Shown in pieces: positions 1-64,000 of a stretch of 64,000 nucleotides of DNA. Every line of letters begins with the position of its first letter. The stretch's first letter is position 1. Made by a program: the position numbers and the translations under genes. The DNA lies in IMG/VR virus record IMGVR_UViG_3300009184_000029, positions 158,830 through 222,829 of that record, one strand, 5' to 3'. The notes under the pieces are model-generated. The model was not told the origin of the DNA. It searched no databases and saw nothing but the letters and a program-made list of their open reading frames with translations.

Positions 1-2580
1 ACGCATAAACAGTATATGAAAAAGATATATCCTGAAATTTCAAATCAGGATGCGTTTGGGTTAATTGATTACTCTTCAATTGAAGAAATATTTTCAGTAT
101 TTACTAAGAATGATTTAGATATTTTTGAAACTGAGTTTTTAAAATTCTCATTACCTACTTTATCGTTAGATAATGTGGTAAGATTAAACAACTTCCAAAG
201 TTTGATGAGGTCATTTTTTGTTGTAAATCCTGGTGCGGTTAATGGGTTTAAAAATGATGATAACGGAATCAAGTCATTTGCTAACGCTCAATTCCCAACA
301 GTATTGAGTTATATTAAAAATTTCTTGGAAAAAACAATTGTTTTAAAACTTGGTAATTGTCATTCATTTAATAGAGATTTATTTAACACTTTTAATTTAA
401 ACAGAGCTGATGATATAGGTATTATAAAATATAATAGTTATTTTGCAAATACCCCAAATATACTACCTTATTATAATCAAACAACACTTTACCAAACAAT
501 TGCAACTAATAGTCCCGAAGCATGGAAAGCGTTTCAATTATATATAGGATTTAGTAGTATTTCTGAATTAGATTATGAATCTTATAACACTTCTTTCTTA
601 TTCGATTTCTTTGTACAGTTTGATGTTGAATTTACTGAAGAAAATGTAATTAAATTTGCACCACTTGTTAAATTATATGCAACTAGAAAAATAGAAAATT
701 CATCATTAATACCTAATGATTCGAATCAACATGTTAATTTATTTAAAGATTATATTACAACATTTTTCTCTAATTCATTGGATTTAAGTAAACAAATTTT
801 AAATGATACTTTAATTAGTGTTAGAAAAGGATTACCGAATGTTAATGTTGGTTCATTATCTGTACTTGAGACTGTGTATCAATCTAATCCTCAAAAAGTT
901 GAAATGTATGATAGATTTAAAAATTTAAATGATGGATGGATATCTGGTAGTGATTATTTAAATCCTGCTCATACATTGTTTGAGGATATTGTATTTTTCG
1001 ATAGAGCAGGTAGAAATATTGGGGCTGAAATATATTGTGATGTTAATCACGTTAAAAATATTTTATCGGGGGCTTTAAAGGAAAATCCTGTGTTTAGTAT
1101 TATACAAGAAATATTAAACCATGAAAATTTTTCTGTAACTCAAAACATGGCGTTTTGTAATTATTACGGAGTACAAAGACCCGGAGATAATATTAACCCA
1201 AAATTTGTTGGGACTTCAGATGTGGCAAACACTTTATTTGGTACTTTTACTACAATTGATACACAAGATACTACCGCTAAGATAATATGTGAGTTCAATG
1301 ACATGGACTCCAAATACATCGATACCCCAAATGACAACTATAAATTTTCAAACGATTCTTTTGATTTAATTAAAGTTGAAAATAATCCTTTAAGAGAAGA
1401 TATTACAAATAAAGCTGATTTTGCACTTTCAAGTAAAGTTGTTGGATTTGTTGTAGACTTTTCGAATCAAAATCAGAATGTGTTCAAAAATATGAACATA
1501 AGCTCAAGAACTGGAGGTAAAAATATTGTAACAGTTCAGAATCAATTGGACGTTATTGAAGCGTCATCAGGTAAGAAGAGTGCGTCACAAAGTGTCTCTT
1601 TATATAACTTCTACAAGGGACAATCATATGATGTCTCAGTCAGTGCTATGGGTAATGCTTTATTACAACCAAAAATGTTTTTTTATTTAAAGAATGTCCC
1701 ATTATTTAGAGGAACGTATCAAATTAATGAGGTAAGTCATTCTATAACTACAACATCTTTTGGGACCCAATTTACAGGTAGAAGAGTTCCTGTGTACTCA
1801 ATTAAAAAAATTACGGATTATCTACAAAGTTTAAAAATACAAGTTTTAGAAAAAATATTAAACGAAACTAAGAATGCTCAGGAAAAATCACAAGGTGCTG
1901 CTACAGTATATAGTGAAAGGGATAATAAGATTATTAACTTTAAAGGTGGTAAACGACCAACACAAAACCAAGCTTGTAAACCTAATGAAAAATACAATAC
2001 TTTCCAAACAGATACTCCGAAACAAACAACAACTTCAGTTAACGCTTTAATTAAAAAAATTGAACAAGTCTTCCCAAGACTAACCGATACGGCTTTAGCT
2101 GATTATCAAAAGAAAGTTACCGAAAACCAAAATCTTTGGTTTATAATATTCTCTATTGTATACGTTGCTAATTTACAAGAAGGTAAACTGAGTTCTTTTA
2201 ATAATAACTTTGGTAATATACCATTAGATACTGAATACGGAGGTGATTTAATGAAGTTACCCAAAAAGAAATTTATATGTTTAGAAAGTTTGGGAGGTGC
2301 GTCAACGGCTTATATGTCATTTGATACGATAGATAAAAATATTGAATTTATAGGTAAAAAATTACAATCAAGGTCAAACGACTTTACTTCTTTAGAAGTT
2401 AATGCAGTTTTAATTAAACAAATGACAACAATTTGGACTAACTATTGGCCTAATTTCGCAAATGACATGTACACCCAACTCAAACAAACTGACCCATATT
2501 CATTTAATGAATTAGAATTAAAAGTAAAAAAATCATTGAATTTGGCTAAAAGTAATTTTACACCATTACCTACATTTTAA
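1..2580 (+). CDS. Large baseplate hub (gp27/VgrG-like) protein with possible degenerate lysozyme-like C-terminal domain; 5'-truncated by window
   Basis: Frame is open from nt 1 (ACG CAT AAA CAG TAT ATG). Motif VSAMGNALLQPKMFFYLKNVPLFRGTYQINEVSHSI...TQFTGRR resembles the C-terminal barrel of contractile-tail hub proteins. The C-terminal NNNFGNI...YMSFDT segment weakly resembles GH73. Confidence 0.55.
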   Translation, partial: THKQYMKKIYPEISNQDAFGLIDYSSIEEIFSVFTKNDLDIFETEFLKFSLPTLSLDNVVRLNNFQSLMRSFFVVNPGAVNGFKNDDNGIKSFANAQFPTVLSYIKNFLEKTIVLKLGNCHSFNRDLFNTFNLNRADDIGIIKYNSYFANTPNILPYYNQTTLYQTIATNSPEAWKAFQLYIGFSSISELDYESYNTSFLFDFFVQFDVEFTEENVIKFAPLVKLYATRKIENSSLIPNDSNQHVNLFKDYITTFFSNSLDLSKQILNDTLISVRKGLPNVNVGSLSVLETVYQSNPQKVEMYDRFKNLNDGWISGSDYLNPAHTLFEDIVFFDRAGRNIGAEIYCDVNHVKNILSGALKENPVFSIIQEILNHENFSVTQNMAFCNYYGVQRPGDNINPKFVGTSDVANTLFGTFTTIDTQDTTAKIICEFNDMDSKYIDTPNDNYKFSNDSFDLIKVENNPLREDITNKADFALSSKVVGFVVDFSNQNQNVFKNMNISSRTGGKNIVTVQNQLDVIEASSGKKSASQSVSLYNFYKGQSYDVSVSAMGNALLQPKMFFYLKNVPLFRGTYQINEVSHSITTTSFGTQFTGRRVPVYSIKKITDYLQSLKIQVLEKILNETKNAQEKSQGAATVYSERDNKIINFKGGKRPTQNQACKPNEKYNTFQTDTPKQTTTSVNALIKKIEQVFPRLTDTALADYQKKVTENQNLWFIIFSIVYVANLQEGKLSSFNNNFGNIPLDTEYGGDLMKLPKKKFICLESLGGASTAYMSFDTIDKNIEFIGKKLQSRSNDFTSLEVNAVLIKQMTTIWTNYWPNFANDMYTQLKQTDPYSFNELELKVKKSLNLAKSNFTPLPTF

Positions 2581-2609
2581 TTACTTTTGAAATTTTATAA
2601 TAACATTGA

Positions 2610-2617
2610 TATTTATA
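2610..2617 (+). promoter_or_regulatory. Putative late promoter TATTTATA
   Basis: Recurrent intergenic motif; here 12 nt upstream of ATG 2630. Confidence 0.5.
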
Positions 2618-2629
2618 TAAAAAAAAGTT

Positions 2630-2854
2630 ATGGACATTAAAACTGCAATTAATAATTATCTTGGTAAACAAGCAAGAATTACTGAAAAGGATAATGGTAA
2701 TGGATTTAAAGAAGTTTGTGATTTAGATACTGGAGATTGTTATACAGTAAGAATGAAAGATGGTCTTATTGAAAGAGTTGACAACACATATCAAACAAAC
2801 AAAAAAATAAAAGTAGAAACTAATAACGGATTTAAACAACTTCTAAATGGCTAA
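2630..2854 (+). CDS. Small hypothetical protein (74 aa, EVCDLDTGDCY motif)
   Basis: Clean ORF with A-rich start, overlapping the next gene. Confidence 0.8.
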   Translation: MDIKTAINNYLGKQARITEKDNGNGFKEVCDLDTGDCYTVRMKDGLIERVDNTYQTNKKIKVETNNGFKQLLNG

Positions 2855-3506
2855 TAAAATATCTGAAAAAATATTGTCTGAATTGGCAAGACACAAAAGT
2901 ATTAATAATTACTTAATGGAACAACCTGTTCCACCACCGCCACCACCTCCACCCGCACCTGACGCTGGTGCTGTTCCACCACCACCTGCACCTGATGCCG
3001 CCGCACCTGCTCCTGCACCTGCACCTGCTGAAGATGCTAATAAAGTTGATGTTACTAAAGACCCAGATGTTGAAAAAATTGGTGACGAAAAAAGTAAAAA
3101 GAAAGACGATAAAGGTGATGAAGAAATTGAAGTCACAGATTTAGTTACATCTCAAAAAAATATTGAGGGGAAACAAGAAGAGTACTTTGAAAATTTATTT
3201 AAACAATTACAAGATTTAGAAAGTAGATTAACTGATATGGACTCAATCGTAAATAAATTAAACGATATTGAAGCTAAAATTGAAAAATATAGAGTTAAAA
3301 GTCCTGAAGAAAAATTGGAACTTAGAAGTATTGATTCTGCACCATTTAATCAAAAACTATCTCAATTCTTTCAAGATAAAGAAGAAGATTTAGAAGCAAC
3401 AGGGAAAGAGTATATTCTAACTTCTGATGAAGTTGAGGACTTTAGTCCTGATGAAATCAGAGGAAGTTTCACACAGGCTCCTGACCAAGAATTCAAAAAA
3501 TACTAA
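2847..3506 (+). CDS. Pro/Ala-rich acidic coiled-coil protein, possible head/scaffold-associated protein
   Basis: Poly-Pro and PA repeats, acidic coiled coil, N-terminal ILSE/LMEQ motifs. Confidence 0.6.
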   Translation: MANKISEKILSELARHKSINNYLMEQPVPPPPPPPPAPDAGAVPPPPAPDAAAPAPAPAPAEDANKVDVTKDPDVEKIGDEKSKKKDDKGDEEIEVTDLVTSQKNIEGKQEEYFENLFKQLQDLESRLTDMDSIVNKLNDIEAKIEKYRVKSPEEKLELRSIDSAPFNQKLSQFFQDKEEDLEATGKEYILTSDEVEDFSPDEIRGSFTQAPDQEFKKY

Positions 3507-3512
3507 TTAGTA

Positions 3513-3544
3513 TTTGACAAAAACGGCTGACACACTTACATTTG
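3513..3544 (+). promoter_or_regulatory. Bacteroidota-type promoter (TTTG-N20-TACATTTG), also readable as TTGACA-N17-TACATT
   Basis: Exact -33/-7 consensus upstream of the SSB gene. Confidence 0.7.
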
Positions 3545-3571
3545 TTTATTAACTATTAATTTATATATATC

Positions 3572-4414
3572 ATGGCGACAAATTCACTAGATGCTGTACT
3601 CGCTCAGTATGAAAAAGCGAAAAGTGGAGGAAACTCTACAAACAAAATGTCTCAAGAAGACAGAATGAAAAAATATTTTGCGGCGATATTGACGCAGAAT
3701 GAAACATCGGGACAGAAACGTCTTCGTATTTTACCAACCCCTGATGGGTCATCACCTTTTAAAGAGGTATGGTACCATGAGGTACAAGTTGAGGGTAAAT
3801 GGAATAAAATCTATGACCCAGGTAAAAACAATAACGAGCGTTCACCTTTGACTGAAATTCATGACGAATTGATGTCAACAGGTAAAGAGTCCGATAAGGA
3901 ACTTGCTAAATCTTACAAACCACGTAAATTCTACATCGTTAAGGTTATTGACCGAGATAACGAAGCGGATGGAGTGAAGTTTTGGAGATTTAAACACAAC
4001 TACAAGAACGAAGGTATTCTTGACAAAATCATTCCAATTTGGAAGGCTAAAGGTGATATTACTGACCCTGTTAATGGTCGTGATTTAATCATTGAGTTAG
4101 CTAAGGCTAAGACTCCAAAAGGAGCAACTTACACAGTTATTCAAACTGTAATGCATGATGACCCATCTCCTGTTCACACAGATGCGGAAACTGCTAAGAC
4201 ATGGACTGAAGACCCACTTACTTGGGCTGACGTTTACTCTAAAAAACCTGTTGAATATTTGGAAGCTATTGCTCGTGGAGAAACTCCAAGATGGTCTTCA
4301 GAATTAGGTAAATATGTTTACGGTGATGAGGCATCAGAAATGAGTGTTGGTGGAGGTATGACAATCTCTGACCCTCAGGCAGATGCTGAACCTGATGGTG
4401 ACTTACCATTCTAA
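3572..4414 (+). CDS. Single-stranded DNA-binding protein (T4 gp32-like)
   Basis: RLRILP..F.E.WYH, VIDRD, DITDP..GRDL motifs; acidic tail ending DLPF; lies next to recA. Confidence 0.85.
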   Translation: MATNSLDAVLAQYEKAKSGGNSTNKMSQEDRMKKYFAAILTQNETSGQKRLRILPTPDGSSPFKEVWYHEVQVEGKWNKIYDPGKNNNERSPLTEIHDELMSTGKESDKELAKSYKPRKFYIVKVIDRDNEADGVKFWRFKHNYKNEGILDKIIPIWKAKGDITDPVNGRDLIIELAKAKTPKGATYTVIQTVMHDDPSPVHTDAETAKTWTEDPLTWADVYSKKPVEYLEAIARGETPRWSSELGKYVYGDEASEMSVGGGMTISDPQADAEPDGDLPF

Positions 4415-4419
4415 TTTAT

Positions 4420-4465
4420 ATGGATGGACACTTGAATTGACAAAGTGTCCATCCATTCTTATTTT
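4420..4465 (+). terminator. 14-bp perfect hairpin (terminator-like) overlapping a TTGACA-N17-TATTTT promoter
   Basis: ATGGATGGACACTT (4420-4433) / AAGTGTCCATCCAT (4443-4456), loop GAATTGACA, followed by T-rich tract. Confidence 0.65.
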
Positions 4466-4495
4466 TATACAAACAATTTAAACGAATAGACATTT

Positions 4496-5494
4496 ATGGC
4501 AATAAAGAAAAAAGAATTTTCATTAGATGCAATCAAAGACAAGTATTCTACAAAAACTAAATACAAAGACACGGAGTTCTATGAAGTCGATGAAGCTTTT
4601 CATAGTAGTTGCGGTTTACCTGGTCCTGCTTTGGGTAACATCAATATGTTCTTGGGGCACTCAAATTCTTCCAAAACGACGGCTCTTGTCAAAGCAGCTG
4701 TGTCTGCTCAGAAGAAGGGGCATTTGCCTGTTTTCATTATCACGGAAAAAAAATGGAGTTGGGACCATGCAGTTGAACTCGGTTTGGTGGCGGAGATAAC
4801 TGATGGTGAGTGGGACGGACAGTTCATATTCAACGATAACTTCGATTACATCGAACAAGTAACTGACTATATCAATGAATTATTGGATGAACAGGAAAAA
4901 GGTAATATCCCTTATTCTCTTTGTTTCCTTTGGGATTCAGTAGGTTCAGTACCTTGTAAGATGACATTTGATGGTAAAGGTGGTAAACAACACAATGCAT
5001 CTGTATTAGCTGATAAGATTGGTATGGGAATCCAAGCTCGTATTACTAAATCTCGTAAAGAAGATTATCCATATACAAATACAATGGTGGTAGTTAATCA
5101 ACCTTGGGTTGAGTTACCTGACAATCCATTCGGACAACCAACAATTAAAGCAAAAGGTGGTGAAGCTCTTTGGTTAGCATCGGCTCTTGTGTTTTTGTTT
5201 GGTAATCAGAAAAATGCGGGTATCAACCACATTACCGCAACTAAAAATGGTAGAACGGTATCTTACGCAATTAGAACTAAAATTTCTGTCCTAAAGAACC
5301 ACATTAATGGATTAGGATATAAAGATGGTAAGATTATTGCAACACCACAAGGGTATATTGCGGATACCAAAGAGGCTCTTGAGGAGTATAAAAAACAATA
5401 TTCACAATATTGGAACGCAATTCTTTCAGGTACTGGGGAAATTACCCTTGATGAATCTGAAGAAACTTTTGACAACGAAAACGAACCATTTTAA
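4496..5494 (+). CDS. recA: RecA/UvsX-like recombinase
   Basis: Walker A-like GHSNSSKT, Walker B FLWDSV, VVVNQ, KGGEAL, VLKNHI motifs. Confidence 0.9.
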   Translation: MAIKKKEFSLDAIKDKYSTKTKYKDTEFYEVDEAFHSSCGLPGPALGNINMFLGHSNSSKTTALVKAAVSAQKKGHLPVFIITEKKWSWDHAVELGLVAEITDGEWDGQFIFNDNFDYIEQVTDYINELLDEQEKGNIPYSLCFLWDSVGSVPCKMTFDGKGGKQHNASVLADKIGMGIQARITKSRKEDYPYTNTMVVVNQPWVELPDNPFGQPTIKAKGGEALWLASALVFLFGNQKNAGINHITATKNGRTVSYAIRTKISVLKNHINGLGYKDGKIIATPQGYIADTKEALEEYKKQYSQYWNAILSGTGEITLDESEETFDNENEPF

Positions 5495-5497
5495 TTA

Positions 5498-6499
5498 TTG
5501 TTCGTGAAAAAAACACTACTTGTCGACGGAAACAATTTGATGAAAATTGGATTTCACGGTCTGAAAGATTACTTTCATAACGGTGAACACATCGGAGCTT
5601 TGTATCACTTTATGAATACACTTCGTAAATTCATTGATGAACAAAACTTTGACAAGGTGGTAGTATTTTGGGATGGTGAAGACTCCACAAGTTTACGTGG
5701 GGTTCTTTACCCCAAATACAAACAAAATCGTAGATTAACAATGGAGGACTCAATCTTTATGTCCTACCTAAAACAAAAAAATCGTATTAAACAATATCTT
5801 GAGGAAGTTTACATTAGACAACTTGAGATAAGTGGTAGAGAAGCGGATGATTTAATCGCTCACTATTGTCATGTTTCCGAAAATGAACAGAAATTAATAT
5901 TTTCGTCAGATAGGGATTTAACCCAACTTATTTCTGAAAAGGTGTCAGTATATTCACCATCTATTAAAGCTACTTTTAAACATGGTGACAAGATTAAATT
6001 TGATGATTTTGAATTCCCTCATTACAATGTCAAAACATTAAAAATATTAACAGGTGATAAATCTGATAATATTGAGGGTATATACCTACTTGGTGAAAAA
6101 ACATTAGTAAAATTTTTTCCTGAGATACTTGAAAAAGAGGTAACTTATTCCGATATTTTAACAAGAGCTGAAGATTTATTAAAAGAACAAAAAGATAACC
6201 AAACTCTTAAAAATCTTCTAACAGGTAAAACAAAATCAGGTATATTTGAAAACGAATTTTTTGAAGTAAATGAGCAAATCGTTGATTTATCAAACCCACT
6301 CCTCAAAGACGAGGACAAAGAAGAGATTTCCCAAATTGTTAACGAAACATTAGAAGCCGAAGGTAGAAGTTATAAGAATATAATCCGTTATATGGTTGAG
6401 GACGGAATATTCAAATACCTACCTAAGGGTGACGATTCGTGGACATATTTTTTAAAACCGTTTATGAAACTAACAAGAAAAGAAAAACACAAAAAGTAA
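5498..6499 (+). CDS. 5'-3' exonuclease / RNase H (FEN/PIN, T4 rnh-like)
   Basis: LLVDGNN, YKQNR, EADDLIA, SSDRDLTQL, GDKSDNIEGI, GEKT motifs; start is TTG 5498 or GTG 5504. Confidence 0.92.
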   Translation: MFVKKTLLVDGNNLMKIGFHGLKDYFHNGEHIGALYHFMNTLRKFIDEQNFDKVVVFWDGEDSTSLRGVLYPKYKQNRRLTMEDSIFMSYLKQKNRIKQYLEEVYIRQLEISGREADDLIAHYCHVSENEQKLIFSSDRDLTQLISEKVSVYSPSIKATFKHGDKIKFDDFEFPHYNVKTLKILTGDKSDNIEGIYLLGEKTLVKFFPEILEKEVTYSDILTRAEDLLKEQKDNQTLKNLLTGKTKSGIFENEFFEVNEQIVDLSNPLLKDEDKEEISQIVNETLEAEGRSYKNIIRYMVEDGIFKYLPKGDDSWTYFLKPFMKLTRKEKHKK

Positions 6500-6510
6500 A
6501 AAAAACAATT

Positions 6511-6966
6511 ATGAAAGAACAACAAGACATTACGAAATTAGAATTCTTAATGACAGTTAACGACAATTTTATTGTCCAAAGATTTTTCAACGTTAAAGAT
6601 TACAATTCAAAATCTTCAAAATCTGTTGAAGTTATCGACCTATTAAATAATTTGGTTGATAGCCTAAAAGATGATTTTAAGATGAAGACTGTAACATACA
6701 TGTTGGATAACCAGTATCAAATTTCAGAAGACCCTGAGATTCTTAACACGTCATTCACTGACGGTCCTGAAATGTTTAACATTTACATTAAGAATGGTGA
6801 CAATGTAATGATGCATTATGGGTTTGATGCTAAATTGTATCCACCTAAAATTAGATATACAGTAGATATTAGACCTTATCTAAAATCTTTGTTGAATGAC
6901 TTAACTTATGTTATGTCAAGAAAAAAATTAACACACGAAATGTTGGGGTATCAACTTGTTCGTTGA
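6511..6966 (+). CDS. Hypothetical protein in replication operon
   Basis: ORF track 6439..6966; ATG 6511 after an A-rich leader avoids overlap with the upstream gene. Confidence 0.7.
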   Translation: MKEQQDITKLEFLMTVNDNFIVQRFFNVKDYNSKSSKSVEVIDLLNNLVDSLKDDFKMKTVTYMLDNQYQISEDPEILNTSFTDGPEMFNIYIKNGDNVMMHYGFDAKLYPPKIRYTVDIRPYLKSLLNDLTYVMSRKKLTHEMLGYQLVR

Positions 6967-6991
6967 TATTTAATTAAAAAAGGGATTTATT

Positions 6992-8362
6992 ATGGCTGAC
7001 AAAAATTTTGAATATTTAGGAGACACTTTTCAATTACAATTACTTAATCAAATTGTAATTGATAAGGATTTCGCCCACTCTATTATCGAGGTAATGGAAC
7101 CGGGTTATTTTGAGAACAAGTACTATAAGTTATTTGTTCAAATGGTTAAAGAATATTATTCAAAATTTGAGCATACCCCTAGTTTCGACACACTCCAACA
7201 AAAAGCTAAAAGTGAAATTAGTCAAGAATTATTATTAAAGATAACCTTAGACACAATTAATGATATAAAAAACATATCTGATGATGGAAGTCAGTTTGTT
7301 CAAGAAAAGGCTCTTAAATTCTGTAAACAACAAGAATTACAGAAAGTTATGGATAAGGCCAAAAAAATAATTGAACATGGTGAATTTGAAAATTACGATA
7401 CTTTAGAGGAGATGGTTCGTGAAGCGTTACAAGTTGGTAATGTTGATAGAGGGACTGGGGATGTTTTTGAAAATTTGGATGATGTTTTAGCCGATGACTA
7501 TAGACACCCAATTCCAATGGGAATACCGGGTATTGATAACTTACTAAAAGGAGGACTTGCAAAAGGTGAAATTGGTGTGATATTGGCTCCAACAGGAGTT
7601 GGTAAATCAACACTAACTACAAAAATTGCGAATAACGCTTTTAATCTTGGGTTTAATGTGTTACAAATATTTTTTGAGGATAATTTTAAAATTATACAAA
7701 GAAAACATTTTACATGTTGGACAGGTATTGCACCTGACGACCTTGGAAATCATAAAGAAAAAGTGTTAGAGAAAGTTGCGGAGATTAAAGAAACAATGAC
7801 TAATAAGTTAATTATGAAGAAGTTACCTTCAGATACATTAACTATGGGTCAGATTAAAAATCAAATCCGTAAAATGATTGCTGATGGTATCCACGTTGAT
7901 ATGGTCATATTAGATTATATCGATTGTGTTACACCTGAAAAGGCTTTAGAAGATGAATGGAAATCTGAAGGTTCGGTTATGAGAGCGTTTGAGGCGATGT
8001 GTCATGAATTGAATATCGTTGGATGGACCGCAACACAGGGTAATAGAAGTTCAATATCATCAGATGTTGTAACAACTGACCAAATGGGTGGTTCAATTAA
8101 AAAGGCTCAAGTTGGTCACGTTATTATTACTGTGGCAAAATCATTACAACAAAAAGAGTTAAACCTTGCAACAATCGCGATTACAAAATCAAGGATTGGT
8201 AAAGATGGTGTTGTATTTGAGAATTGTAAATTTAACAATGAAATGTTAGAAATTGATACAGAAAGTACCACAACATTCTTAGGACTTGAAGAACAAAAAG
8301 AGGAGAGGAATCGAAATAGGATTAAGGAAATTATGGATAAAAGAAAACAACAACAAGTATAA
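6992..8362 (+). CDS. dnaB: Replicative DnaB-like helicase (T4 gp41-like)
   Basis: GIDNLLKGGL, Walker A APTGVGKS, Walker B ILDYID, WTATQGNR, KSR arginine finger. Confidence 0.93.
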   Translation: MADKNFEYLGDTFQLQLLNQIVIDKDFAHSIIEVMEPGYFENKYYKLFVQMVKEYYSKFEHTPSFDTLQQKAKSEISQELLLKITLDTINDIKNISDDGSQFVQEKALKFCKQQELQKVMDKAKKIIEHGEFENYDTLEEMVREALQVGNVDRGTGDVFENLDDVLADDYRHPIPMGIPGIDNLLKGGLAKGEIGVILAPTGVGKSTLTTKIANNAFNLGFNVLQIFFEDNFKIIQRKHFTCWTGIAPDDLGNHKEKVLEKVAEIKETMTNKLIMKKLPSDTLTMGQIKNQIRKMIADGIHVDMVILDYIDCVTPEKALEDEWKSEGSVMRAFEAMCHELNIVGWTATQGNRSSISSDVVTTDQMGGSIKKAQVGHVIITVAKSLQQKELNLATIAITKSRIGKDGVVFENCKFNNEMLEIDTESTTTFLGLEEQKEERNRNRIKEIMDKRKQQQV

Positions 8363-8390
8363 TTATTAAAACAGAAACAGAAAAAAAATT

Positions 8391-9338
8391 ATGGAAAAAA
8401 TATTAAAAGAGAACCCAAACAGATTTGTGATTTTCCCAATACAATACAATGATATATGGGAATACTATAAAATGCACCAAGCCGCGTTTTGGACTGCGGA
8501 AGAAGTTGATTTAAGTGGTGACATTAGAGATTGGGAAAATCTTTCAGAAAATGAACAATATTTTGTTAAAAATGTTCTATCGTTTTTTGCGGCGTCTGAC
8601 GGTATTGTTAATGAGAATTTAGCTGAAAACTTTTACAGAGAGGTACAATACCCTGAGGCTAAATTTTTCTATGGGATTCAACTTGCAATGGAGAACATTC
8701 ACTCATTAATGTATTCTTTATTGATTGACACTTACATCTCAAATGAAGATGAGAAGAATAAATGTTTCACAGCTTTGGATAACCTACCTGCAGTTCAAAA
8801 GAAAGCCAAATGGGCTTTGGATTGGATTGAAAATGCATCCTTCCAAGAAAGATTGGTGGCATTTGCGGCAGTTGAGGGTATCTTTTTCTCAGGTTCATTT
8901 TGTTCAATATTTTGGTTAAAATCTCGTGGAATTATGCAAGGTTTGTGTAATGCGAACTCTTTGATTTTTAAAGATGAAAATTTACATTGTGATTTTGCAA
9001 TTCATTTATTGAATAATCACGTAGAAAACAAACCGAGTGAAAAGAGAATTAAAGAAATTCTTTTATCAGCTTTGGAGATTGAAAAAGAATTTATCACAGA
9101 ATCACTTCCGGTTTCATTAATTGGTATGAACCAAAATTTAATGAAACAATATTTGGAGTTTGTGGTTGATGGACTACTTGTTAAATTTGGTTGTAAGAAA
9201 CAATTTAATGTTGAACAACCATTTAAATTTATGGAACAAATTGCCGTTGAAACTAAAGGTAATTTCTTCGAATCTAGAACAGTTGAATACCAAAAAGCAA
9301 AATTAAATGAGACCCTCTCATTTACAGATGACTTTTAA
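8391..9338 (+). CDS. nrdB: Ribonucleotide reductase class Ia beta subunit
   Basis: [48 protein letters not shown]. Confidence 0.97.
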
Positions 9339-9357
9339 TTTACTATCTTTTTAAACT

Positions 9358-11790
9358 ATGATGTCACTAAGAATTAAAAAACGTAGTGGGGACGATGCGT
9401 CGTTTAACCCACAAAAAATTTATAACAGAATTAAACGAGCCGCTAAAGGATTAACGGTTAACTCTGACGAAATATTCATTAAGGTAATAACCTCAGTTCC
9501 GACTGAGGGTATTATCACAACCAAAGATTTGGATAAGTTGATTTATGAAATTGCTGCGGCATTTACGGGTAGTCATCATGACTACTCTCGTTTAGCGTCA
9601 TCAGTGGCAATTTCTTCATACCATAAAGAAACTGACCCAAGTTTCTCAAACGTTATGCATACTTTACATGTTGATGGTGTTGTAAGTAACGAGTTAATGG
9701 GAATTGTTGAATCTTACGGACCTGATAAGATTGATGAAGTAATTAATCACGATAATGATTATAACTTTGACTATTTTGCTTGGAGGTCACTTTCTGAAAT
9801 GTACTTGTTGAAACTACCTGACGGTAAAGTTGTTGAACGTCCACAACATATGTATATGAGAGTTGCTCTTTGGGTAACAAATACATTCGAGGAAGCGGTT
9901 GAGTATTACCAATCTTTATCAACACAAAGAATATCTCCCGCAACACCAATCATGATTAACGCCGGTACCAAAGTTCCACAACTTGCTTCTTGTGTTCTTC
10001 ATTACAATGATTCAGATTCTCGTGATGGATTACTGAACACTATGAGAGATATCTCAACGTACTCATCGGATGCTGCGGGTATCGGACTATCAATGTCTAA
10101 CATTCGTAGTAAGGAGAGTCGTATTTCATCTTCAGGTGGATATGCAGGTGGACTTTTGAAGTATTTAAAGATTGTAAACGAGTCACTTCGTTTCTTTAAC
10201 CAACAAGGACGTAGACCAGGTTCTGCGGCAATTTACTTAGAACCTTGGCATAAAGATATCTTTGACCTATTGGAAATTAAAAAGAACACAGGTGCTGAAG
10301 AATTAAGAGCTCGTGATTTGTTTACCGCACTTTGGATTCCTGACAACTTTATGAACGCAGTTAAGAACAACGATGATTGGTATTTGTTCTGTCCTAACGA
10401 TATTATTAAAGCGGGTATCAAACCATTACAAGAAAGTTATGGTGATGAGTACGAATCTAATTACAACAAAGCCGTTGAGTTAGGTCTTGGTAAGAAAGTT
10501 AAAGCCCAAGAAATTTGGAATAAGATTATTGAATCACAAGTTGAAACAGGTGTTCCATATCTATGTTCTAAAGATAGTGCTAACAGAAAGACAAACCATC
10601 AGAACATTGGGGTAATCAAACAATCAAACCTTTGTAATGAGATTTACCAATATACTGACGAGAATACAACGGCAATCTGTACTCTTTCATCTATGGTGTT
10701 AAAGAACTATGTAAAAGATGGTGAGTTTGATTTTCAGGGATTGTATGAAGAAACTCGTAAAGTTGTAAGAGCGTTAAATAAAGTCGTTAACGTCAACAAT
10801 TACTCAACTGAAAAAGGACTTAAAGGTGGATTGGAACAAAGAGCAATTGCTATTGGAACACAAGGACTTGCTGACGTATTTTATTTGATGGATTACATCT
10901 TCACATCTGAAGAAGCTCGTAAATTAAATAAAGAGATTTTTGAAACAATCTATTTCGCAGCAATCACTGAAAGTAACAGATTGTGTATGGATGGTATATA
11001 TGAACCATATGCTCACTTTGAAGGGTCACCGATGTCACAAGGAGTTTTCCAATTTGATATGTGGGGATTGAAAGAAGATGAGTTATCTAAAAGATGGCCT
11101 TGGGGGATTCTTAAACAGAATGTTAGTAAATATGGAGTTTGTAACTCATTATTCACGGCTCAAATGCCTGTAGCATCTTCAGCTAAGATTACAGGTTCAT
11201 ATGAAATGACAGAACCCGCTCACTCGGCAATCTTTAACAGACGTGTGGTTGGTGGAGAGATTATGATTGTTAACAAGTATTTGATTAGTGACTTTGAAAA
11301 GATTGGAATTTGGTCTGAGGACTTAAAGAATGAAATCATCATGAACGAAGGTTCAATTCAAAACATTAACTTCAATAACTATCTTGACCAAGAAGATAAG
11401 AGATATAATTTCAAAGTTAAAAGAACTGAACATTTAATTAATAAGTACAAAACAATTTGGGAGATTTCACAAAGAGAATTGATTGAAATGGCGGCTGATA
11501 GAGCACCATTTATTGACCAATCACAGTCAATGAATATCTATATGTCAAACCCAACATTGTCAAAAATTTCATCATCACATTTCTATGGATGGGAAAAAGG
11601 ATTGAAAACACTTTGTTATTACGTTAGAACAAGAGCAATCTCAACTGGGGCTAAACACTTGGCAATGGACGTATCAAAAATTAATAAACCAAAACCAACT
11701 CCTGAACCACCAAAGGTTGACTACAGTTATATGAATTTACCTCCAAAACCTGAGAATAGTGATTTTGATTGTTTTGGATGTTCATCCTAA
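9358..11790 (+). CDS. nrdA: Ribonucleotide reductase class Ia alpha subunit with ATP cone
   Basis: ERPQHMYMRVA, PQLASC, QGRRPG, SNLCNEI, AQMPVASS, IDQSQS, LKTLCYY, C-terminal CFGCSS; no intein visible. Confidence 0.97.
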   Translation: MMSLRIKKRSGDDASFNPQKIYNRIKRAAKGLTVNSDEIFIKVITSVPTEGIITTKDLDKLIYEIAAAFTGSHHDYSRLASSVAISSYHKETDPSFSNVMHTLHVDGVVSNELMGIVESYGPDKIDEVINHDNDYNFDYFAWRSLSEMYLLKLPDGKVVERPQHMYMRVALWVTNTFEEAVEYYQSLSTQRISPATPIMINAGTKVPQLASCVLHYNDSDSRDGLLNTMRDISTYSSDAAGIGLSMSNIRSKESRISSSGGYAGGLLKYLKIVNESLRFFNQQGRRPGSAAIYLEPWHKDIFDLLEIKKNTGAEELRARDLFTALWIPDNFMNAVKNNDDWYLFCPNDIIKAGIKPLQESYGDEYESNYNKAVELGLGKKVKAQEIWNKIIESQVETGVPYLCSKDSANRKTNHQNIGVIKQSNLCNEIYQYTDENTTAICTLSSMVLKNYVKDGEFDFQGLYEETRKVVRALNKVVNVNNYSTEKGLKGGLEQRAIAIGTQGLADVFYLMDYIFTSEEARKLNKEIFETIYFAAITESNRLCMDGIYEPYAHFEGSPMSQGVFQFDMWGLKEDELSKRWPWGILKQNVSKYGVCNSLFTAQMPVASSAKITGSYEMTEPAHSAIFNRRVVGGEIMIVNKYLISDFEKIGIWSEDLKNEIIMNEGSIQNINFNNYLDQEDKRYNFKVKRTEHLINKYKTIWEISQRELIEMAADRAPFIDQSQSMNIYMSNPTLSKISSSHFYGWEKGLKTLCYYVRTRAISTGAKHLAMDVSKINKPKPTPEPPKVDYSYMNLPPKPENSDFDCFGCSS

Positions 11791-11806
11791 AAAAATCCGA
11801 TGTGTT

Positions 11807-11831
11807 ATCCCGAGCTAGGTCGGGATTTTTT
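11807..11831 (+). terminator. Rho-independent terminator after nrdA
   Basis: ATCCCGA-gctagg-TCGGGAT followed by T run. Confidence 0.8.
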
Positions 11832-11868
11832 ATTTTCATTATGATTTACTGAAAATTTTACAACATTA

Positions 11869-11876
11869 TATTTATT
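11869..11876 (+). promoter_or_regulatory. Putative late promoter TATTTATT
   Basis: TATTTAT ends 5 nt before ATG 11881 of the baseplate operon. Confidence 0.5.
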
Positions 11877-11880
11877 TGAT

Positions 11881-12339
11881 ATGGCAGATGGAAGAACATA
11901 CGGTATAAATTTTCCTTTTAAAGATTCTTTAAATGGTAAATATTTGGATTTGTCCGATACTGCTGATGAAGAAATCAGAAGTAATTTAATCCACTTATTA
12001 TTATCTAGAAAAGGAAGTAGGTATTTTTTACCTGATTTTGGGACTCGATTATATGAATATATTTTTGAACCACTTGATGGACCAACATTTACCGATATTG
12101 AAGCGGAAATCAGAGATGCTGTTGAGAAGTATATTCCAAATCTAACAATAAATGGAATTAATATAACTTCAACTGAAAGTGAAGAGGGGAGTGATGTTGT
12201 GACTACAAATCAAGACATTTTAAGAACTGTTGATGCTGGCTCACAATCAATACCTGATTATACTGCGAAAATAAGAGTTGACTACACAATAACAAATGAT
12301 GCATTTAAGAGCAAAGATTTTGTAATAATTAACCTATAA
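11881..12339 (+). CDS. Baseplate wedge subunit gp25/GPW-like
   Basis: IRSNLIHLLLSRKGSRYFLPDFGTRLYEYIFEP is the typical gp25 signature. Confidence 0.92.
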   Translation: MADGRTYGINFPFKDSLNGKYLDLSDTADEEIRSNLIHLLLSRKGSRYFLPDFGTRLYEYIFEPLDGPTFTDIEAEIRDAVEKYIPNLTINGINITSTESEEGSDVVTTNQDILRTVDAGSQSIPDYTAKIRVDYTITNDAFKSKDFVIINL

Positions 12340-12343
12340 AAAT

Positions 12344-14182
12344 ATGGCTGAAAAAAAAATATCGTATACTACAAGGGATTTCCAATCTATAAGACAAGAA
12401 TTAGTAACCTTTGTTCAAACTTATTATCCTGATTTAATCCAAAATGTAAATGACGCTTCAGTTTTTTCAGTTTTATTGGACTTAAATGCTGCGGTTACCG
12501 ACAATCTTCAGTTCCATATTGATAGAAGTATTCAAGAAACGGTATTACAATATGCTCAACAAAAAAGTTCAATATATAATATTGCGAGAACTTATGGTTT
12601 AAAAATACCTGGATTAAGACCATCAGTTGCGGTTGTCGATTTTTCTATTACTGTTCCCGCTTTAGGTGATGCTGAGGATTTAAGATATTGTGGAGTTTTA
12701 AGAGCGGGAAGTCAAGTTATCGGGGCAGGTCAAATTTTCGAAACAGTTAACGATGTTGATTTTACCTCACCGTTAAATGCTGAAGGATATCCAAACAGAG
12801 TTAAAATTCCAAATTTTGATGCTAATAATAATTTAATTAATTATACTATTGTTAAAAGGGAAACTGTTGTTAATGGTATTACAAAAGTATTCAAAAGAAC
12901 AATAACAGGTAGTGATGCTAAACCATTTTTAGAGTTATTTTTACCTGAAAAAAATGTTTTAGGTGTTACAAGTGTATTACTTAAAGATGGGGTTAGTTAT
13001 TCTAATGTACCTACATCTCAAGAATTTTTAGGTACTACTGATAGATGGTATGAAGTATATGCTTTAGCGGAGGACAGAGTTTTTGTACCCGACACTTCAA
13101 AACCCGCTGACCAACCAGGACTTAAAGTTGGTAAATATATCCAAACTAATACAAGGTTTATAACTGAATATACACCTGAAAGTTTTCTTAAATTAACTTT
13201 CGGTGGAGGAAACACTTCTGCTGATGAACAATTAAGAGACTTTGCGAGAAATGGTATAAACTTAGATTTATCAAAATATCAGAATAATTTCTCATTAGGT
13301 TCAACGTTAAAACCAAATTCAACTTTGTTTATTCAATATAGAATTGGTGGAGGATTGGCGACTAATTTAGGTGTTAATGTTATAAACCAAATTGGAACTA
13401 TATCTTTCTTTGTAAACGGACCGTCACAGAGTGTTAATCAAAACGTTCAACAGTCATTACAATGTAACAATGTTACGGCTGCGATTGGTGGGGCAGATAG
13501 ACCAAGTTTAGAAGAGGTTAGAAATTATGTAGGATTTAATTTCTCGGCTCAAAAAAGAGCGGTAACCATAAATGACTATCAATCAATACTTAGAACAATG
13601 CCGTCACAATATGGGGCACCGGCAAAGGTTGCAGTTTTTGAACAAGATAATAAAATTGTGGTAAAACTTTTATCATACGATACTAATGGTGCTTTAACAA
13701 ATATTGTATCAAATACATTAATATCAAATATTGCGAATTATCTATCAAACTATAGAATGATTAATGATTATATCTCAGTACAAACTGCTGATGTCATTGA
13801 CTTATCATTGGACATTTCAGTTGTTCTTAATTCTACACAAAGTCAGGGAGCGGTTGTTAGTAGTATAATTAACAAAGTTACCGCATTCTTTAGTCCTACA
13901 CAAATAGAAATGGGAGAAACAATTTATATTTCAGAATTAAGAAGAATTTTACAATCTGAAAATGGTGTTCTTTCTGTTGCAGATATTTCAGTTTACAATA
14001 AAGTTGGAGGTCAGTACTCATCATCAGAAACATCAATGAGTTACTCTGATGCGACTACTAAAAAAATACAACTTAATGAAGAAACTCTTTACGCAGAACC
14101 AACCCAAATATACCAAATTAGATTCCCTGCTAAAGACATTATCGTTAGAACAAAGAATTTAACTACAGTAAACATTTCCTAA
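12344..14182 (+). CDS. Baseplate wedge protein gp6 / baseplate J-like
   Basis: YTTRDFQSIR..L, NIARTYG, YRIGGG, AIGGAD, QKRAVTINDY motifs; follows gp25. Confidence 0.9.
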   Translation: MAEKKISYTTRDFQSIRQELVTFVQTYYPDLIQNVNDASVFSVLLDLNAAVTDNLQFHIDRSIQETVLQYAQQKSSIYNIARTYGLKIPGLRPSVAVVDFSITVPALGDAEDLRYCGVLRAGSQVIGAGQIFETVNDVDFTSPLNAEGYPNRVKIPNFDANNNLINYTIVKRETVVNGITKVFKRTITGSDAKPFLELFLPEKNVLGVTSVLLKDGVSYSNVPTSQEFLGTTDRWYEVYALAEDRVFVPDTSKPADQPGLKVGKYIQTNTRFITEYTPESFLKLTFGGGNTSADEQLRDFARNGINLDLSKYQNNFSLGSTLKPNSTLFIQYRIGGGLATNLGVNVINQIGTISFFVNGPSQSVNQNVQQSLQCNNVTAAIGGADRPSLEEVRNYVGFNFSAQKRAVTINDYQSILRTMPSQYGAPAKVAVFEQDNKIVVKLLSYDTNGALTNIVSNTLISNIANYLSNYRMINDYISVQTADVIDLSLDISVVLNSTQSQGAVVSSIINKVTAFFSPTQIEMGETIYISELRRILQSENGVLSVADISVYNKVGGQYSSSETSMSYSDATTKKIQLNEETLYAEPTQIYQIRFPAKDIIVRTKNLTTVNIS

Positions 14183-14213
14183 TCTGAATATTTTTATAAA
14201 ATAGTAATAAAAC

Positions 14214-14221
14214 TATTTATA
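14214..14221 (+). promoter_or_regulatory. Putative late promoter TATTTATA
   Basis: TATTTAT ends 6 nt before ATG 14227. Confidence 0.55.
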
Positions 14222-14226
14222 AAAAT

Positions 14227-17200
14227 ATGGGTAAAAACTTTAGAATTAGGACAAAGGTTGGAGTAGATACGAGAGTTGAAGCCAAGTTAGAACAAGATTT
14301 TGATTTTTTAGAAATTCTTTCTTTAAAATTAACTCAGCAACAAGTTTACAATAGACCAACCTCAAACTATGGAGTTTTATGTGGTAGAGTTTACGCTAAT
14401 AATGGTTTTGGTGTTCCTAACGCAAAAGTATCAGTTTTTATTCCTCTAACTGATGAGGATTCTAACAACCCTGTAATATCAAGAATATATCCTTATAGAA
14501 ATTTAAATACTCAAAATGAAGATGGGTATCGGTATAATTTATTACCATATGTTGCATCATATACAGGACACGTACCAACAGGAACATTTCCTGATAGAGA
14601 AGACATTTTAAAAGATAAATCTCTAAGTTATACCTATGAAAAATATTATAAATTCACCGCCAAAACAAATGATGCGGGTGATTTTATGATATTTGGAGCA
14701 CCTGTTGGGAATCACACAATTGTGATGGATGTTGACGTTTCTGACATTGGTCAGTTTTCATTAACACCCCAAGATTTATTAAGAATAGGTAGAGCAACTG
14801 AAGCTCAACTTGATGGTGCTAAATTTAAAGAATCAACAGATTTAGATTCTCTACCTCAAATAATCGGAATTAAAAAGACAATAGATATTAATCCATTTTG
14901 GGGTGACCCTGATTTGGCGACAATCGCGGTAACAAGAGTTGACTTTAATCTTTTAGAGGAGGCAAATATTGAATTTAAACCTACATGTGTATTCATGGGT
15001 TCATTAATTTCAGGTATTGATACTAAGGCAATTTCTAAAACGTGTAAAGTTAAAGTTAGAGCAGGTGATTTATGTGAATTAATTACAGGTCCTGGACAAA
15101 TTTTAGCGATTAGACAAACAGTTAATTTTGATAAATTAGGAAGACCCATATTAGAACAGTATAAGGTAGAAAATGACGGACAGGTAATTGATGAAAACGG
15201 TACTTGGATGATTGACCTACCAATGAATATGGATTACGTGTATACTGATGAAGAAGGTAAACAACAAATAAGTTATGACCCAAGTATTGGAATACCAACA
15301 AAAGGTAGATATAGATTTAAAATTAAATGGAATCAATCTGACAAGTCAACAGAACAATTAAAAAGAGGGTATTTCTTAATTCCCAACGTTAAAGAATATG
15401 GATGGGATAAAGATAATTTGGGATTAAATCCGGCGAAAGATTTAAACCCTCCCGCAACTGTACCCCCAACAATTAGTGCTGCGACAATAAGTACACCATC
15501 GGTAACTGGACCTCCTGTTATATCTTACCAAATTGACCAACCATTGGTTGATTTTGCTAATACTTCTTTTGGTAAATTTACAAGGTCATATTCATTTAGT
15601 TTAAGTTGGTTTGATTATGTAAATCCTCAGTCAGCAATTAATTGTGACGACACATTCTATGAGTTCCAATATAATAAAGTTTATACTGTATCTCAGTTAA
15701 TTGACAAATATAGAAGTGGAAAATTACCTGCAAGATTTTTAGGATTTAAAAATTGTTTAGATGATAAATGCGCCGGAAATACTGAAAAATTTCCAGTTAA
15801 TGACGGACACTATAACATAACATTTTTATACGTATTACTTACCGCATTAATAACTTTAGCAAAACCAATTGTTTTAATTATTGTTTTAATATTTGCGATT
15901 TTAGCTTGGATTTACAGATTAATTTCTGAGTTTATTTGCGATAAAATAGTTCCGTTACTTAGAAATTTAGGAAGAACAAGAACTGTTGCCGGTTTTGATT
16001 TTGTTATTTGTCCTACGTGTAATGGTACTGCAGATGATTTAGAGAATAAATGGTGTGATAGACCAAACCCATTTACAGATAAAAGATTTCCTTTGTTATT
16101 ACAAGATGATGGTGATTGTTCATTTTGTGACTGTAAAGATAGTGGAGAATCTTTGGCGGGAAATGTATATGGAGCGGTTAACTCTAGTTGTTTGGCAGAC
16201 CTTTCATCAACATCTAAATGGTTATATGATGTTAGTATAAGTACAGAATTACAGTCACCACCTCAAATAAATTTATTGGCGGGATTTACGTCTCCATTTT
16301 TTAATTTCGCAACAAGAATGCCAACCACATGTGTATATCCTCAAACATATTCGTATGGTTCATTAGCATTTGATTATGGGTCTGTGTTTTTAACTGAGCA
16401 AGGTGTTGGACCCGCAGTCTTTTCACCGTCATTAACAATTTCTGAAAGATTAAATTTATTTAATACTAAGGCTAAGTATTTCAATAATGGTGGATTAGAT
16501 ATAGATACATTTACATTACCGGCAAGTCATGGTTCAAGTTTAATTAGTACTGAATTAAGCCAAATGAATGTTAACAAAGGAGGATGGAATAGAATTAAAC
16601 TTACAATTTCTTCCGAAGATGCGATTCAAGACCAAACAGATTGGCTAGCAGCTCAAAAACTACCATTACCTGGAGGGGCATACCCAAGTGACGGTTCTTA
16701 TCACTTGGATAATGTAATGATTTTACTTGTTGATGAGAACTGTAAATTGGGTACTACAAGAGCTGGTACTTTAGTTACTTTTAATAATCCTACGTTATCA
16801 TCCGACGTTAATTTAACAGGATTTACAACAACTTCCCAAGGACAAGGAGGTCAAACAATATTTACTCCAACGTTTAATCCATATGGTGGAAGACAAATAA
16901 CGGGAACTCCAATACATAAATCAGCTCAAACTTCAACAACTGCGGGTAAAAATTTGGATGTTTGGTATGCTGACCCAAGTGATGCTAATGTTGAGCCAGT
17001 AATTTTTAATCCTAATCTAATTGTAAAATGGAACCTTATAACTGACCCGTATGTACAAAGTTTAAAAAATATTATAGATGCTAACCAAACAATTTATGGT
17101 GGGCCATTTAATATTAACAATATAAGGGGTGATGCTCCAGGGTCCACATATACAGATGAACTTACATTCCCATATGTAGGTAATAAAGCTTCATACACTA

Positions 17201-20200
17201 TAAATTATGATGTTGATTTAATACCTCCGTATTACAAATATCCTGCAGATATTGAGTATTTCCAAGTAATTGAGAATTATAGTATTGATTCGTTAGTTAA
17301 TAAATGGGCTCCTGATAGTCCGTCTAATGCACTTTCTTTAAAAAGGAGATATTTGTATAATCAAATGCAAGTTATTAGATGGAGAAAATTTAAATATTTT
17401 TTAAGTAGCGTAAACAATACTGCTCCAGGAACAACAAGTCCTAATTTAGTTAACACACCTATTGGTACTAATAATACTTCTTTATATTTACAACCTATTG
17501 TATATACAAATCAATTAAAACCACATGAGTTATTTCAAAATTTTGGTAAATTAAGGGTGGTAATTTTACAAAGAGGTGTTGACCCGTATTCACCAAAGTT
17601 TAAAATGAAAATAGATTTATCTAGACTTTTAGGTTTTACGGATTTTAAAACTGGATTTTCAGTTGATTCGGATGGTAGAGTGATTCAAAATTATTATAGG
17701 TTAAATCAACCAATACAAGGTTCAAGCAGAAGTCAAAGTCATTATTACTATCTTGGTAAAAAAACGTATGACTTTCAAGGATATATGCAAATAGATGATG
17801 ATTCATTTCCATTAACGGAGTATGGTAGATTATTTTTTAAATCAAAATTTTTTAAACCTAGTCCAACTCAATTTACATCATTTAGTTCTAACATATTACA
17901 AAAATACTCTGCTTTAGGTGATAGAAAAATTAATTACCCAAGTTCGTCTCAGAGACCATTTAAAAATTTTACATCTTATTTTAAATGGTTTACATTTTGT
18001 GCTAATGCATCTTTTAGTAATAATCTGTATTACGGAACTTCGGGGACTAATACTATACCTGCTAGTACGACTCCTTTATTTGCAAATGGGGGACAATCAC
18101 CAATAACAACAACAACAAATCCCATATCATCCCAATACACCCAAACTTTGGGTTCTACTCCAAGATTATTACTATACAGATGTAATAATGACCCATCTAT
18201 ATCTACAACTAATATTGCTCCTGGTATAAATCCAAATTATCTTAATTTTACTCAAGGACCAGTTCCTGACGGGAACAATACCTATAATCAATTTTATTTT
18301 ACACCTATACCTGCAAATTCTGCAAACGCTTCTGCTAATGGAGATGTTCTTGTTTTAAGTAATAATTCGTCTTTAGCACAAGATGGAATCACTTCAAGTT
18401 ATAGTATACAAACAACATTACAAAATAGAGTTATTTATGATGGTATTGGTGTAAAAGCGCATTATAATAATTTGTTTACACAAAGGTGGAAAAAGACATC
18501 TTCAACTAACAGTAATTCTTTTTGGTCTGCGTTTATTGGGGTTAATAAATACGTAAATAATCAAGCTTGGGGACCTGGATGGACAGTTAATAACGGTAGT
18601 AGTGATAGTCAAGTTATTAATACTTTAGAAGAATATCCGGGGTATACAGGGTATTTCCCATATGAAGATATTGGAGGAGGTTCGTATATGTGGGCAGAAT
18701 TAAATTTTGACACTAATAGTGGACAAGCATTAAGTGACCCTGATTTAGGATATAAGTATTTAACTCAACTTTATTATGTGCCAAGATATGATACTGGATT
18801 AACAGTCACTTACGAGAAATTAACAGGAGCAATAATACCAACAACCAACGCAGCACTTAATGGTTCAACGGCATCTAATGATTGGCCGAATCAATCAGAG
18901 GGTGACATATTTAATATCTTTAGAAGTGATAGATTACCTACATCTGATAATACAGATACTGAGGGTAAAAATTCATTTGTTTTGTATCAGAATAATTTGT
19001 TTGCGGTTTACATCATCGACACAACCCAAACAGGTGTTACTGTTAGTTTCTCACAATCTGCTCAGAATAATTCAGGATTGGCTCTTGAAAATGAACCAGT
19101 GAGTGCTGACGGAGTTGGAGAATTCCCATTACAAAATGTTTTGAATACCATTAGTGACTGTACATTATCCAAAAACTTGGGATGTTATTCAGTAAATACA
19201 AATGGAGATGTTACAGTCAGTAGTTTACCCGGATGTTCACAAGTACCAAAAGATTCGCAAAATGACTCAGTCAAAGTTAGTTTTTTTGAAAATGGATGTT
19301 ATATCTTGGTAAGAACTGATTTTAATTTTATATATTCGTTTCAGTCTGACGCTAAGATAGTGCAAGAATTATTTTTAAGGATTAAATACAATCTTGCAAT
19401 TTGTTTAAATGTTATCTCACATAATTTTAATAATGAGTGGATTAATGGTACACTATTAGCATTTCCATTTAAACAAGTTACAATTTTTGGTGGTAATAAT
19501 CAGGTATCGCAAAAAAATTTCTGTAAAGAAACTATGATGTTTAATTATCAGAGTAATAATTTCTATTATAGAAGTAGTCCATATGCTTTAGGTAGTGACA
19601 GGTATACTCTTAACACTGACGGAACAGTTTCAAATACAAGTGAAGCTGGAACTAATGCAGGTCAATTTGTCGGACAGAGAAAAAATTATAGAAATACGGG
19701 TAATATATTTGGAGCGACTAATGCGTCATTAGGTAATAATAGACAACTTTTATTCCCAACTACTATATTAGACATGGGTCCTGTTAATCCTAATATACAA
19801 GAGTATGTTTATTCTGATGATTATGATGGGTACATGTTAAATAATCTGAACTCAACAACCTTTCAAAGTACTAGTGATATTATAAACTTTTTCACTTTAA
19901 CCCGATTATTGAGACAAGGACTATCATTAAATAGATTTACAAATCAAGACGGGGCATTTGTTCCTGATGTTGTAATTGATTCTTTATTTGATGCTAGAGG
20001 GTCTGAAAAGGCGGTTGACGGAGATTTTGCACAATCTATTGCAATAAACTCACAATTAGGTATTATTAATTTTACCCCTGAAAATTATACATCGGACACT
20101 GTTAAAGTATTCACAAGAAGTACTGGAACAGGTAACGATACAATATACTCTCCTACTTTTGGAATTTTCTTCTCAGGTAGTACATCTCAAAGAGATTTAG

Positions 20201-20754
20201 TTTCACCTAGAAGAATAATATATATTGAAAATTCAAATATACCTTTAAATACTGATTATTATTTAAATATATTAACCAAGTCACAAGAAGTTCCTTTTTA
20301 TCATTGGAATTTGGATGATAAAAATTATAGGCCTGGTTCTTACGCTTCACCTTCTACTGCTGGTCCAAATATATTTGGTTCTGAATCTAATAATTGGTTA
20401 ACAGGACCTGATTCTGATAGTGTTGCTATTACTACTCCTTTTAACCAAAACAATCAAACATTGTCAAATAATAATAAATTTTTCAAATACAAATATCAAA
20501 AAGTAGATAGATTAGACTCTGTTTCAGACACATTCCAAAATTATAATACATCACAAACACGTCTGACCGGATGGATATGGGATTATGATGCAACTATAAA
20601 TAAATTAAATTATCAAATCACATCAACTAAAGGTTCTAAACATCCAAGAATTATGAATGGGGCTCCTTATTATTTTTATTTTGGATTAATAAAAGGTGCA
20701 ACTGCTTGGGATAGATTTGTTAGAAGATGGATAAATACTACTGAAGAATTATAA
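14227..20754 (+). CDS. Very large baseplate-region structural protein (2175 aa) with N-terminal carboxypeptidase-regulatory-like fold and an internal hydrophobic hairpin
   Basis: GVLCGRV...GVPNAKVSV and TNDAGDFMIFG.PVG.HT motifs; ~40-aa hydrophobic stretch; N/S/T-rich. Confidence 0.65.
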   Translation: MGKNFRIRTKVGVDTRVEAKLEQDFDFLEILSLKLTQQQVYNRPTSNYGVLCGRVYANNGFGVPNAKVSVFIPLTDEDSNNPVISRIYPYRNLNTQNEDGYRYNLLPYVASYTGHVPTGTFPDREDILKDKSLSYTYEKYYKFTAKTNDAGDFMIFGAPVGNHTIVMDVDVSDIGQFSLTPQDLLRIGRATEAQLDGAKFKESTDLDSLPQIIGIKKTIDINPFWGDPDLATIAVTRVDFNLLEEANIEFKPTCVFMGSLISGIDTKAISKTCKVKVRAGDLCELITGPGQILAIRQTVNFDKLGRPILEQYKVENDGQVIDENGTWMIDLPMNMDYVYTDEEGKQQISYDPSIGIPTKGRYRFKIKWNQSDKSTEQLKRGYFLIPNVKEYGWDKDNLGLNPAKDLNPPATVPPTISAATISTPSVTGPPVISYQIDQPLVDFANTSFGKFTRSYSFSLSWFDYVNPQSAINCDDTFYEFQYNKVYTVSQLIDKYRSGKLPARFLGFKNCLDDKCAGNTEKFPVNDGHYNITFLYVLLTALITLAKPIVLIIVLIFAILAWIYRLISEFICDKIVPLLRNLGRTRTVAGFDFVICPTCNGTADDLENKWCDRPNPFTDKRFPLLLQDDGDCSFCDCKDSGESLAGNVYGAVNSSCLADLSSTSKWLYDVSISTELQSPPQINLLAGFTSPFFNFATRMPTTCVYPQTYSYGSLAFDYGSVFLTEQGVGPAVFSPSLTISERLNLFNTKAKYFNNGGLDIDTFTLPASHGSSLISTELSQMNVNKGGWNRIKLTISSEDAIQDQTDWLAAQKLPLPGGAYPSDGSYHLDNVMILLVDENCKLGTTRAGTLVTFNNPTLSSDVNLTGFTTTSQGQGGQTIFTPTFNPYGGRQITGTPIHKSAQTSTTAGKNLDVWYADPSDANVEPVIFNPNLIVKWNLITDPYVQSLKNIIDANQTIYGGPFNINNIRGDAPGSTYTDELTFPYVGNKASYTINYDVDLIPPYYKYPADIEYFQVIENYSIDSLVNKWAPDSPSNALSLKRRYLYNQMQVIRWRKFKYFLSSVNNTAPGTTSPNLVNTPIGTNNTSLYLQPIVYTNQLKPHELFQNFGKLRVVILQRGVDPYSPKFKMKIDLSRLLGFTDFKTGFSVDSDGRVIQNYYRLNQPIQGSSRSQSHYYYLGKKTYDFQGYMQIDDDSFPLTEYGRLFFKSKFFKPSPTQFTSFSSNILQKYSALGDRKINYPSSSQRPFKNFTSYFKWFTFCANASFSNNLYYGTSGTNTIPASTTPLFANGGQSPITTTTNPISSQYTQTLGSTPRLLLYRCNNDPSISTTNIAPGINPNYLNFTQGPVPDGNNTYNQFYFTPIPANSANASANGDVLVLSNNSSLAQDGITSSYSIQTTLQNRVIYDGIGVKAHYNNLFTQRWKKTSSTNSNSFWSAFIGVNKYVNNQAWGPGWTVNNGSSDSQVINTLEEYPGYTGYFPYEDIGGGSYMWAELNFDTNSGQALSDPDLGYKYLTQLYYVPRYDTGLTVTYEKLTGAIIPTTNAALNGSTASNDWPNQSEGDIFNIFRSDRLPTSDNTDTEGKNSFVLYQNNLFAVYIIDTTQTGVTVSFSQSAQNNSGLALENEPVSADGVGEFPLQNVLNTISDCTLSKNLGCYSVNTNGDVTVSSLPGCSQVPKDSQNDSVKVSFFENGCYILVRTDFNFIYSFQSDAKIVQELFLRIKYNLAICLNVISHNFNNEWINGTLLAFPFKQVTIFGGNNQVSQKNFCKETMMFNYQSNNFYYRSSPYALGSDRYTLNTDGTVSNTSEAGTNAGQFVGQRKNYRNTGNIFGATNASLGNNRQLLFPTTILDMGPVNPNIQEYVYSDDYDGYMLNNLNSTTFQSTSDIINFFTLTRLLRQGLSLNRFTNQDGAFVPDVVIDSLFDARGSEKAVDGDFAQSIAINSQLGIINFTPENYTSDTVKVFTRSTGTGNDTIYSPTFGIFFSGSTSQRDLVSPRRIIYIENSNIPLNTDYYLNILTKSQEVPFYHWNLDDKNYRPGSYASPSTAGPNIFGSESNNWLTGPDSDSVAITTPFNQNNQTLSNNNKFFKYKYQKVDRLDSVSDTFQNYNTSQTRLTGWIWDYDATINKLNYQITSTKGSKHPRIMNGAPYYFYFGLIKGATAWDRFVRRWINTTEEL

Positions 20755-22550
20755 TGAATAGTGGACAAGAAAATACAATAGTTTTAGGTTCTTTAAGATA
20801 TAAAGGGGCCGTTAATACTAACTTGTTTATTCAAGAAGTTTTAGTCGGTAAACAAAAAGAAATTATAGATTCTGAAAGAAGTATAACGGTTAATTTACCA
20901 AAATTATATCAAGACGAAAGACAAAAATCTAACATCTTTAGGCCATCGGCTAAGTTTGATTTAATTTTAAAAAATTCATATGTTGGTAAAACAGATTATA
21001 GAAGATTTCAAAATCAATTGTATTATACTAACGCTTTAAATGATAAGATTGCGGATGTTAATAACGGTTCTACATATTTGGCGTGGCAAGGATTTCCACA
21101 ATATAATGAATTTGATTTTATTAGAAATGACAATGATTTACCTTCATGGACTCTATCTGGAGGGGCACATTTAATTACATCACAAAAAGATGTTACTGAA
21201 AGGAATTGGTATTTTTATATGTCATATGTTTATAAAGGAGACCCAGATGTACCGATGAGATTTTATGAAGGTACGTCAACATCACCATCAATTAGTTGGA
21301 TGGCAAATCAAGGAGTACCATTTAAAACGGGAAGAAATCAAATTGATGGGAAAAATTTAGTAACATTTAAATGTATTACTAATCACGGATTAAGTGTTGG
21401 TGAAAGTGTAAATTTATTAATTAATAATAGTGCGTCAACTGTAACAGTTTATAGTTTAGGAGATGGTTCTTTTGGCTCTGATGAATTTATTTTTAACTTA
21501 TATAATGTTTGGTCAGACAGTTTAACGCCATATCCTCCTAATTTATGGGGTACTGCTAAAAGAGTTTTGAGACTTGATGCAAGTGGTAATAGTATATCGG
21601 AATACGTGTCTAAATATTATGTTAGAGTACATAAAATTATTACAAAAAATTCAGATAAAGTATTAACAAAGGCTGGTTTTAATCAGAATGCTTATAGGAC
21701 GACAACTAAATATGAGTCATCGGCTTTAACACCTAATTTAGTATCTAGAATATCAGTTAAAGAAGGTAGTCAAGAATATAATTTATCATTTAATACTGAT
21801 ATTAATGTTACAAATTTAATTGACAACCAAAAAAGACCTGTATCTGAAATTTTTTATACTATAATAAATAAAGGTCAGTTTGGGTGGTTTAATAGACCTG
21901 TTGTAATTCAACAAGGTATATTACCTAAAGGTCTATTAACAGGATGGGAATTTAATATGAGTACCTCAAATAGTGGTAATTCTTGGTGGAACACTTCAAC
22001 ACAACCATTAAATACTGATAATATACCACTGTTAAGTTATACTAGAACCTCAGGGGTTACTAAAACTTTTTACTATAACAATGAACCGAAAAATGGAGAA
22101 ATTTACGGAGATTTATGTGAGTGGAACGACTTAGAACAAATTGAAAAAGTAGTATCAAAAAGAATACATAAATTAAAATTTAATCAAGATATTTTTGTTA
22201 CTGATACAAATACAAATAATAGTGGTGGTTATTATTATTATCCTTTTTATAGCCAAAAAATTAGACAATTCTCTAATTATTTAGAAGAAGGTGACCCGGT
22301 ATTAACTACAAATATACCTGATTACGCATATTACTCAACTAATAATAATTTGTTCTATTGGAGAGATATATACGACTATGGTATTTTTGATTCTGATAAT
22401 CAAGGAATAAATTTTCCATATTCAAATGACGGACATTATCCGTATTCAAATTACGTATTTAAAATAATACCAGAAGGTTCTAATTTTGCGGATGCTAATT
22501 CTAACCAAGATAATTTAGTTCAATTACCTTTATCAGATGCCTGTGAATAA
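20754..22550 (+). CDS. Putative structural protein (598 aa)
   Basis: TAATG coupling to the upstream gene; beta-rich N/S/T/Y composition; HGLSVGESV motif. Confidence 0.6.
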   Translation: MNSGQENTIVLGSLRYKGAVNTNLFIQEVLVGKQKEIIDSERSITVNLPKLYQDERQKSNIFRPSAKFDLILKNSYVGKTDYRRFQNQLYYTNALNDKIADVNNGSTYLAWQGFPQYNEFDFIRNDNDLPSWTLSGGAHLITSQKDVTERNWYFYMSYVYKGDPDVPMRFYEGTSTSPSISWMANQGVPFKTGRNQIDGKNLVTFKCITNHGLSVGESVNLLINNSASTVTVYSLGDGSFGSDEFIFNLYNVWSDSLTPYPPNLWGTAKRVLRLDASGNSISEYVSKYYVRVHKIITKNSDKVLTKAGFNQNAYRTTTKYESSALTPNLVSRISVKEGSQEYNLSFNTDINVTNLIDNQKRPVSEIFYTIINKGQFGWFNRPVVIQQGILPKGLLTGWEFNMSTSNSGNSWWNTSTQPLNTDNIPLLSYTRTSGVTKTFYYNNEPKNGEIYGDLCEWNDLEQIEKVVSKRIHKLKFNQDIFVTDTNTNNSGGYYYYPFYSQKIRQFSNYLEEGDPVLTTNIPDYAYYSTNNNLFYWRDIYDYGIFDSDNQGINFPYSNDGHYPYSNYVFKIIPEGSNFADANSNQDNLVQLPLSDACE

Positions 22551-23418
22551 ATTTAAAATAGTTCCTGACGGTACGAATAAAAATCTAAATGTTAAATTAT
22601 ATTCTGAATGGGATTTGGAAGATAGGGACGACGCTATTGATGAATATAAAAATACTGTTGTAGAAGAAGTTGTTGGTAAACCAGTTGACTATGAAATAGG
22701 TAGATTTGAATTTAAATTTGGAAATATTGAGTATAAATTTTATTTTAATAATAAAAATTTAAAAAACGCGACATTTGCGGGTACTAGTTATACTGCGTAT
22801 CCTAACTATGTTGATATAAATGACCAACCTACTTCAGTTTTCACTGTACCTGAAATATATTACCAAGGAACTGCATTTAAAAATTCGTTTTTCAAGTTGG
22901 ATTTTTATGATAGTAGTGACCCCGGTACCCAAACAATACAATTCACAATAATAATTCCAACACATCAAGGAGAGGTACAAACTGTTACGTATGAATATAG
23001 AAACTATATAATCAAACGACCATGGTTTAAATTAAATAAATTAACAGATAAAGAAGGGTATTATTTATATTGGTTGAAAAAAAAGAATGTATTTAATATA
23101 GATACTTTTTATATGAGTGCTAAGTTTTTTGATGCTAAAACAGGTAAATTTTTAACTTTTTTAACATCTAAACAATTATCATTAGGTAACTCAACACCCA
23201 ATAAATTTACTTTCACAAATAATCTAAACAAATTTTCATATTATAAAGTTAAATTAGATTATAATGATTTCAGTTATTTAGTTGGTGGACTATACGAAAC
23301 ATTTACAAATATACCATCATCATCAACAACCGACGGTGTTATTACTTATAATAATACTAATGCTAATTTATTTGGCACTTCTAATAATCCTGTTGTATGG
23401 TACGAATATTTAGACTAA
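22537..23418 (+). CDS. Putative structural protein (293 aa)
   Basis: Overlapping operon member; FKNSFFKLDFYDS, FYMSAKFFDAKTG. Confidence 0.6.
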   Translation: MPVNKFKIVPDGTNKNLNVKLYSEWDLEDRDDAIDEYKNTVVEEVVGKPVDYEIGRFEFKFGNIEYKFYFNNKNLKNATFAGTSYTAYPNYVDINDQPTSVFTVPEIYYQGTAFKNSFFKLDFYDSSDPGTQTIQFTIIIPTHQGEVQTVTYEYRNYIIKRPWFKLNKLTDKEGYYLYWLKKKNVFNIDTFYMSAKFFDAKTGKFLTFLTSKQLSLGNSTPNKFTFTNNLNKFSYYKVKLDYNDFSYLVGGLYETFTNIPSSSTTDGVITYNNTNANLFGTSNNPVVWYEYLD

Positions 23419-23419
23419 C

Positions 23420-24511
23420 ATGGAAGTAAACGATAAATATATAAAAATTTCACCTGAGGTTATTAGTGGTGACATATTCCCACAAACCTATGATGGTAAA
23501 ACATTTGGGATATATTCGAGTATGACTATGGTATTAAGCGCGGGAACTAATGGGTCATCATTATTAACTGGGCTTACAATACCAATAGTTTTGGAACAAT
23601 CAGTACATAACATTGGTTATTATGACGTTTTTGATGGGGAGGTATTACAAAAAGATACTGTGAGTAATTTTATTTTTACAACAGGGTCAACTACAAATCC
23701 GTATGTAATATATGTTTATAACACTTCAGATATAACTACTAAAAAATATTTAGAATTATCAACCTACGAAATAAATTGGGGGGATAGTACTATGTATTAT
23801 CCTTACAACGCATTTAATTCTGCTCACACTTATTCTATATCATCTGCTTATACAATAACATTAAGACAAACTAATCCATGGGGAGTTATTAACGTAGTAA
23901 AAAACATTAAAATCCCATATGACCAAACTCCCGACGATTCAAATCCAAACGGAACTGCCACTTTTACACCATCAGGTGGGTCATGGATTGGTACCCCGAT
24001 AAGTTATGACTATATTTTTCCCTTTGATTCTAATATTAATAAATCATATCAGGTAACAAGTAATTTCCCTCAGTTTTATCAAAATTTACCATTCGCCGTA
24101 ACCTCTTTTACTAAGTCTGAATTAACGACATTAGAAAAATATACATCACCTCAATACATAGTTAACTACGAAGTATATTTAAACCAACAATATGTCGGTA
24201 AAATAACTTCTAGTTCACAGACCCAAATTAATTATACGATTTACGATATTGACTATATAGATTTTTCTGACGGGACTTCAGTTAGGGTTGCGTATTCATC
24301 AGGTGTTACTCCTAATAATATCACACAAAGTGCAATAACAAAAAATGAGGTATTAATGAATATGGTTGAGCAGCCACAAATACAATCAAATGTATTTATA
24401 GAAAGAGGTAAGAGTTCAGGACTTGAATCTTTAAGAAGGATTGGTGAAGTTGATAGTATTAGGGATTTGGAGAGATATGGATATAAATATTTTAATATAA
24501 TTGAGAACTAA
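23420..24511 (+). CDS. Putative structural protein with PKD-like segment
   Basis: INWGD...HTY...YTITL PKD-like pattern. Confidence 0.6.
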   Translation: MEVNDKYIKISPEVISGDIFPQTYDGKTFGIYSSMTMVLSAGTNGSSLLTGLTIPIVLEQSVHNIGYYDVFDGEVLQKDTVSNFIFTTGSTTNPYVIYVYNTSDITTKKYLELSTYEINWGDSTMYYPYNAFNSAHTYSISSAYTITLRQTNPWGVINVVKNIKIPYDQTPDDSNPNGTATFTPSGGSWIGTPISYDYIFPFDSNINKSYQVTSNFPQFYQNLPFAVTSFTKSELTTLEKYTSPQYIVNYEVYLNQQYVGKITSSSQTQINYTIYDIDYIDFSDGTSVRVAYSSGVTPNNITQSAITKNEVLMNMVEQPQIQSNVFIERGKSSGLESLRRIGEVDSIRDLERYGYKYFNIIEN

Positions 24512-24513
24512 AT

Positions 24514-25419
24514 ATGGCATTAGGTACATACGGAACATTAAGACCAGCTGACGTTTCACCGGCGGATGTTGACATACTACTAAATTACACTCCATCGAGA
24601 GATGTGACTGAAAATTTTATTTTAAAAAAATTAAATTCACAATCTATATTAAAACCATATTTTCATAATCAAAATACTGGTGGTAATAATAATGTTGAAT
24701 TATTGGGAGGGTTATATAACCTAACTTTACCTGCTACTGAGTTTAATCAACTTGGAATATATACTTTATATATTAGACCTGCGGAAATTAGAACATCAAT
24801 CACAGATTGTGGAGTTTTATCTGCGTTACCAAATGTAAGAGGATTAGTTATTGATTTAAATAATGTCCCTGACCAGTTTAGAAATAAATTCACCTCTCAA
24901 GGTTTAGTTGGGTTTAGAGTTGAATATTTAAATTCTGATGGAACAAAAGTACCAAACTTTTTTAGAGTTGTTACTTCTTCATTTTATTGTGAGGCAGTAA
25001 CTTCCAATCAATCAAATACTGCGCAAAAGGCGGTTAGATATAGATACGTTAATGGTCAATCTAATTTAATGTTTTTAACATTAACACCATCATCATCACC
25101 AACTAATAATCCTGCATCGGTACCTTTCATAGGACAACCTGGACAAAATATTATAATTACTAATACATATTTTAATCCTACAACTATTGAAGTTGAGATG
25201 GTTGAACATGACGCATCCACATTGGCTATTGCTCTTTATGGTAATCAAACAAAATCGATGGATGATGGTATCTACACAATTTATGACAATAATAATAACA
25301 TCTATAGACAATATAACTTGTATGAAATACGTGACCAATTTAATGAGTTACTTTATGAGGTTAGACAAGAACGTACAAATATTGACTTTAGTAAAAACTT
25401 TGGAACAATAATCGCTTAA
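24514..25419 (+). CDS. Putative structural protein (301 aa)
   Basis: Operon member with 2-nt spacing. Confidence 0.6.
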   Translation: MALGTYGTLRPADVSPADVDILLNYTPSRDVTENFILKKLNSQSILKPYFHNQNTGGNNNVELLGGLYNLTLPATEFNQLGIYTLYIRPAEIRTSITDCGVLSALPNVRGLVIDLNNVPDQFRNKFTSQGLVGFRVEYLNSDGTKVPNFFRVVTSSFYCEAVTSNQSNTAQKAVRYRYVNGQSNLMFLTLTPSSSPTNNPASVPFIGQPGQNIIITNTYFNPTTIEVEMVEHDASTLAIALYGNQTKSMDDGIYTIYDNNNNIYRQYNLYEIRDQFNELLYEVRQERTNIDFSKNFGTIIA

Positions 25420-28400
25420 TGGCTACTAAGTATACTTGTCCACCACAATCTCCATCAGGTTTTGGAACCTTTTCGGATAATTTAGTCGGATTCCAATTAA
25501 CCGATGGGGGAGGACTTACGCAAGGTAATTTTAATTTTACAACAGGAGTCACTGAAAAATCAAATAGAAATTTTGAAACAGGGGTTTTTGGTCAACCGAT
25601 TAATTTAGAGACATTAAACATATCTGTAGAAGAAAGTAAAAATATACAATCAAATATAACAGGAGTTTATCCTAATTTTGATTTAAGTTTTATCTCTAAT
25701 TTTACACTTTTTGGACCTTTATCTGAAAGATTTTCAGCTTCGATAACTAAAATAGTTAATTTTTTTCCTGCATCTTTAAATATTAAATTTAGAAGACCAA
25801 ATTTTACAACTGGTTATACTGCATTTGATATCAATTATGATAGTGATGAAAATGAAACTGAATTTAGTATTTATGTATCGGCAATAACAAATCCATTTGG
25901 TATTGATTTTACAACTAATTCTGCGAAGAATATTGCAAAATCTGAATTACCATTATCTAAGTTAAGGGATATAACTACTAATTTCAGAAGTTATACATTA
26001 ATACTAAGCTCGACTTCGTATAATTTAAAATATTTCTATCCTTCAGCGACTTTAACTGGAGGTACTATAAGTTTAGTGGTTAATGGTAATCCATTTTCTG
26101 CGGGAACCGCGACAACTACATCATACGATTCTTTTATTGTAAGACCGAATAATATCGAAGTAGAACAAGTATTTGATTTTGATTTTGACCAAGTTGATAA
26201 CTTTTTATTAAACAGGTCGGTTAGTCCAATCTATACTGCAATATTCAAAGTCCCAAGAGTTTCAGATGATGGGATTTATTATAATAGTAATGAAAATACT
26301 ACTTGGCCATTAGATGGTGAATGGAATTTAGATATAAGAACTCCATTATTTGACAATTACGTATCTAAATTAAATGAAATAGCTGAAAACTTTGATAGTT
26401 TTAAAACAAATTTAATCTCAAGATTTTTGACTACAAATTCATTTATTGAATTTGATACTCCGGATAGAAAGATTGATAAAGTATTAAAGATTTATGGTAG
26501 AAGTTTTGACGAGACAAAGAAATATATTGATGGTTTGTCACATATTATTTCAGTAAATTATACTGTTAAGGATGATATCCCCTCACAATTATTAACAAAT
26601 CTTGCGGAAACTATAGGTTGGAATCCATCGATTTCTCCAATCTCACAAAAAGGAGTTAATAGTACGGTTTATAATGAAAGTTTAGGTTCTGAGTTTGAAG
26701 GTATATCGGTAGGTATGACTCAAGATGAGTTAAACTACCAATATTATAGAAATTTAATACTTAATTCGGCGTACCTTTTTAAGTCTAAAGGTACTAGAAA
26801 ATCTATAGATTTTTTATTAAAATTAATTGGAGCACCTGAGGCATTGATTGAATTTAATGAATCAGTTTATGTTGCAAGTCAAAAAATAAATGTATCAGAT
26901 TTAGATTCCCAATTTTCATTAATTGGTGGAGGAACATTTAGTGAAACAGTTCCTGTGTTAGATACAAATAGTATATATAATTTTAATGGAGATTCGGTTA
27001 CAGGATACACTTCTGAAACTCGGTCAACAACAATTGCGATTACAAGAGAGGATTATCCTGTTGACTCTGAAGGATATCCTTCTCCGCCAACAAATACTGA
27101 TGGATTCTTTTTCCAAAAAGGGGCTGGTTGGTACCAATTAACACCTGACCATCAAAGTAATTTAAAAGTTGACACTACTTTAAGTGTGTTCACAGGTTCT
27201 AACCCTGATATACAAACTAGTTTTTCTGAGTTTACTTATGGTAAGGAATATATTGATAGATTTAGAGATTTCCCATATACTAACTTAGGATATAGTTTAA
27301 CAAGGGTAACTGATAATAATAAAAGTTGGGGGAATAATGAAATTCCATATAGAAGTAATGAAGACGCTAGTTATTATGCATTTTATCCTGTAGGTGATGA
27401 GAGATTGGTTATAAACGCAAAGAACACTGAAATTTTCTTAAATCCTGCACAGGCCTTGGCTTATGATGTATGGTATCTTTCACAACAATATGATTATCCA
27501 ATTCCTAACTCAGGACTTAGTAATCCATATCCTCAAACAGGGGGGGTTGATTCTACAGTTATTAATCCAAAACCAAGAACTCAACCATTTTTCGAGTTCT
27601 ATCAAAGTTTTTGGAAGAATATGATTAATGTTAGAAATAGACAAATAAGTACGGATGGTAAGACAGGTGGATATCCTACATTACAATATTTGTGGTATAG
27701 TTATTTGACAATGTATCAAGATACAGGTATTCAAAATGACAACTTTAGTTATCAAAAAATGATTGAATACATTTCAGGGATTGGGGGGTATTGGTTGAAC
27801 TTAGTCGACCAATTTGTTCCGGCAACAACTTTATGGAATGGGGGAACAAAACTTGAAAATTCGATATTCAACAGACAGAAATTTTTATATAGAAGAAATA
27901 GAAAATATCAATTACCTACACAATCGGTACCTGGTTCACCAACTGTGGCACCATTAGGTGACTATGGATGTTTAGAAGAGACTGTTGTATTGGGGTATGG
28001 TATAATTACCGCATCTATTCTAAGTCAAGCTATTGCTAACTACCAATTAACTAATCCAAATACAAATTTAAATACTGTAAGTACATATTGGAAATTAAAA
28101 TTAACACTTGACGGGATTACAATAACCTCACCAACTAATTTCTTTGTTGGTAATGGAACAAACGGAGGTGTTGACGAATCATTCCCTAGTGACTCAGTAG
28201 TTGATGATGCAGTTAATACTTTCTTTACTAATAATAGTGTAATTAACGCTTTAACTACTGAATTCTACAACGCGACTCCAGATACTGCGAATAATAAAAT
28301 ATATTTAACTACAACAAATTGTCAACAAGCGGATTTACAAGTGGCTAACTTGGGTATTGATTTATTGATTAGTGCTTTATCTAATACTACGGATGCGGGT

Positions 28401-28907
28401 GTTTATTGGATAAAATTGGTTTTTGGATTACCAACAAATTTATCACAACAAATTACGTTAATATTTAAAAGAACTTCATTAACTACTGTTGGTACAAATG
28501 TTAATGCATTTAATTATGTTAGTATTGCTGGTACTGGAGGGGGTCCGACATACACATCAATAGTTGATACTGATAAGACATTAATAAAAGATACTACTAG
28601 ATGGAAAGTTAAAACTCCAATGTATGCAGTGTTAACTGCGGGAAGTAATGGTGGTAACAGGATTTATTTCAGTGTTCAAAAAAATGATTTAACTACAACT
28701 AATTATCCTAATAATCTTGGATGGGGATTAACATCTACCGCGGCTCCATCAGGTACAAATCCTGCAACTGGATTAGTATGGCCGGCAGCTAATCCTAGTT
28801 TAGTTGGATTAACTTCAGATGTAGATATTTTCTACTCAACAGACTTTTATACAACTAATGTTAATAATGTAAATTGGAACCCTAATCCATCAAATATAAT
28901 AATATAA
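25419..28907 (+). CDS. Baseplate wedge protein, gp7 / P2 gpI-like domain in a large protein
   Basis: LLTNLAETIGW and AYLFKSKGTRKSIDFLLKLIG motifs typical of the gpI/gp7 family. Confidence 0.65.
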   Translation: MATKYTCPPQSPSGFGTFSDNLVGFQLTDGGGLTQGNFNFTTGVTEKSNRNFETGVFGQPINLETLNISVEESKNIQSNITGVYPNFDLSFISNFTLFGPLSERFSASITKIVNFFPASLNIKFRRPNFTTGYTAFDINYDSDENETEFSIYVSAITNPFGIDFTTNSAKNIAKSELPLSKLRDITTNFRSYTLILSSTSYNLKYFYPSATLTGGTISLVVNGNPFSAGTATTTSYDSFIVRPNNIEVEQVFDFDFDQVDNFLLNRSVSPIYTAIFKVPRVSDDGIYYNSNENTTWPLDGEWNLDIRTPLFDNYVSKLNEIAENFDSFKTNLISRFLTTNSFIEFDTPDRKIDKVLKIYGRSFDETKKYIDGLSHIISVNYTVKDDIPSQLLTNLAETIGWNPSISPISQKGVNSTVYNESLGSEFEGISVGMTQDELNYQYYRNLILNSAYLFKSKGTRKSIDFLLKLIGAPEALIEFNESVYVASQKINVSDLDSQFSLIGGGTFSETVPVLDTNSIYNFNGDSVTGYTSETRSTTIAITREDYPVDSEGYPSPPTNTDGFFFQKGAGWYQLTPDHQSNLKVDTTLSVFTGSNPDIQTSFSEFTYGKEYIDRFRDFPYTNLGYSLTRVTDNNKSWGNNEIPYRSNEDASYYAFYPVGDERLVINAKNTEIFLNPAQALAYDVWYLSQQYDYPIPNSGLSNPYPQTGGVDSTVINPKPRTQPFFEFYQSFWKNMINVRNRQISTDGKTGGYPTLQYLWYSYLTMYQDTGIQNDNFSYQKMIEYISGIGGYWLNLVDQFVPATTLWNGGTKLENSIFNRQKFLYRRNRKYQLPTQSVPGSPTVAPLGDYGCLEETVVLGYGIITASILSQAIANYQLTNPNTNLNTVSTYWKLKLTLDGITITSPTNFFVGNGTNGGVDESFPSDSVVDDAVNTFFTNNSVINALTTEFYNATPDTANNKIYLTTTNCQQADLQVANLGIDLLISALSNTTDAGVYWIKLVFGLPTNLSQQITLIFKRTSLTTVGTNVNAFNYVSIAGTGGGPTYTSIVDTDKTLIKDTTRWKVKTPMYAVLTAGSNGGNRIYFSVQKNDLTTTNYPNNLGWGLTSTAAPSGTNPATGLVWPAANPSLVGLTSDVDIFYSTDFYTTNVNNVNWNPNPSNIII

Positions 28908-28908
28908 A

Positions 28909-31086
28909 ATGGCAACATATTCGATATCAGTAACAGGGGATTGTAGTAACACAAATAATGGGGTGTTTAATTTAAATATTGACCCAGGTTCAGGACCTTA
29001 TTTAGTGTCTTGGACAGGTAATATTTTTTCACCACAAACCACCTCTCAAAATTATGTCCAAACAGGACTTAGTGCTGGAAGTTATTCAATAACAATCACA
29101 GACTCTTCATTACCTGTTAATATAGTTACAGGTCCTATTTTATTCTACATTTCATCTGGATTTAGTTTAAATGTTTCAAATGTTATTGATACAACATGTT
29201 CAATATCAAACGGTTCTATAACATTGAATTCTAGTTCAAATTACGGAAATACTAATGCTGATTTATATTTTACAAATGAAAACGGTATAACTAACAGATT
29301 ACAAACAATAAAATTAAGTCAATTAGATTATACTGTTAGTAATTTAAGTAACGGAACTTATTATTTTAGAGGTGTTGACGAAGGAGGTTGTATTTGTAAC
29401 AGTCAAACTGCTATTGTTAGAAATTCATCTAATTTTGATTTTGGTTTATTTGTTGTTGATACTAATAGTTGTGGTACAGACTCAGGTAAACTTTATGTAA
29501 CAGGGTTAACAGGTACTCCACCATTCACATACCAATGGGTAGGAGCGTCAAATATTCAACAGACTACAGACTATGCAACTGGGTTAACTCAGGGTTTTTA
29601 TACTTGTACTATTGAAGATTCTACAGGGTGTGTCACTTCTAGAAGTGCTACCATATCATTATTAAGTCCAATGTCGTTAAGTAATTACACTATTGAAACA
29701 CCAACATGTGTTGGTAATGATGGTTCATTAACTGTTTATTTAAATGGAGGAACACCACCATATTATTGTTTATTATCAAATGGTGAGGTTATTACAACTT
29801 TAAACACTGGTATAACTTTTAATAACCTTGTATCAACCACATACCAGTTAGAGATTACGGATGCGACTTTATGTAAATTAAATTTAACTATTCCTGTAAT
29901 TTCACCTAACTCATTTAATGTTTATTCGGTAAGTACTACAAATTCAAATTGTTCGTATAGAGATGGTAAAATAAGTATTTTAATGCAAGATGGAATACCT
30001 CCTTATACTGCGACAATTACTAAAAATAACGGGGATACCCAAACTTTAGTAACATACCAAAGTGATATTACTTTCCAGGGTCTTGAATCGGGTACTTATG
30101 ATTTAAATATTTCCGATAGTTTATCATTATGTTCTTATTCAAGTGGATATACTATAGATAATGTTACAGAATTTACATCAGTATTAAGTACAACTGGAGC
30201 GACTTGTAGTAATGATAATGGGGTTTTAAGGGTACAAACAACACCATCAACTACTGCAACAACTTACTACAATTACACGTTAAATAACGGATTTTCTAGT
30301 GGACCAACATATGTGACGGATTACTATTTCACAGGATTAAGTGTTGGAAATTATACATTGGCAGTTCAGAATTCAAATAATTGTATTGAATCTTATGATT
30401 TTGCAATTTCCCAAGGAAACACCGCACCAAATATAACTTTATTATCAACAGGATGTGGTACAGGTAGTGGTGGTACTATTTCTCTTATTATTGATGGAGG
30501 TCAGTATCCTTATACTATCGAATGGGGTACTAATATTAGTGGACAAACAGGTACTTTTATAACTGGATTAACTGCTGATTTTTATGAGGTTACTGTGACA
30601 GATGCTAATGGATGTCAAGACTATTCATCTACTGAAATAGTATGTGCTCAAAGAGTTGCGTCATCACAAAGTATTAATGTTGGAGGTATTGTTAGTAAAA
30701 CTACAAAAACTAATGGACTTACAATTTATAAAATGTTGTCACAAACATTTGCAACTTCGATATCTAACGCTGAAAATTGTATTTTAACCGCGACCACATT
30801 TACGGCTAAAGCAGTTTTGGATAGTATTGAATATACTAAAGAATTCTATAATGGTACTTCGATAGATGACTATCCTAGCGATGAATTGTGGGAAACGATT
30901 ACTGAAACTTTATTATCATCAGTTTACGGTGTGGCGTCTGTTGATATTGATATTGTGACAAATAGTGTTGTAATTACAAGTGAACAAGTTGGGGGGGTTG
31001 ATGTACTTGCAAATAAAACTTTATATTATTATTTAACCATAGATTGTGAATCTTCTTGTCAATTTTCAGGAGGAACAAGTTGTTAA
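28909..31086 (+). CDS. SprB-repeat (Ig-like) protein
   Basis: Multiple repeats of C....G.I....GG.PPY...W...TGL..G.Y.V.(I/V)TD..GC. Confidence 0.8.
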   Translation: MATYSISVTGDCSNTNNGVFNLNIDPGSGPYLVSWTGNIFSPQTTSQNYVQTGLSAGSYSITITDSSLPVNIVTGPILFYISSGFSLNVSNVIDTTCSISNGSITLNSSSNYGNTNADLYFTNENGITNRLQTIKLSQLDYTVSNLSNGTYYFRGVDEGGCICNSQTAIVRNSSNFDFGLFVVDTNSCGTDSGKLYVTGLTGTPPFTYQWVGASNIQQTTDYATGLTQGFYTCTIEDSTGCVTSRSATISLLSPMSLSNYTIETPTCVGNDGSLTVYLNGGTPPYYCLLSNGEVITTLNTGITFNNLVSTTYQLEITDATLCKLNLTIPVISPNSFNVYSVSTTNSNCSYRDGKISILMQDGIPPYTATITKNNGDTQTLVTYQSDITFQGLESGTYDLNISDSLSLCSYSSGYTIDNVTEFTSVLSTTGATCSNDNGVLRVQTTPSTTATTYYNYTLNNGFSSGPTYVTDYYFTGLSVGNYTLAVQNSNNCIESYDFAISQGNTAPNITLLSTGCGTGSGGTISLIIDGGQYPYTIEWGTNISGQTGTFITGLTADFYEVTVTDANGCQDYSSTEIVCAQRVASSQSINVGGIVSKTTKTNGLTIYKMLSQTFATSISNAENCILTATTFTAKAVLDSIEYTKEFYNGTSIDDYPSDELWETITETLLSSVYGVASVDIDIVTNSVVITSEQVGGVDVLANKTLYYYLTIDCESSCQFSGGTSC

Positions 31087-31090
31087 TTAA

Positions 31091-32068
31091 ATGAGAAGTA
31101 TTACTCTAAATAGCGTAAATGGTACACCACCATATAGGATTTTCGCATGTGATTCATCGGAAACCGATTGTACATTAGTTTATTATACCGAAAATTCAAT
31201 TCCACCATCGGTTGAAATACCGATACCAACAAAGTACTCAACCGCCCCATCAGTTAGAATAAAAGTGTATAATACTGACGGGTGTATTTTAATTGAGGAT
31301 TTTAATTGTGTCACACCAACTCCAACACCTACACCTACAATTACTCCAACAATACCTCCTACACCGTCAATGACACCGTCAATGACTCCAACTATATCTT
31401 TAACACCTTCAAATACCCCAACAATTTCTATTACACCGTCAATAACTCCTTCTACAACAGTAACACCTACTGTAACCAATACCCCGACACCAAGTTCGTT
31501 ACCTGAAACTCCCCAAGCTTATTTGTTTATTGAACCATTTAGTGCTTCCTCAAGTATAGGTAATTATATGTACAACAATGGTTCAACAGGGTTTTACGGA
31601 TTTACAAATGCTACTAAACCTAGTTCATCATCTTCGGCCTTTACATTAGAGATGAATCTTTATTGTAGTTATTCAGGGTGGACAAATGGGGAATTACCTG
31701 CAATTGTTAAATCACAAATACCTCAGGCAACATCTGGGTTTGATTCTTTGGGTAATCCAATAATTTCATATAATTTTCAAACAGTACAAATACCACCTGA
31801 TAGTGTTTTAGATAATGCTTGGTATACATGGATAATACCACCGGCATATACTAATAACCAATACCAACTTGAAATCGGGTTGAGTGACAATAACCCAAAT
31901 ATTTTTACAAGTGTTTACACTGAACCAACCATATATTCAAATAGTTTCTATTATTCAGGTGGAACAATTGCTCAATATACTTACCGAGTTTATACTTCTT
32001 ACCCTGACCCAACGTTTAGAATAAATAACAATACCGTTCTTTATTTTAAAGGAAGTGAGGTAGGGTAA
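31091..32068 (+). CDS. Modular protein: N-terminal SprB-like adaptor, Pro/Thr linker, unknown C-terminal domain
   Basis: N-terminal 73 aa paralogous to 32925 and 41479; ~60-aa TPT tract. Confidence 0.7.
   Translation: MRSITLNSVNGTPPYRIFACDSSETDCTLVYYTENSIPPSVEIPIPTKYSTAPSVRIKVYNTDGCILIEDFNCVTPTPTPTPTITPTIPPTPSMTPSMTPTISLTPSNTPTISITPSITPSTTVTPTVTNTPTPSSLPETPQAYLFIEPFSASSSIGNYMYNNGSTGFYGFTNATKPSSSSSAFTLEMNLYCSYSGWTNGELPAIVKSQIPQATSGFDSLGNPIISYNFQTVQIPPDSVLDNAWYTWIIPPAYTNNQYQLEIGLSDNNPNIFTSVYTEPTIYSNSFYYSGGTIAQYTYRVYTSYPDPTFRINNNTVLYFKGSEVG
31310..31500 (+). repeat. Pro/Thr (TPT/TPS) low-complexity coding repeat
   Basis: ACN CCN codon repeats with synonymous variation. Confidence 0.9.
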
Positions 32069-32076
32069 TAATTATA
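32069..32076 (+). promoter_or_regulatory. Putative late promoter variant TAATTATA
   Basis: TAATTAT ends 5 nt before ATG 32081. Confidence 0.4.
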
Positions 32077-32080
32077 GTAT

Positions 32081-32923
32081 ATGTCATTTGTTTATAAAAA
32101 TCCACTAACCGCCATTGTAACACAAGGACCCCAAAGTGTTAAAAGAACACAAACTTTTGGTAATTCTTATAGTGTTAATAATATTGGTGGATACATGGAG
32201 GTGTATACTTTAAACGATTTAGTATACACTATCCCGTCAGGTACGACAGGTATTGTAGAATATTCGGGAAATACCATACCTGTTGATTTTTATAAAGGTA
32301 ATGGTAACCCATGGTCATATAATGTTTTAAGTTTAGGTTCTGATAATATTTCTTCGGGTAGAAGAAGACTTGGTATGTTAGTTTATGTTTATGAACAAGA
32401 CCAAGTTTATCAGTTTCATATTAGCGGTTACACTTCTTTATGGACAGCAGCGACTGCTAGTACTAACTGTGTTAATATTTCTGATTTTGGTACCACGATT
32501 AAAAATAATACTGTTGCAGGTCAAAATTTTATTAACGCTTGGACTGCTAGTACTATTGAGGATGTTAGTGGATACACAAGTGAAACTGCGGTTTGGAGAA
32601 AGTTTAGTACTGGGAATAGTAGTGGGGGAACGGGAATTACTGGGTCAGGTACCACAGGATATATTCCAAAATGGAATTCCAGCTCAAGTCTAACAAACAG
32701 TTTAATCCGAGATAATGGAACCACAGTATCCATAGGCTCCCCATCAAGTGTTGCCGCCATACTTGAGGTAGCCTCAACGTCACAAGGGGTTTTATTCCCT
32801 AGAATGACACAATCGCAAAGATTGGCAATTAGTTCACCAACCCCTGGTTTAATTGTTTATCAAACTGATAGTACTGACGGGTTATATATTTATAAAGTTG
32901 GAGGATGGATACAAATAATATAA
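32081..32923 (+). CDS. Fibre-like structural protein with Bacteroidota-type C-terminal motif
   Basis: RRLGMLVYV, GSGTTGYIPKW, LEVASTSQGVLFPRMTQSQRLAISSPTPGLIVYQTD. Confidence 0.65.
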   Translation: MSFVYKNPLTAIVTQGPQSVKRTQTFGNSYSVNNIGGYMEVYTLNDLVYTIPSGTTGIVEYSGNTIPVDFYKGNGNPWSYNVLSLGSDNISSGRRRLGMLVYVYEQDQVYQFHISGYTSLWTAATASTNCVNISDFGTTIKNNTVAGQNFINAWTASTIEDVSGYTSETAVWRKFSTGNSSGGTGITGSGTTGYIPKWNSSSSLTNSLIRDNGTTVSIGSPSSVAAILEVASTSQGVLFPRMTQSQRLAISSPTPGLIVYQTDSTDGLYIYKVGGWIQII

Positions 32924-32924
32924 T

Positions 32925-34352
32925 ATGGCAGGAATTTTAACTATAAATAATATAACAGGGATACCACCGTATCAGATATACGTTTGTGATATAAATGGTA
33001 ATAATTGTCAATTAACAACTTACGACCAAGACCCAGTTTATTTACCAATATTGGTCCAAATACCTGATGAGTTTTCAGGTATTGATAATATTTTTATAAA
33101 AATAATTGATGGTAATAATTGTGAGGAAAGACAAGTCTTTGTTTGTCCAACACATACTCCAACACCTTCAGTTACCCAAACCCCAAATGTTACACAAACG
33201 TTAACAAGAACACCAACACCTTCAGTTACTAATACTAATACGCCAACAGTTACCCAAACACCAACTAAAACATCAACTAATACACCCACCCCAACCAAAA
33301 CTCCGACACAAACTCCGACTAATACTCAGACACCTACAAATTCAAACACACCTACAAATACTCCAACCCCAACAGTTACGAAAACATCAACTAACACTCC
33401 CACTCCATCAATAACTGCTACGAGAACACCGACAAGGACAATGACTAAAACCCCATCACCAACTCCTTCGGGAATTGTCACCTGTCTTACGTTGAATAAT
33501 TATTATAATGGTTTTGATTGTTACTATGGTGTATATAATTCAGTTAATGATAAATTAATTCTATCTGAGACAAATAGTGGTTCCACTTACATCGTAAATG
33601 CATCAACTTTAACAATCGACTCAACTATATTAACTTTGGATTCATTCAAGATGTCTTATAACCCTAATACTAACGTAACTGCGGTAATTGAACAAACTAA
33701 TAATATGATTTATATTATTTCAGGTACAAGTACTGCGTCCACAATATCTATAATTGGACCAAGAGGGGTCGCTTTTAATACTACTGATAATAATTTACAT
33801 GTTGCGAAAGGAAATCAAGTTAATATCTATAACACATCATTTAGCTTAATTAATACATATTTTGCCGATAATCTTGAGTATGACCTAACCTATAATTCTA
33901 CCGATAATACAATGTATATCTGTAACTTTAATAGTAATAATGTATCTGTTTTTGATTGTTCTCTAAGTTCTGTAACGGCTACAATATCTGTTGGAACTAA
34001 TCCGTCAAGATTAACTTACTACCCTAACGGTAACAAAGTCTATGTAATTAATGATGGTGACGATACTATATCTGTGATTGATTGCGGGACTAATACCGTG
34101 ACCAGTACTATTACTTTTACATTAGGCCCATTTGAAGATTTAGTTGATTTGATTTGTATAAATTCTCTAAACAAAATAATTGTGACTGATGGGTCAGGGC
34201 AAAATCTTTATGAAGTTAATGCAACTACAGACACCATAATATGTTCAACATCCACATTCCCAAGTTCTGCGAGAGGTATTGTATACGACAGTCTAAGAGG
34301 ATATACTTATGTTTTAGATAATTCCATGGCAAGACTCAATCAATATATTTAA
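32925..34352 (+). CDS. Modular protein: adaptor, long Pro/Thr linker, YncE/YVTN-type beta-propeller
   Basis: TISVGTNPSRLTY...KVYVIN..DDTISVID..TNTV repeat signature. Confidence 0.75.
   Translation: MAGILTINNITGIPPYQIYVCDINGNNCQLTTYDQDPVYLPILVQIPDEFSGIDNIFIKIIDGNNCEERQVFVCPTHTPTPSVTQTPNVTQTLTRTPTPSVTNTNTPTVTQTPTKTSTNTPTPTKTPTQTPTNTQTPTNSNTPTNTPTPTVTKTSTNTPTPSITATRTPTRTMTKTPSPTPSGIVTCLTLNNYYNGFDCYYGVYNSVNDKLILSETNSGSTYIVNASTLTIDSTILTLDSFKMSYNPNTNVTAVIEQTNNMIYIISGTSTASTISIIGPRGVAFNTTDNNLHVAKGNQVNIYNTSFSLINTYFADNLEYDLTYNSTDNTMYICNFNSNNVSVFDCSLSSVTATISVGTNPSRLTYYPNGNKVYVINDGDDTISVIDCGTNTVTSTITFTLGPFEDLVDLICINSLNKIIVTDGSGQNLYEVNATTDTIICSTSTFPSSARGIVYDSLRGYTYVLDNSMARLNQYI
33148..33470 (+). repeat. 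Pro/Thr low-complexity coding repeat (~105 aa)
   Basis: TPTPSVTQTP.. / TPTNTPTPT.. tract. Confidence 0.9.
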
Positions 34353-34405
34353 TATTCAGAAATATATTTATTTTAATATATTTTCTTACAAAATGATTCC
34401 TCAAT

Positions 34406-34413
34406 TATTTATA
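34406..34413 (+). promoter_or_regulatory. Putative late promoter TATTTATA
   Basis: TATTTAT ends 5 nt before ATG 34418. Confidence 0.55.
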
Positions 34414-34417
34414 TAAT

Positions 34418-36439
34418 ATGACTTGGTATTTTAAGGATTGTAACTCAGATTATTATTATTCGTTTAGTAATCAGTCTTCATTTGAAGGTTCGTTAGTTGA
34501 AGGTAATGTTTATGCGATTACTACCACAGATTTGGTGGTAATATGTACAACTGCTCAAAATATAGATTCGATACCGACTTATTTAATTAACACTGAAACA
34601 ATCCAAGATATAATTTTAATTGACGGAGATTGTACCACGTGTAATAACATATATGGTTTAGGGGTTACACCAACTCCAACGCCAACAATGACAAATACTC
34701 CAGGAGGTAGTCCGACCCCGACAAAAACGGCAACTCCAAGTCCGACACCAACGTATACTCCAACACCAACAGTTTCTCAAACACCTACCCAAACTCCAAC
34801 GATTACTGCAACACCTACCAAAACACCTACGAATACCCCAACGACAAGTATTACTCCGACACATACTCCAACTCCAAGTATTACAAGTACTCCATTCCCA
34901 ACACAAACCTCTCCGGTATACCCTGTTGTGACAGGAAATACTGAAGTTCTTAGTATTCTAACAATATTACCATTAACTGTTACTTGTTACCCAATTTCAC
35001 CATCTTATTATGGTGGAAGTGATGGTTCAGTTACTTTAGGAATTAATGGAGGGACTCCACCATACAATATAAGATGGTCCACAGGTGCTCAAGGAGTACA
35101 ACTTACAAATTTATCAGCGGGTACATATAGTGCTCAAGTTAGTGATTATTATAGTGATTTTACAACTTCAATAACTTGTACTGTAGAACAAGTAACACCA
35201 ACTCCTACACAGACGTTAACTCCTACGATAACACCAACACCATCATCTTATATACCAAAGTTTTGTTTATCATTCTTCTACTATGGAGATTACTACTATA
35301 TAAATTTTGAATTCAATGGAACTACAACGTATCCTATGGATTTAAAATGGATTTCAACAACGACAAATCTAACTTCATCAAAAGTTAACATAACATTTAA
35401 TACGACTAATTCAGTTTGGTCGACATCATCGTTTTATCCCGATTTGATTCCTGCTAATAATTTTGACCAAATAGAAATTAAGTTCACTGCTGAAGGTGGT
35501 AATTCTTATACAACTCCAGTAAATCTTAATTGGGTTACTTTGGGTATTATTGTTGATGATTTGATAATTAATGACAATTACCCATATGGTAAAGTATGTG
35601 ATGATAGTTATGATATTAAAATAACTAAAGTTGAAACATTCCCATCATGTTCAAATACGAATAACGGTAAAATTACAATATATACAAATAATGTTGTTGG
35701 AACCTTAGAGTATTCTATTAATTCATTAGACGGACCTTGGCAATCAAGTAATCCAATATTTTTTAATGTTACACCTGGAACATATTCAGTTGCAGCTAGA
35801 TTAGTTTCAAACACTGATAGTTACGAGATATATGACGGAGTGGTTGTTTCAACAGTACAATCCCCAAGTCTACAGACAAATATAACGGGTAGAGATATAT
35901 TTGTTAGAGGTAAAGTAGGTATGTCGGGAATTGAAACAGTTAAGAATTACACATTCCAAATTAATAATCAAATATCTAATTCAACATTAAGTAGTGTAAA
36001 TATAACTTTCAGTATTAGTACAGTATTAAAGGTTAATACTGATGTTGATAGTTATAATCCATATTTAATGATATCTAAACCATCGGTACAATTAGGTGAA
36101 GGTACATTACTGAATCCTATCGATAATACTTGGTATCAAACAACTATAGAGTCTGGATGTGAAAGTTTTGATAATAAATTAACCTCTTATACTGAAACAA
36201 TACAAACATATAAATACAATACTGATGTTTCAGTCAGTGATATTATTAGTGGTTCATTTAATTTAACATGGTTACAACCTGTTATAGAAAATTATAGTTT
36301 TGAAAACTATAAATGTTTCATAAAGAATGAATGGGATTTTCAGGTCCAAATTTTAAATGTTAGTTACCCATCAACATGTAAACCTGATAATATAAATAAT
36401 TCACCACTAAGGTTTACTGGTAACTATTATACAGGATAA
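34418..36439 (+). CDS. Modular protein: Cys-rich N-module, Pro/Thr linkers, SprB repeats
   Basis: [22 protein letters not shown]...NLSAGTYS and PSC..NGKITI...LEYSI...PGTYSV repeats; two PT tracts. Confidence 0.75.
34663..34915 (+). repeat. Pro/Thr low-complexity coding repeat
   Basis: [12 protein letters not shown]...TPFPTQTSP. Confidence 0.9.
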
Positions 36440-36454
36440 AAATCATATTAGAAA

Positions 36455-36462
36455 TAATTATA
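36455..36462 (+). promoter_or_regulatory. Putative late promoter variant TAATTATA
   Basis: TAATTAT ends 7 nt before ATG 36469. Confidence 0.4.
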
Positions 36463-36468
36463 TAAACA

Positions 36469-38718
36469 ATGGGATATATACAAAGAAACACCGAAGGATT
36501 ATTAGTTACTAGATTAACAGATACTGGTAGATTAAAATTATCACAAGGTAATTTCAATATTAGTTATTTCCAAGTAGGGGACAGTGAACTTAATTATACT
36601 GCAATAACTGAGTCTTCATATACTAATTTGGATGGTAAATCTATAAATTTTAGATTCAGTGGTTCAAGTGTATTAGAACCCCCATTTAATGCTCAAAATA
36701 CAACAGGTGGGTTACAATCAACAAAAAACGCTGTAAAATACCCAATGTACCTTAATGGTGAAGGGACTACTCAGTATGGTATTCCATTTATGGATTCAAT
36801 TAATGAATCAATTTATAACACTGCAACACCATTAGGATTCTTTTCAGCATGTACACAAGGTTATATGCCTTATATAACTTCTGCTTATACTCTTAATTCT
36901 AGAATGTATAGAAATACTTCAGCTTTTACACCAAGTAATCTTTTTACCGTGTCAGGCAATTTAAACTGTACTAATAGTGCTTCTGCAACTACAGGATTAG
37001 TTGGAAGTTACCTAAGGATATTTTATTCAAATCAAAGTGCTAGTTGTAATTGTGGGACAATACTATCTGTATTTCCATCAATGGTTTATTTAGTTAATAG
37101 TTATAACATTTCGACTTCTGCAGTTACTTTTGATAGAATCACACCTAACTTTAACATATTAGGTTCTGTACCGGGTCAGAGTAGATTATTTTATTATCCA
37201 TCGGGTATGACCGCATTGTATGATACTGTAACACCATCTCAATATTGGTATACTGCGGTAACAAGTTATGAATCTATTTGTACCCCTAATGATGGATACT
37301 CTAAAGTATGGAATATGAATATTCCTTGGACTGAAAATCCTGCAGGATTAAATGATACTGTTAATGAAGGATATGGTCAGTTTGGTTCTGTAAATTATAT
37401 AGGTACTAAAGAATATTTGGGATACATGAGTTCTTTAGGACAATCAGCAACAAGTGAAGTTTACTATGTTAACTCTTTAGGTGATGAAGTTGTTGTAAAA
37501 CCCGAAGACCAAAAAGCGATTGCGATTATACATTATACAAATAATAGTATTATAAATTATTATGGTGAAAAATTTGCGGTAGAACCTAATAGCACAATTT
37601 TAGATTCATCAGGTTACGCTTCTAATTTTAAAGTAATTATGCCAACATTGATGTGGCATAAAAATACCGGAGCAACACCATATGGTGAGACTTTTTATAT
37701 TAATCCTCCATCATTTATTGATGATACAGATGTTTTTAAAGTTAATTATTTAACATCTACTAAGAATTCTGATATGAATTATCCTGGAATTAGATATTTC
37801 GATTTATGGGATAATTATGGTCAGGCTAATGGTAAACCAAGTAGAGTTGGTAAAGTTTTTCCTGATGATAAGTTAGTTGTAATTGATGATGAAGAAATAG
37901 TTGCATCAATGTCATGGGCGTCTAATAGAAATTTCACATTACCTGCACCTAAAGTATCATTAACTCCACCAGATGTTTGTAACCAAAATAGTAATTCAGT
38001 TGGTATTTTGACTGGTACTGACCAAACAATGTGGGTTACATATAGATTTGATAGTGTATTATTCGATGGAATGCATTGTAATTATTATCAGTCAATACAA
38101 GGACCATCTACAGGTTGTTCAATATCAACTCAAAACGTTTCAGTACAATTTGGACCGGAATTTGCATTCATGAATACAGGTTCCACTACAGGATATAGTT
38201 TAAATACTTTTTATATTTTAGCACAAATTACGGACACTGGAGAAAGACCATCCCCAACAGGGTGGAAACAAATGAATTATAATTCAGATTTAGTAGATTA
38301 TGATGTGGTCGGAGCCGGCTCAAACAATTTCATAACAAAAACAGGTATGACTAATGTTAGTTTTGTCATTGACCCTACAAGCTATAATTTGGGTACCTCC
38401 TATGATTTAAGTACTGTATTAACCTTACCGACAAATGGTACTACTGATACGCAAGTTAATTTTGGTGATGAGTATTTCTTCTATGGTAGTATTGAAACTG
38501 ATATTCAAGCAACAATATATGAGATGAGATATAGAATAAATTTACCTAATAATTTATTTACAACTTCATCAAATCCTTCATGGACGGATACATATTCTCC
38601 GTATATGACTGAGATTGGTCTTTACGATTCCGAAAAAAATCTTATGATTTTATCAAAGTTTCAAACACCTGTTAAACGAGACGGCATTCAACAGGCGGTT
38701 GTTAAACTTGATTTCTAA
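36469..38718 (+). CDS. Baseplate/tail-fibre attachment protein (tail-collar-fibre-like termini with large insertion)
   Basis: N-terminal LTDTGRLKLSQGNFNISYFQVGDSE and C-terminal YMTEIGLYDSEKNLMILSK..PVK motifs. Confidence 0.6.
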   Translation: MGYIQRNTEGLLVTRLTDTGRLKLSQGNFNISYFQVGDSELNYTAITESSYTNLDGKSINFRFSGSSVLEPPFNAQNTTGGLQSTKNAVKYPMYLNGEGTTQYGIPFMDSINESIYNTATPLGFFSACTQGYMPYITSAYTLNSRMYRNTSAFTPSNLFTVSGNLNCTNSASATTGLVGSYLRIFYSNQSASCNCGTILSVFPSMVYLVNSYNISTSAVTFDRITPNFNILGSVPGQSRLFYYPSGMTALYDTVTPSQYWYTAVTSYESICTPNDGYSKVWNMNIPWTENPAGLNDTVNEGYGQFGSVNYIGTKEYLGYMSSLGQSATSEVYYVNSLGDEVVVKPEDQKAIAIIHYTNNSIINYYGEKFAVEPNSTILDSSGYASNFKVIMPTLMWHKNTGATPYGETFYINPPSFIDDTDVFKVNYLTSTKNSDMNYPGIRYFDLWDNYGQANGKPSRVGKVFPDDKLVVIDDEEIVASMSWASNRNFTLPAPKVSLTPPDVCNQNSNSVGILTGTDQTMWVTYRFDSVLFDGMHCNYYQSIQGPSTGCSISTQNVSVQFGPEFAFMNTGSTTGYSLNTFYILAQITDTGERPSPTGWKQMNYNSDLVDYDVVGAGSNNFITKTGMTNVSFVIDPTSYNLGTSYDLSTVLTLPTNGTTDTQVNFGDEYFFYGSIETDIQATIYEMRYRINLPNNLFTTSSNPSWTDTYSPYMTEIGLYDSEKNLMILSKFQTPVKRDGIQQAVVKLDF

Positions 38719-38730
38719 GTAATATCAATT

Positions 38731-39321
38731 ATGAAAAATTTAAAAAATACACCCAAGATATTGGGACTAGATGTTTCTACAAAAACAATTGGGTGGGCAT
38801 TATTTGACTTTAAAACTAAAGAATTATTGGAATTAACTCATATTTCTCCTGTTATAAAAAGTAAGTCTGACAATAAAATGGAGGAAATGATACTAAAGTC
38901 TGAAATTTTTAAAAAGAAATTAGACGAGTATAAAAATTTAGGTATTATTAAAGTAGTAATTGAGGAACCTTTATTAAATTCTAATAATGCTTACACCATC
39001 GGAACTCTTTTAAGATATAATACATTAATTACTAAACAAGTATATGATGTACTTGGAGTTGTTCCTGAGTTTGTGTCTACTTATAACTCAAGAAAATTAG
39101 CATTTCCTGAATTAGTTCAAAAAAATAATAAAGATAAATTTGTATTATTTGGTGGTTATCCTAAAGACTGTGATAAAAAACAAATTATTTGGGAATTAGT
39201 CTCTAAAAAAGAACCACAAATTACATGGTTATATACAAAGAATAATACTTTAAAGAAAGAAAACTTTGATATGACCGACGCTTATACCGTTGTTCTTAGT
39301 TATTTAAATTCTAACAATTAA
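38731..39321 (+). CDS. RuvC-like Holliday junction resolvase / RNase H-fold nuclease
   Basis: ILGLDVST..IGWA, VVIEEP, DMTDAY acidic tetrad. Confidence 0.8.
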   Translation: MKNLKNTPKILGLDVSTKTIGWALFDFKTKELLELTHISPVIKSKSDNKMEEMILKSEIFKKKLDEYKNLGIIKVVIEEPLLNSNNAYTIGTLLRYNTLITKQVYDVLGVVPEFVSTYNSRKLAFPELVQKNNKDKFVLFGGYPKDCDKKQIIWELVSKKEPQITWLYTKNNTLKKENFDMTDAYTVVLSYLNSNN

Positions 39322-41479
39322 TATCGTTAGTCACTCCACTAGCACTTCCTATTCTATTTGATGTAAATGTGAAATCTGATGGGTATGATGGATTCCATCC
39401 GGCAATCTGTTGTATATATGTCAGTTTAGGACCTGTAAAGGTACTACCATAGAAAGATTGGTTAATTTCTACACCAGGTACTGGTTCCTTTTGAACTATT
39501 GTTCTCTCACCTATTCCTAAATAAGGACATACTCTATAAACGTATGTGTATATTGACGCTGATGGTGTAGGTGTATTAGTTGGTGTTAAAGTAGGTGTTG
39601 TGGTAACAGTTTGAGTCGGTGTTTGACTAGGTACAGGAGTACAGAATCTACAATCAAATAAATTCCCACTATCAACACTATTTAAAGTGTTTAAAGGTGA
39701 ACTGAATACTTCCCCAATAAACGCTCCGCAAATTGATACGTTATCAACGGTTGCTTTAATTATTGCCCCTATTGGTAGAGTCCAAGCCACACTAACTAAA
39801 TAAACTTGACCTGTCGAACAATCTCTAAGTTGTTTTGTTAACTGACTTGTAAATGATTTTTGGAATATATTAAATGTTGTTTCACCTGTAACAAAACAAT
39901 TCTTAGCTGCGTTAGTTGGGGTTAATGTTGGTGTTTGAGAAGGTAGGGGAGGACTTATTGTCACACCTGATACTGAAACTGATTTACCATAACAAACTTG
40001 AGTTGGAGTTGGTGTAGTTGTCGGAGTTGTTGTTAATGTTGGGGTAAGTGTGGGAGTTGGTGTGATTAAACTTGAAATTGAAAAATCACAATTAAAAATA
40101 GAATCAAATGTGAATGTTGAACAATCGATATTAGGTGTTGGGGTAGGTGTTGCAGGTATGTTCGCAAAAAATGATGAACTGAAATCAGGACATAATCCAT
40201 AGTAAGGACTTGCTCCCGATATAACACAATCATATCCTGGTAAAGTACCTAAACACCATCCTGTATAACCTGTGTTATAATATATAAATGCGGGTGTCGT
40301 TGATGTATTAGAATAATAGATATTATATCCGTTATATGTCTTATATCTATAATATGTTCCATCATATTGTGAGTACCCACTAAAGTTAGTGTAAATATAA
40401 TATTGTGAAGTTGGGCAACCTGTAAGAGGGGTTACTGTTGGTGTTGGGGTTGGAGTTGATGTGTTTGAAGGTGATACAGTTGGAAATGCTGATAAAGTTG
40501 GTAGTGGTGTATGTGTAATACTTGGAGTTGGAGTATTACTTGCAGTCGGTGTATTGGTTACACCTGGTGTTTCAGTTATTGATGGTGTTGGTGTTTGAGT
40601 GGATGTAATTGTTGGTGTAGGACTTGGAGTTCTTGTTGGGGTATTTGATGGTGTGATTGAAATTGTTGGAGTTACAGTTGCGGTTTGTGTTGGGGTTGGA
40701 GTCACTGAAGTTATACAACCTGCATCAGTTAAACATGCGATATTTGGATTGTAGTATGTACTTGTGAAAGCTGATGAATTTGCGACAGAATTATATAAAG
40801 TGTTATCTTTATAATAACTAAATCTTACATAATCACTTAAATTTGTTAGGGAACTATTAACATTAACACATATTGTTGTGGACGTTATTGAGGTATAGGA
40901 TAATTTATTATACACCCCAGGACACGTGTAGTACTCTAAAGATAATCTGTTATTATTTACTGGTGAAGTATTACCTGACGCCGAATTAAGGTCTGATTGT
41001 CGAATTGTAAATTGAATACAATTACATAAAGATGTTGTTGATGGGGTTACGGTTGCGGTTGGTGTTTTAGTTTGAGTTGTGGTTGGAGTACTTGTTAATG
41101 TAATCGTAGGTGTCGGTGTTTGAGTTGCAGTATTAGTTGGGGTTGGTGTGTGAGTAGGAGTTGCCGAAGGAGTGTTAGTTGGAGTTGATGTTGGAGCAGC
41201 GGTTGAGGTTGGTGTAGGTGTTGGAACACTAGCACATGTGTATATTGTTGTACATTGTGTACAACTTGTGTAAGTTATACCATTACCTGACAAGTAGTTA
41301 TACACAGGTAATCCTGATGTAAAAGTAGTATATACTGCTAAACTACAGCCTGTGTAACTATCCGTCTGAATATAGTACGTTGTACCTGCGGAGAAAGAAT
41401 ACGTGGGTGAAAGGTATTGAAACTGAAATCGTGAACCATCACAACAACCCGAAAATCCTATCCAATTTAAACTTGCCAT
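39311..41479 (-). CDS. Modular Cys-rich protein with about six Pro/Thr linkers
   Basis: Small Cys-containing domains alternate with TPT tracts; coupled to 41479..41700. Confidence 0.75.
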   Translation of the reverse strand: MASLNWIGFSGCCDGSRFQFQYLSPTYSFSAGTTYYIQTDSYTGCSLAVYTTFTSGLPVYNYLSGNGITYTSCTQCTTIYTCASVPTPTPTSTAAPTSTPTNTPSATPTHTPTPTNTATQTPTPTITLTSTPTTTQTKTPTATVTPSTTSLCNCIQFTIRQSDLNSASGNTSPVNNNRLSLEYYTCPGVYNKLSYTSITSTTICVNVNSSLTNLSDYVRFSYYKDNTLYNSVANSSAFTSTYYNPNIACLTDAGCITSVTPTPTQTATVTPTISITPSNTPTRTPSPTPTITSTQTPTPSITETPGVTNTPTASNTPTPSITHTPLPTLSAFPTVSPSNTSTPTPTPTVTPLTGCPTSQYYIYTNFSGYSQYDGTYYRYKTYNGYNIYYSNTSTTPAFIYYNTGYTGWCLGTLPGYDCVISGASPYYGLCPDFSSSFFANIPATPTPTPNIDCSTFTFDSIFNCDFSISSLITPTPTLTPTLTTTPTTTPTPTQVCYGKSVSVSGVTISPPLPSQTPTLTPTNAAKNCFVTGETTFNIFQKSFTSQLTKQLRDCSTGQVYLVSVAWTLPIGAIIKATVDNVSICGAFIGEVFSSPLNTLNSVDSGNLFDCRFCTPVPSQTPTQTVTTTPTLTPTNTPTPSASIYTYVYRVCPYLGIGERTIVQKEPVPGVEINQSFYGSTFTGPKLTYIQQIAGWNPSYPSDFTFTSNRIGSASGVTNDINC

Positions 41480-41700
41480 TATACGTTAAAACAACTTATT
41501 AATGTACAAGTATCGTTATCAATTACTTTCAAACAATACTGTGTATTTTTATCATATGGAGGTGGTACAGTAAAATTATAAGGTAACTCACCTGATGTTA
41601 TTTGTGAAACGTAAATACAATTAGATTGATTTGAGTCACAAATGAAAATTTGGTAAGGAGTTGAACCTGTTATATTATTAACTGTTACTTGTACTGACAT
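41479..41700 (-). CDS. Stand-alone copy of the 73-aa SprB-like adaptor module
   Basis: VNNITGSTPYQIFICD...C...LKVIDNDTC aligns with the N-termini of 31091 and 32925. Confidence 0.75.
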   Translation of the reverse strand: MSVQVTVNNITGSTPYQIFICDSNQSNCIYVSQITSGELPYNFTVPPPYDKNTQYCLKVIDNDTCTLISCFNV

Positions 41701-41704
41701 ATTT

Positions 41705-41712
41705 TATAAATA
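41705..41712 (-). promoter_or_regulatory. Putative late promoter TATTTATA (minus strand)
   Basis: Plus strand TATAAATA at 41705-41712; TATTTAT core ends 5 nt before ATG 41700. Confidence 0.55.
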
Positions 41713-41742
41713 AATATAGAAAATGGTAAAACTTTGTGAAGT

Positions 41743-41772
41743 TTGACAAACCTAAGTTTTTAATTATATTTT
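41743..41772 (+). promoter_or_regulatory. Putative early/middle promoter TTGACA-N16-TATATT(TT)
   Basis: Directly upstream of the primase gene. Confidence 0.55.
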
Positions 41773-42675
41773 ATGAATATGGATGACAACGAAATTTTAG
41801 TGGAAATTATTAGAGACTTGTTTGGTAAAGAGAAAAATTATTACCAAACAAAAGGGCAAATTTCTGTAAATTGTCCATATTGTGATGATGGAAAAAACAA
41901 GGGAAATTTAGAAATTAATATGAATGAACACGTCTTCAAATGTTGGTCGTGTTCTGATAGTAACGGCACCCATGGACATTTGGGTAAACTAATGGACATG
42001 TTTGGTACCAAGAGACAAAAAAAGATATATGATTTATTTAAACCTAAAGATGTTAATTTCAAAGAATACCGGGTAAAAAAAATAGAATTACCAAAAGAGT
42101 TTATTCAATTTAAGGATGTTAATCCAATACACATTCCACACAAAGAGGCTGTTAAATATTTGAAAACTAGGGGAATTACAAATCAAATGGTTGAAAAATA
42201 TAATATTGGATTTGCAACAGACGGAGAATATTCAGGTAGAATTATTGTTCCTTCATATAATTTGGATGGGGAATTAAATTATTTCATATCAAGAGCTTGG
42301 TTTAAGACAAAAAATAAATATAAAAATCCTGAAGCTCCAAAAGAAACAATAATATTTAATGAAAAATTTATAGATTGGGATTTACCTATTTACGTATGTG
42401 AGGGTGTTTTCGATGGATTCTTCACCCCAAATCCTGTGATACTTTTAGGTAAAGTTATGAGTGATTTATTATTTGAAAAGATATATGATAACGCAAAATC
42501 AGATGTGATAATTTGTTTAGACTCAGATGCTTGGATGGATGCCCAAAAATTATATAACCAATTAAATGGTGGTAAATTAAGGGGTAGAGTTAAAATATTA
42601 AAATTACCTAAAAATTCTGACATCGCAGATTTGAGAGGTAATATTGAAAGTTATTTTTATAAAATGAGTTATTGA
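41773..42675 (+). CDS. dnaG: DNA primase (Zn-finger + TOPRIM)
   Basis: CPYC..CWSC zinc finger, YLKTRGI, RIIVP, KYKNP, VCEGVFD, CLDSD. Confidence 0.9.
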   Translation: MNMDDNEILVEIIRDLFGKEKNYYQTKGQISVNCPYCDDGKNKGNLEINMNEHVFKCWSCSDSNGTHGHLGKLMDMFGTKRQKKIYDLFKPKDVNFKEYRVKKIELPKEFIQFKDVNPIHIPHKEAVKYLKTRGITNQMVEKYNIGFATDGEYSGRIIVPSYNLDGELNYFISRAWFKTKNKYKNPEAPKETIIFNEKFIDWDLPIYVCEGVFDGFFTPNPVILLGKVMSDLLFEKIYDNAKSDVIICLDSDAWMDAQKLYNQLNGGKLRGRVKILKLPKNSDIADLRGNIESYFYKMSY

Positions 42676-42676
42676 T

Positions 42677-43048
42677 ATGAGTAAATACGGATATGTGACT
42701 GAGAACGTAAAAAACATAAAACCTAGATTTTATGTTTATTCTGACGAATACAGGGATTTAAGAACAAAATTATATGATTACGGATATGATTATAAAAAAA
42801 CACCAGTTGTTTTAGATAGAAAAAATAGAATAATTAGTGGTGTTTTCACGTATAACGCCATAAAAGATGGATATGGCGACGTTGATTTAACAGTTAATAG
42901 AATAAGACTATCAGTGTATGGTTTACTATCTATTACCCCTATTTTATTTATATTAAACTATCTACCATTTAATAAAAAAATAACAAAGTTTTTGATTGAC
43001 AAAAACTTATTACCTAAAAATTATGAATTTAAAAGAAACCGCAAGTGA
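42677..43048 (+). CDS. Hypothetical protein, possibly degenerate ParB/Srx-like, with C-terminal hydrophobic segment
   Basis: PVVLDRKNRIISG resembles the ParB PIVV...IIDG motif but lacks the HR residues. Confidence 0.45.
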   Translation: MSKYGYVTENVKNIKPRFYVYSDEYRDLRTKLYDYGYDYKKTPVVLDRKNRIISGVFTYNAIKDGYGDVDLTVNRIRLSVYGLLSITPILFILNYLPFNKKITKFLIDKNLLPKNYEFKRNRK

Positions 43049-43877
43049 GATACGAGATATTTTACTTAAAAAAAGAGAAGAGTTAAACTTAACATTCTTT
43101 GAAGAAACCCACACTTATTTTATGAAAGATTTGGATGGGGAGGTTAAGAACACCTTCCCTTCAGTTTCAAAAGTCTTAAAAAAGTTTTATCCTGAGTTCC
43201 CAACTGACGAAGCTGCGGAAAAAAAGTCTAAGGGTGACCCTGTACTTAAACAACAATTAATAGAAGAATGGGCGGCAGCTGGAGATTACTCTACAAATAT
43301 GGGAAGTCGTGTTCATTTTATGTTGGAAAAAAAACTTATTGAAAAATATGGTAACTACAAAGAGGTAAGACAACCAATATTTGATTGTGATTTTACACAG
43401 ATATTAAAAGGTGATAGTATGATATCTGCCGGTTCAAAATACCTTAAACTTATGGAAGGTAGAGATGTTGTATTGTTGGATACTGAAATGGTTTTAGGTC
43501 ATCCTGAATTAGGATATACTGGACAACCTGATAAAATTTGGTTGGTTATTAACAAAAAGGGTGATGAGTTTGGATTGTTAATAACGGATTGGAAAACAAA
43601 TAAGCCAAAAAACTTCCAATCCAATAATTTTACAAAACCAATGTTTAGACCTTTTGAAAACCAACCAAATACTGCTTTGGGTCACTATTATGTTCAGTTA
43701 CCACTTTATGGTAAATTATTACTTAAAATGTTAGAAGGAACAAAATATGAAAACATTAGATTATATGGATGTATTGTTGTATTATTGAGAGAAGATTCAG
43801 AATACGAAGAGTATCGTGTCCCACAAGATGTAATTGATACTGTTCTTAATATGAACGTAAAGGATTATTTAAATTGA
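43023..43877 (+). CDS. PD-(D/E)XK (RecB-family) exonuclease
   Basis: GSRVH, TEM, GQPDK, ITDWKT, YYVQLPLY; ATG 43023 preferred over TTG 42996. Confidence 0.8.
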   Translation: MNLKETASEIRDILLKKREELNLTFFEETHTYFMKDLDGEVKNTFPSVSKVLKKFYPEFPTDEAAEKKSKGDPVLKQQLIEEWAAAGDYSTNMGSRVHFMLEKKLIEKYGNYKEVRQPIFDCDFTQILKGDSMISAGSKYLKLMEGRDVVLLDTEMVLGHPELGYTGQPDKIWLVINKKGDEFGLLITDWKTNKPKNFQSNNFTKPMFRPFENQPNTALGHYYVQLPLYGKLLLKMLEGTKYENIRLYGCIVVLLREDSEYEEYRVPQDVIDTVLNMNVKDYLN

Positions 43878-43904
43878 CAATCACCTTAAAAATTAATATA
43901 TTTA
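43874..43904 (+). promoter_or_regulatory. Putative promoter TTGACA-N17-TATATT(TA)
   Basis: Perfect -35 and 17-nt spacer upstream of 43911. Confidence 0.6.
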
Positions 43905-43910
43905 AAAACT

Positions 43911-44129
43911 ATGATAAAACTAACATTTTACACAAAAAACAAACAAGTTACCGTTGATTTTGGTGACCTACACCACGAATCCTACGAGAATGTACCGACA
44001 GTACAAGTAAGAGATGGGTACTATGAAGTTATGAAGCGAATTGATAGTGATACCGCTCCTGTAGGTTACACAACAATTCCTGTACTTAGAGTGCCAATTA
44101 ATAATACAATAATGTTTATAGAAGAATAA
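43911..44129 (+). CDS. Small hypothetical protein
   Basis: ORF downstream of promoter, operon spacing. Confidence 0.7.
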   Translation: MIKLTFYTKNKQVTVDFGDLHHESYENVPTVQVRDGYYEVMKRIDSDTAPVGYTTIPVLRVPINNTIMFIEE

Positions 44130-44130
44130 T

Positions 44131-44364
44131 ATGGAATTAGAAAAACCAAGAATTAATTTAAGAGAAATGAACTTTGTCAAATGCGACGCATGTGAGTTTG
44201 ACCAGTTCAAAGAGGTAACCTATTTAAAGTTAGTACCAAAACTAATGACAGGTTCACCTAATGACACAATCGTACCCTTCCCAACTTACGCTTGTTTGAA
44301 GTGTGGTCACATTAATGATGAATTAAACCCTTTCATACAAGATTCTCCTAAACTTGACTTATGA
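44131..44364 (+). CDS. Small zinc-ribbon protein
   Basis: CDAC...CLKCGH. Confidence 0.75.
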   Translation: MELEKPRINLREMNFVKCDACEFDQFKEVTYLKLVPKLMTGSPNDTIVPFPTYACLKCGHINDELNPFIQDSPKLDL

Positions 44365-45140
44365 TTAAAAAAATAGTTCATTTCAGTGATTTACACATTC
44401 GTTTATTTAAAGACCATGACTTGTATAAGAGAATTTTACAAGATGCCTTCAAACAGTGGAGAGATATTGCTCCTGACCGTATTGTCTTTACTGGAGATTT
44501 AGTACACTCTAAAAACCAAATGACACCTGAACTTGTTGAGTTCATTGCTTGGGTATTAACTGAGTGTTCTAAGATTGCTAAAACAATCTTAATTCCTGGT
44601 AACCACGATTTCCTTGAGAATAATATGGAACGATTGGATGCTTTAACTCCTGTGGTTGATTCACTTCAAAATGAAATGGTTGTTTATTATAAGAATAGAG
44701 GTGTATATTCTGACCAAAACATTGATTGGTGTGTATATTCACTTATGGACCACAATATTCCACCTGAGATTGAAAAGTCTGACCGAGTTAAGATTGGATT
44801 GTTTCACGGACCGGTACAAGGATTGACAACCAATTTAGGTTTTAAATTTGAAGATGGATTTGAATCTTCAAAATTTGATGGATGTGATTTGGTATTCTGT
44901 GGAGATATTCATAAGAGACAAATTTTTGATATACCTGGTGGAAAGAAGGCTTATATGATTGGTTCCACGATTGTTCAGAACTATGGTGAAACGATTACAA
45001 AACATGGGTATGGAATTTACGATGTTGAGAAGGATGAATATGTTACGGTTGATTTACACAATCCAAAACCATTTATTGCATTTAGAATAAACTCTTACGA
45101 AGATATTGAGAATGGAACAGAAAAACTCGCTAACTATTGA
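44361..45140 (+). CDS. sbcD: SbcD/Mre11 (gp47-like) nuclease, phosphoesterase domain only
   Basis: HFSDLH, FTGDLVH, PGNHD, LFHG, GDIH motifs. Confidence 0.88.
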   Translation: MIKKIVHFSDLHIRLFKDHDLYKRILQDAFKQWRDIAPDRIVFTGDLVHSKNQMTPELVEFIAWVLTECSKIAKTILIPGNHDFLENNMERLDALTPVVDSLQNEMVVYYKNRGVYSDQNIDWCVYSLMDHNIPPEIEKSDRVKIGLFHGPVQGLTTNLGFKFEDGFESSKFDGCDLVFCGDIHKRQIFDIPGGKKAYMIGSTIVQNYGETITKHGYGIYDVEKDEYVTVDLHNPKPFIAFRINSYEDIENGTEKLANY

Positions 45141-45606
45141 TATTAGTAAGCAAGACCATAATGACTTAATTTCTTTTTGTGAATTAAATGAAATTAGTGA
45201 TATTGACGGATTTATTAAATTATGTTTCCGAAAGGGACTTATGATTGAAAAATACGGGCTTTTAAACCAGGGAAGTTTACCTGATATAATTGATAGGGAA
45301 CTTGAAAAAGAAGTTATTAAAGAAGTGATTGTTGAGAAAGAGGTTATTGTTGAAAAACCTGTAATTGATAACGAAAAGGTAGAAGAATTACAAAACGAAA
45401 TTTACATCCTAAAAGGTAAATTAGAAAATCAAAAAGAAGTTGAGTGTGGTAAACTCCAAGACACACTTATGGAACTTAATAGACAAATTGGAGATAAAAA
45501 TGAAATGATAAAAGAATTAAGAAGTAAGGTAGCAGACCTTGAAAATCTGACAAAAACTTCTTATGCTTTCTATCTAAAAAGTTCAAATTTAAAAGACAGA
45601 TTATGA
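45106..45606 (+). CDS. Coiled-coil hypothetical protein with VIVEK repeats
   Basis: EKEVIKEVIVEKEVIVEKP; likely start at ATG 45112. Confidence 0.7.
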   Translation: MRMEQKNSLTIDISKQDHNDLISFCELNEISDIDGFIKLCFRKGLMIEKYGLLNQGSLPDIIDRELEKEVIKEVIVEKEVIVEKPVIDNEKVEELQNEIYILKGKLENQKEVECGKLQDTLMELNRQIGDKNEMIKELRSKVADLENLTKTSYAFYLKSSNLKDRL

Positions 45607-45959
45607 TTACAACATTATTAGCTTGGTTTCTTATGAGCTACGGACTCATGAACATTATGGTTTACGGAAGTATTTTTAAAGGATTACGAAATGGTATTAG
45701 TAATATTGGGGATGCTAAAATTCCTTTAATATCAGGAATATTTAATTTCATTTCAGGTATTTTGGGATGTCCCATGTGTTTTAGTACTTGGGGAGGGTTC
45801 TTTTTGGGATTATTTATTTATTCCCCTTCACATCAGTTATTTGGAACAAATGAAATGATTGCATGGTTCTTTGACGGTATTATGTCATCAGGAGCTGTAT
45901 GGGCAATCAATGCATTTATTGAGTGGTTCGAACAAAACAGACCAAGTAAAAACGATTAA
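45603..45959 (+). CDS. Membrane protein, DUF1360-like
   Basis: Three hydrophobic segments with GILGCPMCFSTW motif. Confidence 0.6.
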   Translation: MITTLLAWFLMSYGLMNIMVYGSIFKGLRNGISNIGDAKIPLISGIFNFISGILGCPMCFSTWGGFFLGLFIYSPSHQLFGTNEMIAWFFDGIMSSGAVWAINAFIEWFEQNRPSKND

Positions 45960-45976
45960 TTTTAAACTATATAATT

Positions 45977-46162
45977 ATGCCAAAATCAAGACAAAGAAAG
46001 GACCACAAAAAGAAGGCCCAAGCTAGAAAAAGAAAAGTGGCTCAAGCCCAACAAATGTACCAAAAAATGATGAATTCCGCAATGATGGAACAAATACAAA
46101 AACTGAAGTCCGCTCAATCAGGAACAACAGAAAGTGATGAACCTGTTCAGCAAACCGTTTAA
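45977..46162 (+). CDS. Small highly basic protein
   Basis: MPKSRQRKDHKKKAQARKRK; A-rich start. Confidence 0.7.
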   Translation: MPKSRQRKDHKKKAQARKRKVAQAQQMYQKMMNSAMMEQIQKLKSAQSGTTESDEPVQQTV

Positions 46163-48506
46163 TTTAGAGCAAGTAAAGATGATTAAAGATTTGGATTTTG
46201 ATAAGTTGGAGAACCCATACGTACAAGTCGTATGGGAAGATGCACCTGAAAACTTCACACAAGAAAAGTTAAAGAACGTAAAACATTACTTCCAAAAGAA
46301 GTATAACACAACCAGTGTAAATGTTATTACCAAACTTAAAAAGAGTGAGGAAGTTCAGGATAATGTTGACGTGTCATTCAATATTATGGATGAGAACTTT
46401 CAACACGAACTTATCAAAACCATTCTTGAGTCAAAAGGTCAAGGTTTATTGTATGATGATATCCTAAAGATTGACTCGGCAGTTAATAACAAAATGATTG
46501 CTGAACAAGAAGAAATTGGGACATTTAAGAAATGGTACATTAAGACTATTGAGTTCTCGAACTTCTTATCTTATGGCGAAAACCAAAAGTTAAATTTTGA
46601 AAAGTTGGGGGGTATTACGGTTATTGAATCTGACCCACCAAACTTTGGAGGTAAAACTGTACTATCAGTTGATTTATTATTGTTCTTATTCTTCAACACA
46701 ACTACCAAAACGAACAAGGCTGAGGAAGTATTCAATAGATACTCAGATAAAGATAAGGTGTCTGTTCGTGGTGAGATTGTTATTGATGGTGAGGATTATA
46801 TTATTGTTCGTGAACTTGAACGTAAGAAATCTAAAGCCGGTGAATGGAATGTTAAAACTGAATTGGATTTCTTTAAGAAGTATCCTGATGGTTCATTAGT
46901 TAAATTCACAGGTGAACAAAGACGTGAAACCGAGAACTTTATCAAAACGTCTATTGGAAGTTATGATGATTTCTTAATGACAATCTTAACCACTGGTACT
47001 AACTTGGAAGATTTGTTGGAAGCAAAACCAACGGCTCGTGGGCAAGTATTATCAAGATTTTTAGGATTAGATTTCTTAAAGAGAAAGGAAGAAACAGGTA
47101 AAGAAATTTACTCACAATTCGCCAAGTCAATGATTTCTAATATCTACAATACTGAATCTTTAAAGACACAGAACGAGGAGTTAAAATCAAGTAATGATAC
47201 TTTAAATTTAGGTATTACTGAAAACAAAAGTAAATTAGTTGACGCTCAAGGACGTATTGTTAAAGGACAAGAGTATCGTGATAATTTATTAAAGTCTAAA
47301 GTTGTTGTTGAAAAAGAATTAACTCTTTTAAATCCTGAACAAACACAGAAAGAGATTGATAACTTCCAAAGCCAGTTAGTACAGAACATTAAATTACGTG
47401 ATGGTGTTAACATTGTTGAACCATCTGAATTTTATCATGAAGACCAACACGACAAGGTTAAGGAAGAATATCAAGAGGCTTACAAACAAAAGGTTGAAGT
47501 TGACACAAACATTTCAGGGATTGAAAAGTTAAAGAGTTCTGTAAGTGGTGGAATCAAATGTGAACACTGCGGAATTGAACTTATGAACGCTGCAATTACC
47601 CAATCAAGAATTGCGGAACTTGATAATTATATCAAGTATAAAACCGAAATAGAGGGTATAATGTATGATTTAACAGGCAAAGAACAAGGTTTTGTTAAAC
47701 TTAAAAAAGACTTTGATGAGTACGAAAGAAATAAATTAATTTATGAAAAGTACCAAGCAACAATCGAAACTCTCCACACAAAGAAAGATGCTCTTGAATC
47801 AAAACTTAATAGATATGGAGAGATGCAAGATGTTATTAAATCAAATGAACAGATTGAAGGACAGATAATTAAAGCCAATATGCGTCTTGAGGAGTTGAAG
47901 AGAGAGGAAGAATTGATTAAGAAAAGTATCTCAAACTCGGAGTTTCAAATTAAACAAAACGAAGATAAGATTGATGGTAATCTAAAAACTATTGTTAAGA
48001 TTGCTGAAGAACAAGAGAAGGAAGTTAAGTATAAGTTATACTTGGAATTGTATGGTAAGAATGGAATTGCCAAAAGAATTATGAAAAGTATGATGCCACT
48101 CATCAATTCCGAGTTGCAACGACTACTTCAGGATTCTTGTTACTTTAGATTGGAGATTCGTATTAGTGATAAGAATGAGGTTGAGTTTTGGATGATTGAT
48201 AACAACACTCAAATTGAGAAGTTAATGACCACAGGTTCAGGGTATGAGAAGACAATTGCTTCATTGGCGTTAAGAGCGGTCCTTGCTAAGGTTTGTTCTT
48301 TACCTAAACCAAATATCACAGTATTTGACGAGGTATTCGGTAAGATATCAAACGACAACCTTGAAATGGTTTATGAGTTCTTTATTAAGATTAAAGAATA
48401 CTTCGAAAACATTTTGGTTATCACTCACAATCCAATGATTTCCAATTGGGCTGACAACGTTATCAAAATCACAAAAACAGACAATATCTCCAAAGTTTCT
48501 CAATAA
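46134..48506 (+). CDS. sbcC: SbcC/Rad50 (gp46-like) ATPase with ~120-aa N-terminal extension
   Basis: IEFSNFLSYG, Walker A variant PNFGGKT, Zn-hook CEHCG, signature GSGYEK, Walker B FDEVFG, VITH; start may be 46179. Confidence 0.9.
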   Translation: MMNLFSKPFNLEQVKMIKDLDFDKLENPYVQVVWEDAPENFTQEKLKNVKHYFQKKYNTTSVNVITKLKKSEEVQDNVDVSFNIMDENFQHELIKTILESKGQGLLYDDILKIDSAVNNKMIAEQEEIGTFKKWYIKTIEFSNFLSYGENQKLNFEKLGGITVIESDPPNFGGKTVLSVDLLLFLFFNTTTKTNKAEEVFNRYSDKDKVSVRGEIVIDGEDYIIVRELERKKSKAGEWNVKTELDFFKKYPDGSLVKFTGEQRRETENFIKTSIGSYDDFLMTILTTGTNLEDLLEAKPTARGQVLSRFLGLDFLKRKEETGKEIYSQFAKSMISNIYNTESLKTQNEELKSSNDTLNLGITENKSKLVDAQGRIVKGQEYRDNLLKSKVVVEKELTLLNPEQTQKEIDNFQSQLVQNIKLRDGVNIVEPSEFYHEDQHDKVKEEYQEAYKQKVEVDTNISGIEKLKSSVSGGIKCEHCGIELMNAAITQSRIAELDNYIKYKTEIEGIMYDLTGKEQGFVKLKKDFDEYERNKLIYEKYQATIETLHTKKDALESKLNRYGEMQDVIKSNEQIEGQIIKANMRLEELKREEELIKKSISNSEFQIKQNEDKIDGNLKTIVKIAEEQEKEVKYKLYLELYGKNGIAKRIMKSMMPLINSELQRLLQDSCYFRLEIRISDKNEVEFWMIDNNTQIEKLMTTGSGYEKTIASLALRAVLAKVCSLPKPNITVFDEVFGKISNDNLEMVYEFFIKIKEYFENILVITHNPMISNWADNVIKITKTDNISKVSQ

Positions 48507-48508
48507 AA

Positions 48509-48541
48509 TTTGGGGATATTGTTTTTTTAATCTTATATTTG
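48509..48541 (+). promoter_or_regulatory. Bacteroidota-type promoter TTTG-N21-TATATTTG
   Basis: Exact -7 consensus upstream of the 48558-sigma operon. Confidence 0.65.
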
Positions 48542-48557
48542 TAAAAATAAAAATTAT

Positions 48558-49061
48558 ATGTCTCATTTATTATTTGCATTTGGTGATTACAAGGAAAATG
48601 AAAAACCTTTAGACCTATTAATTGAGTTAGTTTCTCAGATTTCATATAAAGAAGTTAAATATCAATATGGTGAGGCGGGGGTTATTGTAAGATTTTCATC
48701 TAAGTTAGAGAATCAACAATTATCCGATTATCTTAATGATAATATTTTAAAATTAACCGCTATGTTTTTTGTTTTTAAAGAGAATCTAGACATGATTGTA
48801 TCTTTAGATGAAAACATATATTCTCATTTATTTGGGGAAGATTATCAAACACCTGAAAATGTTCAGTCAACTGACAATTTGTCAGATTTTGAGTCAGACA
48901 TGGGTATTGACATAGGTAAAATTTTTGAAATTTTAGAAAAAAATAGGAAAGTTGAGGAAAAGAAATTAACTTTGGACGAATTATTGGACAAAATCAATGA
49001 AATTGGTTTCGATAATTTAAATAACCATGAAAAATACTTACTTGAAATTTACTCAAAATAA
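48558..49061 (+). CDS. Hypothetical protein with C-terminal DUF6576-like domain
   Basis: LDELLDKINEIGFDNLNNHEKYLL matches the IDxILDKIxxxGxxSLTxxEKxxL pattern. Confidence 0.6.
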   Translation: MSHLLFAFGDYKENEKPLDLLIELVSQISYKEVKYQYGEAGVIVRFSSKLENQQLSDYLNDNILKLTAMFFVFKENLDMIVSLDENIYSHLFGEDYQTPENVQSTDNLSDFESDMGIDIGKIFEILEKNRKVEEKKLTLDELLDKINEIGFDNLNNHEKYLLEIYSK

Positions 49062-49067
49062 TAATAT

Positions 49068-49868
49068 ATGATAAACAAAACAACAGTTATACCCATTAAC
49101 CAAGATGAAGTTAGTTTTTACCTTAAAGACCTTAGAAAGTTGAAGGTAATGACACCTGATAGAGAAAAAGAGCTGTCAAAAAAAATACAATCCCCTAATA
49201 TCTCACAGAAAGAGAAAGATTTAATTGAAAAAGAATTAGTCGAAGGTAATTTAAGATTTGTTATTAGTGTTGCTAAACAGTATCAGAATCAAGGAGTTGA
49301 TTTACCTGACCTTATTGCGGAAGGTAACATTGGATTACTTAAAGCGATTAAGAATTTTGACTGGACTAAAAACCTTAGATTTATATCATACGCAGTATGG
49401 TGGGTTAGACAATCAATCTTACAATGTTTAAATGAACATTCAAGAACTATCCGTATACCTGTGAATGTTATTCAAGACTATCAGAAAGAGAAAAAAGAAA
49501 CGGAAAAAAGTGGTGAGAATATCTCAGATAGATTTTTAAATCTACCATCAACGATTAATTTACAAAGTGAAATTAATGAAGAAGGTGACACATTAATTGA
49601 TTTGATTGTTAATGTGGACGCTCTTAGACCTGACGAATTACTTGATGGTAAAACACAACTAAAAGACGGTTTGATGAATATCCTTAATGTTCTTGATGAA
49701 AGAGAAAGACAAATAGTTGAGGATTATTACGGAATATCTGGAACACCAAGAACACTTGAGGACATCGGGTCTGACTTCAGTCTAACTAAAGAAAGAGTTA
49801 GACAAATCAAAGAGAAGGCTTTGAGAAAATTAAGGAATGAGAGTTCTACTTTGTTTGACTACATTTAA
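49068..49868 (+). CDS. rpoD: RNA polymerase sigma-70 factor, RpoD/SigA family (Bacteroidota-like, no region 1.1)
   Basis: NLRFVISVAKQYQNQG, DLIAEGNIGL, RFISYAVWWVRQSI, LTKERVRQIKEKALRKLR. Confidence 0.92.
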   Translation: MINKTTVIPINQDEVSFYLKDLRKLKVMTPDREKELSKKIQSPNISQKEKDLIEKELVEGNLRFVISVAKQYQNQGVDLPDLIAEGNIGLLKAIKNFDWTKNLRFISYAVWWVRQSILQCLNEHSRTIRIPVNVIQDYQKEKKETEKSGENISDRFLNLPSTINLQSEINEEGDTLIDLIVNVDALRPDELLDGKTQLKDGLMNILNVLDERERQIVEDYYGISGTPRTLEDIGSDFSLTKERVRQIKEKALRKLRNESSTLFDYI

Positions 49869-49871
49869 AAT

Positions 49872-49897
49872 AAGGAGGGGTAACCCTCCTTTATTAT
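49872..49897 (+). terminator. Rho-independent terminator after the sigma gene
   Basis: AAGGAGGG-gtaa-CCCTCCTT (GNRA loop) plus T-rich tail. Confidence 0.8.
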
Positions 49898-49954
49898 TTA
49901 TATCAAATATTAATTTTGTATAATTATATATTATAAACTTAATTTAAATTAGTT

Positions 49955-50233
49955 ATGGAAAAATTAATCAAATACGCACCTAGTGCAACATTATTCTTCA
50001 TATTAATTCTTTTTTTTAAGTCTTGCGGGACATCTACACAAATTAAGAACACCAATGAAGAGTTAAAATCTTTAAACAAGAAAGTCGACTCATTAACAAC
50101 AATACTTGTTACTCAAGATGAGATGATTACATTATTAAAAGAAACCCCATCTTGGAAAACTCTTGAAATTGAGGAATTATCGGATAAAAATAATGTACCA
50201 ATAAACCATTACAAAAATGAAATTGAAAAATGA
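49955..50233 (+). CDS. Small membrane-anchored / possible lipoprotein with coiled coil
   Basis: Hydrophobic N-terminus followed by KSCG. Confidence 0.6.
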   Translation: MEKLIKYAPSATLFFILILFFKSCGTSTQIKNTNEELKSLNKKVDSLTTILVTQDEMITLLKETPSWKTLEIEELSDKNNVPINHYKNEIEK

Positions 50234-51090
50234 AAAATTGGTTTTCTAATAACTTGAGAAAAATAATAATCACGGCTTTCGTGATTCCGATACTACTGGT
50301 TGCATTTGTTTCAATATCACACGTAACTACTTTTTACGGAATTTCAAATCCAATAACATGGGCAATTTATTTGTCTGTTGGTATTGAAATTGCTGCCTTA
50401 TCAGCACTTGCTGCGGTATCAGTTAATATGGGTCGATTTGTGTATTTACCATTTATTGTTGTGACTATAATCCAAATGTTAGGCAATATTTTCTTTTCTT
50501 TCACATATATTGATGAAACTTCACAACTTTTTACAGATTGGATTAATATGGTTGGTGGATTGTTTGAAAATATGGGTATTGAAAAAACAGATTTAAATAC
50601 ACATAAATCTATACTTTCATTTTTAACAGGAGGATTACTTCCTGTAATTTCATTAACGTTTGCTCACATGCTCGTTAAATTTTCAGAAAATGAAAATAAT
50701 AAAAAAGAAACACAACCTGTTATTGATTTAGAGGAAGTCAGTAAAAAAATTGCAAAAGAAGAATTTGTTGAAGATTCTAAATTAAAATGGAACCCAACTG
50801 ACGAACAGATTGAAATGTTAGAGAAAATACTGAAAGGTAAATACGAGAGTCCTGAGAAAGAAAAAGTTGAAGAAAAACCATACGTTCCATCAGAAGATGA
50901 ACTTAAAAAGTTTGAGGAAGTACTATCTAAGTATGATAATGGTAGTGACTATGATGAAAATCTAAACACCTACCAAAACATAGTTAATGAAAATCAAGAA
51001 CCCACAGAGGTTCAAAAAAAAAATCATGAATCAGACGAAAACATCAATGAGGATTACAAGGTTTTAAATTATTTAGGAAGAAATGATTGA
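50230..51090 (+). CDS. Multi-pass membrane protein with acidic C-terminal tail
   Basis: About four hydrophobic segments; ATGA overlap with upstream gene. Confidence 0.7.
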   Translation: MKNWFSNNLRKIIITAFVIPILLVAFVSISHVTTFYGISNPITWAIYLSVGIEIAALSALAAVSVNMGRFVYLPFIVVTIIQMLGNIFFSFTYIDETSQLFTDWINMVGGLFENMGIEKTDLNTHKSILSFLTGGLLPVISLTFAHMLVKFSENENNKKETQPVIDLEEVSKKIAKEEFVEDSKLKWNPTDEQIEMLEKILKGKYESPEKEKVEEKPYVPSEDELKKFEEVLSKYDNGSDYDENLNTYQNIVNENQEPTEVQKKNHESDENINEDYKVLNYLGRND

Positions 51091-51676
51091 AATTAAAAAA
51101 TGGGGTAAATTAAAACCGTATTCTAAAAGTAAGATAAAACGACAAATAGTTTTATGTTCTACTTTAAGACCGGCAAACTATTATCTACAATCTTTAAAGT
51201 ATCGACATAATGGAGAATACAATAAAGTTCCGAATTATGTTATCACAAGGGATGGTGATATTCTAAATGTATTACCTGATTTATCATATCGTAAATTTTT
51301 TGACGATGATGATGTAAATAAAAATTCAATAATTATAAGTTTAGAAAATTTAGGTTGGTTAAGACAATTACCTTTAAAAATATTTTATACTAATTGGATT
51401 GGAGATATTTATAAAGAGAATGTTTTTGAAAAAAAGTGGAGAGAAAAAGATTTTTGGCAACCTTTTACGGATAAACAAATTGAGAGTCTTTCAAAATTAT
51501 GTGACCACCTTTTTAAAAAATACTCAATAAAAAATAAATTTATAGGACATAATACCAAAGTAGACGGTATCAAAATATTTGAAGGAGTTGTCTGTAAAAG
51601 TAATTTTGATACAAAATACACCGATGTAAGTCCGGCTTTTGATTTTGACTTTTTAAAAAAAATTGAAAATGAATAA
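51083..51676 (+). CDS. N-acetylmuramoyl-L-alanine amidase-like (Amidase_2 fold), catalytic residues apparently altered
   Basis: IVLCST, NYVITRDG, NSIIISLEN, FTDKQIESL..L, FIGHN, DVSPAFD. Confidence 0.7.
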   Translation: MIEIKKWGKLKPYSKSKIKRQIVLCSTLRPANYYLQSLKYRHNGEYNKVPNYVITRDGDILNVLPDLSYRKFFDDDDVNKNSIIISLENLGWLRQLPLKIFYTNWIGDIYKENVFEKKWREKDFWQPFTDKQIESLSKLCDHLFKKYSIKNKFIGHNTKVDGIKIFEGVVCKSNFDTKYTDVSPAFDFDFLKKIENE

Positions 51677-52298
51677 TAGTTACGATGAAATAAAAAACCT
51701 ACTTAAAAAAAGTAGAATGATTGCTCAGTCAAAATACCCTTCAATTAATGAAGGTGTTAATGATATAAAGAAGAAATATCTTATAACTGAGGATGATGGT
51801 ATTATTGATGGTGAATCAGATGTTCAAAATTATGAAGTTGCTAAAAGTATTGAGGGAGAGATTAGGAATGATGACCCAAAAAGAGACGAAGAACAACAAG
51901 GTTATAGAATCTCAGGTGGTATTTTAGTAATTCATGCTACAGATAAAACTGATTTAGAATTAACTACTGACGAAAAAAAATCATTTCAAGAGACTATGGA
52001 TGAATTTGTTGAAGAAGTTTCTGACTTGGTTAATTTTGGGCCTTTAAACATATATTCAAATAATGTTGATTGGTCAGGTAAAATAGTTGATTTAGATATT
52101 GAATTTTTCTATACAATCGGAGAATCTAACGGTATATATATGACAGGTGAGATGTTAAAGATAGATGATAACTTTACCGAAACTATTGAAAAATTACAAA
52201 GTTATTATGAGAAGTTTAAGTCAAAGTGGGCTAAAATTTTGGCGTCAAGAAAGAAAACTAATGAAAAAAAAATAGGTAAAGATGAATCTGAAAGATAA
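51663..52298 (+). CDS. Acidic hypothetical protein, possible internal head protein
   Basis: YDEIKNLL, INEG, LITE motifs; start probably ATG 51669. Confidence 0.6.
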   Translation: MKMNNSYDEIKNLLKKSRMIAQSKYPSINEGVNDIKKKYLITEDDGIIDGESDVQNYEVAKSIEGEIRNDDPKRDEEQQGYRISGGILVIHATDKTDLELTTDEKKSFQETMDEFVEEVSDLVNFGPLNIYSNNVDWSGKIVDLDIEFFYTIGESNGIYMTGEMLKIDDNFTETIEKLQSYYEKFKSKWAKILASRKKTNEKKIGKDESER

Positions 52299-53067
52299 AT
52301 TTATTGCAACATTAGATAGAGCGTTTGGGTCTAATTATGATAAATTAGGACCTAATAGTTTTTTCACAAAGGAAAAAATTAAAAATGCGGTTAATACTGA
52401 AACTAATAAATTCCCAACCTTAAAGTCTGAGTCTAAGAAAAAAGAAACTAAAGAAACTACCTCAAGTGGGTCAAGTGGAGGATTTGTACCTTCTTTACAG
52501 TTTAAAGAAAACAAACAAGTTAAAAAATTAACAGAAGCTGAAAGAACCGCAATGGCGAAGTTAAGAGACTTGTCAAAAAAATATGCTTGTAAAGGTTCTA
52601 AAGATTGTACGGATAAAGATAAGATTGAAGACACTTATGAAGATTTAAAGAAACAATATGCAATTGGTCTTAAAGTTGAGAAAGAGCATAAATCAGGTGA
52701 CCCAAAACAAATTGTCATTGACCATTTATCAGAAGACCCAAACTATTACAGTAAATTAAAAAAGATGGAGTTTAAAGAGATGACATCTTCGGCTTCATCA
52801 GGACAATACACAGGGGCAGCATTTTTAGCAAAATCACAAAGTAAAGAAGACTGGAAACCATCGCAGAAAAAACAATGGAAGGGTGGACAATTTGTTAAAG
52901 TTAAAGATAAATGTAATAAATTCCCATATTGTAATCAGGGAATTGGAGCTTTAGAGTTTTTTGAGAATGAAAATATTAAAGAATCTGTTAAAAACTTATC
53001 AAGACAGTATGGATTATCTAAAGAAACAATTATAAAAATACTATCTGAATCTCTTAAACTTAAATAA
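52282..53067 (+). CDS. DUF5661-like domain protein, possible internal head protein
   Basis: GLKVEKEH...IVIDHLSEDPNYYSKLKKME; duplicated E.TSS.SSG.(F/Y) motif. Confidence 0.6.
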   Translation: MNLKDKFIATLDRAFGSNYDKLGPNSFFTKEKIKNAVNTETNKFPTLKSESKKKETKETTSSGSSGGFVPSLQFKENKQVKKLTEAERTAMAKLRDLSKKYACKGSKDCTDKDKIEDTYEDLKKQYAIGLKVEKEHKSGDPKQIVIDHLSEDPNYYSKLKKMEFKEMTSSASSGQYTGAAFLAKSQSKEDWKPSQKKQWKGGQFVKVKDKCNKFPYCNQGIGALEFFENENIKESVKNLSRQYGLSKETIIKILSESLKLK

Positions 53068-53072
53068 CGATA

Positions 53073-53080
53073 TATTTATA
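53073..53080 (+). promoter_or_regulatory. Putative late promoter TATTTATA
   Basis: In the 28-nt gap before ATG 53096. Confidence 0.5.
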
Positions 53081-53095
53081 TAAAAATAAATTGAC

Positions 53096-54445
53096 ATGAA
53101 ATCAAGAAAAATTAATTTAGATAAATTATCTAAAAGGATTAGTGAAGAGATTCGTAAAGAAGAAAATAAAGAATCATTGACTAATAGACAAAAAAAGTCT
53201 TTAGATAAGAATAATAATAATAGAATTGACTCGGAAGATTTTAAAATTCTAAGAAAACAAAAATCTGAAAAAAAACAAGTTGAAGAAGATATGGACTTTA
53301 TAATTGATTTAACTTCAGATGGAGATGAATTTGAATATGATGAGTATGATGATTTCACAGGAGATGAATCAGGTTCAATGAAATGTAGACATTGTAACGG
53401 AACAGGATATGATGAGTTTGAAGATACTGAATGTGAATGGTGTGGAGGAAATGGTGATGATGGTAATATGTATGATATTAATAGTGAAGATGAAATTGAT
53501 GAACCATTTGTTATCCCTGTTGATGAATCTGAAAAAAAATGGATTCAAAGAGCAATTAAGAAACCTGGTTCATTAAAAAGACAACTTCATGTTGATAAAG
53601 ATGAGAAAATCCCAACTTCAAAATTAAAAGGAATTAAATCCCAATTAAGTAAAAGAGCTGAAGGAGATAGAAAATTAACTAAACCAGAATTAACTAAATT
53701 GAGAAGAACTAATTTAGCATTAACATTAGGTCAAATGGACGAGTCAATTACTTATCGTGTTTACGATAAAGATGGTGAGTATTTTGAAATTAACGAAAGT
53801 GAGATGGTTAATGTTATTGAGGATATGGTACTTGAAGCAAAGGCTAAAGGTTTAGAAATGTATGACAAAGTACATAAACAAGATAAGAAATTAAATAAAG
53901 ACGGTGTTGAAGCGTCTATGAAGAAAATTGCCGATTATGTTAAACCAACATCTAAAGGTGAGAAATTTACAGGTGACCCAAAACATTTTCCAAAAGGAAA
54001 TGGACAGTTAGCAAAAATGGCGAAAAAGGCGTATACACCTTCTAAGGCTGTTGAAGAATATATTGAAAACATTGCTTACGCTCCAACTAACTTAGAATTA
54101 GAATATGATGAAATAGAACCAAACCAAGATTGGATTGAAGCTAATGTTGTAGGTTCATCTAAAACAGGAAATGGTGATTACGCAAATTCTGAAAAAACTG
54201 ATTTAGGGAAGAAGATAATGAAGAGAATGAAAGACAATATATACAATAAAGAGAAAAACATGTCTTACAATAGATACCCGACACCAACATATGATGTTGC
54301 AGGTGAACGTCAAAAAGGTGGTAAGTTGAGTGGGATGATGAAATCTCTTAAAAAAGAAAACACTATTATTGAATCAGATAAGTTAGTTACAGAAGAATTA
54401 AAAAAGATATTTGATTTAATGTCTTACAAGAAAAATACTCAATAA
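53096..54445 (+). CDS. Mosaic charged protein (EF-hand-like loop, CxxCxGxG zinc finger, basic module), possible prohead core/internal protein
   Basis: LDKNNNNRIDSEDF; CRHCNGTG/CEWCGGNG; KKWIQRAIKKPGSL..KIP. Confidence 0.6.
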   Translation: MKSRKINLDKLSKRISEEIRKEENKESLTNRQKKSLDKNNNNRIDSEDFKILRKQKSEKKQVEEDMDFIIDLTSDGDEFEYDEYDDFTGDESGSMKCRHCNGTGYDEFEDTECEWCGGNGDDGNMYDINSEDEIDEPFVIPVDESEKKWIQRAIKKPGSLKRQLHVDKDEKIPTSKLKGIKSQLSKRAEGDRKLTKPELTKLRRTNLALTLGQMDESITYRVYDKDGEYFEINESEMVNVIEDMVLEAKAKGLEMYDKVHKQDKKLNKDGVEASMKKIADYVKPTSKGEKFTGDPKHFPKGNGQLAKMAKKAYTPSKAVEEYIENIAYAPTNLELEYDEIEPNQDWIEANVVGSSKTGNGDYANSEKTDLGKKIMKRMKDNIYNKEKNMSYNRYPTPTYDVAGERQKGGKLSGMMKSLKKENTIIESDKLVTEELKKIFDLMSYKKNTQ

Positions 54446-54491
54446 TATTTATTTAAAACATATCTAAGTTATATTCTCCATATAGTTCTAT

Positions 54492-54962
54492 ATGGAGAAT
54501 TTTTTTAAATACATATCTCAACCGGCAACCAAAGAAGATATTGAAGATTGGTTAAGGGCTAATAATATTGTTATGGAAAGAGTTAATCTTTTCCATGATT
54601 TTATAATTTCTCTTAATGACATCGTAAATAAAACATATTTGGGAGGGGAAAATGATGAAAATGAAATTAAAATTCAAATGACTGAAAATGATATTAGAGG
54701 TCATTTTGATTGGTGTATTCTAAAAGTTATAAAGGATTTTAATAAAGAATCAATATACTTTAGACCTGAAGAAGATTATTTGGATTTTATGTTTTCATTT
54801 TATAAAGAAACTTTCTATAATCAGACACAAGATTTGGTTAGAAATTCTTTAGGTAAATTTTTCGATGATTTATTTAATTTAGAAAGTATGGTTACAAGGT
54901 CTGACTTAGACATGTTAATTACGATTTATCGTGGATTAAATAAAAATATGACTATTAGTTGA
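54492..54962 (+). CDS. Hypothetical protein (156 aa)
   Basis: Clean ORF. Confidence 0.7.
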   Translation: MENFFKYISQPATKEDIEDWLRANNIVMERVNLFHDFIISLNDIVNKTYLGGENDENEIKIQMTENDIRGHFDWCILKVIKDFNKESIYFRPEEDYLDFMFSFYKETFYNQTQDLVRNSLGKFFDDLFNLESMVTRSDLDMLITIYRGLNKNMTIS

Positions 54963-54986
54963 CAACCAAAATAAAACATATATTAT
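54959..54986 (+). promoter_or_regulatory. Putative promoter TTGACA-N16-TATTAT
   Basis: Upstream of the Hc1-like gene. Confidence 0.5.
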
Positions 54987-55013
54987 TAATAATAAAAATA
55001 AAAAAACAAAAAA

Positions 55014-55190
55014 ATGGAAACAGTTAGTAAAATCAAAGAACTTACCGAACAGTTAAGCATTGATTCTGAAAAGTTTTTCAAGGGAAATAATTCAGCAGGA
55101 ACTAGAGCTAGAAAAACAGCTCAAGATTTGAAATCATTGTTACAACAATTCAGAGGTGAAATTCTTGAATTCAGAAAAAAAGATGCATAA
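55014..55190 (+). CDS. Histone H1-like (Hc1 family, Bacteroidota 'histone H1') protein, 58 aa; missing from ORF track
   Basis: Hand translation METVSKIKELTEQLSIDSEKFFKGNNSAGTRARKTAQDLKSLLQQFRGEILEFRKKDA; KF..GN.SAGTRARK....LK......R signature; long A-rich leader. Confidence 0.85.
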   Translation: METVSKIKELTEQLSIDSEKFFKGNNSAGTRARKTAQDLKSLLQQFRGEILEFRKKDA

Positions 55191-55368
55191 TCCAATTGAA
55201 TTTTCACTTTTTTTCATTTTCATATCTTGTATTTTAGTAATAATACGGGATATATTCAGACTTACAAGTGCCCTATTATCTGAACAACCTAAAATGGTTC
55301 TAAGTAGTAGGGAACTTGTAATTCTTTGGTTTAGTATTTCCTTTTTCATAACCTATTTAATAAAATGA
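55183..55368 (+). CDS. Small two-TM membrane protein
   Basis: ATG 55183 overlaps the Hc1 stop; two hydrophobic segments. Confidence 0.6.
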   Translation: MHNPIEFSLFFIFISCILVIIRDIFRLTSALLSEQPKMVLSSRELVILWFSISFFITYLIK

Positions 55369-55787
55369 CTTTGTATACCACAATTGAACCTATTTTAGAT
55401 TTCCTAATTTCTATTAGAAAGATGGAAAATTTTTTGATTTTTGACATCAAAATACCCAAAAAATGGAGACTCCTTAAAAAATTTATAAAAGAGGAGAAAT
55501 TTTTAGATAACGGACTTATAGAAGATGACTATAGGTCAGTTTCATTTGTCTGTGAGATAAGTGAAAATGAGATTGAAGAAACTCAAAAGAACATTATTGG
55601 CATTATTAATTTTAATCTTGAACTTGAAGAAAAAGAATCTTTATTAGAGAATAAAATTTCTGAACTTAAAAATTTATTTGAAAAGGAAAACTTAAATAAT
55701 TTGAAAAAATTAGAGTTTAAGATGAAGACAATTAAAGAAAGTAAACCAACACAACCAAACCCTATTATAATCGATGAAGAATCTTGA
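55365..55787 (+). CDS. Hypothetical protein
   Basis: Overlapping operon member. Confidence 0.7.
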   Translation: MTLYTTIEPILDFLISIRKMENFLIFDIKIPKKWRLLKKFIKEEKFLDNGLIEDDYRSVSFVCEISENEIEETQKNIIGIINFNLELEEKESLLENKISELKNLFEKENLNNLKKLEFKMKTIKESKPTQPNPIIIDEES

Positions 55788-55959
55788 TAGAGAAATTGAA
55801 AATTACGAAAAATTCAACAAACAATTAGACACCCAACTTGAAAAAGATAAGTTGGACTTTGCTAGCATTTTAAAAAATGTAGATAAAGATAAGATTTTCA
55901 TCAAACCAAAGAAAGACCCATTATGGAAGAGAATAGTGAAATTATTAACGAAAAACTAA
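55774..55959 (+). CDS. Small hypothetical protein
   Basis: Overlapping operon member. Confidence 0.6.
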   Translation: MKNLDREIENYEKFNKQLDTQLEKDKLDFASILKNVDKDKIFIKPKKDPLWKRIVKLLTKN

Positions 55960-56174
55960 GTAAAATCGCTATGTTATCTGAGGGTGTAGCTCAGTTATTT
56001 GATGGTAAGACATCAACATTAGTAGTACTTAAAGAACCTGAGTTTAAACAATGGTGTAAAATTTTCTCAAAACTAAACGTTGATTCAAATATGTTTAAAG
56101 TGGACATATCTAACGTTGAATTTATTTTTGTCTTGGATGGGTCGTCGATTTCCGATATAAGTAATCCTTCTTAA
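55923..56174 (+). CDS. Small hypothetical protein
   Basis: Overlapping operon member. Confidence 0.55.
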   Translation: MEENSEIINEKLSKIAMLSEGVAQLFDGKTSTLVVLKEPEFKQWCKIFSKLNVDSNMFKVDISNVEFIFVLDGSSISDISNPS

Positions 56175-56745
56175 ACCCCTTTTCAACTAAAAGTGAGTAT
56201 ATATACTTACGATGAATTGTGTTAGTATCCTTAGACACAATACTCTTACCCACTAAATCTTTTTGTAATATGTCAATAATTCGACTGGAGTCGTATTCAT
56301 TCTTTAATGAAAAAATATTGATAACTGTTTGATTCTGAACGACTATTTTGTTATTTAATTTTGAAATTAAATAAACCTCACTATTTTTAAAATAGGTTTT
56401 AACTAAAGTATCATAAGATATTTTTCTTTTTGTTTGAAAATCAAATATTAGTTCTTCTTTATTATAATTTTTTATATTCTGAATATACTTGTCTCCAACT
56501 CTTGGGTTTATGTATATTGTTCTACCTAACTCGTCTTTGTAGAATATATTCTCGAGTATTACTTTGTCACCTATAATCCCTAAATTATACTCAATTTCAT
56601 AACCTGAATTAAATTCTTCTCTAAATTTGACTTTTTCTGAAATTTCTATAAGTTTATTAAAAAAGTCATTTGCTTTTTTTTCAGTTTTAAAAGTCTTTAA
56701 AACCTTTTTTTTCTTATTATTTTTAAATAAAATTATTTTAAACAT
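56122..56745 (-). CDS. Basic hypothetical protein (minus strand)
   Basis: ORF track 56122..56829; ATG 56745 (MFKIILFKN) avoids overlap with dnaJ. Confidence 0.65.
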   Translation of the reverse strand: MFKIILFKNNKKKKVLKTFKTEKKANDFFNKLIEISEKVKFREEFNSGYEIEYNLGIIGDKVILENIFYKDELGRTIYINPRVGDKYIQNIKNYNKEELIFDFQTKRKISYDTLVKTYFKNSEVYLISKLNNKIVVQNQTVINIFSLKNEYDSSRIIDILQKDLVGKSIVSKDTNTIHRKYIYSLLVEKGFKKDYLYRKSTTHPRQK

Positions 56746-56762
56746 ATAACAAAATATAACAC

Positions 56763-57683
56763 GTGGAAAATTATTATCAAGTTTTAGGGGTATCAGAAAA
56801 TGCAACTCAGGAAGAAATAAAGAAGGCATTTAAGGAAAAGTCTAAAATAACACATCCTGACAAAGGAGGTTCTGAAGAAGAATTCAAAAAAATTAATAAC
56901 GCATACTCAACATTGTCTGACCAAAATAAACGGAATGAATATGATATGAAACAAAAAAATCCTTTTGGGGGAGGTAACCCAAATGGGTTTAATCCATTCG
57001 ATGTATTCAACGATTTTTTCGGACAGAGACAAAGACCTCAAAGAAAAGTTAGAGATAGAATTATAAATCTTAGTATTGGTGTTTTAGATTGTTTAAGAGA
57101 GACTGAAAAAACAGTAAATTACCAAATAGAAAAAGATTGTAATAGTTGTAATGGTTCTGGAGGGGAAAGAGTTAATTGTGAACACTGTGGAGGGTCAGGA
57201 CATATTACACAACAAGTTGGCAACAGTTTCTTCAGTAACATAATTCAAACTCCATGTAACCAATGTGGGGGTAGAGGATTTAAACTAAAGAACCTGTGTT
57301 ATGTATGTAATGGGGTTGGTAAACAAAGAGAGTTTAAGACAACTAAATTCCAAATACCTAAAGATATACAGGATGGACAATTTATTAAATTATATGGTCA
57401 AGGAGACATCTCACAAGGACAGGCAGGGGACTTGTTAATTAAATTTGAAATGGCTCCACAAGATGGATTTGAAAGAATTAATAATGATTTAGTGTATAAT
57501 CATTTTTTCACGTCTATAGAAGATTTAAATAAGAGTGAAATTGTGGTTAATTCTTATAATGAGAAAATGAGTATTAAGTTGCCTAAAACTATAGATACCT
57601 CAGTACCATTAAGAGTTAAAAATAAAGGTATTTCAGGTGGGGATTTATTTATTAGAATGAACCTAAAGTTTGAAAGAACTTAG
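56763..57683 (+). CDS. dnaJ: DnaJ co-chaperone (class A)
   Basis: J-domain with HPD, G/F region, four CxxCxGxG repeats, C-terminal GDL motifs; GTG start. Confidence 0.93.
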   Translation: MENYYQVLGVSENATQEEIKKAFKEKSKITHPDKGGSEEEFKKINNAYSTLSDQNKRNEYDMKQKNPFGGGNPNGFNPFDVFNDFFGQRQRPQRKVRDRIINLSIGVLDCLRETEKTVNYQIEKDCNSCNGSGGERVNCEHCGGSGHITQQVGNSFFSNIIQTPCNQCGGRGFKLKNLCYVCNGVGKQREFKTTKFQIPKDIQDGQFIKLYGQGDISQGQAGDLLIKFEMAPQDGFERINNDLVYNHFFTSIEDLNKSEIVVNSYNEKMSIKLPKTIDTSVPLRVKNKGISGGDLFIRMNLKFERT

Positions 57684-57822
57684 ATAGTTTTTCATAAATA
57701 AAAGTTGCAAATATATACGACGTATATATAACAGATATTAAAGTATAAAGGACCAATAGGGTCCTTTTTTTTGGGATAAAGAAAAAATCTTTACAAGATT
57801 CACACTTAAAGTCTAACTTCAT
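57652..57822 (-). CDS. Small CxxC + transmembrane protein (56 aa), not in ORF track
   Basis: Hand translation MKLDFKCESCKDFFFIPKKRTLLVLYTLISVIYTSYIFATFIYEKLSKFFQTLGSF. Confidence 0.45.
   Translation of the reverse strand: MKLDFKCESCKDFFFIPKKRTLLVLYTLISVIYTSYIFATFIYEKLSKFFQTLGSF
57747..57772 (+). terminator. Rho-independent terminator after dnaJ
   Basis: AAAGGACC-aatag-GGTCCTTT with T8 run. Confidence 0.65.
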
Positions 57823-57886
57823 AAATTAATGCATTTGCCAATGTTGTTTTGCCAGCACCTGGCTGACCTGTAAACCAATAAATCAT
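57806..57886 (-). pseudogene. cysC: Truncated adenylylsulfate (APS) kinase N-terminus
   Basis: MIYWFTGQPGAGKTTLANALIYEVRL* carries the CysC-type W.TG..GAGKTT P-loop; ATGA-coupled to the sulfotransferase stop. Confidence 0.7.
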
Positions 57887-58707
57887 ATATTCTTTTGATA
57901 ATTAAAAATTTCGTAAAACCACTGATAATTGTTATAAATCCATTCAGTCACATCCGCACCCAAAACTTTATTCGCAGTTGATGGAGTTAATTCTAACGAC
58001 TTTCTAATTGTATGGTCACCAAACATTCCATAAACTTCATCATCTTCTTTAGTTACTTGTTCAATATTATCAAAGTCGTGATTAAAAAATGGAATACCCA
58101 AATATTCATATATCCTTGTCATTGTCATTTCAGGATATAAACATAAGTCTTCATATCGGATAAACAAAATTTTTTCATTTATTCCTTGTCTAAAAATTTC
58201 AGATAACCTCTCAATCGCCATTCCAACAGGTTGTGAGTTTGCCCAAATGTCAATTCTTTTTGGTGTTGATGTACCTTTCAGTTCGTTATGATTAACAATC
58301 CCAATATCTTTGTATTGATTTTTTCTAAAGTTCTTTTCCATTGAACAAAAGATATCACGTAAATCTCTAACCATACAAATGATTTTAGGTTCAGGAAATA
58401 TTTCATTTAAAAATCCATAATGAACTCCCCAACCTCTACTTTTATCCACAACATATTTTTTATCTGTAATTGTGTTGAAGAAACCTTCAACACCATTTTT
58501 ACAAAAAGACAAATAACCTTGTTTCATCAATTCAGTATCCTGAGCTTTAAATTCAGGTGATGTAGAATAGTTAGCCCTTGCAGCATAAATTAATTCCAAC
58601 ACACCACTTGTTGGTGTTGCATAAATGTCAGGATTTTGAGCCAATATGTTTTGTAACATTGTACTACCAGCTCTTGGTAATGAACTTTGAAAGAATAATT
58701 TTTCCAT
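57883..58707 (-). CDS. PAPS-dependent sulfotransferase
   Basis: 5'-PSB SLPRAGSTML, DKSRGW, 3'-PB MVRDLRDIFCS, RYEDL. Confidence 0.88.
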   Translation of the reverse strand: MEKLFFQSSLPRAGSTMLQNILAQNPDIYATPTSGVLELIYAARANYSTSPEFKAQDTELMKQGYLSFCKNGVEGFFNTITDKKYVVDKSRGWGVHYGFLNEIFPEPKIICMVRDLRDIFCSMEKNFRKNQYKDIGIVNHNELKGTSTPKRIDIWANSQPVGMAIERLSEIFRQGINEKILFIRYEDLCLYPEMTMTRIYEYLGIPFFNHDFDNIEQVTKEDDEVYGMFGDHTIRKSLELTPSTANKVLGADVTEWIYNNYQWFYEIFNYQKNI

Positions 58708-59093
58708 TATATAATTTTTTTAACACTTTTCCAATAATCGGGTCCTCCATACGACGTACAGATTTCTTCACCCGCTTCAATAATACGATTTGACACGAAA
58801 TAATAAAGAGCACTACTTGAGTCGCAAGTCCAAAACGCATTATTATTTTCACTATGATTATAGATACATCCATAACCCAATGGAATGGCATAATGTGTTG
58901 GTTTATGACCACATGGATATGCAAATCTATATTTTAAAAATATATCATAATCTTGACCTAAATTAATTTTGAAGAATATTGCATAACAAACTTCAATAAT
59001 TTCATTAGGTTCAATTCGTTCAATAGCAAAAACCCCCAATCCATGAATTGGGGATGCTTTAACTTCTATCTTTTTAGGTATTGGGACATTCAT
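58707..59093 (-). CDS. SET-domain protein (putative lysine methyltransferase)
   Basis: SPIHGLGVFA, IYNHS..NA, I..GEEICTSYG. Confidence 0.88.
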   Translation of the reverse strand: MNVPIPKKIEVKASPIHGLGVFAIERIEPNEIIEVCYAIFFKINLGQDYDIFLKYRFAYPCGHKPTHYAIPLGYGCIYNHSENNNAFWTCDSSSALYYFVSNRIIEAGEEICTSYGGPDYWKSVKKII

Positions 59094-59965
59094 TATTCTT
59101 CAGAAAGAGAATTGATAACATCATTTACATTAAAAATTTCATCTTCATTGAAATATGGAAATTCAATTGGTTCTCCCAAAATATTAAACTTATACAAATA
59201 TGAATTTTTTAATTCGGGTTTTTTAGTGAAAGGATTGTTAACGATATTATGATTGTTTTCATATCCAAATACTATGGGAGAATTTACAATCCATAAAACT
59301 GTTGAGTTAAGTCCTAATGCAGTTGCAGTATGTTGAGCAAAACTATCCATAAATAAACGCTTTGAACTCATCCCAATAACTGACGCAATCGCTCTGAAAT
59401 TATCTGTTATAGATACTGTATCTTTCAAAGATATTTGGTCTTCTCTTCTAATATGGAAAATGGTATAAGCAAATTTAAACTTATTAACAACTTGTTGAGC
59501 GATGTTATCAGGGATGTCTCTCGCCCAAGAGTATTTCAAATCTTGTTCAATACCTCCATTTGTTTGAATAACCATAATAGGTTTATCAGTTGCGTATTTA
59601 TTAGAATAAAATTTAAATTCTCTATCCGTTAAATAAACTTTTGGTTGTTCTCCTTCATACTCTAAACCGAACAATTTACACCAAGTTTCAATTACGTGTT
59701 CTTTTTGTGTTATATGTTCAGCTTCCAAGTAGGGGTCGTGAGCAAATAGTTTGAAATCTTTACCATCAATATAATCAGAATAGAAATATTTGTGTTCACC
59801 GAAAGCAAATGCTCGGTCCACAAAAGGATTATTCATAAACACATCAGGATATCCTGATACTACAATTAGATTACAATCAGGATATGTTTTTTTAATTACT
59901 TCGGCAACTGCGGTTGCGATTACACATTTACCAATACCACCATTTATTTGAAAAATAATATTCAT
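59093..59965 (-). CDS. Glycosyltransferase, GT9 (heptosyltransferase)-like fold
   Basis: GGIGKCVIATA (GxGD variant), NNPFVD, FMDSFAQH..TALG. Confidence 0.72.
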   Translation of the reverse strand: MNIIFQINGGIGKCVIATAVAEVIKKTYPDCNLIVVSGYPDVFMNNPFVDRAFAFGEHKYFYSDYIDGKDFKLFAHDPYLEAEHITQKEHVIETWCKLFGLEYEGEQPKVYLTDREFKFYSNKYATDKPIMVIQTNGGIEQDLKYSWARDIPDNIAQQVVNKFKFAYTIFHIRREDQISLKDTVSITDNFRAIASVIGMSSKRLFMDSFAQHTATALGLNSTVLWIVNSPIVFGYENNHNIVNNPFTKKPELKNSYLYKFNILGEPIEFPYFNEDEIFNVNDVINSLSEE

Positions 59966-60024
59966 AATTAATTTTTTTAAAAAAAATAATTTAAGAATAT
60001 TATTGGTAAATAGAAATCCAATAA

Positions 60025-60258
60025 TTAAAAATAAATTTGACTAATAAAATCTTGAATTGACGATGTTATTTGACCGTCAAGAGTAAATTCACCATTTTGA
60101 AAGAAGTATAAACTATTCCCTAATTCAATCTCACAAGAATTATCACTATCTATATTGTACCCATTTTGATACATATCAAATGTAAAATAATGGTCTTGAT
60201 TATTAAAATTTAATCCGTTTGGTATTTTATTAATTTCTAGCATATTTTTAAATTTCAT
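60025..60258 (-). CDS. Small hypothetical protein downstream of fibre gene (possible fibre chaperone)
   Basis: Position after fibre gene; start may be at MLEINK (60243). Confidence 0.55.
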   Translation of the reverse strand: MKFKNMLEINKIPNGLNFNNQDHYFTFDMYQNGYNIDSDNSCEIELGNSLYFFQNGEFTLDGQITSSIQDFISQIYF

Positions 60259-63200
60259 TTATTGAGTAATACGATACAAATGTTGTATCTGACGCACTTG
60301 AATTAAGTATACTATACATAACAAATTGATTAACAGTCCAGTCAATTGTTAAAGTTGTAACAGCACTTGTACTTGTATTAACATCATCTTGAACGTTGGT
60401 TATTGATGTATTAAACACTTCCGTTGTTCCTCCCTTAACTGCCGCAGTTCTTGATAAATCAGTATAAAGAATTGTTAATCCACTATTAAATTGACCGACT
60501 ATTTGAGCTCCGGTTAAGTTTAGAGTTGTATTAACACTTATTCTGTAGTTGGCTGCGGCATTTACTCCTACTTTACGGTACCTGGCTTTAAATAAAACAA
60601 TATCTCCGGTTGTAATTGTATTTGCAGGAATTAATACCGATTGTACTAATTGATAAGAACCTGTCGTTGTGTTTCCAGAACTATCAACCCCACTTGAAAT
60701 TTTTGTAACTATATTTCCACCTCTTGATGATATTGTTACCGCGGATATTGTTGTAGCAGAAATTGTTGTCGCAGACATTGTTGTTGCAGATATAGTTCCT
60801 GTTATAATATTGTTTGTGTAAAGTGTACACGCTGATGTCGCATTTAATCCACAACCAATCGCGAATGAATAGTTACCTGTAACAGTGTTACCACTACCAC
60901 CTAATATACCCGAATACTGACCACTAACTATGTTACGGGTGCCACCACCTATGAATGAATATGAACATCTAGCACTATTACAAAGACCTCCACCTATTGA
61001 TGAATATACTGCAAGAGTTCCCGACGTACCTGATATAGTATTATTACCACCTCCTAAAATTGCTCCGGTAGTATCATAAATACGATTACAATAACCTCCA
61101 CTAATAGTTGAATGACTTGTTTGACTACTACTACCAATAGAAGTTATAAGATTACATCCTCCTCCACCAATAACACTAGTGTAAATGTATCCTCCAACCT
61201 GATTTTGAATACAATTTTTCCATCCAGAAGGAATTCCTATATAAAATCCACCATTAATTATATTTTGGTCTCCACCACCAATAAACGAGTTTGAATTAAT
61301 TGAACCAATGTTGTTATTTGACCCTCCACCAACAAATGAATAATTTCCATTTGAAACATTTGATTGACCCCCAACGATAACGTTACAATTACCGTAAGTA
61401 GAATTTGATTGTCCCGCGCCTATGAAATTTCCTCCACTACCATAATAACTTGAGCTAGTAGTATTTTGGTAACCACCTACAATTACACTTCTATCGTTTG
61501 GATAGTATTGACTTGATGTATGACAATTTAAGACACCATTACCAATAAATGAGTAACTACTGTCAGTTTTGTTACAAAACCCTGTAGCTATAAAATTACC
61601 GGTCCCACACGGAATTAAATTACAAAACCCTCCACCAATTATTGAATTAGTTCCGTTATTGATGTTACAATATCCATTAAGTATTGTACTACATCCACCT
61701 GCAACAGAATTCTTAAATCCCCCACCAATAAATTGTCCAATAGGAACTGACAGATAATTACCGCAACCTCCTCCAATAAACCCAAAATTACCGGCAATTG
61801 TATTACCTGAACCACCACCAATGAATGAATAACTACAACAAACGTTATTTCTAACACCTGAACTTATTGAGCTAAAACAAGAAGTTGATGCGGTCATCGT
61901 ATTACCCGTACCACCGCCAATAAATGAATACGCTCCACCGGCAATATTACAAAGTCCTCCAGCTATGGTAGATGTATTACCGCTTGAGACGTTGAGACAA
62001 CCCCCACCAATAAATGAATATGTCCCTGAATTGGTATTACCTGAACCACCAGTTATTTTTCTTATCGTTGCAGTTGTTGCAGATATTGTATTTGCACTTA
62101 AACCTCCTGTGAATATAGTTGCTCCTGATACGGTTCCACCTGTAAATGTTCCACCTCCACCTGTTGAACTTATTGTATAGTTACCACTACCATTATTTGT
62201 AATTGTTATATTAGTTCCTTGAGTTAATCCACTAACAGGTAAGTTATTGTATGTTGTTGCAGATATTGTGTTAGCACTTAACCCACCTGTTATTATGTTA
62301 TTAGTATATAACGTACAGTTAGCCGTAGCATTTAATCCACAACCAATAGCCGAAGAAAAACTACCACTAACAGTATTACCACTACCTCCGAGTGCCATAC
62401 CGTAACTACCACTAACAGTATTACCTCTACCTGTTCCAATAAAACTAGAAGAACCACCTGATGTAATAATATTTAAAGTGCCACCTCCAATAAATGAACA
62501 GTTACCACCCGCAGTATTTTTACCTCCACCAACAACTGACGATGTTACTCCGCTAGTAATATTTTGAAGTCCCCCTCCAATAAATGAATAAGAGCAACAA
62601 GAAGTATTTAAACCACCTCCAACAACACTAGCGGAACTTCCACACGATTTATTAGCAATACCACCACCCACAAAAGAATAGGTACTATAAGTATTATTTA
62701 ATGCACCACCAACAACTACTGATGCCAACCCTGATGCGGTATTACCTGTACCAGCCAACGATGCCGAAAAATCAGCAGTTGCATTATTTCCAACCCCACA
62801 TCTAATTGACGATGTAGTACATGAACCCTGAATTATGACAGGACTTACAGGTGTATAATTTGTCAATAAACCGTTAGTACTTGAACAAACTGCTTGTCCT
62901 GAAGATAACGCACTTGAGTAGATTGACCCACAAGAACAAAAATCATTTGTATAAAATGTATTAGGACAAGATGCCACAATATTACATCCAAACACACCAA
63001 TAAATGAATCGGACACAAAATTATTCATACCTCCAATTATCACCGAATTAGACATTTTTGCAGTACCAGAAATAGAATTTAAACATCCATTAAGGATTGT
63101 GGAAAACTGTGGCCCAAAAGATGGATAACCTGAAATTGTGTTTTGATTTCCCCCACCAATAAATGAATAATATCCCGACGAAGTATTTAAAGTTCCTCCA

Positions 63201-64000
63201 CCAACAAATGAATACGACCCACTTGTGGTATTACAATATCCGCCGACAACACTTGATGTATTCCCACTTGCAATGTTAGCTGAACCTCCTCCTACGGTTG
63301 AGTAATTACCACTTGCTGTGTTACCTACCCCACCACCTACGGTTGAGTTGAGTCCAGTTGAGTTGTTTTTATATCCACCACCAATAGTTGAATATTTACT
63401 ACTTGAGGTGTTACAATACCCCCCACTTACGGTTGAGTTATAGTTACTTGATGTATTACAACGTCCACCACCTACGGTTGAATAAAATCCACTCGATGTA
63501 TGAAAACCTCCTCCTCCGATTGTTGAAAAATAATTGCTTGACGTATTACTTCCACCTCCACCAACAAATGAATAATTACCTGATGAAGTATTTGAAGTTC
63601 CCCCTCCAATAATCGAATATGTCCCACTTGCTGTGTTACCACCCCCACCTCCAACAAATGAGTAATTACCCGAAGCGGTATTACCCGAACCTCCCAAAGA
63701 AGCCCCATAATCACCCTTAGCAGTATTATTTACCCCACATCTAACAGTTGAGTTAATTCCTATACCTGTAATGTATAAAACACTTGGTAAATCTATATTG
63801 TTTGAAAATGGTGTTATTCCATAAGAATAATGTTGGGTACCCTCAGTAACTAAAGTTATTGAATGTGATTGATTACCTGTATTTGTTGCTCTTACTTTTA
63901 CAACAATTCTGTCAGTTGTATTTATTGATGAACCCGAATAATATCCATCCGTCAATTGCATTGATGGATTTGGGGAATTTGTAGTTACTGGTGTCGGGTC
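60248..64000 (-). CDS. Giant Gly/Ser/Asn/Cys 15-aa-repeat (beta-helix/YadA-head-like) fibre protein; 5'-truncated by window
   Basis: Frame is open from nt 64000 (DPTPVTTNSPNPSM...); three blocks of SGNYSF(I/V)GGGxxNT repeats. Confidence 0.75.
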   Translation of the reverse strand, partial: DPTPVTTNSPNPSMQLTDGYYSGSSINTTDRIVVKVRATNTGNQSHSITLVTEGTQHYSYGITPFSNNIDLPSVLYITGIGINSTVRCGVNNTAKGDYGASLGGSGNTASGNYSFVGGGGGNTASGTYSIIGGGTSNTSSGNYSFVGGGGSNTSSNYFSTIGGGGFHTSSGFYSTVGGGRCNTSSNYNSTVSGGYCNTSSSKYSTIGGGYKNNSTGLNSTVGGGVGNTASGNYSTVGGGSANIASGNTSSVVGGYCNTTSGSYSFVGGGTLNTSSGYYSFIGGGNQNTISGYPSFGPQFSTILNGCLNSISGTAKMSNSVIIGGMNNFVSDSFIGVFGCNIVASCPNTFYTNDFCSCGSIYSSALSSGQAVCSSTNGLLTNYTPVSPVIIQGSCTTSSIRCGVGNNATADFSASLAGTGNTASGLASVVVGGALNNTYSTYSFVGGGIANKSCGSSASVVGGGLNTSCCSYSFIGGGLQNITSGVTSSVVGGGKNTAGGNCSFIGGGTLNIITSGGSSSFIGTGRGNTVSGSYGMALGGSGNTVSGSFSSAIGCGLNATANCTLYTNNIITGGLSANTISATTYNNLPVSGLTQGTNITITNNGSGNYTISSTGGGGTFTGGTVSGATIFTGGLSANTISATTATIRKITGGSGNTNSGTYSFIGGGCLNVSSGNTSTIAGGLCNIAGGAYSFIGGGTGNTMTASTSCFSSISSGVRNNVCCSYSFIGGGSGNTIAGNFGFIGGGCGNYLSVPIGQFIGGGFKNSVAGGCSTILNGYCNINNGTNSIIGGGFCNLIPCGTGNFIATGFCNKTDSSYSFIGNGVLNCHTSSQYYPNDRSVIVGGYQNTTSSSYYGSGGNFIGAGQSNSTYGNCNVIVGGQSNVSNGNYSFVGGGSNNNIGSINSNSFIGGGDQNIINGGFYIGIPSGWKNCIQNQVGGYIYTSVIGGGGCNLITSIGSSSQTSHSTISGGYCNRIYDTTGAILGGGNNTISGTSGTLAVYSSIGGGLCNSARCSYSFIGGGTRNIVSGQYSGILGGSGNTVTGNYSFAIGCGLNATSACTLYTNNIITGTISATTMSATTISATTISAVTISSRGGNIVTKISSGVDSSGNTTTGSYQLVQSVLIPANTITTGDIVLFKARYRKVGVNAAANYRISVNTTLNLTGAQIVGQFNSGLTILYTDLSRTAAVKGGTTEVFNTSITNVQDDVNTSTSAVTTLTIDWTVNQFVMYSILNSSASDTTFVSYYSINEI
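60800..63720 (-). repeat. Three arrays of degenerate 45-bp (15-aa) coding repeats
   Basis: Recurrent CCACCAATAAATGAATA / CCACCTACGGTTGA at ~45-nt period on the plus strand. Confidence 0.85.

What the first reader, a model, noticed from the sequence alone, without database searches (positions are those of the whole stretch)
57806..64000. Fibre gene co-oriented with a modification cassette: GT9-like glycosyltransferase, SET methyltransferase, sulfotransferase and APS kinase remnant
Seen: a tightly packed minus-strand run (1-nt overlaps at 59093 and 58707, ATGA at 57883) directly downstream of a giant Ser/Thr/Gly-rich fibre gene. Established: GT9 folds transfer sugars, sulfotransferases use PAPS, APS kinase makes PAPS, and SET domains methylate lysines. 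Inference: a dedicated pathway that decorates virion fibres with sulfated glycans (mimicry of sulfated polysaccharides that Bacteroidota bind, or shielding). Alternatively it modifies the host LPS for superinfection exclusion.
Basis: partly seen in the sequence, partly recalled or inferred. Interest (0 to 1): 0.7.

Follow-up and report, generated by a model that had tools for sequence, protein, structure and literature searches.

The report
Tail-fibre-linked glycosylation and sulfation cassette
A large freshwater phage carries, directly behind a giant sticky-fibre gene, a tight operon of a sugar-adding enzyme, a protein-methylating enzyme and a sulfate-adding enzyme. The same fibre-plus-enzymes module recurs in dozens of related phages, so these phages probably decorate their own tail fibres chemically; sulfation of a phage particle has never been demonstrated.

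Summary
On the minus strand lie a fibre gene cut by the contig end (1604 aa in a near-identical contig; UspA1/YadA-head-like), a 77-aa ORF, a 290-aa GT9-fold glycosyltransferase, a minimal SET lysine methyltransferase, a PAPS-type sulfotransferase and a 26-codon APS-kinase stump. The stated 1-nt and ATGA overlaps are correct.

Relatives show this is a conserved module. Among 43 dereplicated lineages carrying the glycosyltransferase:
- 40/43 have the sulfotransferase.
- 36/39 have a homologous fibre just upstream.
- 34/40 have a full APS kinase.
- 29/40 have a small adenylyltransferase.
- 27/39 have a DUF2061 membrane protein.
- SET is confined to the window's clade (3/43).

The linkage survives gene-order changes. 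It recurs with unrelated fibre types, including a cultured SAR11 podophage. The window's strain lost the APS kinase by a recent deletion (breakpoint 57824) that is polymorphic in lake metagenomes.

The nearest characterised relatives of all three enzymes include protein modifiers: TibC, chlorovirus vSET and tyrosylprotein sulfotransferases.

Best reading (confidence about 0.5): a late-operon cassette that post-translationally decorates the adjacent tail fibre. Whether sulfate goes onto sugar or onto tyrosine is unresolved, and modification of host envelope glycan remains a serious rival. Nothing here is biochemically shown.

The parts
60248..64000 (-). 3' part of the giant fibre gene: the C-terminal 1250 of 1604 codons, with the start lying beyond the contig end. 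It is a Gly/Ser/Thr/Asn-rich protein with almost no charged residues, carrying YadA/UspA1-head-like repeats.
   Evidence: - ORF calls.
- Full length of 1604 aa in the near-identical contig L003.
- UspA1 head structure 3pr7 matched at E = 1.3e-26.
- Composition: G 17, S 14, T 13, N 10, Y 5.2, K 1.2 and D+E 2.4 %.
- Atlas leads are YadA_head phage proteins.
- The N-terminal 175 aa (outside the window) are 67% identical to the product of window ORF 32081..32923.
60025..60258 (-). 77-aa ORF of unknown function. It overlaps the fibre stop codon by 11 nt and occupies the slot where relatives carry one or two ~110-aa ORFs.
   Evidence: - ORF calls.
- No Pfam hit.
- Found again only in L011, at 95% identity.
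- The ~110-aa ORF clusters at the same position occur in 59 of 80 loci.
59093..59965 (-). 290-aa GT-B glycosyltransferase of a divergent GT9-like family. The conserved N-terminal motif is GGxGK and the C-terminal motif is DSxxxH.
   Evidence: - AF2 model with pLDDT 81.
- Foldseek PDB top matches are all GT9: 3tov 7e-14, 1psw, WaaC and TibC.
- 12/41 family members hit PF01075.
- 1060 50%-identity cluster representatives.
- Fusions to FkbM methyltransferase and GT25 domains.
- Two homologues are named ADP-heptose:LPS heptosyltransferase by JGI.
58707..59093 (-). 128-aa minimal SET-domain protein lysine methyltransferase (vSET-like).
   Evidence: - PF00856 at 37.9 bits.
- Closest solved structure is PBCV-1 vSET (1n3j), E = 3.7e-11.
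- The GxG, YNHS and GEEICTxY motifs are invariant among 16 homologues.
- Present in only 7 of 80 related loci, always between the GT and the sulfotransferase.
57883..58707 (-). 274-aa PAPS-dependent sulfotransferase (Sulfotransfer_3), with the 5'-PSB-like PRAGST loop and the RDLRD motif.
   Evidence: - PF13469 at 81.5 bits and phrog_27463 at 145 bits.
- TPST1/2 are the best solved relatives by sequence (8e-7) and by fold (4e-8).
- Weak match to NoeE.
- Two 100%-identical contigs inside this gene occur in a lake metatranscriptome library (weak evidence).
57806..57886 (-). APS (adenylyl-sulfate) kinase stump of 26 codons. The first 21 codons are the Walker-A N-terminus of the kinase and the last 5 are unrelated sequence.
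   Evidence: - Sequence read.
- PF01583 positions 3-23 at 15.5 bits.
- 100% identity over 21 aa to the L005 kinase.
- The full-length kinases of relatives score 66-70 bits on PF01583 and E = 5.7e-18 to a solved APS kinase.
57823..57825 (.). Deletion or recombination breakpoint at which homology to the APS kinase of relatives stops.
   Evidence: - DNA alignment with L005 and L007.
- Contigs of runs X1-X4 carry the truncated junction, while co-occurring contigs run on from 57824 into full-length kinase sequence.
- In run X6, a contig identical over 57824-58197 continues into the full kinase.
57747..57767 (.). 8-bp hairpin flanked by an A-run and a T-run, lying between the convergent cassette and dnaJ. 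Probably a bidirectional terminator.
   Evidence: Terminator scan and sequence read. Consensus match only.
56763..57683 (+). Full-length DnaJ (J domain, zinc-finger domain, C-terminal domain), convergent with the cassette. It marks the cassette's downstream boundary in this strain and is not part of the module in any relative.
   Evidence: Pfam PF00226, PF00684 and PF01556. No DnaJ was found within 10 kb of the module in 80 related loci.
28909..32923 (+). Paralogous fibre set in the tail and baseplate region: 725-aa, 325-aa and 280-aa ORFs. These are homologous to the two genes upstream of the cassette-linked fibre and to that fibre's N-terminal domain.
   Evidence: - tblastn of the L003 proteins against the genome: 34%, 60% and 67% identity.
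- A gp6-like baseplate wedge lies at 12344..14182.
- A third paralogous set lies at genome 124-127 kb.

Best explanation
**What it is.** This is a tail-fibre modification operon of a freshwater T4-like jumbo phage whose host is probably a Bacteroidota. It is transcribed together with the fibre gene.

**Proposed mechanism.**
- The GT9-fold glycosyltransferase would add sugar to Ser/Thr of the Gly/Ser/Thr/Asn/Tyr-rich, nearly uncharged, YadA/UspA1-head-like fibre. The precedent is the GT9-fold heptosyltransferases TibC/AAH, which hyperglycosylate beta-helical adhesins in the cytoplasm.
- The TPST-like sulfotransferase would use PAPS to add sulfate, either to that sugar or directly to fibre tyrosines.
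- The vSET-like enzyme would methylate lysines of the fibre or of another virion protein.

**The ancestral module and what was lost.** The ancestral module also supplied the donor through an APS kinase, a small adenylyltransferase and a DUF2061 membrane protein. In this strain a recent deletion removed those genes, leaving a 26-codon kinase stump, so PAPS must come from the host.

**Shown versus inferred.**
- Shown: gene content, folds and families, conserved synteny, and the deletion.
- Inferred: the acceptor (the fibre), the chemistry (which sugar, which residue), and co-transcription.
For: **1. Operon anatomy.** The genes are co-oriented, with 1-nt, 1-nt and 4-nt overlaps and an 11-nt overlap with the fibre stop codon.

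**2. Conserved linkage.**
- In 80 IMG/VR loci with the GT (57-74% identity), the sulfotransferase is present in 73, a homologous fibre in 67-70 and the APS kinase in 63.
- After dereplication to 43 lineages the counts are 40/43, 36/39 and 34/40.
- The commonest gene outside the module, the tail sheath, appears in only 21-26 of the 80 loci, and no locus has DnaJ.

**3. Linkage survives rearrangement.**
- L060/65/66/70 have kinase, NTase, GT and sulfotransferase in that order, facing a convergent fibre.
- L087/L088 and the marine virus AG-345-L05 have sulfotransferase before GT.

**4. The GT family follows unrelated fibres.**
- A collagen/Peptidase_S74 fibre in L103, followed by a GT at 63% identity and then SET.
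- gp48 'putative tail fiber' followed by gp49 in cultured Pelagibacter podophage HTVC112P, with overlapping stop and start.

**5. The nearest characterised relatives include protein modifiers.**
- TibC is among the GT9 fold hits (PMC4358343).
- TPST1/2 are the best solved relatives of the sulfotransferase.
- vSET is the best solved relative of the SET protein.

**6. The fibre looks like a virion part.**
- Its N-terminal domain and its two upstream partners have paralogues in the baseplate and tail region.
- In relatives the module lies a few kb from the tail sheath gene.

**7. Fusions and neighbours in relatives are glycan- or protein-modifying.** They include FkbM, GT25, GT1, extra Sulfotransfer_4 genes, a radical SAM enzyme and a PF11397 GlcNAc-transferase.
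Against: - No biochemical or proteomic evidence exists.
- GT9 enzymes are mostly LPS-core heptosyltransferases, and the sulfotransferase also weakly resembles NoeE and heparan 3-OSTs, which act on carbohydrate.
- Adjacency of tailspike genes and O-antigen-modifying genes is known in temperate phages, so synteny alone does not pick out the fibre as the acceptor.
- The related loci were selected by similarity to one protein and share ancestry, so the counts are not independent events.
- Distant sulfotransferases in cyanophages S-SKS1 and S-SCSM1 are not next to fibres.
- Some SET homologues sit in non-fibre contexts, and the fibre has only about 1.2% lysine.
- The GT lacks the BAHT-specific beta-barrel and iron finger.
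- The GT's own sequence does not reach the GT9 Pfam threshold.
- No promoter or late-transcription evidence was obtained.
Confidence: 0.5

Rival explanations
1. **Host-envelope remodelling.** The GT9-like enzyme and the sulfotransferase would act on the infected cell's LPS, LOS or capsule precursors at the inner membrane. This would alter or mask the receptor that the neighbouring fibre recognises, giving superinfection exclusion or preventing progeny from adsorbing to debris. The genes would travel with the fibre because receptor-binding and receptor-modifying specificities co-evolve.
For: - The GT9 fold's main known role is LPS-core heptosylation; WaaC and WaaF are among the top hits.
- JGI names two homologues as LPS heptosyltransferases.
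- Fusion partners GT25 and FkbM are typical of LPS and O-antigen pathways.
- There is a weak NoeE-like signal, i.e. a carbohydrate sulfotransferase.
- A DUF2061 membrane protein belongs to the ancestral module.
- From general knowledge, tailspike-adjacent O-antigen conversion genes are known in P22-like phages.
Against: - A SET protein-lysine methyltransferase inside the operon has no role in glycan remodelling.
- The sulfotransferase's best relatives are protein-tyrosine sulfotransferases.
- The arrangement is translationally coupled with a structural (presumably late) gene, not with early genes.
- The GT family follows three unrelated fibre types in phages of very different hosts, whose envelopes differ.
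Confidence: 0.27
2. **Host-protein or other virion-protein modification, unrelated to the fibre.** The enzymes would be independent 'morons' parked in a variable island behind the fibre gene. For example, SET might methylate a host or phage nucleoid protein such as the phage's own Hc1-like histone, and the sulfotransferase might act on a small molecule.
For: - Regions behind tail-fibre genes are hot spots for accessory genes.
- Relatives carry varied extra genes there, including GNAT, an HNH endonuclease, a radical SAM enzyme and a chitinase-like gene.
- SET is sporadic (3/43 lineages) and elsewhere sits beside thymidylate synthase or lysis genes.
- The phage encodes a lysine-rich Hc1-like protein at 55014..55190.
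- CurM and olefin-synthase sulfotransferases (small-molecule acceptors) are also fold neighbours.
Against: - The GT, sulfotransferase and kinase core is far more conserved than any other neighbour, and it stays together through rearrangements.
- Stop/start overlaps argue for co-expression.
- The SET homologue in L103 is again wedged between the fibre-linked GT and another GT.
Confidence: 0.13
3. **Decaying, non-functional cassette.** With the PAPS supply genes deleted, the sulfotransferase (and perhaps its neighbours) would be on the way to loss in this strain.
For: - The APS kinase is reduced to 26 codons, and the adenylyltransferase and DUF2061 genes are absent from the 222-kb record.
- A clade of close relatives (L008-L011) also lacks them.
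Against: - The GT, SET and sulfotransferase ORFs are intact, with all family motifs conserved.
- L008-L011 keep an intact sulfotransferase without any kinase, which suggests that host PAPS suffices.
- The truncated form is found in at least four runs from several studies and years.
- RNA-library contigs match the sulfotransferase gene.
Confidence: 0.1

Closest known systems
Bacterial autotransporter heptosyltransferases (BAHT: TibC, AAH) with their adhesin substrates TibA and AIDA-I (PMC4358343)
   Same: - A GT9-type GT-B catalytic fold; TibC chains are among the top Foldseek hits.
- The enzyme gene sits next to the gene of a Ser/Thr-rich, repeat-built beta-solenoid adhesin, which it hyperglycosylates in the cytoplasm.
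   Different: - The phage enzyme is 290 aa and starts directly with the Rossmann strand, so it has no N-terminal beta-barrel and no iron-finger Cys motif. The beta-hairpin thumb and dodecamer formation were not examined.
- Sequence identity is only 9-14%.
- The substrate would be a virion fibre of YadA/UspA1-head type, not a type V secreted passenger.
- The donor sugar is unknown.
LPS-core heptosyltransferases WaaC and WaaF, and the GT9 protein 3tov (CAZy GT9, Pfam PF01075)
   Same: - Best structural matches, at E 7e-14 to 1e-9 and TM 0.55-0.69.
- 12 of 41 family members reach PF01075 hits.
- The C-terminal DSxxxH...G motif resembles the GT9 nucleotide-sugar motif (recalled from memory, not tested).
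   Different: - The window protein does not itself match PF01075.
- It is about 30-60 residues shorter.
- It has a nearly invariant Lys in the GGxGK motif where, from memory, GT9 has its catalytic Asp; this was not tested.
- Its genomic context is phage tail fibres, not LPS clusters.
Virion glycosylation cassettes of mycobacteriophages (Freeman et al. 2023, cited in PMC12619734)
   Same: Phage-encoded glycosyltransferases placed beside structural genes whose products (capsid, tail tube) they glycosylate.
   Different: - Different GT families, different target proteins and different hosts.
- No sulfotransferase, PAPS pathway or SET enzyme.
- That system is experimentally proven, whereas this one is not.
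Predicted bacterial operons combining dioxygenases, sulfotransferases and PAPS synthetases with tail-collar or collagen-like proteins (Iyer et al. 2010, PMC2938197)
   Same: A computational prediction that a sulfotransferase plus a PAPS supply modifies a co-encoded fibre-like, glycine-rich protein.
   Different: - Those are bacterial loci built around hydroxylases (hydroxylation followed by sulfation).
- Here the cassette sits in phage genomes, is built around a GT9-like enzyme, and has no dioxygenase in the window.
- The sulfotransferase family is TPST-like Sulfotransfer_3.
Tyrosylprotein sulfotransferases (TPST1/2; bacterial RaxST, recalled from memory)
   Same: - Best solved relatives of the window's sulfotransferase, by sequence and by fold.
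- A PAPS-binding 5'-PSB loop and a 3'-PB motif are present (read from the sequence).
   Different: - Only 17-21% identity and TM about 0.5-0.6.
- Carbohydrate and polyketide sulfotransferases are only about 100-fold worse in E-value.
- The fibre lacks the acidic residues that flank TPST target tyrosines.
Chlorovirus vSET (PBCV-1 A612L, H3K27 methyltransferase)
   Same: A minimal ~120-130-aa, virus-encoded SET-only protein. It is the best solved match, E = 3.7e-11, and the catalytic NH and Tyr motifs are intact.
   Different: The host is a bacterium without histones. The gene sits in a fibre-modification operon, and the substrate is unknown.

Membership tests
Glycosyltransferase family 9 (Pfam PF01075 / CAZy GT9) | Sequence match to the PF01075 profile above the gathering score (22 bits) | tested here: not met
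   - The window protein has no Pfam hit at E <= 0.1 and no NCBIfam hit.
- 12 of 41 diverse homologues match PF01075 at E <= 0.1, best E 6.5e-9. One fusion protein reaches 22.9 bits.
- Homology to GT9 is therefore transitive only.
Glycosyltransferase family 9 (Pfam PF01075 / CAZy GT9) | GT-B two-Rossmann fold closest to the heptosyltransferases | tested here: met
   The AF2 model has pLDDT 81.2 and pTM 0.83. Foldseek PDB ranks 1-9 are all GT9 (3tov, 1psw, WaaC), at E 7e-14 to 8e-8 and TMq 0.54-0.69.
Glycosyltransferase family 9 (Pfam PF01075 / CAZy GT9) | Catalytic residues and use of an ADP-heptose donor | not tested
   No residue-level structural alignment or ligand modelling was available. 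The nearly invariant residues are G9, K13, D207, S208 and H212. Mapping these onto WaaC residues would rest on memory only.
Bacterial autotransporter heptosyltransferases (BAHT, TibC/AAH) | N-terminal beta-barrel, beta-hairpin thumb and iron-finger motif; dodecamer (PMC4358343) | tested here: not met
   - The protein is 290 aa, and the model begins with Rossmann strand E2-7 followed by helix 11-27, so there is no N-terminal barrel.
- Only two conserved cysteines (C14, C96) occur among close relatives, and none is conserved across the wider family.
- The beta-hairpin thumb and the oligomeric state were not tested.
SET-domain protein lysine methyltransferases (PF00856) | Profile match above the gathering score, plus GxG, NHS and catalytic-Tyr motifs | tested here: met
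   - 37.9 bits against a cut-off of 22.4, covering model positions 1-105 of 105.
- vSET (1n3j) matched at E = 3.7e-11.
- G18/G20, Y78-N79-H80, E109-E110 and Y115 are invariant or nearly so in 16 homologues.
PAPS-dependent sulfotransferases (PF13469 Sulfotransfer_3 / PF00685) | Profile match above the gathering score, and the sulfotransferase fold with PAPS-binding loops | tested here: met
   - PF13469 at 81.5 bits (cut-off 27) and PF00685 at 51.4 bits (cut-off 22).
- AF2 model pLDDT 84.
- The top 45 or more Foldseek hits are nearly all PAPS- or PAP-binding sulfotransferase-fold proteins.
- P11, R12, G14, S15, T16, R114 and S122 are invariant, and D115 and D118 nearly invariant, in 18 homologues.
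Tyrosylprotein sulfotransferases (TPST) | Specific relationship to TPST rather than to other sulfotransferases, and a tyrosine-peptide acceptor | tested here: inconclusive
   - TPST1/2 are the best hits by sequence (8e-7, 31.8 bits) and by fold (4e-8).
- Stf9, CurM and heparan 3-OSTs follow at 6e-7 to 1e-5 with similar TM scores.
- NCBIfam gives a weak NoeE hit.
- The acceptor is not testable with these tools.
Adenylyl-sulfate (APS) kinase (PF01583, CysC) | Full kinase domain (P-loop, APS-binding region, lid) | tested here: not met
   - Only 21 residues (model positions 3-23, 15.5 bits, below the cut-off of 21.1) remain in the window.
- The orthologous gene in relatives is full length, at 138-166 aa and 66-70 bits.
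- The window copy is a remnant, not a kinase.
Trimeric autotransporter adhesin head repeats (YadA/UspA1 head) as used in phage fibres | Sequence similarity to a solved head domain, and a repeat pattern | tested here: met
   - UspA1 head 3pr7 matched at E = 1.3e-26 over fibre residues 469-649.
- GGxxxN[TS]-type repeats were counted.
- Atlas leads are YadA_head proteins in viruses and PTL_trimer proteins in Bacteroidota (lead only).
- No Pfam hit for the window part.
- Trimer formation was not tested.
T4-like (gp23-type capsid) myoviruses | gp23-family major capsid protein and a gp6-like baseplate wedge | tested here: met
   - PF07068 at 211.7 bits, at genome 76.8-78.3 kb.
- phrog_6 and phrog_219 baseplate wedge at window 12344..14182.
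- The sheath homologue is found by tblastn at genome 144.6 kb.

The most novel reading that the evidence does not exclude
A large, environmentally abundant group of aquatic phages would sulfate their own tail fibres. The sulfate would go either onto O-linked sugars laid down by a fibre-dedicated GT9-like enzyme or directly onto tyrosines via a TPST-like enzyme. The phages would use a self-encoded PAPS supply: the APS kinase, and perhaps a minimal adenylyltransferase acting as an unrecognised ATP sulfurylase.

This would be the first sulfated virion protein of a prokaryotic virus. It would also mean that many viral 'cysC sulfur-assimilation AMGs' in viromes are in fact donor-supply genes for virion decoration. 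In the window's clade a vSET-like enzyme would add lysine methylation, giving a three-fold post-translational code on a receptor-binding fibre.
Probability: 0.3. Interest if true: 0.82.

Novelty: new variant of a known kind. Interest (0 to 1): 0.62.

Why it matters
**Gaps in current knowledge.**
- The role of phage-encoded sulfotransferases is stated to be unknown (PMC10580990).
- Phage virion glycosylation is so far proven only in mycobacteriophages.
- No paper found by the full-text searches describes a sulfated phage particle.

**What this adds.**
- The module is common. The GT family alone has about 1060 50%-identity clusters.
- It is tightly tied to receptor-binding fibres across phages of Bacteroidota-like and SAR11 hosts.
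- If the fibre is the acceptor, host recognition in abundant aquatic phages depends on post-translational chemistry that is invisible to sequence-based host-range prediction.
- It would also change how APS-kinase 'auxiliary metabolic genes' are read in viromes.

**Testability.**
- The naturally polymorphic deletion of the PAPS-supply genes offers a ready-made comparison between strains.
- The hypothesis can be tested by co-expression and mass spectrometry without culturing the host.

Tried and rejected
- **Complex prediction.** The GT-like protein against a 201-aa fibre repeat segment gave no answer (score 0.00). This is not evidence either way.
- **Profile search of the GT family against PDB sequences.** No hit. 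The fold search was needed instead.
- **Megablast of the region against cultured phages.** No match.
- **PHROGs on the fibre, its N- and C-terminal parts and neighbouring tail-region ORFs.** Nothing informative.
- **T4 late-promoter motif TATAAATA.** Not enriched and absent from the cassette. The sigma-70-type scan was at background level.
- **Wrapping the contig end onto its start to complete the fibre gene.** Rejected. The read-through is fortuitous and the record is a 76%-complete linear fragment. The true 5' end came from contig L003.
- **The 56-aa ORF at 57652..57822 as the kinase remnant.** Rejected. It has no P-loop, it overlaps the dnaJ end and the hairpin, and it was not called in L003.
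- **DNA hypermodification as the role of the GT.** Considered and set aside. A sulfotransferase, APS kinase and SET, together with constant fibre adjacency, do not fit.
- **Scan of genome contigs with the diverse alignment.** Failed for lack of conserved stretches. It was repeated with the closer alignment.
- **First structure job.** It was re-run without that row.

Full report
**1. Where the window lies.** The window is the last 64 kb of a 222,829-bp linear IMG/VR virus record that CheckV rates 76% complete.
- The genome encodes a gp23-type major capsid protein (PF07068, 211.7 bits), a gp6-like baseplate wedge and a sheath homologue. It is therefore a T4-like myovirus of jumbo size.
- The nearest capsid relatives, at 42-46% identity, are an uncultured 484-kb phage, Microcystis phage Mel-JY01 and the Flavobacterium 'immuto' phages.
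- The sequence occurs in many freshwater metagenomes.
- Relatives of the cassette were found in 11 MAG bins, of which 8 are Bacteroidota, mostly Chitinophagaceae. This is weak, binning-based support for a Bacteroidota host.
- A described lineage of freshwater jumbo phages with DnaJ and predicted Bacteroidota hosts ('moraphages', PMC12619734) looks similar. Membership was not tested, and that paper does not mention sulfotransferases or SET.

**2. The observation.** The minus-strand run is exactly as described.
- The ORFs are: fibre 60248..64000 (open at the contig end), a 77-aa ORF at 60025..60258 (11-nt overlap with the fibre stop), a 290-aa ORF at 59093..59965, a 128-aa ORF at 58707..59093, a 274-aa ORF at 57883..58707, and a 26-codon ORF at 57806..57886.
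- The overlaps between them are 1 nt, 1 nt and ATGA.
- An 8-bp hairpin with flanking A and T runs (57747-57767) separates the run from a convergent full-length dnaJ gene (56763..57683).
- A near-identical 229-kb JGI contig (L003) extends further. It shows the fibre gene to be 1604 codons long, preceded by two more co-oriented genes.

**3. The parts.**

*Fibre.*
- Composition is G 17, S 14, T 13, N 10, Y 5.2, K 1.2 and D+E 2.4 %.
- Residues 469-649 match the Moraxella UspA1 head structure at E = 1.3e-26.
- Language-model neighbours are YadA_head phage proteins (lead only).
- The fibre's first 175 residues and the two upstream proteins have paralogues inside the window's tail and baseplate region (28909..32923) and at genome 124-127 kb. 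The phage therefore has three fibre sets sharing an attachment domain, and only this one is followed by enzymes.

*290-aa protein.*
- It has no direct Pfam or NCBIfam hit.
- Its AF2 model (pLDDT 81) has GT9 structures as its nine best PDB matches, followed by the protein heptosyltransferase TibC.
- 12 of 41 diverse homologues hit PF01075.
- The family is large, with 1060 50%-identity clusters.
- Members occur fused to FkbM methyltransferase and GT25 domains.

*SET.* It scores 37.9 bits on PF00856, its best solved relative is chlorovirus vSET, and its catalytic motifs are invariant.

*Sulfotransferase.*
- It scores 81.5 bits on PF13469.
- Its best solved relatives are tyrosylprotein sulfotransferases, by sequence (8e-7) and by fold (4e-8).
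- Carbohydrate and polyketide sulfotransferases are not far behind, and there is a weak NoeE signal. The acceptor class therefore remains open.

*Kinase stump.* The first 21 residues are identical to the N-terminus of the full APS kinase of relative L005, which scores 66.5 bits on PF01583 and E = 5.7e-18 against a solved APS kinase.

**4. Relatives.**
- Scanning IMG/VR with the GT family gave 80 loci at 57-74% identity.
- Within 10 kb of the GT, 73 loci have the sulfotransferase, 67-70 a homologous fibre (nearly always immediately upstream and co-oriented), 63 a full APS kinase overlapping the sulfotransferase stop, 52 a 130-aa NMNAT-like adenylyltransferase, 48-50 a DUF2061 membrane protein and 59 a ~110-aa ORF between the fibre and the GT. 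SET occurs in only 7.
- After collapsing to 43 lineages (<90% GT identity) and counting only loci long enough to judge, the figures are: sulfotransferase 40/43, fibre 36/39, kinase 34/40, adenylyltransferase 29/40, DUF2061 27/39 and SET 3/43.
- The commonest gene outside the module, the tail sheath, is seen in 21-26 loci, and dnaJ in none. The module is thus more conserved than its surroundings.
- The module survives rearrangement. L060-type loci run kinase, adenylyltransferase, GT, sulfotransferase, facing a convergent fibre. L087/L088 and the marine virus AG-345-L05 have the sulfotransferase before the GT.
- The GT family also follows fibres of other kinds. One is a collagen/Peptidase_S74 fibre in L103, followed by a GT at 63% identity and then SET. 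Another is in the cultured SAR11 podophage HTVC112P, where gp49 (25% identity, E = 9e-14, same GGxGK and DSxxxH motifs) starts at the stop of gp48 'putative tail fiber'.
- Some relatives' islands carry extra modification genes. L022 has two Sulfotransfer_4 genes, a Sulfotransfer_3-like gene and a radical SAM enzyme between the GT and the sulfotransferase. L005 has a PF11397 GlcNAc-transferase.
- Counter-examples exist. Distant sulfotransferases of cyanophages S-SKS1 and S-SCSM1 are not fibre-linked, and two of four SET contexts examined are not fibre-linked.

**5. The deletion.**
- Homology to the kinase genes of L005 and L007 stops at window position 57824.
- Logan contigs from four runs of several studies carry the truncated junction. 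Contigs of co-occurring relatives run on from 57824 into kinase sequence.
- In run X6, a contig identical over 57824-58197 continues into the full kinase. The deletion is therefore recent and polymorphic.
- No other APS kinase, adenylyltransferase or DUF2061 gene is present in the 222-kb record.
- The clade L008-L011 also lacks them while keeping an intact sulfotransferase, which suggests that host PAPS can suffice.
- Two 100%-identical contigs within the sulfotransferase gene occur in a lake metatranscriptome library. This is weak evidence of expression, because DNA carry-over is not excluded.

**6. Interpretation.**
- The best-supported reading is a fibre-dedicated post-translational modification operon.
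- The supporting argument has five strands: operon anatomy; synteny that outlasts rearrangement and changes of fibre type; the presence of a strictly protein-directed enzyme (SET) inside the operon; the TPST-like affinity of the sulfotransferase; and the precedent of GT9-fold enzymes (TibC/AAH) that hyperglycosylate Ser/Thr-rich beta-solenoid adhesins encoded next to them (PMC4358343).
- The phage enzyme is not itself a BAHT, because it lacks the N-terminal barrel and the iron finger.
- A fibre with almost no charged residues would gain charge and solubility from sulfate. This is inference only.
- The main rival is remodelling of host LPS or capsule. It fits the GT9/GT25/FkbM affinities and cannot be excluded by synteny, since receptor-binding and receptor-modifying genes can travel together.
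- Prior art: sulfation of tail-collar or collagen-like proteins by co-encoded sulfotransferases and PAPS synthetases was predicted for bacterial operons (PMC2938197). The role of phage sulfotransferases is described as unclear (PMC10580990). Host-dependent methylation of phage tail proteins has been reported (PMC13445384, abstract seen).
- The specific phage module described here was not found in the literature searches.

**7. Verdict.**
- The finding is real and its components are correctly named. The caveat is that 'GT9-like' holds by fold and transitive homology only.
- The chemistry (sulfated glycan versus sulfotyrosine) and the acceptor remain unproven.
- Novelty: a new variant of known kinds (virion glycosylation cassettes; adhesin-plus-GT9 pairs).
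- Interest: 0.62.

Noticed in passing
L005:4658-5056 and L005:5053-5496 (relatives; absent from the window): In most relatives the APS kinase is followed by a ~130-aa HxGH adenylyltransferase and a DUF2061 membrane protein. The adenylyltransferase's best matches are NMN adenylyltransferases, and PF01467 is weak. It could be a minimal ATP sulfurylase that completes a phage PAPS pathway, or it could make the ADP-sugar donor for the GT9-like enzyme. Neither idea was tested.
   Followed up: partly
L022:10815-16530: One relative carries an expanded island between the GT and the sulfotransferase: two Sulfotransfer_4 genes, a Sulfotransfer_3-like gene, a radical SAM enzyme and two unknown ~296-aa genes. 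An FkbM methyltransferase follows directly after the sulfotransferase.
   Followed up: partly
window 55014..55190 (+): A 58-aa ORF carries a precomputed Pfam hit to Hc1 (PF07432, the chlamydial histone-like protein). This lysine-rich nucleoid protein in a phage is a conceivable alternative substrate for the SET enzyme.
   Followed up: no
window 56763..57683 (+): The phage encodes a full-length three-domain DnaJ (J domain, CxxCxGxG zinc-finger domain, C-terminal domain). A weak second DnaJ-like match lies at genome ~57 kb. This resembles the chaperone-carrying freshwater 'moraphages' (PMC12619734).
   Followed up: partly
window 28909..34352 (+), genome 124-127 kb, and the contig end: There are three paralogous fibre sets that share adaptor proteins and an N-terminal fibre domain. 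Only one set is followed by modification enzymes.
   Followed up: partly
genome 76.8-78.3 kb (L086:1297-3099): The gp23-type major capsid protein is 600 aa, and cultured homologues align only in two pieces covering about 55% of it. This suggests a large insertion domain.
   Followed up: no
window 49068..49868 (+), 51083..51676 (+), 52282..53067 (+): A sigma-70 region 2/4 protein, an Amidase_2 (probable endolysin) and a DUF5661 protein lie upstream of the dnaJ region, according to the precomputed Pfam hits on contig L003.
   Followed up: no
L112:1-383 (Pelagibacter phage HTVC112P gp46): In the SAR11 podophage, a 'putative RTX toxin acyltransferase family protein' (a protein lysine acyltransferase family) lies just upstream of the tail protein, tail fibre and GT-like genes. 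It is another candidate tail-protein-modifying enzyme.
   Followed up: no
L001:4843-14564 (Marine virus AG-345-L05): This marine Kyanoviridae-like virus has the following run of genes: a large GT1-like protein, a 161-aa ORF, a 916-aa T/G/S/Y-rich protein, a prolyl-hydroxylase-like 2OG oxygenase, a sulfotransferase, a 111-aa ORF, the GT9-like gene and a carbamoyltransferase. This is a differently ordered version of the fibre-plus-modification idea. The domain calls here were made by eye and were not scanned.
   Followed up: partly
window 39311..41479 (-) and 40001-42000: There is a strong local GC-skew peak (0.36) around a 722-aa Thr/Ser-rich minus-strand ORF, which matches the same PHROG (15511) as neighbouring fibre-region proteins.
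   Followed up: no
genome position 1-200 (contig start): The record begins inside a gene whose translation looks like a histidine-kinase-type ATPase (DxGxG...GxGLG). The contig ends do not overlap, so the record is not circularly closed.
   Followed up: no
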